DNA from: Syntrophorhabdaceae bacterium
Lineage (GTDB): Bacteria > Desulfobacterota > Syntrophorhabdia > Syntrophorhabdales > Syntrophorhabdaceae
Direction of reading: 5' to 3'
Length of the DNA stretch: 64,000 nucleotides
Assembly (NCBI GenBank): GCA_963665295.1
Contig: OY762209.1
Coordinates: 416,001 to 480,000 of the forward strand
Positions 1-64,000 of this stretch are shown here, piece after piece (position 1 is the stretch's first letter; every line of letters begins with the position of its first letter). Under the pieces are notes generated by a model. It ran no database searches, was not told the DNA's origin, and worked only from the letters and a program-made list of their open reading frames with translations. The translations under genes were made by a program, and so were the position numbers.

Positions 1-371
1 CTGGACTCCCCAAGAAACTGCTTTGTCCCCAGCACGGGCTTCTGGATAATGTCTATCGCGCCGTATTCCAAAGCCTTGAGTGTTGTCTCGGAACCTTGAG
101 CGGTGAGGGTCGAACAGATCACCACGGGAATAGGGTGCTGGCTCATGATCTTCTGGAGAAACGTGATGCCGTCCATCCGGGGCATCTCAATGTCAAGGGT
201 AATGACATCAGGAGCCTCTTCTCTGATCCTCTGGGCAGCAACGAAGGGATCGGGGGCAGCCCCAATCACTTCTATCCCGGGATCAGAGGAGAGGATTTCT
301 TTCAGCGCATGCCGGACTACCGCAGAGTCATCGACGATCAGGACCTTGATTTTTCGGCTCGATATCGTCAA
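1..371 (-). CDS. cheB: Chemotaxis response regulator/methylesterase CheB, N-terminal part (runs off window)
   Basis: Manual translation from TTG at 371: [14 protein letters not shown]...[34 protein letters not shown]; directly downstream of cheD/cheR. Confidence 0.9.
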
Positions 372-649
372 ATGGTTGCCTCCGCCGGTGTGATCCTTGC
401 TGCTCTCTTCGTAAACACCTCGCCCGTATGGGTAAAGAAGAGTATCCTTCTTGCAAAGGTCCCACCGGTATGGGAGACCAGAACCTTCAAGCCTTCCTTG
501 AGGATCATCTGTCCTGCGGCCTCGATGTTTTCTTTACCCACCGAGATGCACGAACCGATAAGGATCATTACAAGGGACGGTTCTTGAGAGAAATGCGCTT
601 CTCCCGGCTTAAGATAGAATGCGGGCAGTTTCGAACCGGAGAATCTCAT
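368..649 (-). pseudogene. cheD: CheD deamidase with in-frame internal deletion (93 aa)
   Basis: N-terminal YLKPGE...IGSCISV joined directly to C-terminal GKENIEAA...[19 protein letters not shown]; the central H-x-x-LP and KxFGG motifs are missing. Confidence 0.75.
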
Positions 650-1533
650 ACTTCTTTTGCCCTCCTGTACACCGTAGGGCCCACCTGGACCAGGGGCACG
701 TCCATGCCGTGAAGGTTTTCGGAGTGGCCCATAAAGAGATAGCCTTGCGGCGCAAGGTAACGGCACAGTCTCTTAAGCAGTTGCTCCTGGGTTTTCCTGT
801 CGAAGTAGATGATTACGTTGCGGCAGAAAATAATGTGAACAGCCTCACTTATGTCATACGTCTTGTCCATCAGGTTAAGTCTCCTGAACTGCACAAGGGA
901 CCTCAGGGCCGGTGCAATTTTCACGACCTGCTTCGTCCTGTCCTTGCTCCTCAGAAGGTATTTCTTCTTGAATTCTTGAGGTATAGGTAGTGCCCTCTCC
1001 AGATCGTAGATCCCGATCCTGCCTTTCTCCAGCACCCTCGTGGATATGTCCGTGGCCAGTACGGAAAAACGATAGCCCGGGCATCTTTCCTTGAACTCAC
1101 TTGCTACCATGGCCATCGTGTAGGGTTCCTCTCCTGTCGAGCACGCGGCGCTCCACAAATTGAGTGTTTTCCTCACACCCACATCCTGATTGTCGAGAAG
1201 GTCCGGAAGGACCTTGCGAACAAGGTAATCAAAATGATCCGGCTCCCTGAAGAAGTCGGTCTTGTTGGTGGTCACAAGGTCTATCATGGGTGAAGACTCG
1301 CGGATCATCCCTTCCTTACTGAAAAGGTAGTCGCAGTATTCGCTAAAGGACTTCAAATCCAACGCTTTCAGCCTTTTGCGAAGACGGGTCTCCAGCATTG
1401 TCTTCTTCGTCCCCGGCATCAGGATCCCGCATGCCCTGTAGATGAGATCGCTTAACCGTGCGAAATCTCTGGAAGAGAGTTGAGTTTCCCCGTGCACCCC
1501 TCGTGACGCATTGTATGCCGATTCCCTGCCCAT
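646..1533 (-). CDS. cheR: Chemotaxis methyltransferase CheR
   Basis: TTNKTDFFRE, WSAACSTGEEPY, ATDIS, IFCRNVIIYF, GHSE motifs; start could be 1533 or 1590. Confidence 0.95.
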   Translation of the reverse strand: MGRESAYNASRGVHGETQLSSRDFARLSDLIYRACGILMPGTKKTMLETRLRKRLKALDLKSFSEYCDYLFSKEGMIRESSPMIDLVTTNKTDFFREPDHFDYLVRKVLPDLLDNQDVGVRKTLNLWSAACSTGEEPYTMAMVASEFKERCPGYRFSVLATDISTRVLEKGRIGIYDLERALPIPQEFKKKYLLRSKDRTKQVVKIAPALRSLVQFRRLNLMDKTYDISEAVHIIFCRNVIIYFDRKTQEQLLKRLCRYLAPQGYLFMGHSENLHGMDVPLVQVGPTVYRRAKEV

Positions 1534-1622
1534 CCTGTTTTTGGCGCCTCCCTTCGCATGGTCTCGCCGATCGCAGCGAGAAGACGTCACCTCATTGCCC
1601 GGACTTTTCCATGAGAGATCTT

Positions 1623-2132
1623 CTATACGGCCTCCCTCATTTCAGAGTCTGCCTCTTTGCTGTTCGCGGCCGGAAGGTCTTCCTCAGAGAACACTCTGTC
1701 GATATCGAGAATCATAATGAACTCACTGCCGCGCTTTCCGATACCTTTCAGGAATTCCGTTTTGAGCAGGGTGCCCATTTTCGGGGGAGATTCTATCTGC
1801 TCCGGATCAAGCTCTATAACTTCCTGGACCGAGTCTGCAAGCGCCCCCAGCACGGTTGTCTCCCCTTCAAAATCAATCTCCAGGACGATAATGCACGTAT
1901 CTACGCATGACTGGGTCAGACTCATCCTGAATTTCGACCGGAGGTCAAGAACAGGAACTACGCTTCCCCGCACGTTAATCACGCCCCGCATGAACTCGGG
2001 ACTCTTCGGCACTTTCGTGATATTGATGTATTCAAGTATCTCCCGAACCTTTGCTACCTCCACGGCAAATACTTCATTGGATAGTTTGAAAGTCAGGTAC
2101 TGCGCTGCCTCGGTGATGCCTGTGACGCTCAT
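1623..2132 (-). CDS. cheW: CheW coupling protein
   Basis: QYLTF...VREI...RGVINVRGSVVPVLDL. Confidence 0.95.
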   Translation of the reverse strand: MSVTGITEAAQYLTFKLSNEVFAVEVAKVREILEYINITKVPKSPEFMRGVINVRGSVVPVLDLRSKFRMSLTQSCVDTCIIVLEIDFEGETTVLGALADSVQEVIELDPEQIESPPKMGTLLKTEFLKGIGKRGSEFIMILDIDRVFSEEDLPAANSKEADSEMREAV

Positions 2133-2227
2133 GGATACCTCCTTCGTAAGGCTATGGTATGGAGCGAAGGACCTTGTAGCTGAGCCTCAGGGCTTCCCTC
2201 TTCGCCCCTCGCTCCATACCGTTCCAT

Positions 2228-5200
2228 TTAGAATCGCTCAAATTCCTCGTCCGATCCGTTTCCCGTGTCACCGAGGTTAAGGGAAATGCCCGACATCACG
2301 CTCTTCTTTGGCTCCCTATGAGGCCTTCCGTTTTTTGGCTGGCCAACCACCACACGAGAGACGCGTGGCTTGACAGTTTCGGTCGGCATTGATCTCGCCA
2401 GATGCATATTGGCATTGTCGCGAGTGGCCATACCATTTCCATCACTCTTTATCTTGAAGAAGGCGATGGCGCCCTTCAACTGTTCCGACTGGGAGGACAA
2501 CTCCTCTGACATGGAGGACATCTGTTCTGCAGCGCCTGCATTCTGTTGGATAACCTGGTTCAACTGCTGGATGGCTGAATTGACCTGTTCCGCGCCCGAG
2601 TTCTGTTCTACGCTTGCCGCGGTTATCTCCTGGACAAGCTCCGAAGTCTTCTTGATGTCCGGTACCAACTTTGTCAGCAATCCTCCTGCCAGTTCCGCCA
2701 CCTCCACACTCGAAGCGGAGAGCTTGCTTATTTCACCGGCGGCCGTCTGACTTCTTTCTGCCAATTTACGCACCTCGGAAGCCACCACCGCAAATCCTTT
2801 GCCATGCTCGCCGGCCCTTGCGGCTTCGATGGCTGCATTGAGGGCAAGGAGGTTTGTCTGACGGGCTATTTCCTCCACGATCGATATTTTGCCCGCTATT
2901 TCCTTCATTGCGCTTACTGTTTGGGTAACCGCCTTGCCGCTTTCCTCTGCGTCGCCAGCGGATTTGAGGGCTATTCTCTCGGTCTGCTGAGCGTTATCGG
3001 TATTCTGCTTTATCGTGGATGCCATTTCTTCCATGGAGGATGAGGCCTCCTCTGCAGACGCGGCCTGTTCTGTCGAACCCTGGGATATCTGTTCAGCCGT
3101 GGAACTCATTTGCTGGCTCCCCGCGGCCACCTGGTTTGATGCCTCCATAATACTCCTCACCACCTCGGTGATGCCGTTTACCATCGATGAGAGGGCCTGC
3201 ATAAGTCTGTCCTCTCCAGACCTTTCCTTTATGGTTACCACGAGATTGCCCCCCGCTATCTCCTGCGCAACGGACGTGACCTGATTCATGGCTTCTGTAA
3301 GCACATTGAGGTTGTTTTTGATCTCGTTGAAGTCACCATTATAGATGTCGGTGATCTTGGGGGGGATGTCGCCCTTGGAGATACGGTCTACGTATTCGGC
3401 AGTGACGTTGATGGGTCCTACGAAGGCATCGACAAGGTTATTGACTCCGCCTACCAGCTGACCCCAGCCGCCTACGAACTTGCCTGCCTCACCACGGACC
3501 GACAACTGACCTGCGATGGTTGCCCTGACCAGCTTGTCCGTTTCTGCAAGAAGGCCGCTCATGGTGTCGATACAGGCATTGAGGTTGTTTTTGATCTCGT
3601 TGAAGTCACCATTATAGATGTCGGTGATCTTGGGGGGGATGTCGCCCTTGGAGATACGGTCTACGTATTCGGCAGTGACGTTGATGGGTCCTACGAAGGC
3701 ATCGACAAGGTTATTGACTCCGCCTACCAGCTGACCCCAGCCGCCTACGAACTTGCCTGCCTCACCACGGACCGACAACTGACCTGCGATGGTTGCCCTG
3801 ACCAGCTTGTCCGTTTCTGCAAGAAGGCCGCTCATGGTGTCGATACAGGCATTGAGGTTGTTTTTGATCTCGTTGAAGTCACCATTATAGATGTCGGTGA
3901 TCTTGGGGGGGATGTCGCCCTTGGAGATACGGTCTACGTATTCGGCAGTGACGTTGATGGGTCCTACGAAGGCATCGACAAGGTTATTGACTCCGCCTAC
4001 CAGCTGACCCCAGCCGCCTACGAACTTGCCTGCCTCACCACGGACCGACAACTGACCTGCGATGGTTGCCCTGACCAGCTTGTCCGTTTCTGCAAGAAGG
4101 CCGCTCATGGTGTCGATACAGGCATTGAGGTTGTTTTTGATCTCGTTGAAGTCACCATTATAGATGTCGGTGATCTTGGGGGGGATGTCGCCCTTGGAGA
4201 TACGGTCTACGTATTCGGCAGTGACGTTGATGGGTCCTACGAAGGCATCGACAAGGTTATTGACTCCGCCTACCAGCTGACCCCAGCCGCCTACGAACTT
4301 GCCTGCCTCACCACGGACCGACAACTGACCTGCGATGGTTGCCCTGACCAGCTTGTCCGTTTCTGCAAGAAGGCCGCTCATGGTGTCGATACAGGCATTG
4401 AGGTTGTTTTTGATCTCGTTGAAGTCACCATTATAGATGTCGGTGATCTTGGGGGGGATGTCGCCCTTGGAGATACGGTCTACGTATTCGGCAGTGACGT
4501 TGATGGGTCCTACGAAGGCATCGACAAGGTTATTGACTCCGCCTACCAGCTGACCCCAGCCGCCTACGAACTTGCCTGCCTCACCACGGACCGACAACTG
4601 ACCTGCGATGGTTGCCCTGACCAGCTTGTCCGTTTCTGCAAGAAGGCCGCTCATGGTGTCGATACAGGCATTGAGGTTGTTTTTGATCTCGTTGAAGTCA
4701 CCATTATAGATGTCGGTGATCTTGGGGGGGATGTCGCCCTTGGAGATACGGTCTACGTATTCGGCAGTGACGTTGATGGGTCCTACGAAGGCATCGACAA
4801 GGTTATTGACTCCGCCTACCAGCTGACCCCAGCCGCCTACGAACTTGCCTGCCTCACCACGGACCGACAACTGACCTGCGATGGTTGCCCTGACCAGCTT
4901 GTCCGTTTCTGCAAGAAGGCCGCTCATGGTGTCGATACAGGCATTGAGGTTGTTTTTGATCTCGTTGAAGTCACCATTATAGATGTCGGTGATCTTGGGG
5001 GGGATGTCGCCCTTGGAGATACGGTCTACGTATTCGGCAGTGACGTTGATGGGTCCTACGAAGGCATCGACAAGGTTATTGACTCCGCCTACCAGCTGAC
5101 CCCAGCCGCCTACGAACTTGCCTGCCTCACCACGGACCGACAACTGACCTGCGATGGTTGCCCTGACCAGCTTGTCCGTTTCTGCAAGAAGGCCGCTCAT

Positions 5201-6031
5201 GGTGTCGATACAGGCATTGAGGTTGTTTTTGATCTCGTTGAAGTCACCATTATAGATGTCGGTGATCTTGGGGGGGATGTCGCCCTTGGAGATACGGTCT
5301 ACGTATTCGGCAGTGACGTTGATGGGTCCTACGAAGGCATCGACAAGGTTATTGACTCCGCCTACCAGCTGACCCCAGCCGCCTACGAACTTGCCTGCCT
5401 CACCACGGACCGACAACTGACCTGCGATGGTTGCCCTGACCAGCTTGTCCGTTTCTGCAAGAAGGCCGCTCATGGTGTCGATACAGGCATTGAGGTTGTT
5501 TTTGATCTCGTTGAAGTCACCATTATAGATGTCGGTGATCTTGGGGGGGATGTCGCCCTTGGAGATACGGTCTACGTATTCGGCGGCCACGTTCAAGGGC
5601 CCGATGACTGCATCCAAAGTCTGGTTCACTCCCTCCACGATCTTCCTGTAATCCCCCTGATGCTTCGATGCATCGGCTCTGGTGGCCAGTCTGCCTTCTA
5701 CCGCAGCCTTTGAGAGCATGTCGGCATCTGTGATGAGACTGGACAGATTCTCTTTCAAAGAATCCATACTGTCGTTGGCCACTGCGAGTTTGCCCGGCAG
5801 CTTCTCGAGAACCTGGGAGAAGTCTCCTTCGGCATAGGAACCTGCGATATCGGCTATCTTAAGGGAATTGTCAATGTGGAATCTAACCAATTCATTTACG
5901 TCTGCGACAATCTGCCCGAAATCCCCTCTGTAATTGTCCGATGGAATGAACCAGTCGATCTCACCTTTCTTCTGCATTTCCAGCATCTTCCTCATGTCGT
6001 TCATGAATGCTTTCTTTGTTGAATTAAACAT
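2228..6031 (-). CDS. Soluble methyl-accepting chemotaxis protein with poly-HAMP array
   Basis: C-terminal [40 protein letters not shown] signalling domain; EEFERF tail; no transmembrane segment; 91-aa repeats. Confidence 0.93.
3304..5584. repeat. Intragenic tandem repeat, 273-bp unit (91 aa), 8 full copies plus a partial copy
   Basis: CATTGAGGTTGTTTTTGATC at 3304, 3577 ... 5488 (8 x 273); translated units are identical. Confidence 0.95.
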
Positions 6032-6106
6032 GCCGCCCCCTCGTGTCCGCTTTATTGTATTGCATAACCCCTCCTTTCGTATCCTTTTCCGATTTTTACC
6101 TCCATC

Positions 6107-6715
6107 TTATGCAAACGTTCCCATGAGACATGACGTCTTCACATTCTTTATCGTATTCCGGAGCATCTCTTTTATCCCTTTTCTTGACGGCGCGTCGTGG
6201 CCGGAGTAGACGACACTGATATCGAGATTGTTGAGCCTTTCGATAACCTTTATGAACTCTTTCGTGTACGACCCACCCGCGCTCAGTACCCTCAAAGGCG
6301 TATCTCCAGAAAAGAGCGTCCCTTCCTCACGGCAATACAGGCAGATGGAGTCGCTGGAATGCATGGGCACATGTATTACCTCGATCTCTCGGTCGCCGAT
6401 TTGTAGGACTTGCCCATCCTTTAGAACCACGTCAACATGCTCGTCTTCGTGAAACGCATAAACCGTCGGCTGATACATCTTCTTGATGACTGAAAGATTT
6501 CCAGTATGATCGAAATGGTTATGGGTAAGAATGAGACGCTCAACCTTCTTTTTTCCGACTCCCACATTAGACCTCTCCAACTCTTCCAGGATTGATTCAT
6601 CCGTCCCCGCATCGATAAGCGTATTGACGTCTTCCAGCCTGTTCCAGTCCCCCTGTACGAGATAGGCGTTCGAAGAATAGACCCTGTTGTTCCTGTTGAG
6701 GAGAGTTACTTTCAC
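6107..6715 (-). CDS. MBL-fold metallo-hydrolase
   Basis: THNHFDH, HSSD, FSGD, YSGH motifs. Confidence 0.9.
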   Translation of the reverse strand: MKVTLLNRNNRVYSSNAYLVQGDWNRLEDVNTLIDAGTDESILEELERSNVGVGKKKVERLILTHNHFDHTGNLSVIKKMYQPTVYAFHEDEHVDVVLKDGQVLQIGDREIEVIHVPMHSSDSICLYCREEGTLFSGDTPLRVLSAGGSYTKEFIKVIERLNNLDISVVYSGHDAPSRKGIKEMLRNTIKNVKTSCLMGTFA

Positions 6716-7323
6716 GCCCCTTCCGCCTTTCGGAATATCTGTCCGTGGGGAGCAACCTTTACAAAAAGGGAGTCCAGTTCAGGAGGCATCTTCTGTGTCT
6801 GCTCAGTCGCGAAGTATCCTCCGGGGGCCAACGATCTATGGAACATCTTTATCACTTCTATGCGCTCCGCAGGCTGAAAATGGAGGAGCACGTTCTTGCA
6901 GAGTATGAGGCTAAAGTTGCCTCCTATCGGCGCGAGCGAAAGGAGGTCGTGGCGCTGATACATGACCCTGTCCCTCACTGCATCCGCCACCTGACGGCAC
7001 TTCCCCCCATTCACGGGCATGAAATACTTTTCAAGCAGTTCGGGAGGAACCCGCTGTAATTCTTCGTTGGGATATGTGCCTGACCTCACCATATCTTCAA
7101 CACCGTTCCCCTCCTCTATATCCGTTGCATGGATCTGGAGGTTTCTGAAGGCGAAATGCCCCATGTGTTCTGCAAAAAGGATCGAAAGGGAATAGACCTC
7201 CTGCCCCATAGCACACCCGGCATCCCACACCTTTACATTACTCCTGCCCATCACATCCGGAACCGCATGCTCCATTATGAGTTCCAGTATCTGCATATCC
7301 CTGAAAAAAAATGTGAATGCCAT
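6712..7323 (-). CDS. Short CheR-like SAM methyltransferase
   Basis: FTFFFRD, WDAGCAMGQEVYS, ATDI, ILCKNVLLHF; lacks the usual N-terminal helical domain. Confidence 0.85.
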   Translation of the reverse strand: MAFTFFFRDMQILELIMEHAVPDVMGRSNVKVWDAGCAMGQEVYSLSILFAEHMGHFAFRNLQIHATDIEEGNGVEDMVRSGTYPNEELQRVPPELLEKYFMPVNGGKCRQVADAVRDRVMYQRHDLLSLAPIGGNFSLILCKNVLLHFQPAERIEVIKMFHRSLAPGGYFATEQTQKMPPELDSLFVKVAPHGQIFRKAEGA

Positions 7324-9423
7324 CTATGCCACCTCTTTAGCCTGGGCTGCCGAAGCGAGGGCCGCCACGTCAAGGATAAGGGCCACGGTACCGTCTCCCA
7401 TAATGGTCGCCCCTGAGACACCCCCCACACTCCGGTACATCCGCCCGAGGCTCTTGATTACGGTCTGGTGCTCGCCCACAACCTGGTCCACGGCAAAGCC
7501 GATCCTCTGGCCATTTGTTTCTGCGATTATGACCTGTTCTATGGATGGCTCTCTCCCTTGGATATCAAAGGTTTCTCTGAGACGTATATAGGGAACCAGT
7601 TGGCCCCTGAGGTTCACCAAGCGGCGGCCGTTGGCCTTCTCTATCTCTTCCCGGGGGAGCTCTATGCACTCCTCCACTGTCGAGAGGGGAAGCACAAAGA
7701 AGCCGTTGTCCACGCTCGCGAGCAGTCCGTCGATGATGGCCAGGGTAAGAGGCAGGCGGAGCGTAATGCTGGTCCCCACATCTTTTTCGCTTTCCACTTC
7801 AATGAAACCCCGCAGGGCGTCGATTGTCTTCCTGACCACATCCATGCCCACTCCACGACCAGATACATTGGTCACTTCGCTGGCCGTTGAAAATCCAGGC
7901 GCAAAAATAAGAGAGAATATGTCCCTGTCGGCAAGTTCAGCATCCCTTGCCACGAGACCTTTTTCGATTGCTTTGGCTCGTATCTTCTCCCGGTCAAGTC
8001 CGGCGCCATCGTCGATTATCTTTATGAGGACATTGGCTCCCCCATAACCCGCAGACAGGCGTATTGTTCCTGTCCTGGGTTTCCCCGAGGCCTCCCTCTT
8101 CTCAGGAGATTCTACTCCGTGATCTATACTGTTTCTGATAATGTGGATAAGGGGATCATTCAATCTTTCAATAACAGTCTTGTCGAGTTCCGTTTCCGCC
8201 CCTTCGGTTATCAGCTCAATCTCTTTCCCTAAGTCCCTGGAAAGGTCCCTGACCAAGCGTTTAAATCTTGCGAAGGTGGTTCCAATGGGCAACATTCGAA
8301 TGTTCATCGTATTATCCCGGAGTTCCTCCGTCAGGCGCTCGACCTCTTCTGCGATAAGAAGTAATTCCGGATCTTTCACCACATTTGATTTCGCGCTCAG
8401 ACGCGCCTGAACCGTGACAAGCTCACCCACCAGGTCCACAAGCTTGTCGAGCTTTTCTGCGGCCACTCTTATACTCTGGGAGGATTCCTCTTTCTGCCTT
8501 TTTTCCTTTACCCCCCGCACATGCGCCTGCTCCATGAGGGCAGACTCGACCTTGCTTTTCGACACGAGACCCGCGTCCACAAGGAGTTGCCCGATAGGCT
8601 TCTTTTCCTTGAGCACCCTTTCTATATCTTCCTGTCCGACGTCGCCCCGTTCCAACAGGATCTCTCCGAGCCGCTTATATTCCTTTTCGTCATTCTCCTC
8701 GCTCGCTTCATCGATGGTCTCGATGGCAATGTCCGAGTCGCCCTCCACGAACACAAAGGCATCCTTAATCGCATCGATACCCCGGTCTGTGGTAAGAATT
8801 ATGTCCCACCACGTATAGCAGAGCTCGGGATCTAATTCCCCGATAGGAGGAATGGCATGCCGCTCGGCCACTACTGCGCTGGGCCCAAGCCCCCGGAGTT
8901 CGCTCAGGATGAGTAAAGGGTTTGTCCCTCTCTGAAAGATATCCAAAGAAGGACGAAACCGGATGCGATATGTTGTCTGAACCTGTTCAGGGAGGGCAGG
9001 AGACGTCTTCTCCCCTGGTTGCACGACCGGGTCACTCGCAGGTATCAAAGCCTTAAAAGAAGCCGCAATCCTTTTGATGAATGGTTCGTCCAACGACTCC
9101 CCACTGTAAGAATTATCGAGCATCATGCGAATGCAGTCCCGCGCCTTGAGGGTGAGGTCGATAAGTTCCCTAGTGACGGGTATTCCCCCGCTGCGCACGA
9201 GATCGAACACCGTCTCAACGCCGTGTGTAAATGCCGCGATACTATCAAACCCGAACATTGAGCCGGATCCTTTGATGGTGTGCATTGCGCGGAAGACCTT
9301 GCCCACCAGTTCCGCGTCTTCCGGGGCTTCCTCGAGCTCCAGTAAAGAAGTCTCGAGTTCCGCGAGCAATTCGTTTGCCTCATCACGGTAGGCCGCCCTA
9401 CATGCGTCGTTTTCAGCCTTCAT
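7324..9423 (-). CDS. cheA: Chemotaxis histidine kinase CheA
   Basis: Hpt FRAMHTIKG, HIIRNSIDHG, APGFSTA, SGRGVGMDVV, C-terminal CheW domain; ATG 9423 overlaps the cheY stop (ATGA). Confidence 0.95.
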   Translation of the reverse strand: MKAENDACRAAYRDEANELLAELETSLLELEEAPEDAELVGKVFRAMHTIKGSGSMFGFDSIAAFTHGVETVFDLVRSGGIPVTRELIDLTLKARDCIRMMLDNSYSGESLDEPFIKRIAASFKALIPASDPVVQPGEKTSPALPEQVQTTYRIRFRPSLDIFQRGTNPLLILSELRGLGPSAVVAERHAIPPIGELDPELCYTWWDIILTTDRGIDAIKDAFVFVEGDSDIAIETIDEASEENDEKEYKRLGEILLERGDVGQEDIERVLKEKKPIGQLLVDAGLVSKSKVESALMEQAHVRGVKEKRQKEESSQSIRVAAEKLDKLVDLVGELVTVQARLSAKSNVVKDPELLLIAEEVERLTEELRDNTMNIRMLPIGTTFARFKRLVRDLSRDLGKEIELITEGAETELDKTVIERLNDPLIHIIRNSIDHGVESPEKREASGKPRTGTIRLSAGYGGANVLIKIIDDGAGLDREKIRAKAIEKGLVARDAELADRDIFSLIFAPGFSTASEVTNVSGRGVGMDVVRKTIDALRGFIEVESEKDVGTSITLRLPLTLAIIDGLLASVDNGFFVLPLSTVEECIELPREEIEKANGRRLVNLRGQLVPYIRLRETFDIQGREPSIEQVIIAETNGQRIGFAVDQVVGEHQTVIKSLGRMYRSVGGVSGATIMGDGTVALILDVAALASAAQAKEVA

Positions 9424-9551
9424 CCCAACACCTTTTTCGCTACGGAGAGAGGTTGTTTCGACCTGAAGGGCTTGCCCGCCTCCTTGAGGGTGAAGCCAAC
9501 CGTTTGGCGAACACTTGCCGGGTCGTCTACCGTCATGATGAGCTTGCTCAT
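9420..9551 (-). pseudogene. cheY: CheY with in-frame internal deletion (43 aa)
   Basis: Translation MSKLIMTVDDPASVRQTVGFTLKEAG|KPFRSKQPLSVAKKVLG: receiver N- and C-termini fused, phospho-acceptor region absent. Confidence 0.8.
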
Positions 9552-9895
9552 TGGTTCCTCCCCGGCCAGAGACACGTGGTGGTGCCTTTGGCAAAACCAC
9601 AGCTGTACTTCACGAACCCGGCGTCGAGGGCTGTGCGCATAAAAGACTCCGAAGGCTCCCCTTCAAACGAGATAAGCCTGTTCTCTGCCTCAAAGGCCCG
9701 GTGGGCGGAACAGATCAATTGAAGGACCGCAACATCGGCGCTGGCCACCCTTTCAAGACATATGCGGACATTTTGCTTAAGATCGGATGCCTCCGACAAG
9801 GCGTTCTTCAGTTCTCCCGCGTGTTCGATCGTCAGGTCGCCTTCCAGTCTGAGCTTTTGTGTGTTCCCTGTAGTCTCCACTGTCATCTCCATCAT
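9548..9895 (-). CDS. STAS domain protein
   Basis: LEGDLTIEHAGELK...DVAVLQLICSAHR; usual position upstream of cheY-cheA. Confidence 0.85.
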   Translation of the reverse strand: MMEMTVETTGNTQKLRLEGDLTIEHAGELKNALSEASDLKQNVRICLERVASADVAVLQLICSAHRAFEAENRLISFEGEPSESFMRTALDAGFVKYSCGFAKGTTTCLWPGRNQ

Positions 9896-10058
9896 AATCC
9901 CCCGTTAGTTGCGTCAGAATTCATGTTCCCGGAGCAAGCTTTCATAGATAGGCCGTTCTGTTCCTGTGTGGTACGGACGGCTTAAACCGCCCTTACATAT
10001 TCCATCTGCCCGTGTGCCTCATCCAGGGAAGCACAATAAGTCCGTTCCGGGAGATACA

Positions 10059-10631
10059 TTACAGTCCCAGCCTTTTTAGTGCGTCACGAAGAATTGTGGC
10101 CGATACTGGTTTTTCGTAATAGTATGAAGCGCCTTCTGACAGCGCCTTCTCCATCACCTCGGGAGAGCCATATCCCGTGATCATGATTATCTTGGTTTCC
10201 GGTTTCCGTCCCTTTACCCGTTGCATGATTTCAAAGCCGTCGTCGTTTGAAGAGCCGGAGAGCTTGAGGTCTGTGATAACACACCGATAATCCCTTGTTT
10301 CGAGCAGATCTACCGCCTCCTGAAGCGTCTCTGCCGTGTCTACCTCCACTCCATTGCCCTGTAATACCTTCTTGAAGCCAAAGAGTATGACTGCCTCGTC
10401 ATCTACGATCAGCACTCGTCTTCCCAGGTTGGTATCGTCCCGGGTCCTGTTTGGACGCCCGGTCCGGGGAGAAGTCTTCTGCGCTTCACCGATTGTGGAG
10501 TCCTGGACAAAGGGGACCTCCCCAGGTGGGGAAATAGGCAACGAAGCCTGGGGAGGCATGAGGGCAATTGCGGGAAGAGACTTCATGGTTGTTAGGGGAA
10601 GCAAGAAGGGTGCCAAAGCCTCCAATGGCAT
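10059..10631 (-). CDS. Single-domain response regulator (true start probably internal)
   Basis: VLIVDDE, ITDLKL, MITGYG, EKP. Confidence 0.8.
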   Translation of the reverse strand: MPLEALAPFLLPLTTMKSLPAIALMPPQASLPISPPGEVPFVQDSTIGEAQKTSPRTGRPNRTRDDTNLGRRVLIVDDEAVILFGFKKVLQGNGVEVDTAETLQEAVDLLETRDYRCVITDLKLSGSSNDDGFEIMQRVKGRKPETKIIMITGYGSPEVMEKALSEGASYYYEKPVSATILRDALKRLGL

Positions 10632-10750
10632 GGAAGCTATTAATAAATAAGGGCTTAGAGAAAGATCATGGCGGTCAGCATTCTCATTTTCGCAACATGC
10701 TGTCTCATCCGCGAGAATATTACATGAGAATCAGAAGGAGGGAACGTCCT

Positions 10751-12067
10751 TTACCTGCCTGCCTTCTTAAGCCTTCGATAGAGTGTTGCCCGGGAAATGC
10801 CAAGCGCCGCGGCGGCCTTTGCTGTATCACCTGCTACGGAATTCAGAACCTTCCGTATGTGATCGGATTCAAGATTCCCCAATTCCTGACCGGCCGCCTC
10901 CCGCGGGTGATGTGTGCCACTATTCCTGAGTCCAGGAAAGTGTTCCCTGGAGAGAGGTCCGCCTCGCGAAAGGAGAAGCGCCCTTTCAAGGACATTTCGC
11001 AGCTCACGGATATTGCCTGGCCATGGATACGCAATGAGCAACTCCATTGCATCCGGAGATATGTTGATTTGCGGCGCATTCAGCAGGTCAAGGAAATGGC
11101 TCGTAAATCCGGGAATATCTCCCGGCTGCTCTCTTAAGGGTGGAATAACAATGGGAAAAACGTAAATCCGATAGAAGAGGTCTTGGCGGAACCTGCCGGC
11201 TTCCGCCTCCTTCGTAAGGTCTTTGTTCGTTGCGCAGACGAGACGGAAATTGCTCTTCCTGATCTTGACCTCTCCGAGCCTTCGATAGCTTTTCTCCTCA
11301 ATTACCTTTAAAAGGTGCGCCTGAACGGAGAGATCCATGTCGCCGATTTCATCCAGGAAGAGGGTCCCCCCGTTGGCCACTTCTATGAGCCCCGGACGAT
11401 CCTGAACCGCCGTGGTAAAGGCGCCCCGGACATGTCCGAAGAGTTCGCTGGCTAAAAGGTCGCCTTTCAGGCTGGAACAGTTTATCTCAACAAAAGGTGC
11501 GTCCTTACGGTGACCTTGTTCGTGAATCCACCGGGCAAAGACTCCTTTTCCCGTACCCGTCTCTCCTTGAAGAAGAACCACCGATTCATTTTCTGAAGCG
11601 ACCTTTGCCAAGTCCAGTGCGTCAGTCAATGCGTTGCTGTTGCCGAAAAAAGGCCGGTCCCGCTTCAACAGCCGTTGATTTACGGATTTGGTCCTCCGTA
11701 AGGTGCCCACTTCCAGACTTTTCTTGAGAAATATGTCGAGTTCAGCCATATTCACGGGCTTGGTCAGGAAATTATCCGCTCCCCTGTGCATGGCTTCCAC
11801 TGCGGTAGGGACATCACCAATACCGGTGACCACCACTATTGCAATATCGGGTTGGGCCGTTTTCACATCGTCGATCCAGGGGAGACCGCTCCCGTCGGGA
11901 AGGTTAAGATCGAGCAACACTGCGTCAAACTGTTCGGAAGTGAGAGCATCCCTGCCTTCCGCGAGGCAGGATGCACATGCTATGTCGTAGCCGGTTTTCG
12001 AAAGGTACCTTGAAAACCCGAAGCGTATCCCGGGGTCGTCATCAATGATAAGGACGCGGTGCCTCAT
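10751..12067 (-). CDS. Sigma-54-dependent response regulator (NtrC/AtoC family)
   Basis: Receiver domain, GETGTGK, ELFGHVRGAFT, WPGNIREL, Fis HTH LGISRATLYR. Confidence 0.95.
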   Translation of the reverse strand: MRHRVLIIDDDPGIRFGFSRYLSKTGYDIACASCLAEGRDALTSEQFDAVLLDLNLPDGSGLPWIDDVKTAQPDIAIVVVTGIGDVPTAVEAMHRGADNFLTKPVNMAELDIFLKKSLEVGTLRRTKSVNQRLLKRDRPFFGNSNALTDALDLAKVASENESVVLLQGETGTGKGVFARWIHEQGHRKDAPFVEINCSSLKGDLLASELFGHVRGAFTTAVQDRPGLIEVANGGTLFLDEIGDMDLSVQAHLLKVIEEKSYRRLGEVKIRKSNFRLVCATNKDLTKEAEAGRFRQDLFYRIYVFPIVIPPLREQPGDIPGFTSHFLDLLNAPQINISPDAMELLIAYPWPGNIRELRNVLERALLLSRGGPLSREHFPGLRNSGTHHPREAAGQELGNLESDHIRKVLNSVAGDTAKAAAALGISRATLYRRLKKAGR

Positions 12068-13920
12068 TCATCCACCCCCTCGGCGACCGGCAAGGTTATC
12101 CCTATCGTGCACCCCGGGAGCGGGTTGTTATTCCATGCTCTTATTGAGCCCCCCATGCACTCCACGGAGTGCTTCACGATGGAGAGCCCAAGACCTACCC
12201 CTCCCCTGCGGGTTGTAAAAAAAGGCTCAAAGACCTTTTCCAGTTTATCGGGAGGGATGCCGGATCCCTTGTCTGTTACCTCGATCTTCACGTTATTCCC
12301 CTCAGGCTTTTTGATAGTCAGAGTAAGCTCGCTGCCCTCGGGGCTGTGCTGCGCCGCGTTCTCCAAAAGATTCAGGAATACCTGTTGAAGTCTCGCGCCG
12401 TCCACGGTGGCGCAGGCATCGCCCCCCTCGATCTCTGAAATGATCCGTGCTGCATGGGTTTCCGAAGCCTTGGTTTGTCCCCAGAGGTCAAGGGCCGCCG
12501 CACATGTCCCTGTCAGCGATTCGCGCCTGAGAAGCGAGGGCTGTATGGGTCTACCCAGTTCCAGCAAATCCTTCATCAACTCGGAAAGGCGGTTGACCTG
12601 GGCCCTGATATGCTCGAGATAAGGGTCATACTCTTCATTGCTCCCAATATCCTGAAAAAGGGCTTCCGTGATCGCGAGGATTGCATTGAGGGGGTTACGT
12701 ACCTCGTGGGCAACGCCTACGGCAAGCTGTCCCAGAACCTTCATCTCCTGAGAGTAGGCCAGTTGGGATTCAAGCCGCCTTCGTGCGCTGATATCCTCAA
12801 CGTTTACGAGAAAATAAAGTGGTTTGTCGCGGTGGTCTCTCACCAGGCCTGCGGTGATGTGGGCCCATACCGCACTTCCTTCTCTGCGTAAGCACCTCAT
12901 GTCCGTTCGATACTGGGCCATTTGACCCGATTTCAACGCCCGCGCATTTTCGAGGCTATTACCGACATCATCGGGATGGATCACATCGTGAAACCTGAGG
13001 CCCGTGAGTTCCTCCTTTGAACGGCCCGTGATACGACATAACTCGGCGTTGACACGCAGCAAGAGAAGGTCTAAGGAGATAATGGCCGCACCAATGGGCG
13101 ATTGGTCAAAACTCAGTCTGAACCGCTCCTCGCTCTCCCGGAACACTTCCTCTGCCATTTTCCGTTCCGCCACACCCCTGAATACAAGTACAGCACCGGT
13201 CACAATTCCTTTCCTGTTCCGTATGGCCGCGACGCTGTGGTCCACCGGTATCTTTCGTCCGTTCCGCACAGTGAGGGTAGAATGAATAATAGACTCTGTT
13301 CCCAGTCCTTCCACGATTGCCCGTTTCATAAAGTTCTCGGGAAGGGCCTGCAGACCTTCTTCCACGATGATGCATAAATCGTCAAACCGCCTACCAAGGG
13401 CATCTTCCTGCCTCAATCCCGTTAAAACCTCAGCCACGGGGTTCAGGAGGGTTACGATTCCCTCTACGTCTACGGCGATTACCCCTTCCCCCATGCTTCT
13501 AAGCATGGTCGAGAGCCACTCTTCCTTCTCCGCCAGCTTCTTTTCAGTTTCATGCTTGTAGAGAGCCATCTCGATGGCGGCGCAAAGCTCTCTCTCATTG
13601 AAGGGCTTCAGAATGTACCCGAAGGGTTCCGTCACCCTTGCCCGGTTGAGTGTCGCCTCGTCGGCGTAGGCGGTAAGATAGACTACGGGCAGGTCATATC
13701 GGCTCTTGATTGCTTCGGCTGTCTCTATTCCATCCATATCACCTTTCAGTTTTATGTCCATGAGAACCAGATCAGGGAGAGTTTCGGCGACCTTTTCCAA
13801 AGCCTTTACACTGGTGGAAGCTATCCCCGACACTTCGTATCCCAGATCTTTCAGTCTTCCTTCAATGTCTTTACCGACGATCCTTTCATCTTCGACAACC
13901 AGAATACGTGCTTTCCCCAT
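12064..13920 (-). CDS. Hybrid receiver-PAS-PAS histidine kinase
   Basis: Receiver ILVVEDE, two PAS domains, AHEVRNPL H-box, N/G/F boxes. Confidence 0.92.
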   Translation of the reverse strand: MGKARILVVEDERIVGKDIEGRLKDLGYEVSGIASTSVKALEKVAETLPDLVLMDIKLKGDMDGIETAEAIKSRYDLPVVYLTAYADEATLNRARVTEPFGYILKPFNERELCAAIEMALYKHETEKKLAEKEEWLSTMLRSMGEGVIAVDVEGIVTLLNPVAEVLTGLRQEDALGRRFDDLCIIVEEGLQALPENFMKRAIVEGLGTESIIHSTLTVRNGRKIPVDHSVAAIRNRKGIVTGAVLVFRGVAERKMAEEVFRESEERFRLSFDQSPIGAAIISLDLLLLRVNAELCRITGRSKEELTGLRFHDVIHPDDVGNSLENARALKSGQMAQYRTDMRCLRREGSAVWAHITAGLVRDHRDKPLYFLVNVEDISARRRLESQLAYSQEMKVLGQLAVGVAHEVRNPLNAILAITEALFQDIGSNEEYDPYLEHIRAQVNRLSELMKDLLELGRPIQPSLLRRESLTGTCAAALDLWGQTKASETHAARIISEIEGGDACATVDGARLQQVFLNLLENAAQHSPEGSELTLTIKKPEGNNVKIEVTDKGSGIPPDKLEKVFEPFFTTRRGGVGLGLSIVKHSVECMGGSIRAWNNNPLPGCTIGITLPVAEGVDE

Positions 13921-14162
13921 GTGTTCCCTTCCCGGTCGACAGTGTCTCACCTATGTATGTGCACGAAGACGCAGCCACATAATTAACTGCCCCGCAGCAG
14001 CACTGTGGGGCATGTATGATGTGTCCCATATGTGAACGATTCGCTACTATACCCGAAATAGGATAATAAATTCAATAGACGCATATAAAACCATCCGCCC
14101 TTCTCCATCTATGCCCTCTCCATCTGCCCTACAGATTTTATGCTTCTTCAATGAACCGGCGC

Positions 14163-16803
14163 TTACCGCATCGCCACCGCCTCGAAGGCAATCCTGAACT
14201 CAGTCCCCTTGTCCCTCTTAAGCTCTATCGCGCCGTCAAGTTGTTCCACCAGCGTCACCACAAGCTGCATGCCCAATGACTGGGTGTCAGTGAAGTCCAC
14301 GTCCGCCGGAAAGCCTTTGCCGTTGTCGGAGACAACAAGGACGGCATTCTTTCCTTTCATGTGGAGACTGACGGTAATCACGCCTTCCGTGCCTTCCGAA
14401 AAGGCATGCTTCAGGGCGTTCGACACCAGCTCATTAATGATGAGTCCGAGAGGTATGGCGTTGTCTACGTTGAAGGAAATGGGTTCGACGTGGAGGTTCA
14501 AGTTCACCTTCCTGCCCACTGAGTAGGTAGCAAGAAGGCCCTGCACAAGGTCATTTACATAGCCCGGGAATTGGATGCTTGCCAGATTTTTCGAGCCATA
14601 GAGTCTTTCATGAATGAGGGCCATCGATCTTATGCGGTCCATGCTTGTCTTGAACACATCTATGCCTTCAGGGTCGCTTATGTGATGAGACTGCATATTC
14701 AGGAGGCTCGATATGATCTGCAGGTTGTTCTTTACCCGGTGATGAATCTCCTTGAGGAGTGCATCCTTTTCCCCGAGAGACGTCTTGAGGGATTCTTCGG
14801 CTATTTTGCGTGCCGTGATGTCCCAGATAATGCCATTGATCCTCACCGGACGGCCCGTATTGTCTCTCACCAATCTACCTCTTGCAGTGATATGGTGGAT
14901 GCTTCCATCGAGCCAGACAGCCCGGTAGTCGGTTTCATAGGGGACATCCTGCTCTATCGTCTGAGCGAGGGCCGCTCTGACCGCATCCCTGTCATCAGGG
15001 TGAACCACTTGAAAGAACTCTTCCCCACGGCCGGTGAACATTGCCGGGTCGATCCCCAGGAGATGACAGACCTGGTCGTCAAAATAACGCTTATTCTCGA
15101 TGATGTTCCAGTGCCAGGCTCCCATGCGGGCTGACTTAAGCGCGAGATCGAGTTGTGCTTTATTCTCTCGCAGCGTCCTCTCCGTCTCGTTACGTTCGGT
15201 AATATCGAGGGCTGTCCCGATGAGTCCTCCGACGGCCCCCTGCCTGTCGGTAAAGACCGCCTTGTTGAGGATGACGTCGCGGAGGCGGCCGTGTATGTCC
15301 TTCACTTGAGCCTCGTATTGCTGTACTTCCCCGCTCTCAAGAAGCTCTTTATCTTTTAGCTGATAGAAGTCTGCAAGCTCGGGCGAAGTGAGGTCAAATA
15401 CAGTCTTGCCCACGAGTTCTTCCCTTGTTATGCCCACGAACGCCTCAAGGGCCTTGTTGGACCCCCCGGTATCGTCCATCCCTGCCCTTGTAAAACACTG
15501 GAATAGGGATGGCATCGAGCAGGGTATTCATAAAGGCTTCGCTCTCCCTGAGCGCCTCTTCGGCCCGTTTTCGGTCCGTAATGTCCCTGAAGTAAACCGA
15601 AAGACCCTCTTCAGTAGGATATGCATGGATTTCTGCCCACCTGCCGGGGATTGTGCGTGACTCCAGATCAAAGTGGAAGGGAATCTCTTCCTGGACAGGT
15701 TTTCTGAAAAGCCTTTCAAGGGCAGAGTCTTTTGAGACCCTCATGACATCCCAAAAGCTCCGGCCAATGAAATCCCCTTTCTGTTTGTCAAAAAAAAGCA
15801 GGGCCTTTTCATTTATGCGGGTGAACCGCCACTCGCGGTCGAGTTCATAATGGCAATCAGTCATACTGTTGAGAATCGAGGCTATTCTCTGTTCCGTACG
15901 CCCGAAGATATCAGCAATGAAGGTATCGACGGAGACACCCTCTGTCCGAGCCCCCCGCAGTAACGAGACCAGGGCAATAAGGAAATAGACACCGGCCAGG
16001 CATTGGGCCACTCTCCGTACCCAGCCCATCATATTGTATGTAATGGGCTGGAGGAGTGCAGCCCCCACGCACAAAGAGAGCGAAGCAAGGGCCAGGGAGT
16101 ACCAATAGAAGAATGGCGTTCGCCTCTCAATGAAGCGGATCATCATGGACGAGGACGAGATGACGAAAAGCAGCAGAGCAAGAACCAGGAGAGCTTGCCT
16201 CAGCGGTGTCGGGCCGGACCCCTGCATGAAAAACTGCGGCATAATGCCCTTCATAGCGCTGAAAGCGACAAGTGCGATGAACGCGAGAACCCCGCCAAAA
16301 CTGGTTGCGAGCAGACGGACTCTGCGCGACCGATCAGGTTCGGGATTCATTTCCATCACGTTCCTTACGATACCTATCATGTGGAATGTTGAGGAGGCGA
16401 GTGCCGACACGGTGAATATGGTCATGTTCACACTCAACCACAAAGGACTGATGAGTCTTGATATTAGAGTGCCCGTACCAAACGTCAGCACCCCGCATCC
16501 CAGGAAAAGGATGGTAGGGGAACCGTGAAGCACATAACTCCTCATGGCCACACAAAAGACAACACACAAGACCAGAAAGAAGAGTGCCGTGCCGAAGACA
16601 GGGAACAGAAGAGGCGGCTCAGTCAGGGTAACCGGCTGAGTGGGGGAATCAAGGTACAGAGCAAACATGAGGGCAAGACCAAGGGGGAGCGGGAGGAAAG
16701 CGAGGGTGAGCACACTGCATGCCCTTCGCTTAGGCCCATTCTTGATACCCCTGCCTGCGGGGAACGTGCCGATCCTGGATCCTCCCCGGAATTGCGATTG
16801 CAT
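14163..16803 (-). pseudogene. Membrane PAS histidine kinase (HisKA_2 type) split by a frameshift
   Basis: TM-rich PAS ORF 15445-16803 continues into the [20 protein letters not shown] 14163-15515 if one G is removed from the G6 tract at 15462-15467. Confidence 0.8.
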
Positions 16804-17155
16804 ATAATCCGTTTATGGGTGATGTATCAGCTACTAGTCTATCAAATCGTCTGCTCTTTGTATACAATAAACCAACTGCTTGTTATCCCGCTGCTGCGGA
16901 GTTCGTCTTTGCTTCTGCCTGGTCAGCAATCTTCAATGAATCGGTGCTCGCAGGCCCCGCCTAAAAGACAAGCCTGAACTCCGTATCCGCGCTCCTATCA
17001 ACCTCCATGATACCGGAGTTTCCCCAGTTTTTTCCTCCCATAAGCCCTAATCCCTTGCCACGCCGTAGTAGAGAGCATTTGATCAACAAAAAGTTTCCTG
17101 ACTTTTTGATACGTTTCTGACATGAAGGCTTATAAATACAAGAGTTGGAGACGTC

Positions 17156-17274
17156 ATGGCCGAAAACTCCCGGACTGTAGCGGTTCTTAAGGGACAGATA
17201 TCAAAATTCTCCGGAATCATTTCACAGGGCCTTTTCAAACCGAAGCGCAGGCTCGTAAAGGAAATCATTTACGG
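17156..17274 (+). pseudogene. IS4-like transposase remnant, 5' part (interrupted by the prophage)
   Basis: MAENSRTVAVLKGQISKFSGIISQGLFKPKRRLVKEIIYG continues in frame at 58537 as IQAAKDIRLSNIARVLNESIPL. Confidence 0.7.
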
Positions 17275-17280
17275 AAGGAA

Positions 17281-17438
17281 GTTGCAGCATGGGTGTTAGG
17301 GTTTAGAGATTTGCGCGATTTGGCGGGAAGGGGCGGGAATTAGTGGGATATTCCGGGATTTGGGGGTGTTAGATTTGCAATTGTCGCCTTTCAGGGAAAA
17401 TGCAAAATATAGGGGGAAAATTGCAGGTTGATGTTAGA
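17281..17438 (+). promoter_or_regulatory. Left-end putative transposase-binding sites
   Basis: GGGTGTTAG at 17291 and 17364, TTGCAGGTTGATGTTAGA at 17421; inverted counterpart at the right end. Confidence 0.6.
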
Positions 17439-17459
17439 AATTTAATGGTGTCGGAATGC

Positions 17460-17795
17460 CTACTCCACGGCGTCGAATGACGCCCCAGGGTTGGGATGTG
17501 ACGCCTTCATTCTTTCGAGAATGGCAAGATGGGTCTCATAATCCTCTCGATCCTTTGACGTCTTTATGATCCCGGAAGCATAGGCATTGATCGTATAACA
17601 CAACCGCATACTGTTTCGGGAAAAAGCATTCCTTGCCAATATACCGAGGAATTTCACGACTCCCGCTGAAGACCACTCGACATTCTTCTCAAACAGGTCA
17701 TCCTCGCCATAAATAGCCACGATTTCTTGTTGATCCTCAGCACTCAACGAAACAAACCAGTCCTTAATCCCGTAAAAATCCAGCAATCCCGACAT
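17460..17795 (-). CDS. Hypothetical accessory protein
   Basis: ORF in the same orientation as the repressor, lower GC. Confidence 0.55.
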   Translation of the reverse strand: MSGLLDFYGIKDWFVSLSAEDQQEIVAIYGEDDLFEKNVEWSSAGVVKFLGILARNAFSRNSMRLCYTINAYASGIIKTSKDREDYETHLAILERMKASHPNPGASFDAVE

Positions 17796-17893
17796 ATCGT
17801 CACTCCACAACGTCGCGTGACACCATGGGGAGTTTATCACTGTCGGCGCTTATAGATATAGGCTCATCCACGTATAGAGTCAGTGCCGAGGTA

Positions 17894-18430
17894 TCAATTA
17901 CATTCATTTTTCTTTGGCAAGAATTGCTTCCAATATTTATGTGAGGGAGAATATGCCTTAGGGTGCTCGGAATATACCGGATCGCAGTCAAGCCTTACGT
18001 TAAATGAGGAGACGATATCAATCTGATCCTTTCTCACTTTAACAATACCCTTACCTTCAGACAGGCTCAGCTTGTCTATTGAAGCTATTGGGAAAATACT
18101 AAAGAACGGGTTGCGAGTTCTCGAATATATAGTATCCTCGTTAGTGGTACTAAATTGTCCGGATGCCGAGCATTGTATCTTTGTAGTATAACAGCTTTTT
18201 ATTTTTACGGAGGATTCGTAGATATCCCAATATTCATCAGAACCAATCTTCGCAAAGGTAACTTCAACTATCTTTACTCCTGGATCTTTCTTCCATGTAG
18301 CTCTATTGAGTATTTGCATTGTTTTGGCATCATTAGGTTCTGTCGTCGCGGACTGGGCCGAGCAGACACAGATATTTCCTAATAAAATGCACAATCCGAG
18401 AAAGACCGCAAACAGATATGATTGCCTCAC
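17894..18430 (-). CDS. Exported accessory (moron-like) protein
   Basis: Signal-peptide-like N-terminus MRQSYLFAVFLGLCILLGNICVCSA; AT-rich; GAGG RBS. Confidence 0.65.
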   Translation of the reverse strand: MRQSYLFAVFLGLCILLGNICVCSAQSATTEPNDAKTMQILNRATWKKDPGVKIVEVTFAKIGSDEYWDIYESSVKIKSCYTTKIQCSASGQFSTTNEDTIYSRTRNPFFSIFPIASIDKLSLSEGKGIVKVRKDQIDIVSSFNVRLDCDPVYSEHPKAYSPSHKYWKQFLPKKNECN

Positions 18431-18631
18431 ATTTACACCTCATTCAATAAATAAGTTTATCTCCAAACTCCTTGAACAGCAGACCTAAACTCACCGGCCA
18501 GACATAGAACAAACCCCATCCACCAGGCATCATTAACGTAAAATCCCTCACATACGCGAGGGATTCAATATATAAGGCCCGGTCCGTCGTGTAGATCGTG
18601 ACGTATTCCTCCGGCGCTCTATTTCCCCCCT

Positions 18632-19255
18632 CTAATATTTCCCATTTTGCCCACCCGCGCGTTTCTTCTCCCCCTTCGATTCCTTCGGTTTGAGATCGTT
18701 CGCACCGCCCTGGGCAAAAGCGTCCTTGAGCAGCCGTTTTATCGCAGCCATATCTCGCTCCAGGTCTCCAACTTGACGGCGCAGCCCTGTGTTCTCGTCT
18801 CTGAGAGTGTCTATTTCTGTGGACATTCGGACCATTTCCTCGAACATCAGAGCATTCTGGGTCAATGCCAACTTTACCCCTCTATGTTTGCTCTCCATTA
18901 CGGTGTTAACCGCTTTGACAACGGCATCAGGGTCTTCTTCTGCCGTAATTTTTTGTGTTCCATCGGGTGTTCCGGCGTCATATCTGACCTCGGGACCATC
19001 GAATGCTATTGTATCTTGATAGTCCGATGGTTGTTGTTCTTTGTACATCGGCCCTTCACCGGTGGCAAGCCATAAGACACTCACACTTGCCGCATTAGCA
19101 AGAGCTATAAGTCTATCGCGGCTGGGCTCTGTCTCTCCTTTCGAGTAATGAGCAATCATCCTGCCAGATGTCCCGGTACGACGCCCCAATTCCTCCGCGC
19201 CCCCCACTATCTCTGCTAATTTCTTGACTCTATCCCCGAAAGATTTGTCAGCCAT
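18632..19255 (-). CDS. Prophage repressor (XRE HTH with coiled-coil C-terminus)
   Basis: GGAEELGRRTGTS...EPSRDRLIALANAASVSVLWLATGEG; GAGG RBS before ATG 19255; divergent from ner. Confidence 0.85.
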   Translation of the reverse strand: MADKSFGDRVKKLAEIVGGAEELGRRTGTSGRMIAHYSKGETEPSRDRLIALANAASVSVLWLATGEGPMYKEQQPSDYQDTIAFDGPEVRYDAGTPDGTQKITAEEDPDAVVKAVNTVMESKHRGVKLALTQNALMFEEMVRMSTEIDTLRDENTGLRRQVGDLERDMAAIKRLLKDAFAQGGANDLKPKESKGEKKRAGGQNGKY

Positions 19256-19268
19256 ATCTTTCCTCACG

Positions 19269-19402
19269 GTTCCAAGTTTCAGCCTGGAACTTGGAACCAA
19301 ACTTGGAACCTACGCCGGTTAGTTCCAAGTTGCGGTATCTTATTGACATAAAAGACAAAAATGACCGACAGGATATATCTGGCATTAGCGGGAACTTGGA
19401 AC
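19269..19402. promoter_or_regulatory. Operator array: five copies of AACTTGGAAC
   Basis: Forward at 19288, 19300, 19393; reverse (GTTCCAAGTT) at 19269, 19322; between repressor and ner. Confidence 0.75.
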
Positions 19403-19415
19403 TGATAAATTCTTC

Positions 19416-19445
19416 TTGACAAATATATCCTACCCCTTTTATACT
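19416..19445 (+). promoter_or_regulatory. Early promoter (sigma70 type), probably leaderless ner mRNA
   Basis: TTGACA (19416)-18 bp-TATACT (19440); ATG 7 nt after the -10 box, no RBS. Confidence 0.7.
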
Positions 19446-19452
19446 CCTAACT

Positions 19453-19677
19453 ATGGATATCAAGTTAACCCCACCAGCAAAAATAAAAGGGCTCCTCAGG
19501 GACCGCAAAACTTCGGCTGCCGCCATCGGGCGGAAGTTGGGCGTTTCGCGGGTATATGTGCACCTCGTCGTCTCCGGCGTGAAGCCGGGAAAAAAGGTGC
19601 GCGAGTTCATTTGCAGGGAATACGGCGTCCCGGACACTTTCTGGGTCGAGATGGACGCCTGGAGAAAAGCAGCATAA
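19453..19677 (+). CDS. Ner/Cro-like HTH regulator
   Basis: 74 aa, IKGLL...AAIGRKLGVSRVYVHLVVSG; first early gene. Confidence 0.85.
   Translation: MDIKLTPPAKIKGLLRDRKTSAAAIGRKLGVSRVYVHLVVSGVKPGKKVREFICREYGVPDTFWVEMDAWRKAA
19630..19675 (+). repeat. 46-bp direct repeat A, copy 1 (copy 2 at 20452-20497)
   Basis: 44/46 identical; encodes PDTFxxEMDAWRKAA in both copies. Confidence 0.9.
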
Positions 19678-19689
19678 AAGGAGGAAAGC

Positions 19690-19971
19690 ATGTCTCGAAC
19701 TTCAAAAAAACCAATCTTAGGACAATGGGGAGAAGGAGAAATTGACCTAAACAACCGGGTTTCAATACCGGGGTTCACTTTAGAAATTCTCCGCGAGGAG
19801 CCTATGGCAGGACAACGCGTCATTGTCATGCTGGGCGGCAAAAAAGGGATTCGCCGGATCGTCACGGAGCATTCACTTCGCCGGTGCACTTTCCCTCCCC
19901 ATTACGATTGGCTTCCATTCAAAATACTGGATAGGCTGAGCGCTGAAAATAGTCAGACCGTTGAGGGATAG
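19690..19971 (+). CDS. Hypothetical protein
   Basis: AAGGAGG RBS; 93 aa. Confidence 0.6.
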   Translation: MSRTSKKPILGQWGEGEIDLNNRVSIPGFTLEILREEPMAGQRVIVMLGGKKGIRRIVTEHSLRRCTFPPHYDWLPFKILDRLSAENSQTVEG

Positions 19972-20415
19972 TCGATGAGACTCTTTATTGAACAGCAAGA
20001 GAGCTTCAAAAAATCGCCGCGTGGTGTCGGGGTGGGGGCGAACTTTCCCACAACGGGAACAGAAAAACCCATCAATATTCTTGAGCAGGTCCCGCGCGAG
20101 GTCAGCTTTAATAACGGTATAAAAGGAACAGCACGCCGTGTAAAAGCCGACCTCGTTCACCTTGAAATAACGGGCGCGATCCGAAGTAGTGAAACCCCGG
20201 ATCGGAAAATCCTCCCGCGCCATCTGATCGGACGCGATGCGGAGCGCGATCCCCGCCTCCAGGAATCGGGAGGGTGCCGCTCTGCGTCTACGATATCCAC
20301 ACCCGCGGCATACAACATCACTATCTTGCATGTTGGCGCGGTCATTGACAGGACGAACGTCTATCCAGGTCTCTTTGCCACACATCCCGCACCTGAATTT
20401 GAAGAGGGTAAACAT
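19873..20415 (-). CDS. Antisense multi-CxxC (Zn-ribbon) protein, cassette 1
   Basis: CGMC, CRGC, CC, CSRC motifs; AGGGA RBS before ATG 20415. Confidence 0.55.
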   Translation of the reverse strand: MFTLFKFRCGMCGKETWIDVRPVNDRANMQDSDVVCRGCGYRRRRAAPSRFLEAGIALRIASDQMAREDFPIRGFTTSDRARYFKVNEVGFYTACCSFYTVIKADLARDLLKNIDGFFCSRCGKVRPHPDTTRRFFEALLLFNKESHRLSLNGLTIFSAQPIQYFEWKPIVMGRESAPAK

Positions 20416-20565
20416 TATTCCCTGCCATCCGTTACAGAAAAATTGAATCTGCCGGACACTTTCCGGGCCGAGATGGACGCCTGGAGAAAAGCAGCATGAG
20501 AAACGCGATCGGAAATAAACCTCATTGTCATAGGGTAATTGTATCAAACGTGAAGGGGGTCGTCA

Positions 20566-21039
20566 ATGTCAAAACGAAAGCCGGTAATTGACGAGAGACA
20601 GGGGGTCCTCGACTTTATGAAACCGCAAAAAGTAGACACGCACGGTCTCGGGATCAGGATCAGGCAGGCCATGAGTGAGGCTATCAGAAAGTCAGGCATG
20701 GACCGCAAGGACATATGCACCGAGATATACAAGCGGACAGGGCTCGACTTCACGAAGGCGAGCCTCGATGAATGGACGGCCGAATGCAGAGACAGGTCGT
20801 GCTGCAACGTGAGCGAGGACACAAAACGGAGTTGGGGTATACCCGGAGAGGTAATCCCCGCGTTTTGCGATGTCACCGGAGACTATGAAATCCTCTATCT
20901 GATCAGCGGCGCGGCGAACCACAAGGCCATGCGAGGAAAAGAGGTGGTGCACGCGAAGATCGGGCAGCTTAAAGAGAAGATCACCCGGGATCAGCAGGAA
21001 CTCAAGGAACTCGAAAAAGCACTACTGGAGGGAAAATGA
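20566..21039 (+). CDS. Phage early regulatory protein (CII-like HTH)
   Basis: SEAIRKSGMDRKDI...KASLDEWTAE...IPAFCDVTG. Confidence 0.65.
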   Translation: MSKRKPVIDERQGVLDFMKPQKVDTHGLGIRIRQAMSEAIRKSGMDRKDICTEIYKRTGLDFTKASLDEWTAECRDRSCCNVSEDTKRSWGIPGEVIPAFCDVTGDYEILYLISGAANHKAMRGKEVVHAKIGQLKEKITRDQQELKELEKALLEGK

Positions 21040-21043
21040 AGAC
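20988..21043 (+). repeat. 56-bp direct repeat B, copy 1 (copy 2 at 21476-21531)
   Basis: 54/56 identical; 3' end of the CII-like gene plus the next start ATGAAGAC. Confidence 0.9.
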
Positions 21044-21197
21044 AAACGAATGCACCCTGCTCAGATCGAGAACAGAAAATGACGTTTATGCAGTTTTAAT
21101 TGATGCCATGGCCGCCCCGGCAGCGTGGTTTTCATGCCTGCACTGCGCTATGCAATGGGCTATTGAAAGGGCACCTTCAGGCTATAAAATAGCCCGG

Positions 21198-21386
21198 CTA
21201 GTGGACCCCCAACTTATCGGCGATCTTCTTGACAAAATTGCCGATGTTGAAATAGTCCATGGCTCCCACAACGCCCCCACAGGAGGAGCACTGTACAAAC
21301 ATGAGCTTGAAGTTTGAGTGTGCGGGGGTGACTTCTTTAATTTCAAAACTGGTGCTGCCGCATTTGAGGCACGTTGAAGTTGCCAT
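21198..21386 (-). CDS. Antisense Zn-ribbon microprotein, cassette 2
   Basis: CLKCG...CSSCG, 62 aa; AAGGAG RBS. Confidence 0.7.
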   Translation of the reverse strand: MATSTCLKCGSTSFEIKEVTPAHSNFKLMFVQCSSCGGVVGAMDYFNIGNFVKKIADKLGVH

Positions 21387-21421
21387 AAATAAACGCTCCT
21401 TTTTTAAGAGTAATTTTATCC

Positions 21422-21478
21422 ACTATATCACACACAACCGGGGAATAGAACAATGAAAGAGTGGCATACGGCAAAGGA
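21422..21478 (+). repeat. 57-bp direct repeat C, copy 1 (copy 2 at 22009-22065)
   Basis: 54/57 identical; transposase RBS and first 8 codons; minus-strand TGnTATAGT extended -10. Confidence 0.9.
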
Positions 21479-21523
21479 TCAGCACGAACTCAAAGAACTC
21501 GAAAAAGCACTACTGGAGGGAAA

Positions 21524-21742
21524 ATGAAGACGAAAAAGACCACAATCTCGATGAGCGGCCACGAAATGGAGAAGGTAAGGAAGGCGTTACGCAAGGTCGA
21601 TCAGGACATTTTTGAATTATGTCTTCAGACGTGGGGCGACAAACCCACAAACAGAACGGCTGATATAGACCTCAATAAACTATTTCAACCCTTAGTCCGA
21701 ACTTTGGAGAAATACACAGACTTAGTTGAGGTCCAGCGGTGA
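21524..21742 (+). CDS. Hypothetical protein
   Basis: Starts inside repeat B copy 2 with GGAGG RBS and ATGA overlap. Confidence 0.5.
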   Translation: MKTKKTTISMSGHEMEKVRKALRKVDQDIFELCLQTWGDKPTNRTADIDLNKLFQPLVRTLEKYTDLVEVQR

Positions 21743-21981
21743 AACATCTTGTTTATTGTACTCATGGCCTCATTAAAATAGGTGACGTACCATTCGGACT
21801 TGGTAGCTCCTATTTTCCACGAGAAAAGGGCACCGCAGTGGCGGCAAGACTCGTCGGCGTTGGTGAGATAAAGGCTCCCGGGTTTGAGATTTATGGTGCG
21901 GTCGCATACGGGACACTTGGTCTTGACGGTCAATCGGAATTCCCACGAAAAAGCAGCTTCACGAGTCAGTTTCTCGGCCAT
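21685..21981 (-). CDS. Antisense Zn-ribbon protein, cassette 3
   Basis: CPVC...CRHC, 98 aa; AAGGAG RBS. Confidence 0.7.
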   Translation of the reverse strand: MAEKLTREAAFSWEFRLTVKTKCPVCDRTINLKPGSLYLTNADESCRHCGALFSWKIGATKSEWYVTYFNEAMSTINKMFHRWTSTKSVYFSKVRTKG

Positions 21982-22039
21982 GATTATTCTCCTTGCGCCT
22001 TTCCTTCAACTATATCACACACAATCGGGGAATAGAACC

Positions 22040-24283
22040 ATGAAAGAGTGGCACACGGCAAAGGAAATCGCGGGGATCAACAGCACGCTCGGCATTGAGC
22101 CGGGGACGCCACGGGGAGTTACAAAAAAGGCCCTCTCGGAGCAGTGGTCACCGTCCCGGCCCCGCGCCGGTAGAGGGGGTGGCCGTGAATACCACGTAAA
22201 CGCCCTCCCCGAAGAGACCCGCGTGGCGATCCTCACGGCCGCGATCCCCGAGACGGCCCCCGCCGACTCGTCCGCTCCCCCTGACTCTGAAGCCGTCCTT
22301 GAAGCCTACGCGTCAACCCGCCGGATCACCCTTTCACCCGCCCAGCTTGCCGACCCCGTGATCCAGGCCAAGCTTGCCGTGGCCCGCGCGATAGACGCAT
22401 GTCCCGCGTACATGGGCCGGGAAAAGCTCATAGCCACCCTCGCCGCCAGATACGGCAAATCACCCATGACCATCAGGAGATGGCGAGACGACATCGAGGC
22501 CATGGAAACCAAAACGACGCCCAGAATCACCCTGGGGGAGACGAAGATAGAGCTTCCCCGGTCGAACGCGTTCAGCGACGAAGCCATTGCATACGGCCTG
22601 TCCATATACGCGAAGAACATCCGGGCCGGGGTAAAAGCGGCATACCGGGCCATGGCGGCCCAGGCGGGCTCCCGGCAATGGACCATGGGGGACTATTCGA
22701 GCTTTACCCGGCTCGTCAAGCAGGTGCCCGAAATGGTGTGGATCTATATCCGCAAAGGGCCGACCGGCTTCGAGCTTCAATGCGTCCCCAAGATCATACA
22801 GAAATGGACCGCCGTACCCTGCCAGAGCGTGCTTTGCGGGGATCAGAAGGTCTTTGACTATGAGATATACGACGCGGCCTCATCCCGGATCATCATCCCC
22901 AACGGCTATTTCTGGATGGACTGTTCATCCAGGGCGATCGTCGGCGCGTGGGTCGAGATGGGGCATTACAACAGCTACACCGTGGGCAGCGCCCTCCGGG
23001 AGGCCATGAGGTACGGCATATCCGACGAGATATTCACCGACTGGGGCAAGCCGGAGACCTCAAAGCACCTCGCTCATATGCTCCGGTCCCTTTCCGGCAT
23101 TTCCGTGACGGGAGACTTCGTCGCCATGAACGAGAAATACGGCAACATGGACGAAGTGGAACACCGCAAAGCCCAACCAGGAAAGCCGTGGATGAAACCC
23201 ATTGAAAACGTGATGAATATCCTCGATACCCGCATGTCCGAGAGGTTCCTGGGCGGCTTCAGGAAGCGCAACAACGACGCGTGGGTCAACAAGGTCATAC
23301 AGGCGCGGCTCAAGAAAGACCGGAAAATCACCATGTCGTCAACGCGACCGGCGAGCGCCAGTGAGGCCCGGGGACTCATGAGCGTGGAGCAGTTCGTCCA
23401 GACCGTCTTTTCCGTGGTGCAGGAACACAACAAGTCGCAAAAACAACTCAAGGAAGGGGGCTCTATAATCCCCGAGGATTTTTTTACCGCGGGTATCACC
23501 CGGCAGCCGAAAAAGAAACTTGCGGATCGTACCCTTGATTACATTTTTATGCCCCACAAGGACGTCATGCCCCGGCAGAGCGTGGTCTACCTCCAGGCCC
23601 GCTCCGACGATTACCGGGGATACCGCTCCACGGCCCTCGCCACGATCAAGGAGAAGGTGCGGGTATCCTTCAACCCTTATGACCCCGACGCCGTGGCGGT
23701 AATCACGGACATCAAGTCCGGGGACATCATCGACATAGGCGAACCGTGGCACTCTCAGGACCGTAGCGACCGGGAAGGCACCTCGGCAAAGAGAAAACGT
23801 CAGGCGGAGATCATGCGCTGGGTCGCCGAGAACGCGCGGAGGGTAAAGGAAGCCTTTGACATCAAAATAGAAGACGCCCGGGAGCCGGGCGACGCTGCCC
23901 CCATAGAGGTGATAGGACCCGCCTCGGCGGTGGCCCAGGAAGCCCAAAAAGTGACGCGCCTCTATGAATTGAAAAGAGACAATGACCGCCTCATCGAGAA
24001 GGAACACACGAAGATGGGCCGGGATGGCGTTAAGGACCTCATAGCCGAGATGGAAGACCACGCGTTCCGCGTACCCAAGCAAAGCAAAGAGCGATACCGC
24101 CTGTGGTGCATGCTCGACCTGGACATGAAAAAGGGCGTTCTCCTTTCCGAGGAAGAGGAGGAATTCCACACGCACTACCAGAAAGACACGGAATGGAGGA
24201 TACACCGCGAGAACCATGAAGAATGGGGGACCGACTACATCGACATCAAAATCACGCCTGATGCCCTTCAGGTAGTCAAATAA
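22040..24283 (+). CDS. Mu-type DDE transposase (MuA-like)
   Basis: N-terminal Mu HTH (WHTAKEIAG...RAGRGGGREYHVNALP); candidate catalytic residues GDQ, TDWG, KPIE. Confidence 0.92.
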   Translation: MKEWHTAKEIAGINSTLGIEPGTPRGVTKKALSEQWSPSRPRAGRGGGREYHVNALPEETRVAILTAAIPETAPADSSAPPDSEAVLEAYASTRRITLSPAQLADPVIQAKLAVARAIDACPAYMGREKLIATLAARYGKSPMTIRRWRDDIEAMETKTTPRITLGETKIELPRSNAFSDEAIAYGLSIYAKNIRAGVKAAYRAMAAQAGSRQWTMGDYSSFTRLVKQVPEMVWIYIRKGPTGFELQCVPKIIQKWTAVPCQSVLCGDQKVFDYEIYDAASSRIIIPNGYFWMDCSSRAIVGAWVEMGHYNSYTVGSALREAMRYGISDEIFTDWGKPETSKHLAHMLRSLSGISVTGDFVAMNEKYGNMDEVEHRKAQPGKPWMKPIENVMNILDTRMSERFLGGFRKRNNDAWVNKVIQARLKKDRKITMSSTRPASASEARGLMSVEQFVQTVFSVVQEHNKSQKQLKEGGSIIPEDFFTAGITRQPKKKLADRTLDYIFMPHKDVMPRQSVVYLQARSDDYRGYRSTALATIKEKVRVSFNPYDPDAVAVITDIKSGDIIDIGEPWHSQDRSDREGTSAKRKRQAEIMRWVAENARRVKEAFDIKIEDAREPGDAAPIEVIGPASAVAQEAQKVTRLYELKRDNDRLIEKEHTKMGRDGVKDLIAEMEDHAFRVPKQSKERYRLWCMLDLDMKKGVLLSEEEEEFHTHYQKDTEWRIHRENHEEWGTDYIDIKITPDALQVVK

Positions 24284-24295
24284 AGGAGGTAGTAC

Positions 24296-25045
24296 ATGAC
24301 CGACCAGAAACCCAGCACCATAGCGCCGCTTCAGAGCGTGACGCTATGCAGGAAAGCCATGGAGATCATTGTCAACGCCCATGACAGGCTCGACCACATG
24401 ATCGGCTTTTGCGGCAAGACGGGCACGGGAAAGAGCGTCGCCGCGGGATACACGGCGAACAAATATGACGCCTATTACGTCGAATGCAGATGGACGTGGA
24501 CAAGAAAGGCGTTCCTCGTCAACCTGTGCAAGGCGATAGGCATAATCCCCGAAAAGACGATGTCCGAAATGGTGGACGAAATATGCGCGGCCCTCGTCGC
24601 ATCGGGGAAGCCCCTCATCATCGATGAAATGGACTATGTGGCGGACCACAAATCGGTGGAGATAGTCCGGGACATCTACGAGGGATCGGGGCACACGCCC
24701 ATCCTCCTCATAGGAGAAGAGGAACTCCCGAGAAAGCTCGCCTCCTGGAAGCAGTTCAACGGCAGGATTATCGACTGGATACACACCACTATGGGCTCGG
24801 CCGATGACGCGAAGGTCTTAAGCCGCATTTACTGCCGGAAAGGGGTGGTGATCCAGGACGACCTCCTTGAGGATATGACTGCCGCCGTGGACGGGCTTAT
24901 CCGCTACATGTGCAACAACCTCGTCCGGATCGAGGAAGAAACCCTTGCCATGGGCAAGCAGGAAGTGGACCTTTCCCTGTGGCGCAAATGGGGCAAGGGC
25001 TACCTCACCGGAGGGATGAGGATCACCCAGCGAGGCTCGCGATGA
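24296..25045 (+). CDS. Transposition AAA+ ATPase (MuB-like)
   Basis: GKTGTGKS Walker A, LIIDE Walker B; follows the transposase. Confidence 0.92.
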   Translation: MTDQKPSTIAPLQSVTLCRKAMEIIVNAHDRLDHMIGFCGKTGTGKSVAAGYTANKYDAYYVECRWTWTRKAFLVNLCKAIGIIPEKTMSEMVDEICAALVASGKPLIIDEMDYVADHKSVEIVRDIYEGSGHTPILLIGEEELPRKLASWKQFNGRIIDWIHTTMGSADDAKVLSRIYCRKGVVIQDDLLEDMTAAVDGLIRYMCNNLVRIEEETLAMGKQEVDLSLWRKWGKGYLTGGMRITQRGSR

Positions 25046-25650
25046 GGGAGCCCGTGGACACCACAAAGCCCATGGGTACCAGGGACGATCTATGGAAGCT
25101 GATCCGCGCCATGAAGACCTTCACCGTCCCGGAGCTTCGGGAAGCGGTACATATGGACGCGACCACCATCGACCTCTACGTGAGGAGCCTCGTGAAGGCA
25201 GGATACCTCGAAAGGATCGATATATCCGGGGGCGCGGCCAAGGAAATAGGAAGAACAAGATACAGGTACACGCTGCTGAAAGACGCCCTTGAGGCCCCGA
25301 GGATACGGAAGGACGGTTCCCCCGTCACCCAGGGGAGGGGGAGGCTCAATATGTGGCGGTCCATGAAAGTGCTCAAGCGCTTCGGCCTTGCCGACATCGT
25401 CGCATGCTCCTCGACGGAGGAACACCCGGTCGCGTGGGAAGAGGCCGAGACGTACCTTAGATACCTACTGAAAGCCGGGTACCTGAAACAATTGACCAAG
25501 ACATCGGTGGAAAAGGCCGTATATGCCCTGGTACGGTGGACCGGTCCCAAAGCGCCCATGATCCAGCGGATCAGGCAGGTGTGGGACCCCAACCTCAAAA
25601 AGGTGACATGGCGCACGGCCCAGGACGATATCAGGGGGGAAACACGGTGA
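25042..25650 (+). CDS. Tandem winged-HTH protein of Mu-like early region
   Basis: Two W-x-x-(I/M)-(R/K)...F...YxxxLxKAGYL units; TGPKAP. Confidence 0.75.
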   Translation: MREPVDTTKPMGTRDDLWKLIRAMKTFTVPELREAVHMDATTIDLYVRSLVKAGYLERIDISGGAAKEIGRTRYRYTLLKDALEAPRIRKDGSPVTQGRGRLNMWRSMKVLKRFGLADIVACSSTEEHPVAWEEAETYLRYLLKAGYLKQLTKTSVEKAVYALVRWTGPKAPMIQRIRQVWDPNLKKVTWRTAQDDIRGETR

Positions 25651-25988
25651 GCGCGGACCCGAGAATGGAATTGTTACAACAGATGGTTGAAACGCTCGGA
25701 TTACAGGAGGTGGCCGAGCAGATAGGAAAATCGAAATCCGCCTTGTGTCATGTGGTAAACGGCACATACCGGGGACGCCCGGACAGAATACTCCTCGCGG
25801 TGGAACAAAGGTACTCGCAACGGACCGTTGAATGTCCGGTCATGGGGGATATCACCCTCTCCAGGTGTGTGGAGGAAAGGAACCGCCCCTTCGCGGCGGT
25901 AAACCCCATAAGAGTGAGGCTCGCGAGGACATGCCCGAAGTGCGAGCGGGGAGCGGTGAAAAACGTAAGAGAGGAGAGGAAAATATGA
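25647..25988 (+). CDS. HTH protein with Cys-rich C-terminus
   Basis: VAEQIGKSKSALCHVVNGTY...VECPVMG...CPKC. Confidence 0.75.
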   Translation: MSADPRMELLQQMVETLGLQEVAEQIGKSKSALCHVVNGTYRGRPDRILLAVEQRYSQRTVECPVMGDITLSRCVEERNRPFAAVNPIRVRLARTCPKCERGAVKNVREERKI

Positions 25989-26227
25989 AAACACACGAAC
26001 CAAGCAACGTTGTAACGTGCGTCACGTGCGACCATCGGCCGGAATTTGATATATCGGAGACTTTAGAAGGCCTGAGAACCCACTTGACCGAGGTCCACCA
26101 CGTAACCTACCTAACGGGCACTAAAAAGATGGTCATGCATCGTGACGGCCAGGGTTTCTACGAAACGCTCTATGAGGGAGAGATACAGGGGATCAAGCTC
26201 GAACGCCGCGTGGCGGGGAGGAAATAG
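25985..26227 (+). CDS. Hypothetical protein
   Basis: GAGG RBS, ATGA overlap, CxxC...H...H. Confidence 0.55.
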   Translation: MKTHEPSNVVTCVTCDHRPEFDISETLEGLRTHLTEVHHVTYLTGTKKMVMHRDGQGFYETLYEGEIQGIKLERRVAGRK

Positions 26228-26229
26228 CG

Positions 26230-26727
26230 ATGCAGCATAGGCAGATGAACCAGATCATCAGGGATTCAAAGCCGCCCACCGAGCCTGTGGAAACGCCCTG
26301 GACAGGAGGCGAGGAGTTGAAATACTTCTGGGCGCTGGCGAACAATGTCTTCGGACGGGAACACGCATCCGCAAGGGTTTATGACATCATCGGGTACCGG
26401 TTCAAGAAGGCAAAACTGCACGAGATTTCCCGGAGCGACTTTCTCGACCTCCTCGTGGAGTTCCGGCTCGCGGCCTCGGGCGAGGGGGAACTGGAAAAAG
26501 TCCTCAAGAAGCTCGGCGAACAGGGCGGGAAAATAAGGTGGCTCCAGCGCCGCCTCGCGTGGACGGATTATCACCTCGTGAAATACATCCTCTGGCACGG
26601 AAAAAAGACGGACCGAAAGATTGACAACATCAACTGGCTCATAGGCTCGGACAAGGCGAGAGGGATCATCACGGGAATGTCAATCATCCTCAAAAACGGA
26701 GGGACGAAGAATGGCAGAACAAAATAA
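26230..26727 (+). CDS. GemA/DUF1018-like protein
   Basis: KIRWLQRRLAW...NWL...ARGIITGM C-terminal pattern; position. Confidence 0.5.
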   Translation: MQHRQMNQIIRDSKPPTEPVETPWTGGEELKYFWALANNVFGREHASARVYDIIGYRFKKAKLHEISRSDFLDLLVEFRLAASGEGELEKVLKKLGEQGGKIRWLQRRLAWTDYHLVKYILWHGKKTDRKIDNINWLIGSDKARGIITGMSIILKNGGTKNGRTK

Positions 26728-27001
26728 GGAGCGAAAGGATTTCGCGCGGATCGTGCGGGCGAGTAACGGCCAGCAGGTGTTGTTCTTCGTGGACAATGAC
26801 GCTGAGGAGGAATGCGACGTACTGCATCAAATCGCGCACTTCGACGGGTTTTCGGTGGATATGAAAATGCAAGCCACGGAAAAAGGAACCGAAAAAGGGT
26901 CGGCTTACAAATGGCTCGAAGAGGTAGATGTGAAATGGGCGGACGCCCTTATCCGCGAAGTGGAAACGATGATGGGCCTCCAGGCCGCATACACGAGGTA
27001 A
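26711..27001 (+). CDS. Hypothetical protein
   Basis: GGAGG RBS; in operon. Confidence 0.6.
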   Translation: MAEQNKERKDFARIVRASNGQQVLFFVDNDAEEECDVLHQIAHFDGFSVDMKMQATEKGTEKGSAYKWLEEVDVKWADALIREVETMMGLQAAYTR

Positions 27002-27343
27002 CCACGATGATGCGGCGGTGGATGGGGACGGAAAAGACAGTCGAGGGGCAGGTGCCGGGAAGCACGCGACAGGCGTGTGACGGCGAGCGCGATCCGGAGA
27101 TCAGCGGATACCTGAAGGTACAATGCAAGGCATTGGGGGCGCGGATCAGTGTTGAGGGTTGCATCAGGCAGGGAGTCAAAGAGCCCGCGAAGTGCGGCGG
27201 ATGCCGGGTTAACTGGTGAAAGGAGGATGGGTCATGAAGGTCTTGACGGTGCTGGCAATAATCCTGATTCTCCCGGCGGTCATCGCCGGGACTCTGGCCG
27301 CGTGCTGTGTGGGCGGGGAAAAGTGTTTTCGGAAGGGGGGAAT

Positions 27344-27490
27344 ATGAACGGGATAGAGATTTATGCATGGGGAGACCCACGGGAGAGGGAATGGAGACTC
27401 AGGACCATAGCCGCCGCGATCGTCGCGGCGTCGGTGGTCGGCGCGGCCCTGGGCTACGCCTGGGCGTGGATGCAGGGGGTGTGCGGGTGA
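27344..27490 (+). CDS. Small membrane protein
   Basis: One hydrophobic helix; G-rich RBS. Confidence 0.45.
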   Translation: MNGIEIYAWGDPREREWRLRTIAAAIVAASVVGAALGYAWAWMQGVCG

Positions 27491-27783
27491 GAGACGAGAC
27501 GCGGCGATGCCTGGAGGAGCGGTATTGCTCCGCCAAAGCATGCAACGACGGGAAATCCCCCCGATGCCGGTATTACCGGCCCGCCAAAAGATACAAGGCG
27601 TTCGGATGGGATGTTACGGTCCGGTTTGCAGACGGGCATGAGGAGATGTACCACTGGAGAGGCTGTACGGAGGCGGACGCCCGACGGAAGGGGCTCCTCA
27701 AGAGCCATGCGCGGGAAATAGTGAGGGTGGAAGCCCTTGACGAGGAAACATGGATCAGGGCCTACGGCATAGGCTCTATGTGA
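27487..27783 (+). CDS. Hypothetical protein
   Basis: GTGA overlap; in operon. Confidence 0.5.
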   Translation: MRDETRRCLEERYCSAKACNDGKSPRCRYYRPAKRYKAFGWDVTVRFADGHEEMYHWRGCTEADARRKGLLKSHAREIVRVEALDEETWIRAYGIGSM

Positions 27784-27794
27784 AAGGAGGAAAC

Positions 27795-28331
27795 ATGACG
27801 ACATTGACGGACATTGAAAAGGGAGCGAAAGAATACGCGGACTCACGGGACCGGTTGGGGGCTACGCTGAAAGACCTCAACGACAAGATCGAAAACCTTA
27901 AACGACAGTATCTGCCGGGGATCAAGCTCCAGGTGAGGATCGCCGCAGAGAAAAAATTGAGTCTCAAGAATATGATCGAGGCGGCGAGGAACCTGTTCAC
28001 AAAGCCCCGCACGGTCATTATCCACGGGGTCAAGGTGGGACTCAAGAAGTCAAAGGGTAAGATCGTGTGGCCCAAAGAAAAGACCGAAGCGATAGTCAAA
28101 CTCATTGAGAAGCACTTCCCCGACAAAGCGGACATCCTGGTCGTGACAACGAAGAAACCGGACAAAAAGGCCCTCGCCCGGCTCACCGCGGCGGACCTCA
28201 AAAAACTCGGCATCGAGGTAAATGACACGGGGGACGCGGCGGTGATCGAACCTACTGACTCGGACGTGGAGAAGTGGATGGATAGGCTGTTGAAAGAAAA
28301 AGAACAAGACGCGGAAGAGGAGGCTGCATAA
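27795..28331 (+). CDS. Gam-like host-nuclease inhibitor
   Basis: Coiled coil, then LFTKPRT...HGVKVGLKK...PDKKAL...LKKLGI; AAGGAGG RBS. Confidence 0.8.
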   Translation: MTTLTDIEKGAKEYADSRDRLGATLKDLNDKIENLKRQYLPGIKLQVRIAAEKKLSLKNMIEAARNLFTKPRTVIIHGVKVGLKKSKGKIVWPKEKTEAIVKLIEKHFPDKADILVVTTKKPDKKALARLTAADLKKLGIEVNDTGDAAVIEPTDSDVEKWMDRLLKEKEQDAEEEAA

Positions 28332-29242
28332 TGCCGCGCATTCAATACAGGGAAATCAATTTCGGGCCGGAGCGCATGGGCATTATCAAGAAGGTAAATG
28401 CCCTCATTGAGGATTACCGGGCGCAGGGGTATAACCTCACCCTCAGACAACTGTACTACCAGTTTGTTGCCCGCGCATGGATCGCGAACAAACAGCAGGA
28501 ATACAAGCGCCTCGGCGATATAGTCAACGACGGACGGGTAGCCGGGCTTATCGACTGGTATGCCATAGAAGACCGGACCCGCAATCTCAGCGGCAATTCT
28601 CACTGGAATGACCCGACGCAGATCATCGATGCGGCCGCGCGGTCCTTTCAGATCGACAAATGGACCAACCAGTTCTTCCGCATAGAAGTATGGGTCGAAA
28701 AGGACGCCTTGGAGGGTGTGGTAGGGCAAGCGGCCCGGGCCCTGGACATAAACTATTTTTCGTGCCGTGGCTATACCTCCCAAACTTCGATGTGGGATGC
28801 GGGGCAGCGGCTTAAAGGCTATGTGAGCCGGGGCCAAACGGTGGTTATCCTTCACCTGGGAGACCACGATCCGAGCGGAATAGACATGAGCCGGGACATC
28901 CAGGAAAGGTTAAGCCTCTTCATGGGAGACAAGTCCTGGGGTCTCAAATTCCAAAGAATAGCCCTTAACGAGGATCAGGTAAGAAAGTACAATCCCCCGC
29001 CAAACCCCGCGAAAGTGACGGATTCCCGTTATGAGGGCTATAGGGCGAAATACGGCGAGGAAAGCTGGGAGCTTGACGCGTTGGAGCCCAAGGTTATCAC
29101 GCGGCTCATTCAAAACGCGGTCCGAAACTACCGGGACGGGGATAAATACGCGGCAAAAGCGGAAGAGGAGCGGTCGCATCGGTCTCTCTTGACGACAGCC
29201 GCAAAACGATGGGGCGACGTGGCCGCCTATTTGACGAAGTAA
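28331..29242 (+). CDS. Topoisomerase VI-A/Spo11-like TOPRIM protein
   Basis: TLRQLYY winged helix, VWVEKDAL, RGY, GDHDPSG, WELDAL. Confidence 0.75.
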   Translation: MPRIQYREINFGPERMGIIKKVNALIEDYRAQGYNLTLRQLYYQFVARAWIANKQQEYKRLGDIVNDGRVAGLIDWYAIEDRTRNLSGNSHWNDPTQIIDAAARSFQIDKWTNQFFRIEVWVEKDALEGVVGQAARALDINYFSCRGYTSQTSMWDAGQRLKGYVSRGQTVVILHLGDHDPSGIDMSRDIQERLSLFMGDKSWGLKFQRIALNEDQVRKYNPPPNPAKVTDSRYEGYRAKYGEESWELDALEPKVITRLIQNAVRNYRDGDKYAAKAEEERSHRSLLTTAAKRWGDVAAYLTK

Positions 29243-29516
29243 AGGAGGAACCGGTGGCCGGGAAGAGAAAAAAGAACAAGAGTGCAAATGTTACGGCCGT
29301 GATTTACGACGGGCAAGAGGAAATCTACTATGACTGCATTAGCTCCGGCCGGTGCTCCTTTGCGCTGTTTCCCATCATGCCCCCTGCCGAGAGCGATGAA
29401 TGCACGTACAAAGGAGACGGAACATGCATGAGTCGGGACGCGCGAAGGGCGGCCCTGGAGGTTCTGCATAGCACTATCACGGCCCTGCTTAAAGAAAACG
29501 ACGAGGAGGATCAAGG

Positions 29517-29741
29517 ATGAGTGTACATGACGACGGCATAGGGCCTACCCATCAGGTTCCCAGCGGAAAACTTTACAAGGGGGATCAGGGCGGGCTGCAA
29601 TACGCGGTAGGCGCGGACCTTGCGAAAAACCGGGTGGTGGTGCAATTCGGGACGCCCGTTGCATGGCTGGGCCTCACAAAAGAACAGACAATCAGGCTCG
29701 CCCAGGGGCTTCTGGAAAAGGCGGGAGAACTCACGGATTAA
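29517..29741 (+). CDS. Hypothetical protein
   Basis: GGAGG RBS, ATGA overlap. Confidence 0.55.
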   Translation: MSVHDDGIGPTHQVPSGKLYKGDQGGLQYAVGADLAKNRVVVQFGTPVAWLGLTKEQTIRLAQGLLEKAGELTD

Positions 29742-29867
29742 AGGCCGAAACCATTTTCGCGGGATCGCGAAGATGGTCCGCCCGTCATGCGGGCGCTGAC
29801 GATGGCCGTCAGGGAATGGAATAGTTTTTGGAATAATTTTACCGCTATTTTACGCAAAGGAGGACGG

Positions 29868-30923
29868 ATGGACGGAGTATCAATGGGCAAGCTGGTTAAG
29901 GCGGGGTACAAGATTTACAGGATGAGGGAAGACGGACACGACGGCACCATTTACCAGATCAGGGAAAGGTCCACGGAAAAAGGAGAATGGGGGCTGTATG
30001 GCTCATATCCTACAAAAGCAGACCGGGAGTTGGCGTGGAAGGAACTTGCCCAGGACCCGATGAACATGATGGACGGCAGCGATGACAGGACGAGTGCAAG
30101 CGTGCCCGCCGTGGCGGTGCCGGGGACCGGGGGCATGGACGCGGCCGAGTTCGAGCGGAAAATGTGGGAGATGGAAAAAGAGCATGAATACAGGATTCTC
30201 CGGGATGTGTCCGCGTCCAAGGTCCGGGGCGCGGCCATGAGGGAAAACATGGAAAAGCTCCTCCGGGTCATGTTCCTGCGCGAGACGAAGGAGAAGCTCA
30301 AAGAGTCCGGCCAGTGGTCCCAGTGGTGCCTCGACACGGGCACGGATATCAAGAACGCGGACTATGAAATCGGGAAATTAGGAGACTTCAGAGACGACCT
30401 GCTCCTAAAGTTTTCCGAGTTTTGCGGATACGACATCAATAAAATCCGTTACTTGACAAACGGCAACTCCGAAAAATTAGGAGTCACCATCGAAAACGGG
30501 CAGTTAATGATCAAAGGTCAGGTGGTCCCCTGCACCCCCGAGGACGTGCAGTATGTGGTCAATTCCCTCCAGGAAGAGGCCCGGCGGGCAGAGGAAAAAG
30601 CAGCGAAGGAAAAGGAGACGGCGGACAAGGCCGCGGCCACAACGGAAAAGGAATTGAAGAAGGCGCAAAAGGAATTGAAGAGGATCAGGAGGGAAGCGGA
30701 AAAGCAAGGGGTATCCCCTGAAGAAATAGCGTTTGTCAAGCAGATGGAAGAGGTCCGGGACGGGTTTGACGCCTTGATCCAGCAAATTGACGACGCCGGA
30801 TTCGACGCGGGCACTGCGGCCACGCCACGGATGACCGCCACGGCTAGAACCGTGATCGATTACATGGTGCAGCGGCTTGAAAGCGTATGGGTGAGAGCGA
30901 AGCCTGCGGGTGAGGAGGCATAG
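29868..30923 (+). CDS. Coiled-coil protein, possibly with a DUF3102-like domain
   Basis: LRETKEKLKESGQWSQWC motif; AAGGAGG RBS. Confidence 0.55.
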   Translation: MDGVSMGKLVKAGYKIYRMREDGHDGTIYQIRERSTEKGEWGLYGSYPTKADRELAWKELAQDPMNMMDGSDDRTSASVPAVAVPGTGGMDAAEFERKMWEMEKEHEYRILRDVSASKVRGAAMRENMEKLLRVMFLRETKEKLKESGQWSQWCLDTGTDIKNADYEIGKLGDFRDDLLLKFSEFCGYDINKIRYLTNGNSEKLGVTIENGQLMIKGQVVPCTPEDVQYVVNSLQEEARRAEEKAAKEKETADKAAATTEKELKKAQKELKRIRREAEKQGVSPEEIAFVKQMEEVRDGFDALIQQIDDAGFDAGTAATPRMTATARTVIDYMVQRLESVWVRAKPAGEEA

Positions 30924-30926
30924 GAC

Positions 30927-31304
30927 ATGGCAATCCTGAACTTTGACAAACAGTTCGCGGCGGACGTTGAAACAGGGTACAAACGACAGACCATCCGGGC
31001 CGAGCGCAAGCGGCCCATCAAGAAGGGCGAAAAGCTTTATCTCTATACGGCGCTCAGGACGAAGCAGGCGCGGCTACTCAGGTGCGCGTTCTGCCTCGCG
31101 GCCGACGGGATCGAGATCAGGTCCACGGGAAAGGTCGTGGTGTACCTAAAGGAGAATCAGGCAGGGATAACCCTTACCGACACGGGCAAAGAAGGCCTCG
31201 CGCGCGCTGACGGATTCAAAGGCCCTGACGCGTTTGGTGAGATGTTGAAATTCTTCAGGGAAAAACACGGTCTGCCCTTCTTCGGGCAGCTAATCAAGTG
31301 GTGA
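30927..31304 (+). CDS. ASCH/PUA-fold protein
   Basis: LNF...GYKRQTIR...G-x-K-LYLY...ARADGF. Confidence 0.75.
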   Translation: MAILNFDKQFAADVETGYKRQTIRAERKRPIKKGEKLYLYTALRTKQARLLRCAFCLAADGIEIRSTGKVVVYLKENQAGITLTDTGKEGLARADGFKGPDAFGEMLKFFREKHGLPFFGQLIKW

Positions 31305-31305
31305 G

Positions 31306-31581
31306 GTGAACATGGGATCGGTAACGCTCAAAGCCAAGCAGCAGCATAGCTATAAGAAATACCCGGCCAGTAGTGAAAGACTGTGCGTGACGTGCAATTT
31401 CTACGTACCTGACCTACGACAGTTCATGCGCGATGAAGCGTCGGTGTCGGAACCCCGTTGCGCCATGCTCGGTCTCAAGAGCGCCCCGGCGTACCGGGTC
31501 CTGCCGGATCACGGGTGCGACGCCCATGACAACAGCGAATACATGGCGCGTCTGGAGCGGCGCGCAAAGGAGAAAGAATAG
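31306..31581 (+). CDS. Cys-rich hypothetical protein
   Basis: CVTC...C...CD; in operon. Confidence 0.55.
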   Translation: MNMGSVTLKAKQQHSYKKYPASSERLCVTCNFYVPDLRQFMRDEASVSEPRCAMLGLKSAPAYRVLPDHGCDAHDNSEYMARLERRAKEKE

Positions 31582-31584
31582 GCG

Positions 31585-31779
31585 ATGGACGGGACAATGA
31601 CGTTGACGGAAGCTCACGAAAAGGCACAGGTAGGCGATAAGCTGAAGCACCTGGAGCGCCAGCTTATTCTCGTGAGAAAAGAGACGTTCATGGCGACGGT
31701 GAAAGGCATGGGACCGAAGTGGATGGACGTCTTTCATGGCGAGGGATGGATCATTATCCCCGCAAAGAAGGGGAACTAA
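31585..31779 (+). CDS. Hypothetical protein
   Basis: AAGGAG RBS; in operon. Confidence 0.5.
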   Translation: MDGTMTLTEAHEKAQVGDKLKHLERQLILVRKETFMATVKGMGPKWMDVFHGEGWIIIPAKKGN

Positions 31780-32055
31780 ATGGAAGACCTGTCGCCCCGG
31801 CATCAAAAGCCATGGCCGGTGTCGGAAAAGCAGCGCGGGGAGATCGCGCGGTATGCTGCCGCTATCACCTGGAGGATCAAAAACGGCTTCGACGCGTGGC
31901 TGCTAACCCGTCATCGCTACACATCGGTTGAGAATATCCCGGATTGGCACGCGGCGGCGAAAGTGATCGACTCCCTCCGGGCCATGTGCCGGAGGGAACA
32001 CAATTGTAGGAGGTGTGTCACTGCGTGCAGCGAATGGACAGAGAGGTATACATAG
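31780..32055 (+). CDS. GemA C-terminal-like protein
   Basis: SEKQRGEI...W...AAKVIDSLRAM. Confidence 0.5.
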   Translation: MEDLSPRHQKPWPVSEKQRGEIARYAAAITWRIKNGFDAWLLTRHRYTSVENIPDWHAAAKVIDSLRAMCRREHNCRRCVTACSEWTERYT

Positions 32056-32319
32056 ATGGTACCTGTTAAACTGAGGGAAAACACGCTCATCGAACGGTGC
32101 CCGAAGTGCGGGAACAACACGGAGTTTTCGGCGTTCTCCCGCCAATGTGGCGTTGACATTTGCGAAATATGGGTTAAATGCTCCTGCGGGTATGACCCTA
32201 CCGGAGGGGACAGTATGAAAAGAGTCGAGGACACGTGGGGATCGTTGACGCAGGGAACGATAGAGATGGCCCTGGATGTCTGGAACGGAGAAATACAAGA
32301 GGCAAGGAGCCCGGCATAG
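32056..32319 (+). CDS. Lar-like Zn-ribbon protein
   Basis: CPKCG...VKCSCG...ALDVWN. Confidence 0.5.
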   Translation: MVPVKLRENTLIERCPKCGNNTEFSAFSRQCGVDICEIWVKCSCGYDPTGGDSMKRVEDTWGSLTQGTIEMALDVWNGEIQEARSPA

Positions 32320-32622
32320 ATGGAGTCCTGGGTATACAAGATCATGCCGCAACTCACGATGGAGGACCTCCCCGAGGGATACCGGGTCGTGGCTGATATC
32401 GTGGGCATTGAGAACGCCGTGAAACTGTCGGAACATCTGGGGGGACTTCCTTTCTACTTCCCCCAGATCGACGGATTGCTCCGGCGCAAGCGGGACGCGG
32501 CCATAAGAAAGGAGTTCAACGGGAGCAATTACCGCGATCTTGCCCGGAAATACAACTTGACGGAACGCTGGATTCGTGAAATAGTAGATAGTTCCACCCA
32601 CGAACAATCCCCCCTTTTCTGA
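32320..32622 (+). CDS. Mor/C-family transcription activator
   Basis: GGLPFYFP...RDAAIRKEFNGSNYRDLARKYNLTERWIREIV. Confidence 0.92.
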   Translation: MESWVYKIMPQLTMEDLPEGYRVVADIVGIENAVKLSEHLGGLPFYFPQIDGLLRRKRDAAIRKEFNGSNYRDLARKYNLTERWIREIVDSSTHEQSPLF

Positions 32623-32883
32623 CCCACCACAGAGAATTGAAATAGTGAAGTGCTTCTTCGGACCCCATAGGGGCGTCCGTGGTCTAATCTCGTCATGCAA
32701 GAGCCCCATTTGAGAACCGAAAGCGCGACGGCCGTATCCTCCCCGAAGGCGTCGCGCTTTCACCCCCAGAAGATAACCCGGACGACCAATAGACCTCAGG
32801 GCCGGGGAGCGGATTCCGTCCGCCCCCGACCCCCGCATGACGAATGCAAATGCCCGTAGGGCATAACATAGCGAGGAAAAACC

Positions 32884-33357
32884 ATGAAAGAGAACTTTGA
32901 ACCGATTCTGCAATTCACTCTCAACGAAGAAAGGGGCTTTGTGGTTGACCATGCGGGCGCGACGAAGATGGGCCTTACCATCGGCCTTATGAAGGCGTTG
33001 AAGCTCGACCTTAACCATGACGGGGTGGTGGACGTGGGGGACGTCAAAATGGTGGATGCTCCGCTCGTAAGAAAGGTGTTCCGCGCCGAATTCTGGGACC
33101 GGATTCATGGGGATGACCTCCCCTCGGGGATTGACCTCATCGCCGCCGATTTCTGCTACAACGCGGGTCCCCAGGCGGCAAAGACCATCGCCATGTACAA
33201 GGACATCGGGGAATGCACGCTCCGGCGTCAGATGTACTACTGGACCCTGAGACAGGGCAACCCGGGCAAGTACAAAGACGATTTCGACGGATGGATAGGC
33301 CGGTCCCTGCGTTGCTGGCAGAGGGCCGTGGAATTACAGGCGGGATACCGCAAATGA
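32884..33357 (+). CDS. Endolysin (glycoside hydrolase 108-like)
   Basis: E-x-GFVVD-x-AGATKMGLT, FWD, DFCYNAG, FDGWIGR. Confidence 0.8.
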   Translation: MKENFEPILQFTLNEERGFVVDHAGATKMGLTIGLMKALKLDLNHDGVVDVGDVKMVDAPLVRKVFRAEFWDRIHGDDLPSGIDLIAADFCYNAGPQAAKTIAMYKDIGECTLRRQMYYWTLRQGNPGKYKDDFDGWIGRSLRCWQRAVELQAGYRK

Positions 33358-33389
33358 AGTCACGAGCAAAAACCAACAGGAGGTATCAC

Positions 33390-33806
33390 ATGGAAAAACT
33401 TACGGCACGGCGTTTCATCTTGTTATCACTGGTAACCCTTCTCGCCCTCGGGACATTCGCCGGGTGCGCTTCGACGGGGACCGGCACAAACGACCGGGCG
33501 TGGCAACAGACGGCCACGGACGGGTATGTCGCCGTGGGGCTGGCGCTCAACACCGCGAAGGCGACGGCCGACACCCTGGTCGCGACGGGGACTATTCCGG
33601 CGGACAAGAAAGCCCGGATCGACGCGGCCTATAAGATCGCCTATGACAGCTACATTGCCGCAGGCGACCTGCTTGCCGCCGCAATCGAGACACAGGACGC
33701 GGCCGGGGAAAAAGACGCGATGGCGGCCTATAACGCGGCCCTCACCAAACTTCCCGGGCTCGTCGCCCAGGTGACGCAGATCGTCGCGGAGGTGGAAGCG
33801 AGATGA
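33390..33806 (+). CDS. Lipoprotein of the lysis module
   Basis: Lipobox FAGC after a hydrophobic stretch. Confidence 0.75.
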   Translation: MEKLTARRFILLSLVTLLALGTFAGCASTGTGTNDRAWQQTATDGYVAVGLALNTAKATADTLVATGTIPADKKARIDAAYKIAYDSYIAAGDLLAAAIETQDAAGEKDAMAAYNAALTKLPGLVAQVTQIVAEVEAR

Positions 33807-34021
33807 CCGCCGCCGCCGCATTACAGTTACTCGGGCTGCTGCTCACCCTCGCCACTCAGATGCCTCAGGCGGTGGAAGCAATCGAGCAGGTGATAAAACA
33901 CGTTGAGGCATTGCTTGACGGAGAGGAAATACCCATTGAGGACCGGCCCGTGCTCCTTGCGAAGATCCGGAACATTCAGGCCATGCTCCCCCGGCCCGCA
34001 CAGGCGGGAGGTGCCGCATGA
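33803..34021 (+). CDS. Small hypothetical protein
   Basis: ATGA-coupled on both sides. Confidence 0.6.
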   Translation: MTAAAALQLLGLLLTLATQMPQAVEAIEQVIKHVEALLDGEEIPIEDRPVLLAKIRNIQAMLPRPAQAGGAA

Positions 34022-34527
34022 ACGATCTTGCCCGGTACAATTCCGTGAAACATATGCTTCAGACGGGGGATTTACTGCTCTGGAAGTCGGACAGCCTGCT
34101 CGGCGAGGCTATACGCCTTTTTTCGAAAGCAAACGTGAACCACGCGAGCTTGGTGTTTCAAATCACCCCCTACGAGGGCTCTGAACACAGGCGGTTTACC
34201 TCGGAGGCCCTGGAACACGGGGTTGTGCTTAATCTCCTGTCGAAGCGCCTTGCCGAGTTCGGCGGCGAAGTCTGGTGGTACCCGCTCAACGCGGACATGA
34301 GCGCACAGCGCATTGCGATAGGCGAGCGCGCCCTCCAGTACCTCGGCACGCCTTACGATTACGAGGCCCTGTTTCAGCAGGCCGTTGAAAGGGTCAAAGC
34401 CGACCCGGAAAAGCTCTTTTGCAGCGAATACTGTTTCCTTTGCTACGGACTCGAAGGGATCGCGCCCCGGCCGGGGGACATGCCCGCCCTGGGCCTGTTC
34501 AGCGAACCATTGAAAATTGTGGGGTGA
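34018..34527 (+). CDS. Permuted papain-like (YaeF/YiiX, NlpC/P60 superfamily) enzyme
   Basis: LQTGDLLL...NHASL...GTPYD...LFCSE, His before Cys. Confidence 0.8.
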   Translation: MNDLARYNSVKHMLQTGDLLLWKSDSLLGEAIRLFSKANVNHASLVFQITPYEGSEHRRFTSEALEHGVVLNLLSKRLAEFGGEVWWYPLNADMSAQRIAIGERALQYLGTPYDYEALFQQAVERVKADPEKLFCSEYCFLCYGLEGIAPRPGDMPALGLFSEPLKIVG

Positions 34528-34530
34528 CCA

Positions 34531-34728
34531 TTGAAAGGCATGAAAGGCATCTTCAAAAACTGGAAAACGACGGCGGCCGGTCTTGTCGGGGGCGCGATCA
34601 TCGCAATCATCCCTGTGTTACAGACCGGCAGTTTTACCGCACGCGACCTCGTCATAGGCGGGGTCATGGGCGCCCTGGGTGTACTCGCGAAAGACTTAAA
34701 CGTCACGGGCGGAGCGGTGGGGCAATGA
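34531..34728 (+). CDS. Holin-like membrane protein
   Basis: KNWKTT, two TM helices, AKD. Confidence 0.7.
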   Translation: MKGMKGIFKNWKTTAAGLVGGAIIAIIPVLQTGSFTARDLVIGGVMGALGVLAKDLNVTGGAVGQ

Positions 34729-35063
34729 CGGAGCACTGGCAGATAATAACCACCCTCGTGATTGTAATGGGCGTACTCGACGGCCTCTCCCTCTGGGCGA
34801 TGCGGTTTGTCGTGGCGCGCGCCTTTGCCGGACAGCGCGATCAATACCGGGATCAGCTTGCGGAGGCAACCAAGCGATGTACGGAGCTTACAGGTGTGCT
34901 TAACAGCTACCAGGGGATAGAGCGGCAGGTCCTCGAACTCAAGGCGGTCCTGCCCCTCGAATATGTCCGCAAAGAAGATTTTATCCGCCACGAAGTGGTG
35001 ATCAACGCTAAATTGGACAGGATAATGGAGAGACTACCCAAAGGAGGTAACCAGTGCCAATAG
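34725..35063 (+). CDS. Mu gp25-like membrane/coiled-coil protein
   Basis: N-terminal TM; LPLEYVRKEDFIR...KLD. Confidence 0.7.
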   Translation: MTEHWQIITTLVIVMGVLDGLSLWAMRFVVARAFAGQRDQYRDQLAEATKRCTELTGVLNSYQGIERQVLELKAVLPLEYVRKEDFIRHEVVINAKLDRIMERLPKGGNQCQ

Positions 35064-35365
35064 CTATTGACCTTGAAAGGGCGCGGCGCGAAGAGCTGCG
35101 CTGGCTCATCCTGCTCGCTCTCAATGCCGCCCGACCCATGGGCACGTCGGAGGCGGTAATTAAAAACGCGATCGAACCGGTGATCCTTGACATTACACAG
35201 CACGATGTCCGGACCGAGCTTGACTATCTCGATGAGCGCGGCCTCATCCACGTGACCGGCAAGGACGGCATTGTGTGGCATGGCAAAATCAACAGGTACG
35301 GAATCGACGTGGTGGAATATAGCGTCGAATGCGATCCCGGAATAAAGCGCCCGAGGCAGTGCTGA
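35054..35365 (+). CDS. Mu gp26-like winged-helix protein
   Basis: LRWLIL...ELDYL...GIDVVEY...PGIKRP. Confidence 0.75.
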   Translation: MPIAIDLERARREELRWLILLALNAARPMGTSEAVIKNAIEPVILDITQHDVRTELDYLDERGLIHVTGKDGIVWHGKINRYGIDVVEYSVECDPGIKRPRQC

Positions 35366-35934
35366 TGGCCCAACGCTCAAAGGTTCTGAGCCTCCCGGAT
35401 GAGGTAAAAGCGGAACTCGACAAGCGCCTCGTACGCGGCGGGTTTTGCGATTACGTCGCCCTTTCGGAGTGGCTCTGCGAGCAAGGGTACGAGATCAGCA
35501 AGAGCGCAATCCATCGCTACGGGCAAGCATTTGACGAACGCCTTTCCGCGATTAGGATAGCCACCGAGCAGGCCCGGGCAGTGACGGAAGCGGCCAGGGA
35601 TGAGGAAGGGGCCATGAATGAAGCCCTTATCAGGCTCGTACAACAGGAGGCGTTCAAAGTCCTGGTCAACCTCAATGATGAGGACAAAAACGCTATGTTG
35701 CCCAAGGTGGGGCTTATGGTGGCGAAGCTGAGCAAGGCGGCTGTCGGTCAGAAAAAATGGGCATCCGAAGTAAAAACGAAGGCGGAAGTATTTAAGGCGG
35801 GATTTTTCATGGAGTTCATGAAGGAATACATATCATGGCTCTCGCGAAACGACGCGGACGCGGTACAGGTCATCGAAAGAAACTTTGACCCTTTTATGGC
35901 GTATGCAAAGGAAAAGTATGTCGGGAAAGACTGA
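35365..35934 (+). CDS. Terminase small subunit (DUF3486/gp27-like)
   Basis: RSKVLSLP...GYEISKSAIHRYG; precedes TerL. Confidence 0.85.
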   Translation: MAQRSKVLSLPDEVKAELDKRLVRGGFCDYVALSEWLCEQGYEISKSAIHRYGQAFDERLSAIRIATEQARAVTEAARDEEGAMNEALIRLVQQEAFKVLVNLNDEDKNAMLPKVGLMVAKLSKAAVGQKKWASEVKTKAEVFKAGFFMEFMKEYISWLSRNDADAVQVIERNFDPFMAYAKEKYVGKD

Positions 35935-37624
35935 CCGCGCCCAGTTCGATAAGGAAATAGAGATTCTCCGGGCGCTTATCCAGGCCAAAGCCAAGCCCTT
36001 TGCCGATGATCCGAAAGCCCGTCAGGAGAGGATTGACCGGGCAGCGAAGGACATGGAGTTTTTCGGCCGGACCTATTTTCCTCATTATATCCTTTCCGCG
36101 CCGTCGGACCTGCACCGCTACATTTGTGACAGGTTCCCGCGCCTGATCAAAAAAGCGATAGACACGGGGGAAGGCAGCCGGGAAGCGGACGCGGCCCCTC
36201 GGGGGAACGCGAAATCGACGTGGACAACCCTTATCCTGCCGCTCTGGGTTGCCGCCTACAAATACCGCTATTTCCCGCTTATCGTCTCGGAAACGGCGTC
36301 CCAGTCAGAGGAGTTTATCGAGTTTATCAAGGCGGAACTTGAGACAAACGAGCGCCTTGCCCAGGACTTCCCCGACCTCTGCGGAAAAGGACCGGTCTGG
36401 CGGGCGGGCATGATCATTACCCGGAACGGCGTCAAGATACGCGGCGCGGGATCGGGCCAGAAACTCCGGGGCATGAGACACCGGGCGAAACGGCCCGACC
36501 TCGTGATCGGCGACGATCTTGAAAACGATGAGGCCGTGGAATCTCCGGATCAGAGGAAGAAACTTGAAAAGTGGTTTTTCAAAGCCTTGATGAAAATAGG
36601 TCAGCCCGACACGGTCCATATCATCGTGGGCACCATCCTCCATTACGACAGCCTTTTAATGGGGCTCCTCAAGCGGCCCGGCTGGAAGGGGAAGAAATTT
36701 CAGGCTGTGATCAAATGGGCCACGAATAAGAAGCTCTGGGAGCGGTGGGAACAAATATATGCGGATATCAGCATCGGCAAAGAGGAAGCGGAAGCCGCGG
36801 CGAACGAGTTCTACCACGCCAATGAAGCCGAGATGCTTAAGGGCGCGGAGGTCCTGTGGCCGGAGAGAGAACCGTATTACTACCTCATGCAGATGTATGT
36901 ATCTGAAGGCCCGGCGTATTTCTACTCGGAGAAGCAGAACGAGCCCATCAACCCGGAGGATGCGATCTTCCTGGAGGAATGGATTCAGTATTACGACGAT
37001 GACGAGGTGGATCTCACGGGCATTCCCCAGGGCGGGGCCTGCGACCCTTCGATGGGCAAAAAGTCAAAACACGCGGACCCCTCGGCGATCATGGGCGGCA
37101 GGTTCAAGAACAACGTGATTTACCTCACCGTTGCCGACATCGAAAAGAGGCACCCCGACAAGATCACGGATGATATTCTCACCTATCACGAGCGGGACCC
37201 GTTCAACGAACTCGCCATCGAGGAAATACAGTTTCAGGAGTTTTTCAAGGACCATTTTGAAAAGGAGGCGCACAGACGCGGCCTCACCATAAACGTGACA
37301 GGAGACAGGCCCAACACGGACAAGGACTTACGCATAGTCACGTTGCAGCCCTGGATCAAGAACGGCTGGATCAGGTTTAAACGCTATGGCATGGGCGAAC
37401 TGATAAAACAACTCATTTATTACCGCCCCAAAGGCAAAGGCGGTCATGACGACGGCCCGGATGCATTGGAGATGCTGAAGAGGCTGCTGGAGCGGGGGAT
37501 GATCCGCGCGGCCGCGGCGTCGAACGAGGCTACCGAGGAAGACTATCACGCGAGCAGACCGGGGCGACCGGAGAGAATGAGAGACCATTACAGTCAGGTT
37601 AGAACGAGGAGACGGGCCGCATGA
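35918..37624 (+). CDS. Terminase large subunit
   Basis: APRGNAKST, RPDLVIGDDLE, GTILH, DPS, HDDGPDA. Confidence 0.92.
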   Translation: MSGKTDRAQFDKEIEILRALIQAKAKPFADDPKARQERIDRAAKDMEFFGRTYFPHYILSAPSDLHRYICDRFPRLIKKAIDTGEGSREADAAPRGNAKSTWTTLILPLWVAAYKYRYFPLIVSETASQSEEFIEFIKAELETNERLAQDFPDLCGKGPVWRAGMIITRNGVKIRGAGSGQKLRGMRHRAKRPDLVIGDDLENDEAVESPDQRKKLEKWFFKALMKIGQPDTVHIIVGTILHYDSLLMGLLKRPGWKGKKFQAVIKWATNKKLWERWEQIYADISIGKEEAEAAANEFYHANEAEMLKGAEVLWPEREPYYYLMQMYVSEGPAYFYSEKQNEPINPEDAIFLEEWIQYYDDDEVDLTGIPQGGACDPSMGKKSKHADPSAIMGGRFKNNVIYLTVADIEKRHPDKITDDILTYHERDPFNELAIEEIQFQEFFKDHFEKEAHRRGLTINVTGDRPNTDKDLRIVTLQPWIKNGWIRFKRYGMGELIKQLIYYRPKGKGGHDDGPDALEMLKRLLERGMIRAAAASNEATEEDYHASRPGRPERMRDHYSQVRTRRRAA

Positions 37625-39114
37625 GTAAAGCCATATCGCAGTATTGGGAAAAACAGCAGCGAGCGGAGACGGAAGCACCGAAGCCCGACGCTCCTGAGAC
37701 CATAAAGGCCGCATCCTACCTGGACGCGCCTAATATCGGTCAGGAGGGGACGGTCTGGCGGAGGCTGACCCAGAGCCCCAACCGGGACTTGATACCCATA
37801 GAACAGGACCGGATGATCGAAATTGCGTTCTGGCTCTGGCATACAAACCCGCTTGCCAAGTGGCTCATTGACCTCACTGTCGCGTTTATCCTTGCGGACG
37901 GGCTGCCTTACACCGCCGAGAACGAGGAGGTGAAGGAAGTGCTGGACGGGTTCTGGAATGACCCGCTTAACAGGATGCCCCTTTATTTCCCCAAGCACGT
38001 GGGGGAACTCCGGACCTTCGGGGAGCTTTGCTTCCCCGCGTTTACCGCGAAGCAGACGGGACGGGTCCACGTCGGGTATATCGACCCCGCCCAGATCCGG
38101 GACGTGATCACCGATCCGGAGAACGTGCGCGTGGTGATCGGCGTTTTGACCAAGGGGTGGGTAGGTTCCGTGGGCGGGTTCGACACCTCCGTGGAGCCGA
38201 AAGCGTATAAAACCATACTGCCAGAGGAAGCGGAATATGTCCTTTCGGACAAGGCTAAGGCGCTTCGCGATCAGTTCACCGACGGGGAGTGTTTTTACTG
38301 GTCCATCAACAACGTGACGAACTCGCCCAGGGGACGTTCCGACCTCCTGGTTGTCGCTGACTGGCTCGACGTGTATGAGCAGTTTCTATACGATTACGCG
38401 GATAAGTGGCCCATGCTCAACGCGTTTGTGTGGGACCTCACGGTAAGCGGCGGGGATAAAACCGAAATACAGGATCAGGTGAAGAACTTTTCCAAGAAGA
38501 GCGGGTCCGTGTTCGGGCACAACGAAAAGATCACCCTCACCGCCATGGCCCCCAAACTCGAAAGCGTGGAGGCCGGGGAAGGCGCACGGATATTCAGAAA
38601 CCACATCCTCGGGAGCTTCGGATACCCGGAACACTGGTACGGGGGCGGAGGGGATGTAAACAGGGCCACGGCGTCCGAAATGGATATGCCGAGCCTCAAG
38701 ATGCTCTCCCTCAAACAACTTGTCGTCAAATACATGATCGAGGACATGCTTTCCTACCAGATCAGGCAGGCCAGGGCGGCGCGGTACCTCCGGGTAAATG
38801 ACGACGAATGTGGCTTCTCCGTAGCCACTCCGGAGATGAACACGAAGGACACGAGCAAACTCTCCGCGGCGGCCCAGCAGACGGCCACGGCCATCATGAC
38901 GGGGGAAATGCAGGGCTGGATCGACAAGGACACGGCGGCGCGCATGTACGCGAGCATCATGAGCTATACCGGCGTTGACATCGATCTTGACGACATCAGG
39001 GCGAAGCTGGAAGAAGAGGCGGAAACAAAGGGCTATGAGGATTACAAAGGCATGAACAAAAAGCCCCCCTTGAGGGCGGTGGATACAGGCGACGGGGGCA
39101 AGAATGCAAAATAG
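37621..39114 (+). CDS. Portal protein
   Basis: 497 aa after TerL; NPLAK, GRSDL, PEHWYG. Confidence 0.8.
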   Translation: MSKAISQYWEKQQRAETEAPKPDAPETIKAASYLDAPNIGQEGTVWRRLTQSPNRDLIPIEQDRMIEIAFWLWHTNPLAKWLIDLTVAFILADGLPYTAENEEVKEVLDGFWNDPLNRMPLYFPKHVGELRTFGELCFPAFTAKQTGRVHVGYIDPAQIRDVITDPENVRVVIGVLTKGWVGSVGGFDTSVEPKAYKTILPEEAEYVLSDKAKALRDQFTDGECFYWSINNVTNSPRGRSDLLVVADWLDVYEQFLYDYADKWPMLNAFVWDLTVSGGDKTEIQDQVKNFSKKSGSVFGHNEKITLTAMAPKLESVEAGEGARIFRNHILGSFGYPEHWYGGGGDVNRATASEMDMPSLKMLSLKQLVVKYMIEDMLSYQIRQARAARYLRVNDDECGFSVATPEMNTKDTSKLSAAAQQTATAIMTGEMQGWIDKDTAARMYASIMSYTGVDIDLDDIRAKLEEEAETKGYEDYKGMNKKPPLRAVDTGDGGKNAK

Positions 39115-39274
39115 GGCCTACAGCGCATCGCGGGCGGTCCGTGAGTGCAAATGGACGGGTAAGCCCCCTACCGTGCAGCCTGTCGAAGTTTCAACGGGTT
39201 CGCAACGGCAATACAGGAACGAGTGCGGTTCCTGTTTCGGGGCGCGGGACGGTTTAAGGGGAAGATAGGGAAAA

Positions 39275-40732
39275 ATGAGGGTTACCAAGGCCATAGAGAA
39301 GGCGCTCAAGGAAAAGGACCGGGGGATTATCTCCGGTGTGAAATCCATGAGATCAATTATGAAGGACCTGCACGGGCAGGTTATGGCCGAACTCGGGAAA
39401 GCGGCCCTCGGGACGTGGGATTCCTACCACCTCCGGCAGTTTCTCGATTCCATTGAATTTCAGATGGCGAATTACACGGGCGTTGCAAAGACGGAAATGT
39501 CGGGCCTCCTGGACAGGGCGTGGGCGACCGGCAAAGACCTTGTGGACAAACCCCTCCTCGCGGCCGGGATTCAGATGGGCGGGTACCACCTGGGCACATC
39601 TGTGCTCGATCAGCTTAAAGAGTATTCCTCGGACTATCTGGGCAACATGTTCGGGGACGCATGGCACCAGGTCAAGGGAGAGATCAGCCTCGGGATCGTG
39701 GGCGGCAAGACGCCCCAGGAAGTTGCGAAGGCGATAGGCGAGAACATGGACTCCGGACGGTTCCGGAACATCGCCCGCCGGGCGGAGACGATCACTCAGA
39801 CCGAGATGGGCACCGTTTTTTCGGTCGCAACCCAGAAACGAATGGAACAGGCCGCCGAGAAGGTGGAAGGCCTTGAAAAGGAGTGGAAACACGTGGGCCA
39901 CCCCATGGTACCGCGCTTGAGTCACCTCGCGGCCGACGGGCAGCACGTGCCGGTGGATAAGCCGTTTGTGATCGGGGGCGTCAAGATGATGTTCCCCCGC
40001 GATCCGGGAGCGCCCATAGGGGAGATCATCCATTGCGGGTGCGACCACGTGCCGTATCATGCGCTTTGGGAAAGACAAGCGAAGGGTGAGGAAACCCGAC
40101 CCTACGAGCCGAAATTTGACGGGATAAAGGGCAGGGACCTGCGCGTGAACGCGGAGGATGCCATGAAGGATGCGCCTCCCGAGATCGCGCGCATCGTCGA
40201 GAGGTATGCGCCTGATGTGAAGGCGAGACGGACAAGCGGCGGATCGCATTACGACTTCACAAAGAAAACGATATTGATCAGCAGCGATGCGGTTATGGAC
40301 GGCAACACCCGGTCCTTTGCCCATGAGTTCGGACACTTTGTGGATATGGACGGAGGCAGGGAGATACGCCCCGACAGAGCGTTTTCCGTCAGAGGACCCT
40401 TTGCGGACGCGCTTAGAGCCGAGCGCAACGAGATCGTTGCGGACAAGGCGAAGCTCGCGCGCCTGCAAGGGGACATAAACAACATGACGGGCCAGTGGAA
40501 CCGCAATCCCGGTCTTTCCGATCTATTCGGCGCGGTTACAAACAACATGGTTGTCGGGAGGTTCGGTCACTGGGGGGGCTATTACGCGGACCGGCCCGGA
40601 TGGGGAGCCCCGATGCAGGCTTTCGCCAATCTCTTCGCCATGGCGGCCCAGAAAACAGACGGTCTGGAGTACATACAGAAAGAACTTCCCCGGTTGTGGG
40701 CCGAGTTTCAGGTGATCATCAATGGGTTATGA
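39275..40732 (+). CDS. MuF minor head protein with C-terminal HExxH extension
   Basis: RAETITQTE, KEW, R-x-SH...DG, FPRDP, IHCGC; then about 220 aa containing AHEFGH. Confidence 0.85.
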   Translation: MRVTKAIEKALKEKDRGIISGVKSMRSIMKDLHGQVMAELGKAALGTWDSYHLRQFLDSIEFQMANYTGVAKTEMSGLLDRAWATGKDLVDKPLLAAGIQMGGYHLGTSVLDQLKEYSSDYLGNMFGDAWHQVKGEISLGIVGGKTPQEVAKAIGENMDSGRFRNIARRAETITQTEMGTVFSVATQKRMEQAAEKVEGLEKEWKHVGHPMVPRLSHLAADGQHVPVDKPFVIGGVKMMFPRDPGAPIGEIIHCGCDHVPYHALWERQAKGEETRPYEPKFDGIKGRDLRVNAEDAMKDAPPEIARIVERYAPDVKARRTSGGSHYDFTKKTILISSDAVMDGNTRSFAHEFGHFVDMDGGREIRPDRAFSVRGPFADALRAERNEIVADKAKLARLQGDINNMTGQWNRNPGLSDLFGAVTNNMVVGRFGHWGGYYADRPGWGAPMQAFANLFAMAAQKTDGLEYIQKELPRLWAEFQVIINGL

Positions 40733-40735
40733 GGG

Positions 40736-40939
40736 CTATACGACGATGGTGTCGGGATACTCGTCCCATCCCTCTTCCGCATACGGGATGGGCTCCCCCT
40801 TCAGGAGGGCCTCTTTCATAAGGGATTCGAGTTTTCCGGCAGTGATCGGCGGGGCGCAGAACGTATCGAACATGCCGAATCTCGCCACATACGCGGTGAA
40901 AAGATCGCCGTCTACTGTAAGGAGTTCTGAATCTCTCAT
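40736..40939 (-). CDS. Small acidic protein, candidate MuF-toxin immunity
   Basis: 67 aa, convergent with muF; own consensus promoter. Confidence 0.7.
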   Translation of the reverse strand: MRDSELLTVDGDLFTAYVARFGMFDTFCAPPITAGKLESLMKEALLKGEPIPYAEEGWDEYPDTIVV

Positions 40940-40945
40940 ACTCAC

Positions 40946-40974
40946 CTTATATGCCGTATTTTGCCGCGTGTCAA
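40946..40974 (-). promoter_or_regulatory. Sigma70 promoter for the antisense gene
   Basis: TTGACA (40974-40969)-17 bp-TATAAG (40951-40946); ATG 6 nt after the -10 box. Confidence 0.75.
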
Positions 40975-41032
40975 GCGGTATTTGGAAAGACCCTGCCATT
41001 GCAGGGACTAGCGAATAACACAGGAGGAAACC

Positions 41033-41278
41033 ATGGCAGACGTAAAGCAGGAAAACCTTAAGGGGCTGAAGTTCAGAACTTCAAGGCAGGTGGAATTTGA
41101 TGACGGGAACGGGGCAAAGAAGAAAAGGTGGGAGCCGGTTGAAAGGGACCTCGCCCTTGACGACCTTCTTTCTTCGCGGGACGATGGGGAAAGCTTTCAC
41201 ATCGTGACCAAGGACGGCAAAAAGTACGACATCCCGAAAAACCCGGCCAAGGGCAAGGCGGGCGGCGATGCGGCCTGA
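41033..41278 (+). CDS. Hypothetical head-module protein
   Basis: AGGAGG RBS, 81 aa. Confidence 0.65.
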   Translation: MADVKQENLKGLKFRTSRQVEFDDGNGAKKKRWEPVERDLALDDLLSSRDDGESFHIVTKDGKKYDIPKNPAKGKAGGDAA

Positions 41279-43640
41279 TAGCACAAGACTTATCAGGATT
41301 GTGGCGGCGGGCTCCTCTGACGTGGGTCCGACCGAGGAACTGAAGGGGGCCATGTCCTTTTCCGAGATTAGGCAGGCCCTTTGTCAGGCCTTTGGCACTG
41401 CTTTCCCGGGAAGCGGCGGAGATATAGTTGACCTCTATCCCGACAAGGCGATCATCAGGGATGCGAGCGGGACCATGTATGAGGTGCCCTACTCTATCGA
41501 TGAGGAAGGCAAAGTTACGACAGGAGATATGGCGAAAGTGCGGAAGCAGATCGAGTACGTGCGCATGAACGCCGCACTTTCCCTTATGGGGGCCGCGGGA
41601 GAAGCTACGAACCCCGATTATGGTTACAAGTGGCACGTACAGATTCTCGTTCCCGGTCCCGACAAACAGGGCCTCTTTGACTACCTCCAGGAGGCGGTAA
41701 GAGCGGCGGCGCCCGTGTATGAGGGGGCAAAAGTGTTTGCCCTTTCCCAGGGACAACACGCGGACCCGAAGAACCCCTATGGCAAATCGGTCAGGGACCT
41801 TGTGGGCTGGATAGACGGGGTGGCGGCATCGGCGAGCGGGCTTGAGGGCACGCTCCATATCATGAAAACGGCGTCCTGGCTCCGGGATCAACTGGTGGAG
41901 CTTGAAGCGAATAAGCAGCTAAGCCTGCTCGGGCTTTCCCATGACGTGCAGGGGCAGGTAGGGAAGGTACGCGGGGCGGGGCCGAGGCCCGTTGAAAAGA
42001 TCGTGAGGGTGGATTCGGTGGATGTGGTGTATGACCCCATAGCAGGGGGAAAATTCTTGAGAATGGCCGCGGCCGGGCAAACCGGAGGGGCCGATAAGGA
42101 GGCAAAAATGCTTGTAGGACTTTTAGCGGCGTTAAAGATCGCCCGGCCGGAGGAGTACCAGAAACTGATGGCAGCGGGCAAAGTGACGGACGGCAACGCG
42201 GTGGAAGGAAAGATCACCGAAGGCGAAGTAATGGCCCTCTTCGGGGCCGCGCCCGGTTTTCCTGCCCAGGACAACAAAGAGGCAAAAGAGATCCTCGAAC
42301 AGACGAGAATCGCGTCATGCGGGATCACGCTCAACGCGGAACTTGCGGAGAGCGGGCTCCCCGTGCTTGCGGCGAACCGGGTGAGGAAGCAGTTCGAGGG
42401 CCGAGCTTTTGAGACGGAAGCCCTGCGCGCCGCAATTAAGGAAGAGAAGGAGTATATCGACAAGATTACCGGCTCCGGATCGGTCCAGGGCGCGGGCGGT
42501 CTTCGCGGTGGGCTTGAGGAGCCGGAGAAAATCCAGGCGGCCATGGATAAGATGTTCGGCGTTGACGTGGATGAGAAATTCAAGGACGTGCCCGCCATGA
42601 CGGGACTCCGGGCCGCATACGTCCACCTCACAGGGGACGATGAAGTGACGGGCAGGCCGGACAGGATGTCCAGGGAGGCGAAGAGGATCGCCGCGTCTTA
42701 TATTGAGATGCTCCGGCTTCCTGCCGCGTATGACAGCGCGTCCTTCACCTATGCATTGGGCAATTCCATGTACCGGCGACTCATTCAGGATTACCGGGAA
42801 GTAGATTACTTCGAGTCTTTTATTATCTCGAATGAGCGGAACGCAAAGGATTTCAAAACCATTGAGTCGATCCTCATCACCTACCCGGGGGACATGCCGG
42901 ACATCGACCCCGAGAGCGGCGACTATGTGGAAGAGATCGGACCCGCCACGGACGCGGAGGTCGCGTACCATGTGAACCAGAAAGGGCGGATCATCACGGT
43001 CACAAGGAAAACCATCATCAATGATGACCTGTCCGTGATCCAGCGCATTCTTTCGAGGCGCGGCCGGGCGGCGCGACGGACCTTCGCAAAGCGCGTGTGG
43101 AACCCCATTATCAATAACGCCGTGTACCTCGGGGACTCCAAAAACGTCTTCCACGCCGACCATGGAAACCTCGGGGCAGTGACCCTCACCAATGACGCGA
43201 CGGGTATTCAGACCCTCACCAACCGCAAGGTCGCCATGTTCAATCAGACTGAGCCCGGATCAGGGGAGAAGCTCGCACTTCGGCCCAGGTATCTGTGCGT
43301 GCCTATCGAGCTTGAATCGAACGCCTTTGCCCTCAATCAGCCGTGGCCCATCGCGGGGACCATCAACCCCAACGCGGGACTTTTCGGCAGGGACAACGAG
43401 AGAATCATTACGCACCCCCTATTCACTGACACCACGGACTGGGTCATGCTCGCGGACAAGACGGCAGTGGAAATGATCGAAGTGGCGTATCTCAACGGGC
43501 AGAAGGAGCCGCAACTTTTCGTGGCGGATAACCCCCTGGTAGGCCAGATGTTCTCCGGGGACAAGCTCCAATACAAGGAGCGGCACGAGTACGAAGCGGC
43601 GGTCATGGATTACAGGGGATTCGACAAGAGCGTCAGCTAG
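41268..43640 (+). CDS. Fused prohead protease/scaffold/major capsid protein
   Basis: 790 aa; protease-like H...VGW...GLSHD; capsid-like DFK, ITVTRKTIINDDL, PRYLCVP, IEVAYLNG, DYRG. Confidence 0.8.
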   Translation: MRPDSTRLIRIVAAGSSDVGPTEELKGAMSFSEIRQALCQAFGTAFPGSGGDIVDLYPDKAIIRDASGTMYEVPYSIDEEGKVTTGDMAKVRKQIEYVRMNAALSLMGAAGEATNPDYGYKWHVQILVPGPDKQGLFDYLQEAVRAAAPVYEGAKVFALSQGQHADPKNPYGKSVRDLVGWIDGVAASASGLEGTLHIMKTASWLRDQLVELEANKQLSLLGLSHDVQGQVGKVRGAGPRPVEKIVRVDSVDVVYDPIAGGKFLRMAAAGQTGGADKEAKMLVGLLAALKIARPEEYQKLMAAGKVTDGNAVEGKITEGEVMALFGAAPGFPAQDNKEAKEILEQTRIASCGITLNAELAESGLPVLAANRVRKQFEGRAFETEALRAAIKEEKEYIDKITGSGSVQGAGGLRGGLEEPEKIQAAMDKMFGVDVDEKFKDVPAMTGLRAAYVHLTGDDEVTGRPDRMSREAKRIAASYIEMLRLPAAYDSASFTYALGNSMYRRLIQDYREVDYFESFIISNERNAKDFKTIESILITYPGDMPDIDPESGDYVEEIGPATDAEVAYHVNQKGRIITVTRKTIINDDLSVIQRILSRRGRAARRTFAKRVWNPIINNAVYLGDSKNVFHADHGNLGAVTLTNDATGIQTLTNRKVAMFNQTEPGSGEKLALRPRYLCVPIELESNAFALNQPWPIAGTINPNAGLFGRDNERIITHPLFTDTTDWVMLADKTAVEMIEVAYLNGQKEPQLFVADNPLVGQMFSGDKLQYKERHEYEAAVMDYRGFDKSVS

Positions 43641-43722
43641 ACGGGCGCGGACAGATAAGGGCGTCCCCGGGGCGATCAGCGCCGGGGACGGGCAGCACAA
43701 AACAATCAAGGAGGATGGATAT

Positions 43723-44949
43723 ATGACAAATTACAAAGGCATACACAGGACGGCGTTGACCCTTTGGGCCGCGCTTTTTGTTCTGTTCATGGCAGCGGGC
43801 TACGCGCCGGACGCCTCGGCCTACAGTGTCAAGCAGATATGGGCAAGGTTCTCGGCTACGGCCGGGGAGACCCTTTCCACCGGGGACGTGGTGGTGATCA
43901 AATCGGCTGACGGATATGCCTGGAAGGCGAACGCGGCAAGCGGATCGCTCAGGCCCGCCGTGGGCGTGGTGGGCAAATCGGGGACAGCAGGGTCCACCGT
44001 GGAGATCATCGTCAACGGGATCGTCACGGGCTGGACTTCCTTGAGTAAGGGTTCTCCCGGATATGTCTCAGGAACTACGGCCGGGGCAATCACCCAGTCG
44101 AGCCCCGCCTATTCCCAGCAGGTGGGATATGCGATCAACGCGACGGATTATGTGATCAACTGCCGGTCGTATTTTGACACCACGTCGCTGACGGCCCTGG
44201 GGACGCTGACCGGGGCGACGCCGCTAGTGCTCGAAGGGGCAACGGCTGACGCGTTTCAGACCACCATTGCGGTGACCGACCCCACGGCGGCAAGGACCTT
44301 TACTCTCCCGGATGCTTCGGGTGTGCCCGTACTTTCGGCGGGCGTGCCGGAGGCGGCAACCTCCGTGTGGGGAACGGCAAACGGATTTGTTTTCGAGGGC
44401 GCCACGGCAAACGCCTTCGAGACCACGTTGACGGTCACAGACCCCACGGCGGACAGGACGTTCACTCTCCCTGACGGATCGGGTACCGCCATGGTATCGA
44501 GTCTTGCCACCAATGCCCCTGACGTAGCGGACAGCGTATGGGGAGCGTCGAACGGCCTTGTATTCGAGGGGGCTACCGCCGACGCCTATGAGACGACTAT
44601 CACACCTACGGACCCTACGGCCGACAGAACCGTAACCATTCCCGACGCGAGCGGCACCGTGAGCCTTAATTGCACGGCCACCCACAACTACGCGGGGGCG
44701 GCCGCGGACTGGACCATGACGGCGGCTGAGGCGGCCTGTTCCTTTGTTACCGTGAGTAATGCCAACGGGGCGGTGAAGGCTATCCTTCCGGCAGCGCAGG
44801 CGGGAAAGCTCTGGTTTGTGTCAAACGGGTCAGGCCAGACCCTGACATTCCAGGTTACCGGCCAGACCGGGGCGACCCTTGCCACGTCCAAGGTGGGCCT
44901 TTACGCGGGCACCGCGGCTGATGTGTTCGAAATCTACGAACAGCCCTAA
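43723..44949 (+). CDS. Capsid cement/head fibre protein with signal-peptide-like N-terminus
   Basis: TAGETLSTGDVV...PAVGVV cement-like domain; 3 x EGATA(D/N)A(F/Y)xTT...TDPTAxRTxTxPDxSG repeats. Confidence 0.7.
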   Translation: MTNYKGIHRTALTLWAALFVLFMAAGYAPDASAYSVKQIWARFSATAGETLSTGDVVVIKSADGYAWKANAASGSLRPAVGVVGKSGTAGSTVEIIVNGIVTGWTSLSKGSPGYVSGTTAGAITQSSPAYSQQVGYAINATDYVINCRSYFDTTSLTALGTLTGATPLVLEGATADAFQTTIAVTDPTAARTFTLPDASGVPVLSAGVPEAATSVWGTANGFVFEGATANAFETTLTVTDPTADRTFTLPDGSGTAMVSSLATNAPDVADSVWGASNGLVFEGATADAYETTITPTDPTADRTVTIPDASGTVSLNCTATHNYAGAAADWTMTAAEAACSFVTVSNANGAVKAILPAAQAGKLWFVSNGSGQTLTFQVTGQTGATLATSKVGLYAGTAADVFEIYEQP

Positions 44950-45010
44950 CAGCCCGCTTCAATGATCAGAGCCGGGGCGGGACACGGCCCCGGCATCAAA
45001 ATGGAGAAAT

Positions 45011-45781
45011 ATGAGCACGCATAACGATATCAGGACAAGGGTAATCGCAATCGTAAAAGACGGATCGGGGAAATTGCTTCTCCTTCCGGACCATGATATT
45101 ACCGACCCGGTGACCCATGCGGTGATTACGGCGGGGAGGCTCAATTCTCAAGGGGCGCTCACCAATCCGGACGATTACGACCGAAAGATCACGGCGGCCC
45201 TTAACCGGTACAGCAAATTCCGGCCCGATATCAACGCGATCGATATCACGGGGAACGGGACGCATGACTATGACCTGCCCTCCGGATGGAGCCACGAGTT
45301 TTCGATGATCGCGAGCCTCGAATACCCCATGGGGAACATGCCGGAGACCATCCTTGACCTGGAGGACTTCGGGATTTACCAGACTCCCACGGGGCAAAAA
45401 ATGAGGATCAGGACGGCCGCGCCCAGGGCAACGGAAAAGTTCCGCTTGACCTACACCGTCCTGAGATCAGCCACAACGGTGCCCGATATCGACGTGGATG
45501 CATTCTGCAACCTCGCGGCCTCGATGTGCCTGGAAGACCTTGCGAACGCCTTCGCCCAGACTTCGGACCCGACGATTGACGCCGATTCCGTCAATTACAG
45601 GACCAAATCAGCGGAGTTCGCGGCCAGGGCAAAGAGGCTTTTCCAACTCTACAAGGACCATATCGGGATCAAGGAAGACGACACCACGCCTCCGGCAACG
45701 GCTGTCGCTGATTTCGACAACAAGTATCCGGGCGGATCGGCGCGGCTCACCCATCCAAAGTGGGCGCGGGAGAGGCGCTGA
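45011..45781 (+). CDS. Head-tail connector-like protein
   Basis: Position after head genes; ADSVNYRTKS. Confidence 0.6.
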   Translation: MSTHNDIRTRVIAIVKDGSGKLLLLPDHDITDPVTHAVITAGRLNSQGALTNPDDYDRKITAALNRYSKFRPDINAIDITGNGTHDYDLPSGWSHEFSMIASLEYPMGNMPETILDLEDFGIYQTPTGQKMRIRTAAPRATEKFRLTYTVLRSATTVPDIDVDAFCNLAASMCLEDLANAFAQTSDPTIDADSVNYRTKSAEFAARAKRLFQLYKDHIGIKEDDTTPPATAVADFDNKYPGGSARLTHPKWARERR

Positions 45782-46284
45782 TGCAGATAAAAGCCACGAT
45801 CACGGTCAAGGGGAATGTGTTCAACGGCAAAGGGCCGGAGATCGTGCAGGCGGAGCTTGTGGCGGGGATGACCGAGGCCGTGGCATTCATGGAAAGAGAG
45901 GTTAAAATACGAACCCCGGTGGGGGTGTATGGAGCGCAGGGCGGACTACTCGCCACGATACAACACGGTGTGGCTCACGGCGCTATGATGGCGAAAGGGC
46001 TCGTATGGCACGGCAAAGCGAAGTATGGGGACGTGATTGAGAAGGGCCGGACGGCGGGAAAGGGAATGCCTCCGGAGGGAACGCTTTTGCGATGGATCGA
46101 GGTGAAACTGGGTCTCGATGAAAAGGCGGCGGCAAAGATCGAATTCGCGGTGAGACGGAAGATCGGGAAGAAAGGATTTGAGGGGGCGCACATGTTCGAG
46201 GAGGGCTTTAACGAGGGCTGGCCGACGGTCCAACGCATCTTTGAAAAAAGGGGATTTGAAATCGCACGGGAGCTTGAGAAGTGA
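45781..46284 (+). CDS. Virion morphogenesis protein (HK97 gp10-like)
   Basis: RTPVG...YGDVIEKGR...MPP...HMF. Confidence 0.65.
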   Translation: MQIKATITVKGNVFNGKGPEIVQAELVAGMTEAVAFMEREVKIRTPVGVYGAQGGLLATIQHGVAHGAMMAKGLVWHGKAKYGDVIEKGRTAGKGMPPEGTLLRWIEVKLGLDEKAAAKIEFAVRRKIGKKGFEGAHMFEEGFNEGWPTVQRIFEKRGFEIARELEK

Positions 46285-46856
46285 GCGACGCCATTTTGAG
46301 AGCAAATATAAAGACGAAGCTCGAAACTGTTTCCGGCATTGGCATCGTCTACGATTACGAAAGATTTGCCGCCGACGACGGCAGGTTTATCGAGCTTTTT
46401 AAACATTCAAACGGCAAGATCATGGGCTGGGAGATCACCCGTAACGCGGTCCCGAAGATAGAACCCCGCGGGGGTAAATTCCGGGTGACCCACGCGTATT
46501 TGATCAAAGGCTATTATGGCCTTAGGGACGCCGACAGGTCGGAGGTCGCCATGAATGTGATTGTGGACGCGGTCCTTCTGACTTTCATGTCCGCAAAGAC
46601 CACGGGCGCGGCATCGCACACGCTGCCCAGGGTAAATACAATCCATGCGCGGACCTTCGGGCAGGTCCTCTGCCACTACGCGGAAATTGCGATCGACGTG
46701 CCGGAGATCGTGGAAAAGACATGCACCGAAACAATAGCCGACCTTTACCGGCTGGGCCTCAATTATTACCTCCAGCCGGAACACCCCGTTGACGGGGAAG
46801 TTATAGACGCGACGGACGTGGTGATCGTCCAGGAACCGCCGGACGAACCGGCGTAA
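46281..46856 (+). CDS. Tail completion protein
   Basis: Position; GWEITR, LCHYAEI. Confidence 0.6.
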   Translation: MSDAILRANIKTKLETVSGIGIVYDYERFAADDGRFIELFKHSNGKIMGWEITRNAVPKIEPRGGKFRVTHAYLIKGYYGLRDADRSEVAMNVIVDAVLLTFMSAKTTGAASHTLPRVNTIHARTFGQVLCHYAEIAIDVPEIVEKTCTETIADLYRLGLNYYLQPEHPVDGEVIDATDVVIVQEPPDEPA

Positions 46857-46870
46857 CGAGGAGGAGATTT

Positions 46871-47062
46871 ATGAGCATGAAAGTCATAGCAGCGCCGGGC
46901 ACGAGGTGCCCGATGGAAGGGAAACCGAGGGAATACGTCACCGATTCGGAACCGGTGGACGTGCCGGAAAGCAGTTATTACAACAGGCTGTTGAAAGACG
47001 GGTCGATCTACCGTGCGGACGTGGTGTTGACGCCCCCCGGGAAGCCTGTCAAAAGGAGGTAA
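46871..47062 (+). CDS. DUF2635/Mu gp38-like protein
   Basis: VIAAPG-x-x-CPME...YYNRLLKDG; just before the sheath. Confidence 0.75.
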   Translation: MSMKVIAAPGTRCPMEGKPREYVTDSEPVDVPESSYYNRLLKDGSIYRADVVLTPPGKPVKRR

Positions 47063-47063
47063 C

Positions 47064-48851
47064 ATGGCGAGCGAACATATCAGTTTTGACACCATCCCCG
47101 CCTCGATCAGGAAGCCGGGGAAGTATTTCGAGTTCAATACGAAACTGGCGGTAAGGACCCTGCCAAACAATCTCCAGCGGGTCCTTATCATCGCCCAGAG
47201 GCTCGCCGCGGGGACCGTGGCGAAGGCGATACCCACGAAGGTTTTCAGCGATACGGAGGCGGAAAAGTATTTCGGCGCGGGTTCCATGGCCCACCTCATG
47301 GTGAGGGCCGCGATCACCGCGAACCCCTACCTCGACCTCACGGTGGTGGCTCTCGATGACGCGGATCAGGGCGTTCACGCGCAGGGGACGATAGCCATCA
47401 CAGGCCCGGCCACATCGGCGGGGGCGCTCACCCTGTATATCGGGAACAAGGCAATCATTATCGCCATCGCGAACGCGGACACGGCGACGGCCATCGCGAC
47501 GGCGCTCAAAACGGAGATGGACAAGTACACGGACCTGCCTGTCACGGTGGCCAGGGACACGGCGACACTCACCCTCACCGCCAAGAACGCGGGTCTTTGC
47601 GGGAACGGGATCGGCCTCGGGTATTCCGTCACGGCCGGGGGCGTGGGGGTGACGAACGCGGTCAATGCGAAAGGGACGATCACCATGATGGGCCTCGCCA
47701 TTGCGGACGAGACGTTTACCGTGGGGGCACAACAGTTCACCTGGAAAGCGGCGCGGGGAGGCGCGGGGCAGGTCACCATCGGGGCGACTCCCGACGCGGC
47801 ATGCGCCAACATCATCGCGGCGATCACCGCGGACCTCGCCACGGTCACGGCCGTGAGAGGCGCGGGAAATACCGTGATTGTCACCGCGGCAACGGCGGGG
47901 GCGGCGGGAAACAACATCGTCCTCACGGAGAACTCGACAAACATGGGCGTTGACGGCACGGGGACCCTCGGGGGCACCATTGCCGGCGCGGACGCCACGG
48001 TCGATATCTCGGCCATGACGGGCGGGGCCACGAACCCCGACATCCAGGACGCACTCGACGCGGTGGTAGCGGATCAGTACGAGATCATTGTCACCCCCCT
48101 TAACAATCAGACCGACCTGACCACCCTCACGGATCACCTGGACCTCGTGTCCGGACCCATGGAGCAAAGGCCGGGAATTGGCGTTTATGCTCACAACGGG
48201 GCGCTCGCGACATGCACGACCCTTACGGGGCAGGTAAACCACGGGCGGGTATTATGCGCCTATCTCAGGTACACGGACAGCACCCCGAGAAAGAGCACGC
48301 CCTATGAAATAGCCGCCGCCATGGGTGCGGTAATGGCGGGAGAAGAGGACCCCGCGCGGCCGCTCAACACCCTTGAGCTTAAAGGCATTGCCGTGCCGGG
48401 CATCGCGGACAGGCTGTCGAGGACCGAACAGGAAAGTCTCCTTTACAACGGGGCGACGCCCATCGAGGTAGGCCCGGGAGAGACGGTCCAGATCGTGCGG
48501 ACAATCAGCACGTACGTCCACGACGCCCAGGGGATTGATGATAGCAGTCTCCTCGATATCACCACGATCAGGACTCTCGACTATGTGAGAAAGGCGTGCC
48601 GGGAGCGCGTGGCCCTCCGGTTCCCCCGGGAAAAGCTTTCGAGTAAGACCCCGGCAAAGGTCCGCGCGGAGTTGCTGGACGTACTGCTGAAACTTGAGGC
48701 TCTGGAGATAGTAGAACAGGTGGAAGCGAACAAAGACGGGCTCATCGTGGAGCGGGACGCCCGGGATGTGAACAGGCTCGACGCGAAGATACCGTGCGAC
48801 GTGGTCAACGGCCTGCACGTGTTCGCGGGCAGGATCGACCTATTACTCTAG
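47064..48851 (+). CDS. Tail sheath protein (Mu gpL-like)
   Basis: ISFDTIPASIRKPGKYFEF, FGAGSMAH, EDPARPL, VVNGLHVFAG. Confidence 0.93.
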   Translation: MASEHISFDTIPASIRKPGKYFEFNTKLAVRTLPNNLQRVLIIAQRLAAGTVAKAIPTKVFSDTEAEKYFGAGSMAHLMVRAAITANPYLDLTVVALDDADQGVHAQGTIAITGPATSAGALTLYIGNKAIIIAIANADTATAIATALKTEMDKYTDLPVTVARDTATLTLTAKNAGLCGNGIGLGYSVTAGGVGVTNAVNAKGTITMMGLAIADETFTVGAQQFTWKAARGGAGQVTIGATPDAACANIIAAITADLATVTAVRGAGNTVIVTAATAGAAGNNIVLTENSTNMGVDGTGTLGGTIAGADATVDISAMTGGATNPDIQDALDAVVADQYEIIVTPLNNQTDLTTLTDHLDLVSGPMEQRPGIGVYAHNGALATCTTLTGQVNHGRVLCAYLRYTDSTPRKSTPYEIAAAMGAVMAGEEDPARPLNTLELKGIAVPGIADRLSRTEQESLLYNGATPIEVGPGETVQIVRTISTYVHDAQGIDDSSLLDITTIRTLDYVRKACRERVALRFPREKLSSKTPAKVRAELLDVLLKLEALEIVEQVEANKDGLIVERDARDVNRLDAKIPCDVVNGLHVFAGRIDLLL

Positions 48852-48860
48852 GAGGATAAG

Positions 48861-49229
48861 ATGGCTGATGAATATGTAAGTATTGTGATTCTGGAGATAA
48901 ACGGGCAGCAGATAGATGATTTCAAGAAGGTCCGGGAGGGGGAACGGGAGATCCGCAAGACCATCCAACTCGCTCGGAAGATCGGGGTTGTCCGGGTGGT
49001 ACGGGGATATCCCCTTGAAGTGGATTACCTCATACCCCTCGATGCGCCGGAATTCGATTTCGAGGCAGAGTTTGAGGATGGGGACGGAACGCTCACCATC
49101 GACTATGAAAACGGCACGAGAAAGGTCTATTCCGGAGTTACCCTGATCAAGGTGGGTAAGACGGAGTACCCGGACGAGGAAGGAGCGTATAAAACCATAG
49201 AGCTTATCGCCACGAAGGTGACTACATGA
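48861..49229 (+). CDS. Tail tube protein
   Basis: 122 aa directly after the sheath. Confidence 0.8.
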   Translation: MADEYVSIVILEINGQQIDDFKKVREGEREIRKTIQLARKIGVVRVVRGYPLEVDYLIPLDAPEFDFEAEFEDGDGTLTIDYENGTRKVYSGVTLIKVGKTEYPDEEGAYKTIELIATKVTT

Positions 49230-49860
49230 GCCTTCTCGAAAAGATCAAGGCGGGCAAAAGGCACGCAAGGGTGATCAAGTTTCCCGGGTCGGATGAGGAC
49301 GTCGCTCTCCAGGTGCTCTCGAACCATGATATTCAGGAAGCGGTATTCGCCGCCGAAAATCTCTTTAAGCGGGCGGGAATGGAGATCACGGGGAGCACCA
49401 TGGACGCCTACGAGGACGAACGCACCACGCAGATCCTTTTCAGGGCTCTTCGGGACCCTGCCGACCCGAAAAAGCCCTTCGCGTCAAATGTGGATGAGCT
49501 AAGAAAGGGCCTCACCAAAGCCGAAAAGGAGGTCCTTGTCAGGGAATATTACGACCATGAGCGGGAATGCTCGCCCGATTTTGCCCACATCCCCGATGAG
49601 GAATTCGAGGAAATATGGGCCGAATTAAAAAAAAATCCTCAGACCCTTTCGAGCGTTTCAAGTTCAACAATGCTGAGAGGGCTGCTCACCTATTTGGCGT
49701 CCCTGCCGTCGAACTCACCGACGGACAGTGGCTTTACATCCTCGTCATGAGGTCGGAGGACCTGGACGAGGACAAGAGGAGAGACAAGGGCGAGAAGCCC
49801 AGGTTCAAGGAATCCATCGTAAGGCGTAAAGGGAGACAATGGCAAACCAAGCGAAGATAG
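49226..49860 (+). CDS. Tail assembly chaperone pair with probable -1 frameshift
   Basis: ORF 49226-49750; A9 tract 49627-49635 (ELKKN); -1 frame open to 49860. Confidence 0.8.
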
Positions 49861-51584
49861 AGTTCACAGGGGATAGCTCAAAGCTGGCCACGGAAGTCAC
49901 GAGATCGGAACACATGGTCCGGTCGTTCGGGACCGGGGTGAGGAATACCTTCGCCAACGTCAACCGGTACATAGACGCGGCGACACAGCATTTCGGGTTT
50001 TTCGGCACGGCGGTTGCCGCGTTCACGAGCGGGGCGGTCCTCAAGAAGCTCTTCAGCCCCTCCGACTATATTCCTATTGATAACGCCCTGTTGATGATGC
50101 AAATGAACCTAAAGATGACCGCGAAAGAGCTTGGCGGTTTCAAGAAGGAACTGGCCGGTCTCTCGGGAGAGAAGGGCGTTGATATCGACCTCATATTCGG
50201 GAAGGCGGCTAAGCTGTCGAGGGGATACAAACCAGAGGATATCAAGAGCATCATAAGCGAGGGATTGAGGGGAGCGGAGGCGACGTCACAGGACCCCGGG
50301 GCTTTTATCGACACGGTTGTGAAAATCATGAAAATGTACAACAAGGGGGCCGATGACGCCAAGGATATAGCGAATTCCCTTATTGCCTCACGGGTGAATA
50401 TCGAGCAGCTTGGAACCATCCTTGATCGTGGCGTGATCAGGGGAGGAGCGGGCAAGGAGTATGAAGAAATCGTGGCGATCCTCGGGGCGCTCGGCAAAGC
50501 CGGGGTAGATTCAACCCGAGCCGTCGCCTCCCTGGAGAACATCCTCACCACGATACAAGACAAAACATTGAACCTCAAGGCGAGCGGCATTGAACTCTTT
50601 AAAATTGACCCCAAGACCGGGGAAAAGACCAAAAAGAGCATTGTGGAAATCGTGAACGAGCTTGGGGCGAAGATAGACGAGGCCACAAAGAAGGGCGTAG
50701 CCCTCCAGCGCATCAAGGAGGATTTCGACAAAGCTCTGAGCGGAGGGTCCTATGAGGCGGTGAAATTCCTGCTCAATCACCTTGGCATAATTCAACAGGA
50801 GCTTGAAAAGAAAGGACGAAAAGCGGAGATAGCCGCTGAAATGGGCATAACAGCCGATGAGAAATGGGAGAAGGCACTGGGAAGAATCAGGGAGCACCTC
50901 AAGGGCATGAAGACGGACCTGGAAGGCGTCTATAACGTCGCAAAGCGGCCCGTGAAGTTTCTTGCCGAATCGCCCAACCTCGTCAAAAGCGCCGGATGGG
51001 GAGCAGCTTTCGGGGCGCTCACCATCGGGGGGTATGTAATAAGCAAGAAGGGCATGGGCTTTCTGAAGAGCATAGGAAGCACTGCGGCGGGGGTGGCCGA
51101 GGGTAAAGCCCTTGAGTCGGCGGCGGGGATTACACCTGTTTTCGTGACGGGAGGAACACTGAATAACGTAAGCTCCGTCCCAGGAATAAGCTCTTCCATA
51201 TCCACTTTAGGTGCTGTGCTGCCGCTGGCAATCGGAACGGCAGTGGTGGCGGCGTTCCTCTCTCATGCTTCAGATCCGGAAGTGAAGAAGGAGAGCGAGA
51301 CAAGAGCGGCCCAAGCCAGAGTGGCGGAAGCGAGAGTCCGAAGAATGACCGAGGAATACCTGTCTACTGCAAAGGAGACAAGGAGGTCGGGGGCGTCGAA
51401 GATCGTTGAGACAATGGACCTCGAAACGGGAAAGGTTTCCAAAACCACGGAAAGACCGGCGATAACAAACGAGATCACCATCAACATGGAGATCGACAAA
51501 TCAGGTCAGACGGTCGTCCAAAGCAGCGACCCAAAGACCCGCCTCGACGTCAAACGAGGAGGATTCTTTCCGAATGGCCGATGA
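49839..51584 (+). CDS. Tail tape measure protein
   Basis: Helical 581 aa after the chaperones; TPVFVT motif. Confidence 0.85.
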   Translation: MANQAKIEFTGDSSKLATEVTRSEHMVRSFGTGVRNTFANVNRYIDAATQHFGFFGTAVAAFTSGAVLKKLFSPSDYIPIDNALLMMQMNLKMTAKELGGFKKELAGLSGEKGVDIDLIFGKAAKLSRGYKPEDIKSIISEGLRGAEATSQDPGAFIDTVVKIMKMYNKGADDAKDIANSLIASRVNIEQLGTILDRGVIRGGAGKEYEEIVAILGALGKAGVDSTRAVASLENILTTIQDKTLNLKASGIELFKIDPKTGEKTKKSIVEIVNELGAKIDEATKKGVALQRIKEDFDKALSGGSYEAVKFLLNHLGIIQQELEKKGRKAEIAAEMGITADEKWEKALGRIREHLKGMKTDLEGVYNVAKRPVKFLAESPNLVKSAGWGAAFGALTIGGYVISKKGMGFLKSIGSTAAGVAEGKALESAAGITPVFVTGGTLNNVSSVPGISSSISTLGAVLPLAIGTAVVAAFLSHASDPEVKKESETRAAQARVAEARVRRMTEEYLSTAKETRRSGASKIVETMDLETGKVSKTTERPAITNEITINMEIDKSGQTVVQSSDPKTRLDVKRGGFFPNGR

Positions 51585-52800
51585 TACCTTCCTCTGCTAT
51601 CTTGACGCGGGCGACAGTGACGCGGGACTACCTCTCGATGTCGAGATCCTCGACGACTATTTTGAGTCGGCGATCGCACGGTATGAATATATCGGCAGAA
51701 ATGGCGCGGACCTCGAAAACATGGGAGAAAAAGCCCATGTCGTAAGAATTCGCTGTTACTTTCTCAACGAGAACTACGAGTTGCATAAGGGACTGATCAA
51801 CTATCTCAGAGCCACGGCAACCGAGCACGAACTGATGCACCCGGAATATGGCCTGATAAAAGGCCAGATCGAATCCGTGATCGTCCATCACAATGACCGA
51901 AAGGCTACCGCTGAAATTGACCTTACGTTTGTCGAGCAGATGAGCGGCATCATCGAACCGGTTCAAGCGGTGTCGGTGGATCAGGACATGGAAGATCAGT
52001 TCGAGCAAGGCGTGTCGGACCTCACGGAAAAGCTGAGTTGGCTCGACAAGATAAACAATGCGACGGCCCAGGGGCGGGCGGCGATGAGGGCGGTAGACAA
52101 ATATGTAAAGCTCCTCCAGGGGACGCTTAACCAGATCGCAAATCCGGCGAATTCCCTGACAGCCATGATCAATTACGGCACCAACCTGCCCGGGACCGTG
52201 ATGTCGGCCCTCGCCCATTGCGCGGAGAGATATGCGCTCCTGTACAATACGGCGGCCAATTCTCCGAACCGGTTCATGACGAGCCTCACGGCGGGGCTGG
52301 CGGAACTGGAAAACGCATCCGGGATATACAGGGGCTATACAAAAGTCCATACGGCACAACGGATGTGCCTTGAGTTGTCTTATGCACTCAAAACGGACAA
52401 AACAGCGGCTCTCGCCCAAAAAGGGGAACGGCTCACAAAGGCGTTCGATGAGCGGGGCCGTTTCGTCAAAAACCCTGCCACCCTGGATAAGCCTCTGACC
52501 GTGGATGAGCTTGAAAGCCTGCTCGCCCTCGTGAGGGGGAAAATCCAGGAAGCAGTGGATGAGGCGAGGGACATGCAGAGTCTTAAAAATATGGCTCAAA
52601 TACTGACAGACCATGTGGCCTCCACGAAAAAGGACCGGCCTAAAGTGATCACTATTTCGGTGGACCCGCCCATGCCGCTCCACCTCGTATGTCTCAAATA
52701 CGGGATGAGCTATGAGGACGCAGAACAGATAATGGCACTCAACAAGAATGTCAAAAACCCGTCATTTATGTCGGGGGAGGTGAAGATTTATGCGGGATAA
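51574..52800 (+). CDS. DNA circularization protein (Mu gpN-like)
   Basis: YEY-x-GRNGADLENMG, LMHPEYG, C-terminal LN-x-x-VKNPSF. Confidence 0.85.
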   Translation: MADDTFLCYLDAGDSDAGLPLDVEILDDYFESAIARYEYIGRNGADLENMGEKAHVVRIRCYFLNENYELHKGLINYLRATATEHELMHPEYGLIKGQIESVIVHHNDRKATAEIDLTFVEQMSGIIEPVQAVSVDQDMEDQFEQGVSDLTEKLSWLDKINNATAQGRAAMRAVDKYVKLLQGTLNQIANPANSLTAMINYGTNLPGTVMSALAHCAERYALLYNTAANSPNRFMTSLTAGLAELENASGIYRGYTKVHTAQRMCLELSYALKTDKTAALAQKGERLTKAFDERGRFVKNPATLDKPLTVDELESLLALVRGKIQEAVDEARDMQSLKNMAQILTDHVASTKKDRPKVITISVDPPMPLHLVCLKYGMSYEDAEQIMALNKNVKNPSFMSGEVKIYAG

Positions 52801-53848
52801 AGTGTATTTGCAGGTAAACGGCCGAAAGATAGAGAGCTTTCTCAGCTATCGAATAGAGGCTGATATCTATACAGCCGACGATGCGTTCAGTTTCGATATT
52901 CCGAAGCCAGGAATGACCATAAAGCCGGGGATGGATTGCGAACTATGGGTGAACGATAAGCCTGAACTTACGGGGATCATAGACCGCATAGTAACGAAAG
53001 ACAGCAAGTCGGGCGTCGAGGTGAGAATCGAGGGCAGAGACCTTATGGGTCTCGTGGTAGATTCGTATTGCATTGAGTTCTTTGATCTTCGGAAGATGAC
53101 CCTCAAGGAACTTGCGGAACGTTTGCTCAAAAACATCCCCTATATAAATCGCAAAGATATCATATATCAGGAAAACGTCGCCGGGCATCTAAAGCGAACT
53201 CAGGTCGCAAACGCGGTGCTCGCCATGCCGCAAGAATTTGCCCATATAACTCCGGGCGCAACCGTTTTCGAGGTATTGAAGACATATGCGATGAGTAGGG
53301 GCGTCATGTTTTTTTCTCTTCCTGATGGCACTTTCGTCTTTGGAAGACCGGAGGCTAAGGCAAAACCGCAATTCACCTTCATCAACAAGAGGAGTGACCC
53401 CAAAGGCAACAATGTGATTGAAGGGGTGCTCGACAGAAACATCAGTAAAAGATACTCGGAAATTAGGTTCTACGGACAGCCCCAGGGAACGGATATAAAT
53501 GGCATGCCGGTCATAAACGCCCCGCCACTTCGTCTTGATGATCGTAATTTCGCATGGCCTTTCTATAAACCGTTTACGGCGGAAGATAACAACGATGCAC
53601 AAGGACTTATGCTGCACGCACAGCTTCTCATGGACAGGATGCGCTTCGAGAGCTTCCAACTTCACTACAGGGTTTCCCGGCACAGCCAAAACAACAAGAA
53701 TTATGAAATCAACAAAATAGCCCGTGTCGTGGACGAGACAAGGGGTCTCGACGGGGATTACCTCATCTATGGAAGGACGTTCGAAATGTCCCGCCAGGGA
53801 GTATTTACCATGCTCAAACTCTCGTACCCGGGGATGGTGATAGGATGA
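52790..53848 (+). CDS. Baseplate hub (Mu gp44-like)
   Basis: ADDAFSF, TGIID, GRDLMGLVVD, PDGT. Confidence 0.85.
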   Translation: MRDKVYLQVNGRKIESFLSYRIEADIYTADDAFSFDIPKPGMTIKPGMDCELWVNDKPELTGIIDRIVTKDSKSGVEVRIEGRDLMGLVVDSYCIEFFDLRKMTLKELAERLLKNIPYINRKDIIYQENVAGHLKRTQVANAVLAMPQEFAHITPGATVFEVLKTYAMSRGVMFFSLPDGTFVFGRPEAKAKPQFTFINKRSDPKGNNVIEGVLDRNISKRYSEIRFYGQPQGTDINGMPVINAPPLRLDDRNFAWPFYKPFTAEDNNDAQGLMLHAQLLMDRMRFESFQLHYRVSRHSQNNKNYEINKIARVVDETRGLDGDYLIYGRTFEMSRQGVFTMLKLSYPGMVIG

Positions 53849-54339
53849 TACGGTGCCTGATCAGCGCGGTTGTGGAGGGAGTGATAAAGCGGTTTTCGGC
53901 CTCGGGAAGAGTTGACGAAACCTTTGAGAGCCGTGAGTATTTCCAGCATTACGGCTTTACCTCCAGGCCCAAGGCCAATGCGGAAGGCATTATCATCAAC
54001 GCGGGTAACCACTACATAATGATCGCCTCCGATGACCGGAGGTACCGGATCGCGCTGGAGGACGGCGAGGCGGCGCTCTATGACGACCTCGGACAGCGGG
54101 TGCATCTGACCCGTCACGGCATCGAGGCGGTGAGCCCTATGAAAATAAGCGCCACGGCACCCCTGGTGGAGGTGATCGCGTCGGAAAAAGTCACGTTTAC
54201 CACACCCCTTGTGGAGATCTCCGGCGACCTTGAGGTTGCGGGCGATGTCAGTGACGGCGTCCGGACCATGGCGGCGGACAGGGCGATCTATAACGGCCAC
54301 AGGCACGGCGGATCGCCGGAGCCCGACGCGGAAATGTGA
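53845..54339 (+). CDS. Baseplate spike (Mu gp45-like)
   Basis: QHYGFTSRP, DDRRYR, GEAALYDD, terminal HxH. Confidence 0.88.
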   Translation: MIRCLISAVVEGVIKRFSASGRVDETFESREYFQHYGFTSRPKANAEGIIINAGNHYIMIASDDRRYRIALEDGEAALYDDLGQRVHLTRHGIEAVSPMKISATAPLVEVIASEKVTFTTPLVEISGDLEVAGDVSDGVRTMAADRAIYNGHRHGGSPEPDAEM

Positions 54340-54347
54340 GGATATCC

Positions 54348-54719
54348 ATGGATTTTGCAATAGTAATGGGAATAGACGGCAAAACAGGGCAGATGACGTT
54401 TGACGCGAGCGAGAACGGGAACCTCATGAACAACGTGTGGCTCTCGCTCTCCGTTGAAAAGGGGTCCTTTTTTCAGAATACCGACTTCGGGTTGAGACGG
54501 AGGGCGAGGCTTAAAAACACGGAAGCCACGGCGGCGCTCATCGTGGAGGATTACAAATCGGCCCTTCAATGGCTCATTGATACGGGCAAGGCGGTCGCCA
54601 TCGACGTCACGGCGGAGAGAGACAAGACACAGGACATCCACAGGCTCAAGATGGCCGTGGAAGTGACCCCCGAAAAGGGCGACAAGATCGTGTTCACGCG
54701 GTTCGAGGAGGTGGTGTAA
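54348..54719 (+). CDS. Baseplate wedge (Mu gp46-like)
   Basis: ALQWLIDTG. Confidence 0.8.
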   Translation: MDFAIVMGIDGKTGQMTFDASENGNLMNNVWLSLSVEKGSFFQNTDFGLRRRARLKNTEATAALIVEDYKSALQWLIDTGKAVAIDVTAERDKTQDIHRLKMAVEVTPEKGDKIVFTRFEEVV

Positions 54720-55529
54720 ATGGCGAGTTCCGCCGACTTTCAAAAGGGGTTTGACGAGTTGCTCGACAACATACTTACGGATTACCGCAACCAGGAACTC
54801 AAGGACGAAAAGGGCGACACAATCGCGGTGGACACGTCGCAGGGCACCCTGATATTCATCAAGTCGGCGTGCATGGCGAGCGCGTTGTGGGGGCTTTACA
54901 ACTATCAACGCTGGATATCGGATCAGATATTTCCCGACGTGGCGGACACGGAAAACCTTGAGCACCACGCCTATATCTGGTCCATCACCCGGACATACGG
55001 AGAGACGGACTCGTCCCTCCTTGCAAGGCTCCTCGACCGCATCCAGCGTCCCCCGGCAGGGGGGAACAAATACGACTATGTGAAGTGGGCGCTGGAGGTG
55101 GACAACGTGCAGGCCGCATATTGCCTGCCCAGCGGACAGGGCATCGGGACGGTTGACGTGATCATTCTCGCCAATGAGGCCACCACGGGATCAGAGGTGC
55201 CCGATCAGACGCTCATCGACGCGGTGAAGGCCCATATAGACGATGTCCGGCCCGTCACCGCGAAGGCGGCGTTCGTGCGCGGACCCGTGATCGTCACCCA
55301 GGGAGTGACGGTTGTAATGGCGGGAGACGATGCGGACCCGGAGACGGCCGACACAGAGATCACGGCATACCTCAATGCCCTGGAGCCCGGCCAGACGCTC
55401 TACCGGTCGCAGATCATAGCGATCGGCATGAGCAACGGGGCAACAAACGTGACGGTGAGCGCGCCCGCCGCCGACGTTACCGTGCAGCCTTATGAGATGA
55501 TCCGCGCGGGGGTGGTCAGTGTCGCATAA
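54720..55529 (+). CDS. Baseplate J-like protein (Mu gp47-like)
   Basis: QIFPD-x-AD, PPAGGN-x-x-DY-x-x-WA, GTVDV, RPVTA. Confidence 0.88.
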   Translation: MASSADFQKGFDELLDNILTDYRNQELKDEKGDTIAVDTSQGTLIFIKSACMASALWGLYNYQRWISDQIFPDVADTENLEHHAYIWSITRTYGETDSSLLARLLDRIQRPPAGGNKYDYVKWALEVDNVQAAYCLPSGQGIGTVDVIILANEATTGSEVPDQTLIDAVKAHIDDVRPVTAKAAFVRGPVIVTQGVTVVMAGDDADPETADTEITAYLNALEPGQTLYRSQIIAIGMSNGATNVTVSAPAADVTVQPYEMIRAGVVSVA

Positions 55530-56124
55530 AGACGTGCTGAAGCTCCTCTTTCCCGCCGATTTGGGCGGGGCCTTCGACGCCGATCTCGACATCGAGGGGG
55601 CGCACCTGGATACCGTTCAGGCGGACGCGGATATACTGCATCAGGAGGTATATCCGGATCAGACGACCCTCCTGCTCCATGCGTGGGAGCGGGTATGCGG
55701 GCTCAGCCCGTCGGCGGGAGAACCGGTGGAATCGAGGCGGGCGAAGGTCCTAAAGCAGCTCACCAGACTCGGCGGCTTGAGCGTGCCTTATTTCGTGTCG
55801 ATCGCCAATGACCTGGGATACGGCATCGTGATCGAGGAGCTATCCGCGTTCATGTCCGGATGGAGCGCCGCGGCGGACATGACCAATGCGGTCCGGTCGA
55901 TGGCGGGGGCCTTCGTGGCGGGGTCGGGGCTTACGTCGTTTCAGGACGTGCTTTTCACGTGGCGCGTGTGGGTCACCGTGGCGAGTCTCTACCGGATGAG
56001 CGCGGGGGTGGGAGCGGCGGGGGACCGGCTCATGTATTTCACCGGCTCTCCGGAGGTGGAGGCCGCGCTCCAGGATTTGAAACCGGCGCACACCCTGTTG
56101 ATGTTCGCCTACCGCGAAAATTAA
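55519..56124 (+). CDS. YmfQ/gp48-like baseplate protein
   Basis: LLHAWERVCGL, GGLS-x-x-YF, KPAHT. Confidence 0.85.
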   Translation: MSHKDVLKLLFPADLGGAFDADLDIEGAHLDTVQADADILHQEVYPDQTTLLLHAWERVCGLSPSAGEPVESRRAKVLKQLTRLGGLSVPYFVSIANDLGYGIVIEELSAFMSGWSAAADMTNAVRSMAGAFVAGSGLTSFQDVLFTWRVWVTVASLYRMSAGVGAAGDRLMYFTGSPEVEAALQDLKPAHTLLMFAYREN

Positions 56125-56143
56125 ACGATATCAAGGAGGCCAC

Positions 56144-56533
56144 ATGGCAAAGATTGAATTTGTAAACGGCGACCCGGCGCACGGGGTGCTGGGCACGGTG
56201 GTGACCGCGGAGTTTCTAAACGCCCTGGGGATATCGCCGCTCATTACCAACCCCATCAGGACGGCGACAATAAGCGGCAGCGTGGATAAGGACGCGGACT
56301 TTATGATACTGGTGGACTGCTCGGCTGGGCCGGTGAATCTGGCCCTCCCGGCAATAGCGGACGTGCAGAGCATGAGGAGGTTCAAGTTTAAGAAGACCGA
56401 CGCCACGGCCAACGTCGTGACTATCACGCCGTCCGGAGCGGAGACCATAGACGGAGAGGCAAATGTACAACTGATTCTCAAAAATGAAAAAGTAGAGATC
56501 GCCAGCGACGGGACCGGCTGGCAAAACATATGA
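56144..56533 (+). CDS. Short tail-fibre anchor/adaptor
   Basis: FVNGDP-x-x-G-x-x-GTVVTAEFLNAL anchor motif plus small beta domain (ETIDG...SDGTGW). Confidence 0.75.
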   Translation: MAKIEFVNGDPAHGVLGTVVTAEFLNALGISPLITNPIRTATISGSVDKDADFMILVDCSAGPVNLALPAIADVQSMRRFKFKKTDATANVVTITPSGAETIDGEANVQLILKNEKVEIASDGTGWQNI

Positions 56534-56546
56534 GGAGGATATATCT

Positions 56547-58379
56547 ATGAAACTGTTTACCAGTATTACCCGGTATTTTGCGCTGACCGCCATGGCGCTG
56601 GCCTTAGTCATGCCATTTTGCCCCGGGATCACCCATGGGGCGACCACGGTCACGGCCGACCTCATCACCATCGGCCCCTGGGTAGATTCCAGGGCCTATG
56701 CGACGATAAACGCGGCAGAGGCGGCGGCATATGCGGCGGGAAAGACCTTGAAAGTATTCGTGCCCCAGGTTCTCGCGGCGAGCCTCACGGTGAGGTGCGC
56801 CCTCGACATCGAACCCGGGGGGAAGATCATCAAGGCGTCGGGGTACACCCTTACCGTCAACGGCCCATTCAGGGCTCCGGATCAGCAGGTATTCCAGGGC
56901 TTCGGGGTGGCCGACATCACTTTCGGCGCGGCCGCGATCACCGAGGGTGTGCGGGTCAACTGGTTCGCCACAAACACGACACAGGGCACGACGGACATGG
57001 CGGACGCGGTCCACGCGGCGATCAACGCGGCGGCGGGACGCCTGGTCCTCTTCGGGATAGGCGAGTACCGCATGACCTCTTCCCTCGACCACAATGTGAC
57101 GGCCACGGAGATCAGGGTCCGGGGCGCGGTGCCCGCCTATATCACCCACGGCGTGGTGAAGACCGCCTATGCGTACTCGTCGGACTATACCCCCGCGAGC
57201 ATCGACATCCCTTCGGGGCGGTTCACCGTGATTCAGATGGACGGCGCGAACCTCATAGGCGCGGATGATACCGCGTCCCTCGGGTCGTCGGGCAAGCTCA
57301 AATACCTCGGGAATATCTTCGCCTACGGCAACAACAACGCCAAGGTGGGCGTCTACGCCCAGCCCTACGATACAGTGATCGAGGACTCCCACTTTGCTTT
57401 GTTCAAGAACTTCGGCATCCTGTTACGAAGCGGCATGACCGGCTCGATCAGGAGGGTCGGGTTCGCGGACAACGGCTGGGGGCTCGCCGAGTCGGGCACG
57501 CCTGTATATCCCTATTCATACATTTCCGGATGTCAGTACAGAGTGATATCGAACCTGACAGCGGGCGATTACACGACCATCGACCCTGCGTCCCGGGCGA
57601 CCACGCTCAGCACGGACACCACGTTTTTCAGCACCCGGGGGCACACGGCGCAGAATATGTCCGGGTATCGCGGAGCGCAAATCTCCGGGCTCATATCGGG
57701 AACCATGAAGGACATGCAGGGCTACACCGCATCAATCTACATGGCGGCGGCGGTCGCTATCGAGGGGCCACACATTGAGAACTACAGCTACCACGGCCTC
57801 ACGGCCTCCGACTCTCTGCCGTACTGCATCTACAGTGTCAATAGCTCCCTGTCGGTGAGCGCGGGACTGCTCAGTAATGCGACGGTAACCACGCAGCCGG
57901 TGATCTATCAGTCTCCCGACGGGACAAACACGCTCCACAGCGCCGTTTCCACCACGCAGGACGGTCTGGGGCTTAAGAGCGCCGTGATCCGCTCCGAGAA
58001 GGTCGTATCCGTTACCGTGGGCGCGCCAGGAACGGCCCCCACATACAGCCTGTTCCCCAACCTGTTCAATGACGCGGAGGGGTTCACCGGGCTCGTTGTC
58101 GTGACTATAACAAGCGGCAACGATAATGCCAATTACGCCACGGCGACGTACATGGTCCACAGACACCTCGCGTCCGGGGTCCTGAAAGTCCCCACGGGCC
58201 TGCAACTCTACGAGTATCACAGCGGTACCGGCGCGTACCTCGCCCAGGTCACCAACATAGTCCCCAACAGCACCGCGGGCCTCGACATCACCATCGACTG
58301 GGGGGCGTCCTGGGGAGCGGCGGATACGTGGTGGGTGTCGGCAGGCGCGCTGGGGAGCACGTCAATAAGCAGCCCATAA
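56547..58379 (+). CDS. Tailspike-like beta-helix protein with signal-peptide-like N-terminus
   Basis: VNWF...DMADAVHAAINAA...GIGEYR pectate-lyase-type entry motif; last phage gene; GAGGAGG RBS. Confidence 0.7.
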   Translation: MKLFTSITRYFALTAMALALVMPFCPGITHGATTVTADLITIGPWVDSRAYATINAAEAAAYAAGKTLKVFVPQVLAASLTVRCALDIEPGGKIIKASGYTLTVNGPFRAPDQQVFQGFGVADITFGAAAITEGVRVNWFATNTTQGTTDMADAVHAAINAAAGRLVLFGIGEYRMTSSLDHNVTATEIRVRGAVPAYITHGVVKTAYAYSSDYTPASIDIPSGRFTVIQMDGANLIGADDTASLGSSGKLKYLGNIFAYGNNNAKVGVYAQPYDTVIEDSHFALFKNFGILLRSGMTGSIRRVGFADNGWGLAESGTPVYPYSYISGCQYRVISNLTAGDYTTIDPASRATTLSTDTTFFSTRGHTAQNMSGYRGAQISGLISGTMKDMQGYTASIYMAAAVAIEGPHIENYSYHGLTASDSLPYCIYSVNSSLSVSAGLLSNATVTTQPVIYQSPDGTNTLHSAVSTTQDGLGLKSAVIRSEKVVSVTVGAPGTAPTYSLFPNLFNDAEGFTGLVVVTITSGNDNANYATATYMVHRHLASGVLKVPTGLQLYEYHSGTGAYLAQVTNIVPNSTAGLDITIDWGASWGAADTWWVSAGALGSTSISSP

Positions 58380-58400
58380 GCTGAGGTCAAAAAAAGGATC

Positions 58401-58429
58401 GGCCACCGGCGAAAACCGGTGGCCTTTTT
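58401..58429 (+). terminator. Rho-independent terminator of the late operon
   Basis: GGCCACCGG-6 nt-CCGGTGGCC-TTTTT. Confidence 0.85.
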
Positions 58430-58474
58430 CGGTCACTCCCAGACCCTCAAATATCTATCATTCAAATGCAATTG

Positions 58475-58494
58475 TCTAACACCCAAGTGCAACT
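58475..58494 (-). promoter_or_regulatory. Right-end putative transposase-binding site
   Basis: Minus strand AGTTGCACTTGGGTGTTAGA versus left end AGTTGCAGCATGGGTGTTAGG. Confidence 0.6.
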
Positions 58495-58536
58495 ATTCTG
58501 CAAATGTTTCACATTTTTTGCTCCATTTACTTACGG

Positions 58537-58606
58537 CATACAGGCGGCGAAGGATATTAGGTTGTCCAATATTGCGAGAGTCCTTAATGAGTCCATACCA
58601 CTCATC
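58537..58606 (+). pseudogene. IS4-like transposase remnant, continuation (truncated)
   Basis: IQAAKDIRLSNIARVLNESIPLI in frame with 17156-17274; frame ends at 58678. Confidence 0.65.
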
Positions 58607-58679
58607 ACAATACCGTTGGAGCAAAGGTCCAATGGTGGGGGTGAAGCTCTGAAGTGGCCGATTAAACAGGATTTCTAAA

Positions 58680-58723
58680 GTGCGCCCAGCAGGAATCGAA
58701 CCTGCAACCTTTGGATTCGAAGT
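58680..58723 (-). tRNA. 3' fragment of tRNA-Arg(UCG), probable att site (not a full tRNA)
   Basis: Minus strand ACTTCGAATCCAAAGGTTGCAGGTTCGATTCCTGCTGGGCGCAC: anticodon loop TCG, T arm, acceptor 3' strand; 5' half absent. Confidence 0.85.
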
Positions 58724-59156
58724 TCTGACTTCAAACTAAAATCCCCTGTAATTTCGAACTTATAGCAAATGTAATATCTGCATTGTCTGTCTGTAGTTTC
58801 TTTATTTACAAGGCATCGTATTTGGTCATTTCCCCACAATTCCCCCAAAGGAGGTTTATCATGAACGAGATATTAGAGGTTACCATTAAACTCAAGGAAC
58901 TGGTAGACAAAGAGGCAAAGAGGGAAAAGAATCTTCCCGAAGGACAGCCGAAGATATTCACAGAGTTTTCCAAAGACCTTCAGTTCTACATCGATGAGTT
59001 GAGTTGATGACCACCAGAGAAATCATTGAGGAGACAATCAAGAAACTTAAAGAGGCTAAGACCAAGGCCAAAAACCCGAAGCCCATTGAGAGGCTTATAG
59101 ATCTCCTGGAACGGATAATTGACGAGTTTTAAAGATAGCCAGGAAGGAGGAAAACA

Positions 59157-59924
59157 ATGAAATACACGGAAGCAATCCAACGGATTGATACGGAGAAAGC
59201 TTTAACCTATCTCGGATATACGATCAAGAAGGACGGCGGCTATCTTAGATTCCCTTGCATTGATTGCGGAAGTGAAAGCGCCATCAAGTATTATGGAGAA
59301 AAGAAGAACGTCGCCTATTGTTCCACCTGCAAGGCCGGAACGAATATAATCGCAATGGCGGTTAAACTAAAAGGCATGGAGTTTCAGGAGGCCAAGAAAC
59401 TTCTGGTAGAGAAAACGGCCGCGACCGAAGAGCCTCTCCAGGAGAAACTGGGTCTTAAGTATGAGCTGGAGTATACCCTTGAAATGGAGAAGGAGGGACT
59501 CAGCAAGGAACTATGTGAGACGATAGGAGTCGGAAGGCCTAAAGGCAAGACGATGCTCTCGGGATGTATCGCCTTCACCGTCCACAATGAGGCCGGGCTA
59601 AAAATCGCTTACTACGGTATCAGAATATCTGACCGGCGTCCCAAGTTCCACCAGTCGTTTAACCCGGAACTTTACCTGTTTGCCTATCACGCCGCCGACA
59701 AGGGCGAGGAGGTTCTCGTGACGACCGACATGTTTTCCTGCGTGCGCCATTTAGCCGAAGGAAAACAGTCGGTGTGCAACTTCGGGCTCCCCTACCTTTC
59801 GACGAGGCAAATACAACTACTTTCCCCGTTTCCGCTCATAACCTTCGAATGGCTCTTTACTGACAAAAAGGACGTCATGCTCAACGTAGCGCAAAACCTC
59901 AAGGCGTATCACCGCTTTTTGTAA
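59157..59924 (+). CDS. Primase-like protein with N-terminal zinc finger
   Basis: CIDC...CSTCKAGTNII...GMEFQEA; IAFTVHN-x-x-G-x-x-IAYYG; degenerate TOPRIM. Confidence 0.7.
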   Translation: MKYTEAIQRIDTEKALTYLGYTIKKDGGYLRFPCIDCGSESAIKYYGEKKNVAYCSTCKAGTNIIAMAVKLKGMEFQEAKKLLVEKTAATEEPLQEKLGLKYELEYTLEMEKEGLSKELCETIGVGRPKGKTMLSGCIAFTVHNEAGLKIAYYGIRISDRRPKFHQSFNPELYLFAYHAADKGEEVLVTTDMFSCVRHLAEGKQSVCNFGLPYLSTRQIQLLSPFPLITFEWLFTDKKDVMLNVAQNLKAYHRFL

Positions 59925-59929
59925 AAGAC

Positions 59930-59964
59930 AAAGGAAGCTGGATAAATTTTTCCAACTTCCTTTT
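59930..59964. terminator. Probable bidirectional terminator between convergent genes
   Basis: AAAGGAAGCTGGA...TCCAACTTCCTTT imperfect inverted repeat. Confidence 0.55.
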
Positions 59965-59983
59965 TAATTTGAAAGTTCTATTT

Positions 59984-60475
59984 CTAGCCCATCCGGTTAA
60001 AAGCAACCATCCCTGCGGCTATAGCCTCAAACATCCGGACATAGTACGGATGTTTATGCTTCTTTTCCCTCTCAAGCTCTTTTCCCAAGAACGGGTACCG
60101 GCTTGCAACCAACGAAGCTATAGACATTTTGTTGATCCTTGCTCCGGCCGATAGCTGATCCTTCAGACTGTCGAGAGAATAAAGATGAAGCATAACCCTT
60201 TCTCTGCACGCCAGGTTTGCAATTGATCTTGCCAGATAATCCAGGTTACTCGAACTTCTTGATAAATGAAGCCTTTTGAGCACAAGCAAATTGACCCTGT
60301 AACGGTTAATCAGGGTCAGAAGCGTTGACTCCACGCTTTTCATTTTCTTTAAGGACCATTTGCCCTTGAGTACTCTAACATTCCAATAGACCAGATCAGG
60401 AGCCTGAAAAACAGCGACACCCATGTATTTGGTCCCCGGATTAACGGCCAAGATGATAAGTGATTCTCTATTCAT
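59984..60475 (-). CDS. RuvC/RNase H-fold protein, catalytic residues altered
   Basis: ILAVNPGTKYMGVAV (cf. ILGIDPG), NK motif, FEAIAAG. Confidence 0.65.
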   Translation of the reverse strand: MNRESLIILAVNPGTKYMGVAVFQAPDLVYWNVRVLKGKWSLKKMKSVESTLLTLINRYRVNLLVLKRLHLSRSSSNLDYLARSIANLACRERVMLHLYSLDSLKDQLSAGARINKMSIASLVASRYPFLGKELEREKKHKHPYYVRMFEAIAAGMVAFNRMG

Positions 60476-60562
60476 GTTTTTTGCCAGATGAAAGAAGGCG
60501 AGGCGTCTTTAAGAAAATCGTTTTTCGTCACGATGTTTGCCACGATATCCAGAATTGTTGGC

Positions 60563-60859
60563 CTATTCAGGCAATAATCCCGTTCTCGCTTCCAACCGAT
60601 TTCGGCGGGCTTGAATCTCCTTTCTCAGTGCCCGCAGAAGGTCTATGTACAGAGCATCTGCCATAGTGTGGTAAAGTGCCGCCAGACGAAAGATATTCAC
60701 CGGACTTGGAAAGCGTGAACCTTGTTCCCAACGCGAGATCATTCCGGTACTTTTCACTCCCAAAAGAAGTGCTACTTGTTTTTGCGTATAGCCGCTCATC
60801 TTCCGGAATCTTCTTAGACTGTTAGGGATGACCCTGTAATTTATTTTGCCTTCCTCCAT
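60563..60859 (-). CDS. XRE-family HTH regulator
   Basis: LRRFRK...TQKQVALLLG...ISRWEQG-x-RFP. Confidence 0.88.
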   Translation of the reverse strand: MEEGKINYRVIPNSLRRFRKMSGYTQKQVALLLGVKSTGMISRWEQGSRFPSPVNIFRLAALYHTMADALYIDLLRALRKEIQARRNRLEARTGLLPE

Positions 60860-61012
60860 TTTTTTACCTCTTGTTATAGTCTAAAGATAGCATTAATCCG
60901 GATTTGCATTAAGGGAGGAATTGTTGCCTAATACGGCAAAGGCCAAATCATTTGCCTTTTCCGTATAATTTGCCCTTCTTACTTCTATTCCTTCATCTGA
61001 TAAACTCAAATC

Positions 61013-61936
61013 ATGGAGATAAAGAATGAACTAATTAAATTAGCGGAAGAATGTTTTCAATACGCCAGGATAACTGACGAGCTCTGCAATTCGACTATAA
61101 GGAAATATCGCTACTCGATCAGGCGATTCGCCAATGCCGGGATTGGCAAGAATCTCGAAGATTTGAGCAATTCTGATTTCTTTCAGTTTATGGTCAAAAT
61201 GAAAGAAAGAAACGTGAGCAATTCCAGTATTGCCAATATAATCGCCGCCGTTAAATGGGTATTGACCAAACTACAAGCGAGCGGCATGGTCTTTGCCAGA
61301 CTAAACCTCTCAGACATCAAGAAACCGAAGGCCAGAAAGAAAGAGACAAATTACTTGACCGAAGAAGAAGTCCGAAGGTTCCTCGATACCATAGCCAAAG
61401 ATATGGCAAAGAACCAGACAGTGAGGAATATCAGATTTATGGCCTTCACTGTGGCTCTATTGCAAACCGGCGCTCGCATTGGAGAGGTTCTGTCAATAGA
61501 TATCGCCGATATTGACCGTCATAACGGGGAGGTAAGAGTCATAGGAAAAGGCAGGAAGCCCCGGACGTTGTTCCTCAGGAAAGAAACGCTGAACTGGATA
61601 GACCGATACTTGTCTACCAGGAGAGACAGCGAACCAGCTCTGTTTGCCACGCAAGACGGAAAATCGAGATGGAAGCAAACTGATGTCGGGAGATCGTTTC
61701 GACGGTACAAACGGTTGTCCGGTATAAAGAAAGACTTCGTGATCCACACTTTCAGGCATACTTTCGCAACACAGTATCTTATGAAGGGTGCGGGTATAAA
61801 CGTGGTTCAGACCGCGCTTGGCCATTCAGACGCCGTCACAACTCTGAAGTACTATGCGGCAGCAGTTGAAAAATCGAAGGTCAGAGAAATGATAAACGAT
61901 AAACACTTTGACTTCATCCCAAGGTCAAACCTTTGA
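61013..61936 (+). CDS. Tyrosine recombinase (XerC/D-like)
   Basis: TGARIGE, GKG-x-K-x-R, HTFRH, LGH, Y. Confidence 0.93.
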   Translation: MEIKNELIKLAEECFQYARITDELCNSTIRKYRYSIRRFANAGIGKNLEDLSNSDFFQFMVKMKERNVSNSSIANIIAAVKWVLTKLQASGMVFARLNLSDIKKPKARKKETNYLTEEEVRRFLDTIAKDMAKNQTVRNIRFMAFTVALLQTGARIGEVLSIDIADIDRHNGEVRVIGKGRKPRTLFLRKETLNWIDRYLSTRRDSEPALFATQDGKSRWKQTDVGRSFRRYKRLSGIKKDFVIHTFRHTFATQYLMKGAGINVVQTALGHSDAVTTLKYYAAAVEKSKVREMINDKHFDFIPRSNL

Positions 61937-61969
61937 TGTAGTTTGCATTGCAGCCGCGCCCAGGAAGAT

Positions 61970-63457
61970 CTATGCTTTTGATGCTGACGGTTTATTGTCA
62001 TTTCTGGCATCAATCAGAACTATATATTTCTCCCCCAACAGACCAAGCTCGGTCAAGACCTTGCGAGTCTTCATCTCCTCTTCTTCCGTGAAAAAGAGGA
62101 TCACCTTGATTGCCTTGTTGGTGTCATGAGCTTTCTTATATATCTCTACTTGCTTCTCCAAGTTCTGCTTCAATTTTGAATTGCTCGCAAGCTTGAATTC
62201 CACTAACGACTTGTCCGAAGATCCTCTCGATATTTTGAAATCGACCGGACCCCGACCTTCATTGGCCTCTCGGGTCACATCAGAAGGTGTTGCATACCAT
62301 GTCAACCTGAACATTATCTGAAGGTCTTGTTCTCTCTTTATCGGTAGACCTCTCTGGTAAAAAATACGATAACCATCTTTGTTTTCAATGACATTCTTGA
62401 GAAACTGGACGCGCTGATAGGATTCTTCCAAGGTCTCCGCCGGCGTCTCATAGAAACCAGATTCGCGGAACAAACTCTCAATGAACCCTGACAGTTCGGT
62501 TACAAAAAGCGTCTGAATTTCTAGCACTCTTTCCTTGCTTATCGATCTTGCGTCATCGCCATGTTCTTCTTTATAGCGAATGTAGTAGTCTATAAATGCA
62601 GGATACTTTGAAACGACAGCCCAAATGGCTGCGGCAATTTCTTTCTTCTTCGGTGCCTTTTCAGTACCTCGCTTTGTGCGTTCCGGGCGAGGCAGGTTTG
62701 AGAGGAAGTAATGATTCATCTGATCTCTTAATTCCTCGTTAGAGACGGACGCGACAATATCATGGAAATCATCTATGATATCAGGCTTATTGATCCACGT
62801 TTCATCTTTCGTGAGTATGTCTTTTGGTGTGAGCAAAACAAAGTCATTATTGTACGAGGGCAGGTAATAGGTTCCTTTCTTCCATGATTCAGTTTGGTAA
62901 TCAAAACCGATTCTCGGGATAGCAAAAGCCTTGCACTTCGACTGGTCTATATGTTTCCGTGCAAATGCCTGAGTGTATTCTAGAAGGTAAGATTTTATGA
63001 GGTTAACAGTAAAATCACTGATGTTGTCGCGGCCTACTCCATCTTTAACAAGACACAATTTTTCCAGATGACTGCTGTAGGTAATCGTCTCTTGGCCGAA
63101 ATCAGCAAAGATAACACGAAGGTTTCTATTCAAGGCTTTCGCGAAATCAATGCCTAAGCCGCTTCCTCCATTTCCCGCTAGACTATAGCCGAGCCAGTTT
63201 TGCTTAACTTCTGAAAAGAAAAACCACGACCTCAGCAGTCCTGGCCGTATTCCCTCTTCTATCGATTTGTCACGAAGAAACCGGACATACTCAAGAATTT
63301 GCCCATGTAAAGCCTGATACTGCTCTTTCTCGCTGTTGAAGAGCAAGAACGGGTCCACAAACAGGGGCAGATCGTTGATGAGGGAAATATTGAAAGCGCC
63401 ATATCCTTCTATTATGGCCGGATCGACATCGAAGATATCTGAGAAGTATACATCCAT
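61970..63457 (-). CDS. Uncharacterised protein with C-terminal PD-(D/E)xK nuclease motif
   Basis: E-x-N-x-GRGPVDF...LVEFKLA...QVEIY; N-terminal DLPLFVDPFLLF. Confidence 0.7.
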   Translation of the reverse strand: MDVYFSDIFDVDPAIIEGYGAFNISLINDLPLFVDPFLLFNSEKEQYQALHGQILEYVRFLRDKSIEEGIRPGLLRSWFFFSEVKQNWLGYSLAGNGGSGLGIDFAKALNRNLRVIFADFGQETITYSSHLEKLCLVKDGVGRDNISDFTVNLIKSYLLEYTQAFARKHIDQSKCKAFAIPRIGFDYQTESWKKGTYYLPSYNNDFVLLTPKDILTKDETWINKPDIIDDFHDIVASVSNEELRDQMNHYFLSNLPRPERTKRGTEKAPKKKEIAAAIWAVVSKYPAFIDYYIRYKEEHGDDARSISKERVLEIQTLFVTELSGFIESLFRESGFYETPAETLEESYQRVQFLKNVIENKDGYRIFYQRGLPIKREQDLQIMFRLTWYATPSDVTREANEGRGPVDFKISRGSSDKSLVEFKLASNSKLKQNLEKQVEIYKKAHDTNKAIKVILFFTEEEEMKTRKVLTELGLLGEKYIVLIDARNDNKPSASKA

Positions 63458-63531
63458 ATTTTTTTCATTATGGCATATCTCTCGAAAATAGCAACGTATT
63501 TTTGCTGTTATAGACAGAAGGTCCTGTAACA

Positions 63532-64000
63532 TTAGTCGGCAAAATTCATATACTCCTTGTGCGCCTTCTTCGCCAGCGCCTTATCCACACCCAAATAATA
63601 CTTGCAGGTGGTATCAAGCCTCTCATGACCGAGAATTTCTTTAACATGGACAATAGGGCAGCCATTGAATACCAGATTGGTGGCCACAGTGTGGCGGAGA
63701 ATATGAGGCGTGAGTTTCTTTACGATCCCGGCCTTCACGCGATGTCTTCTGAAAAACCTCCACATATCGCCAGGAGTGAGCCTTCGGGGATTGCCACTGG
63801 TAACAAAAACTGCCTCATATGTATCATGACGGCATTCCAAGTATCTGCGTATCCATTCAAGAGCCCTCGCGGTAAAGAACACGGTCCTTTCTTTGTTGCC
63901 TTTCCCGACAATTTTTGCCTCCCTTTTGCCCCATTGGATGTCTTTGCGGTTAAGCGATAAGACCTCGCTGATCCTCATTCCGGTTCCCAGTATGGTTTCG
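63532..64000 (-). CDS. Tyrosine recombinase, C-terminal part (runs off window)
   Basis: TGMRISE, GKGNKER, HILRH, LGH, Y. Confidence 0.9.
   Translation of the reverse strand, partial: ETILGTGMRISEVLSLNRKDIQWGKREAKIVGKGNKERTVFFTARALEWIRRYLECRHDTYEAVFVTSGNPRRLTPGDMWRFFRRHRVKAGIVKKLTPHILRHTVATNLVFNGCPIVHVKEILGHERLDTTCKYYLGVDKALAKKAHKEYMNFAD

Follow-up and report, generated by a model that had tools for sequence, protein, structure and literature searches.

Two stacked accessory gene units between an early regulator and the MuA gene of a Mu-like prophage

How do two dissimilar gene units, each bordered by pieces of core phage genes, come to lie in tandem in the gap that separates the early regulator of a Mu-like phage from its transposase gene? 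The question arises from the window (the whole 64-kb stretch of DNA that was analysed), which holds a complete Mu-like transposable prophage with repressor, Ner, MuA, MuB, head and contractile tail genes; the Mu-type head and contractile tail families found were terminase, portal, head morphogenesis, sheath, tape measure and baseplate. The genome is a single closed contig of 5.5 Mb and also harbours a second, related Mu-like prophage, whose cargo is different again. The original prediction had portrayed the region as an interchangeable, stackable slot whose conserved flanks provide recombination arms and an antisense promoter.

Anatomy of the stacked units

As shown in Table 1, the early region runs from a repressor-like HTH gene, whose match to Phage_CI_repr was under the cutoff and which has a homolog in the equivalent place in relatives, through a Ner-like gene (66% identical to its counterpart in the second prophage) to the regulator g157. 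The last of these is the gene that the original prediction called CII-like; its homolog in L163 also matches phrog_101 (CII-like) with E 1e-5. Each cargo in the window is a convergent gene pair with overlapping 3' ends, the plus gene being ATGA-coupled to the early operon. Both minus-strand ORFs predicted in the stack are present, each encoding CxxC...CxxC and preceded by an AAGGAG RBS 9 or 7 nt ahead of its ATG, but the prediction had described the minus genes alone, and each cargo also has a conserved plus-strand partner. The two cargoes are as dissimilar as had been claimed, sharing no DNA match, and BLASTP aligned neither the two minus proteins nor the two plus proteins at E<=100. Their GC contents (0.476 and 0.478) lie under those of g157 (0.538), MuA (0.590) and the prophage (0.566), and neither the ORF list nor profile searches revealed a transposase or integrase inside the units.

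Table 1. Features of the early region and of the stacked units (window coordinates)
Feature	Position	Strand	Description
repressor-like HTH gene	18632..19300	-	222 aa; Pfam HTH_3, E 3.5e-5
Ner-like early gene	19453..19677	+	74 aa; phrog_1468 transcriptional repressor, E 1.6e-3
repeat A	19630..19675		3' end of Ner-like gene; 46 nt, 96% to A'
c1plus	19690..19971	+	93 aa; 47-48% aa identity in L026/L028 and L044
c1minus	19873..20415	-	180-aa Zn-ribbon protein; overlaps c1plus by 99 nt
repeat A'	20452..20497		remnant Ner 3' end, frame and TGA stop kept, then cargo-less-type intergenic region
promoter-like site upstream of c1minus	20538..20566	-	TTGACG, 17 nt, TACAAT, with TG; consensus match only
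early regulator g157	20566..21039	+	157 aa; phrog_2345 transcriptional regulator, E 1.8e-25
repeat B	20988..21046		last 51 nt of g157 including stop, and first bases of coupled plus ORF
c2plus	21036..21317	+	93 aa; ATG overlaps g157 stop (ATGA)
c2minus	21198..21386	-	62-aa Zn-ribbon protein; overlaps c2plus by 120 nt
repeat C	21419..21478		truncated MuA leader copy: motif 21422-21430, RBS, ATG 21453, first 26 nt of MuA
fusion ORF	21453..21527	+	24 codons in frame: MuA codons 1-8, joint codon, last 15 codons of g157-type gene
joint	21476..21478		GGA common to C and B'
repeat B'	21476..21534		3' end of second g157-type gene
c3plus	21524..21742	+	72 aa; 48% aa identity over 63 residues in L044, same position
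c3minus	21685..21981	-	98-aa Zn-ribbon protein; overlaps c3plus by 58 nt
repeat C'	22006..22065		functional MuA leader (motif 22009-22017) and start
Mu-type transposase A (MuA)	22040..24283	+	747 aa; Pfam HTH_Tnp_Mu_1, E 5.9e-11
MuB-like AAA protein	24296..25045	+	Pfam AAA_22, E 6.7e-13

The direct-repeat search of the window placed repeats B (59 nt, 95%) and C (60 nt, 93%) where they had been reported, each 3 nt longer than the 56 and 57 bp originally given, and recovered the same overlap of the two units, the 3-nt GGA microhomology of C and B'. The joint itself forms the left edge of B, on its B' side, and the right edge of C; the other edges are the points at which the cargoes diverge, so a single event accounts for both repeats. 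The copies of B and of C diverge by 5-7%, and B' has the His codon of the aligned relatives where B has Gln, which suggests two parent phages. The fusion ORF created at the joint terminates, in translation, in an ATGA with c3plus. No inverted repeats were found at the unit ends by the repeat search, no stem-loop at the unit boundaries by that search and a promoter and terminator scan, and none of the viral contigs searched matched a degenerate pattern written for the exact C|B' joint. Assembled short-read (Logan) contigs from three runs in two studies cross the joint without differences, one 511 nt long (21014-21524; runs X1 and X3) and one 380 nt long (21223-21602; run X4). The source sample may be among these runs. 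Contigs of run X5 part from the window sequence inside cargo 1.

Around cargo 1 lies a third repeat pair, A/A', which the earlier account of the slot had omitted and which is the sole other direct repeat at E<=1e-3 between 17001 and 26000. The A' region aligned with the junction between the Ner end and the regulator in the second prophage, and the -35 of the promoter-like site upstream of c1minus overlaps the regulator ATG.

The c2minus family comprises at least 40 protein clusters with two conserved CxxC pairs (C9, C33 and C36 invariant, C6 at least 90% conserved), and its AF2 model (pLDDT 86) has three strands and a helix; at 17.4 bits against Pfam Zn_ribbon_13 (cutoff 23) and 21.7 bits against NCBIfam ECs_2282_CxxC (cutoff 37) it is a member of neither. 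Its partner c2plus, 44-47% identical in amino acids in L006 and the L026 group, has a core motif in common with the equivalent partner genes of L041 and L042 and matched DUF7012 under the cutoff (E 3.4e-4); the predicted complex of the two scored 0.01. For c3minus, only two homologs (78% and 65%) were found among 5.8 billion proteins, besides a 49% homolog in L044, and all four of its Cys are invariant; it was not found in 400 other genomes sampled from the phylum, had one weak match only (32%, E 2.7e-4) in the 95 other genomes of the order, and had no relative in the first viral scan. A loose pattern search gave one true relative among at least 115 matching loci, counted among the matches listed. 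Homologs of c1minus with 48-53% identity occur in L008, L026, L028 and L044; its family matches were weak zinc-finger ones, all under the cutoff, and c1plus had no family match in profile searches. Foldseek returned no match at E<=0.001 for c2minus or c3minus, a wide structure search (VIA) with c2minus gave generic Zn ribbons only (best Z 3.6), and a protein atlas offered no lead for the cargo (best scores 0.88 for c1minus and 0.81 for c2plus). None of the six window cargo proteins matched the PADLOC anti-phage defence models at E<=0.01, and blastn of 19400-22400 against 50,697 phage records gave no match.

Conservation and interchangeability of the slot

The regulator-to-MuA junction was located in 12 phage lineages, four of them empty, six with a single unit and two, the window and the viral contig L163, with a double one. 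All the scanned regulators at the slot match phrog_2345, and the window MuA is 45-59% identical in amino acids to those of the relatives. In the empty lineages (L162, L167, L168 and L169) the regulator stop and the MuA start overlap or lie at most 17 nt apart; this start/stop-overlapping junction, with regulator and gene A adjacent, is the basic, ancestral state, which the original prediction did not give. The eight occupied lineages carry 407-1068 nt at the junction and six unrelated cargo types. Cargo 2 stands alone in L006 and the L026 group (407 and 419 nt, compared with 413 nt for the first window unit) and cargo 3 alone in L044. The comparison of related prophages that had been proposed thus bears out an interchangeable slot, with cargo identity and number varying among lineages, and L163 provides a second stack.

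Across the C|B' joint, relatedness as judged by protein identity shifts from the side of the cargo-2 phages to that of the cargo-3 phage: the regulator is nearest to that of the cargo-2 phage L006 (60%) and furthest from that of L044 (53%), whereas MuA (49.6%) and MuB (68% vs 50%) are nearest to those of the cargo-3 phage L044. In both stacks the break in MuA falls at one and the same nucleotide, +26. Scars are also present elsewhere, as A/A' around cargo 1, a 43-nt repeat in L007, and a 30-nt and an 11-nt repeat in L163; L044 has a diverged second C-like copy, L016 also has flank repeats and L042 has four RBS linkers of 45-71 nt. The c2 pair occupies three different slots in different phages.

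The original prediction had placed an antisense extended -10 inside repeat C. An extended -10-like motif, TGATATAGT or TGATATAAT, lies 22-53 nt upstream of the MuA ATG with the minus gene just behind it, is invariant in six aligned leaders and adjoins a minus gene in 8/8 occupied lineages, in keeping with a conserved candidate antisense promoter; 0/4 empty lineages carry it. Its neighbouring bases, the promoter/leader/RBS block, are conserved across differing cargoes. In the window, ACTATATCA (the first form, on the minus strand) occurs twice, once per C copy, with a shuffle expectation of 0.42 and two or more occurrences in 5/100 shuffles. Only one minus gene, that of the second L163 unit, beside the real MuA, is not adjoined by the motif, which shows that the promoter is not supplied by the frame in every case. 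A consensus promoter scan had no match in C because C has no -35, and the sole terminator candidate is a weak hairpin (21207-21191). These signals suggest that, in the lysogen, with the early operon repressed, the minus gene would be transcribed. As the ATG of the plus gene overlaps the preceding stop, the plus gene would be made with the lytic early operon; after induction, early transcription would run antisense through the minus gene while its plus partner is made.

Relation to known accessory regions

The locus is a variant of a known theme, that of morons and hyperplastic regions. Morons of temperate phages are additional stretches of DNA separating genes that adjoin one another in related phages (PMC4378225, PMC3029335), as is the DNA at this slot, whose bordering genes are contiguous in the four empty lineages. 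The cargo GC is likewise under that of neighbouring genes, a promoter-like signal is present, and the units are probably expressed from the prophage. The window units differ from morons, as these sources describe them, in being mostly convergent, 3'-overlapping pairs instead of single ORFs, in having no clear terminator among those searched for at the units, in a promoter block that looks common to the slot and not brought by each cargo, and in the stacking of two alternative morons with duplicated gene ends. In Pseudomonas Mu-like phages, plasticity regions with 0-6 accessory ORFs lie at fixed positions of the left (early) arm (PMC4378225), and fixed early-arm sites with phage-variable accessory ORFs are what we find here, in another phage group and host. 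The passages of that paper that were compared do not mention duplicated flanks, genes in convergent pairs or an antisense promoter that is conserved, and the word "opposite" is absent from its main text.

Gene 68 of mycobacteriophage Island3 is an insertion bordered on each side by a ~50-bp copy of the 3' end of the preceding gene, which the authors attribute to recombination with an unknown partner genome or to a deletion (PMC3029335). The repeats resemble B/B', but the Island3 case, as described there, comprises one repeat pair and one inserted gene, with no two-cargo stack, no antisense gene and no duplicated start of the downstream gene. The PeSL cassettes of T4-type phages consist of short conserved regulatory sequences flanking variable ORFs in a hyperplastic region (PMC2839356, PMC4122927); there, as here, the flanks provide signals for expression and might bring about insertion or loss via circles. 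PeSLs are, however, described as many copies of a ~100-bp promoter and stem-loop in lytic phages, whereas the window repeats are pieces of core genes that have no stem-loop and meet at a non-homologous joint; instead of many dispersed copies, B, C and the motif occur twice each.

The slot-supplied promoter-like block and the interchangeable, stackable units also bring integrons to mind. In integron arrays a platform promoter drives interchangeable, stackable cassettes, and an integrase and attC imperfect inverted repeats are the defining elements. The window units differ in that no integrase was recognised among the neighbouring ORFs scanned, no attC-type inverted repeats were found at the unit ends, and the joint has microhomology only.

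Origin of the stack

We consider it probable that 20988-22065 is a doubled moron slot in the early operon, stacked by one unequal crossover at GGA. Accessory units would have been inserted at the originally adjacent regulator/MuA junction, and a single non-homologous joint at GGA would have linked MuA nt +26 of a cargo-2 phage to regulator nt -51 of a cargo-3 phage, the parents being presumably closely related phages with different cargo; deletion between two co-resident prophage copies is a possible route. Such a crossover would create B and C together, with both units keeping their expression signals, and would leave the 24-codon in-frame fusion ORF, still ATGA before c3plus. Since both repeats follow from one joint, one unequal microhomology crossover between related phages is the best reading, and B and C, which the original prediction treated as conserved flanks, become by-products of that joint. 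All relatives share only 45-75% identity in protein, and no parent with near-identical flanks turned up among them; that two parents were involved is therefore something we infer. Counting against this reading are the +26 break common to both stacks, which would not be expected of a single chance event, and the recurrence of flank duplications at several junctions, which could indicate a more regular process. The 59- and 60-nt repeats could later allow loss of either unit by homologous recombination.

Closer to the original prediction is a regular, PeSL-like shuffling, in which conserved start and promoter blocks act as short homology, cassettes exit as small circles with a C|B joint and re-enter by a single crossover, and stacks form and collapse repeatedly. 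That two of the eight occupied slots are double, that both stacks break at +26, that L044 holds a diverged second C-like copy, that flank repeats recur (A/A', L007, L016 and the L042 linkers), that the c2 pair is found at three slots and that the promoter/leader/RBS block is kept across different cargoes would all suit such a process, which has a precedent in T4-type phages (PMC2839356). We nevertheless regard it as rather unlikely. With only 3 nt of homology at the C|B' joint an illegitimate step is still required; the joint being non-homologous, homologous recombination alone cannot build the stack, contrary to the expansion between repeats that had been envisaged. Nor is the flank DNA specially conserved: third-codon-position identity is 0.47 at the regulator 3' end, compared with 0.30-0.49 in other segments of the gene and 0.61 in its first 45 nt, and 0.47 at the MuA 5' end. 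These values at the slot edges rule out the idea of special recombination arms, and homologous exchange would need more than the ~70% identity that the last 45 nt of the regulator gene show across relatives. Among 18 further window ORFs neither a single-strand annealing protein nor another recombinase was recognised (16 from the early/middle region of the prophage and two from the left flank), and no circle or collapsed-unit joint was seen at the region in the assembled contigs.

An in-place tandem duplication of B-cargo-C, after which homologous exchange with a second phage swapped the cargo of one copy, would use the same GGA joint, and flanks 93-95% similar would be enough for the later exchange; it is very unlikely, needing two events where one suffices and leaving the change of affinity across the joint unexplained. 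It is hardly credible that the locus is a chimeric assembly of two strain variants or a target-site duplication by a mobile element. Repeats at variant boundaries can mislead assemblers, but the chimera, which the original prediction had named as a refuting outcome, is rejected on account of the closed genome and of the contigs of three runs that cross the joint without differences. Insertions do duplicate targets, but the arrangement B-cargo-C|B'-cargo-C' does not match a simple target duplication and the units contain no transposase or integrase. There is a further reading, which we hold to be improbable: the slot would be a recombinase-free, integron-like capture site in which units of antagonistic gene pairs are added at MuA +26, the position common to both known stacks, which may correspond to the upstream edge of RNA polymerase at the antisense promoter. 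Addition at the polymerase edge would give each added unit its own copy of the promoter block; the minus gene would have its role in the lysogen (exclusion or toxicity, for instance), and the overlapping plus partner, made only on induction, would switch it off.

If the stack did arise by a single unequal crossover, the locus keeps a scar of phage gene gain, two alternative units placed side by side by one microhomology joint, with single-unit and empty forms found in relatives. The addition of morons by temperate phages without a dedicated recombinase, and the loss or movement of units via short duplicated gene ends, thereby become testable. The slot also appears to keep lysogen-phase and lytic-phase genes together as overlapping convergent pairs, which can be tested for exclusion, toxicity and regulation. 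Should the shared +26 breakpoint prove general, a recombination hot spot tied to the promoter would be indicated.

The regulator-MuA junction in related phages

A complete Mu-like prophage lies in the window, with its early genes, among them that of a MuB-like AAA protein, and structural genes for terminase, portal, head, sheath, tape-measure and baseplate proteins. Its accessory gene pairs (cargoes 1 to 3), of which the last two are stacked between the phrog_2345 regulator gene and MuA, and the associated direct repeats are listed in the table.

Coordinates of the features discussed (window positions, unless a related phage locus, L-number, is named)
Feature	Position	Strand	Details
Repressor-like gene	18632-19300	minus	
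Ner-like gene	19453-19677		
Regulator gene	20566-21039		157 aa, PHROG family 2345
MuA	22040-24283		HTH_Tnp_Mu_1
Cargo 1, plus gene (c1plus)	19690-19971	plus	
Cargo 1, minus gene (c1minus)	19873-20415	minus	overlap 99 nt
Cargo 2, plus gene (c2plus)	21036-21317	plus	
Cargo 2, minus gene (c2minus)	21198-21386	minus	overlap 120 nt
Cargo 3, plus gene (c3plus)	21524-21742	plus	
Cargo 3, minus gene (c3minus)	21685-21981	minus	overlap 58 nt
Repeat A / A'	19630-19675 / 20452-20497		46 nt, 96% identity
Repeat B / B'	20988-21046 / 21476-21534		59 nt, 95% identity
Repeat C / C'	21419-21478 / 22006-22065		60 nt, 93% identity
GGA overlap of B' and C	21476-21478		
Fusion ORF	21453-21527		24 codons
L163 repeat of MuA -4 to +26	2073-2102 / 2608-2637		30 nt, perfect
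L163 repeat bracketing second unit	2107-2117 / 2593-2603		11 nt
L042 leader/RBS linkers	2192-2262, 2416-2486, 2805-2875, 3156-3226		45-71 nt
L016 repeat	2763-2805 / 4477-4519		43 nt, 84%; hairpin, RBS and ATG
L007 repeat	2356-2398 / 2674-2716		43 nt

Counting the loci of one contig as one lineage, and likewise the near-identical L026 group, we found 12 lineages in which the phrog_2345 regulator is followed by MuA. This slot is empty in four of them (L162, L167, L168 and L169), the regulator stop and MuA start overlapping or lying at most 17 nt apart; it holds one cargo unit in six (L006, L007, the L026 group, L044, L161 and L005, the second Mu-like prophage of the same genome) and two units in the window and in L163. 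The occupied slots carry six unrelated cargo types, four of which encode CxxC...CxxC proteins, and the minus-strand gene is on the MuA side in all 10 units. Cargo 2 fills the slot alone in L006 (407 nt) and L026 (419 nt), compared with 413 nt for the first unit of the window, and cargo 3 is alone in the slot of L044. With six cargo types, and with cargoes 2 and 3 each found singly, the slot is truly interchangeable, as the original prediction held; the relatives do not share one common cargo. In the second prophage of this genome (G000:C1:5431919-5441918; L002/L005/L045) the Ner and regulator genes are adjacent, without cargo 1, and the slot contains a 69-aa plus-strand ORF and a 122-aa minus-strand gene of phrog_585.

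The left arm of Mu-like phages is already known to hold variable accessory regions, according to the part of PMC4378225 available to us, and morons and PeSLs are known as well. In the accessible parts of the literature on Mu-like phages we found no description of what is apparently new here, a combination in which alternative units are stacked, the ends of core genes are duplicated, the cargo genes form overlapping convergent pairs and a candidate antisense promoter belongs to the slot at the MuA start.

The joint between the stacked units and its origin

Self-comparison of positions 17001-26000 placed repeats B and C and their GGA overlap where they had originally been read, and revealed a single further direct repeat, pair A. 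In B, the final 51 nt of the regulator gene, with its stop, are followed by the first bases of the plus-strand ORF, which starts at an ATG in overlap with the stop (ATGA); C is made up of the MuA leader and 26 nt from the start of the MuA gene. At the centre of the stack, a shortened MuA start thus runs in frame into the tail of a second regulator gene, the fusion forming a short ORF that again ends in ATGA, here with c3plus. Since the C|B' joint itself forms the left edge of B and the right edge of C, and the remaining edges are the points at which the cargoes diverge, one joint explains both repeats. The two stacked cargoes are unrelated in both DNA and protein, in agreement with the lack of obvious similarity noticed before. 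A chimeric assembly of two strains is effectively excluded: the genome is closed in one 5.5-Mb contig, and the joint is crossed without differences by a 511-nt Logan contig (sequencing runs X1 and X3) and by a 380-nt one (run X4), these three runs coming from two studies and one of them possibly being the source sample of the genome.

GGA is the only homology at the joint, and the paired repeat copies differ by 5-7%, B' having the His codon of the aligned relatives where B has Gln. On the left side of the joint, the regulator most resembles that of the cargo-2 phage L006 (60%) and is furthest from that of L044 (53%); to the right, the cargo-3 phage L044 is the closest for MuA (49.6%) and MuB (68% vs 50%). 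Two related Mu-like prophages reside in the host genome. As judged from these sequences, the simplest origin of the stack would be one unequal, microhomology-mediated crossover at GGA, joining two closely related phages that differed in cargo, one possible route being a deletion between two copies resident in the same cell. It had been proposed that homologous recombination could expand or collapse the stack; homologous exchange between close relatives can swap or delete units, but it cannot by itself make the C|B' joint. Nor do the repeats behave as special recombination arms: across six lineages, third-codon-position identity in the final 45 nt of the regulator gene was 0.47, not raised relative to that gene's other windows (0.30-0.49, except the first 45 nt), and at the MuA start it was also 0.47. 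A scan of 18 further window ORFs gave no recombinase family. The first 45 nt of the regulator gene (20561-20610) had its highest identity (0.61), and minus-strand -35-like hexamers overlap the regulator ATG there; this region may be a conserved divergent promoter.

A more regular process, resembling that of the PeSLs in the available parts of PMC2839356 and PMC4122927, is an unlikely source of the stacks, kept alive by the following observations. L163 holds an independent stack, in which the regulator is of another subfamily and the cargoes differ; here too the truncated MuA copy breaks off at +26, the very nucleotide seen in the window, which remains odd. In L044 the leader block is present in a second, diverged copy, in L042 four leader/RBS linkers head successive small early genes, and L016 carries a further repeat with a hairpin and start site. 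One linker-headed gene set of L042 is a c2-like pair, in a linker-bounded, cassette-like layout; of the two L016 copies, one directly follows the regulator gene and the second is 1.7 kb further downstream.

The single crossover has possible counterparts at other junctions. In pair A a second copy of the 3' end of the Ner-like gene stands beyond cargo 1; A' retains the Ner frame and a stop codon, and the intergenic region after it is laid out like that of the cargo-less second prophage. Pair A appears to be the trace of a similar event between the Ner and regulator genes. Cargo 1 occurs in L026 and L044 without any repeat. In L007, an 80-aa minus-strand gene lies between the two copies of a repeat that covers the Ner-like RBS and the first 10 codons. 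The available part of PMC3029335 describes similar gene-end repeats of ~50 bp beside an indel gene in mycobacteriophage Island3. Within the N-terminal linker of its MuA, L007 also repeats a peptide in tandem and in frame (4318-4450). Contigs of run X5 match the window and then diverge within cargo 1 (19851, 19980, 20181), which suggests that this sample holds a related phage variant with different content.

Cargo gene pairs and the candidate antisense promoter

Cargoes 2 and 3 had each been predicted to encode one antisense Zn-ribbon protein; the minus-strand gene is present, but each of the three cargoes is in fact a convergent pair overlapping at the 3' ends, and the minus-strand member of cargo 1 is a Zn-ribbon gene as well. 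Both members of all three pairs are conserved in relatives (c1minus 48-53% and c1plus 47-48% identity; c2minus 72-75% and c2plus 44-47% to L006 and the L026 group; c3minus 49% and c3plus 48% to L044). The c2 pair is convergent and overlapping in five of five lineages with visible context, and was found at three positions: between regulator and MuA, between Ner and regulator (L041) and upstream of the Ner-like gene (L042). The c2minus family spans 40 or more protein clusters, in which the CxxC pairs are conserved, and a confident structure model of c2minus (pLDDT 86) predicts a Zn ribbon plus a helix, the fold matches of the model being generic Zn ribbons only. For c3minus, which is rare, 5.8 billion proteins yielded 2 homologs. 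Family, defence-model, atlas-cluster and fold searches assigned no function to the cargo proteins.

The motif A[CT]TATATCA, which on the minus strand reads TGATATAGT or TGATATAAT and has the shape of an extended -10 element, occurs twice in the window (0.42 expected). Six aligned MuA leaders with four different cargoes all carry it unchanged; it adjoins the minus-strand gene in all eight occupied lineages and is absent from the four empty junctions; the bases from motif to minus-gene RBS are also alike in L006, L007, L026 and L044 despite their different cargoes. This distribution and the conserved leader fit a putative promoter and leader block belonging to the occupied slot, whose promoter function we infer from the motif. 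No -35 element was found at the motif, a consensus promoter scan of the region missed it, and the second unit of L163 lacks it, which counts against a slot-wide promoter block. L044 has two ACTATATCA leader-block copies 132 nt apart upstream of MuA (3329 and 3461, reverse-complement coordinates); the copy adjoining c3minus is diverged, and the ~95 nt that follow it may be what is left of a lost unit.

Four more minus-strand ORFs (125-401 aa; 27776-29287 and 31414-33108) lie inside the plus-strand early/middle region; they have no family match and may be other accessory units. The N-termini of the repressor and transposase of Mu are homologous. In more distant Mu-like contigs (L172, L175-L177, L183, L184, L188, L191, L193-L195) a minus-strand gene ~430-620 nt upstream of MuA matches MuA residues 1-69/74, which fits that homology.
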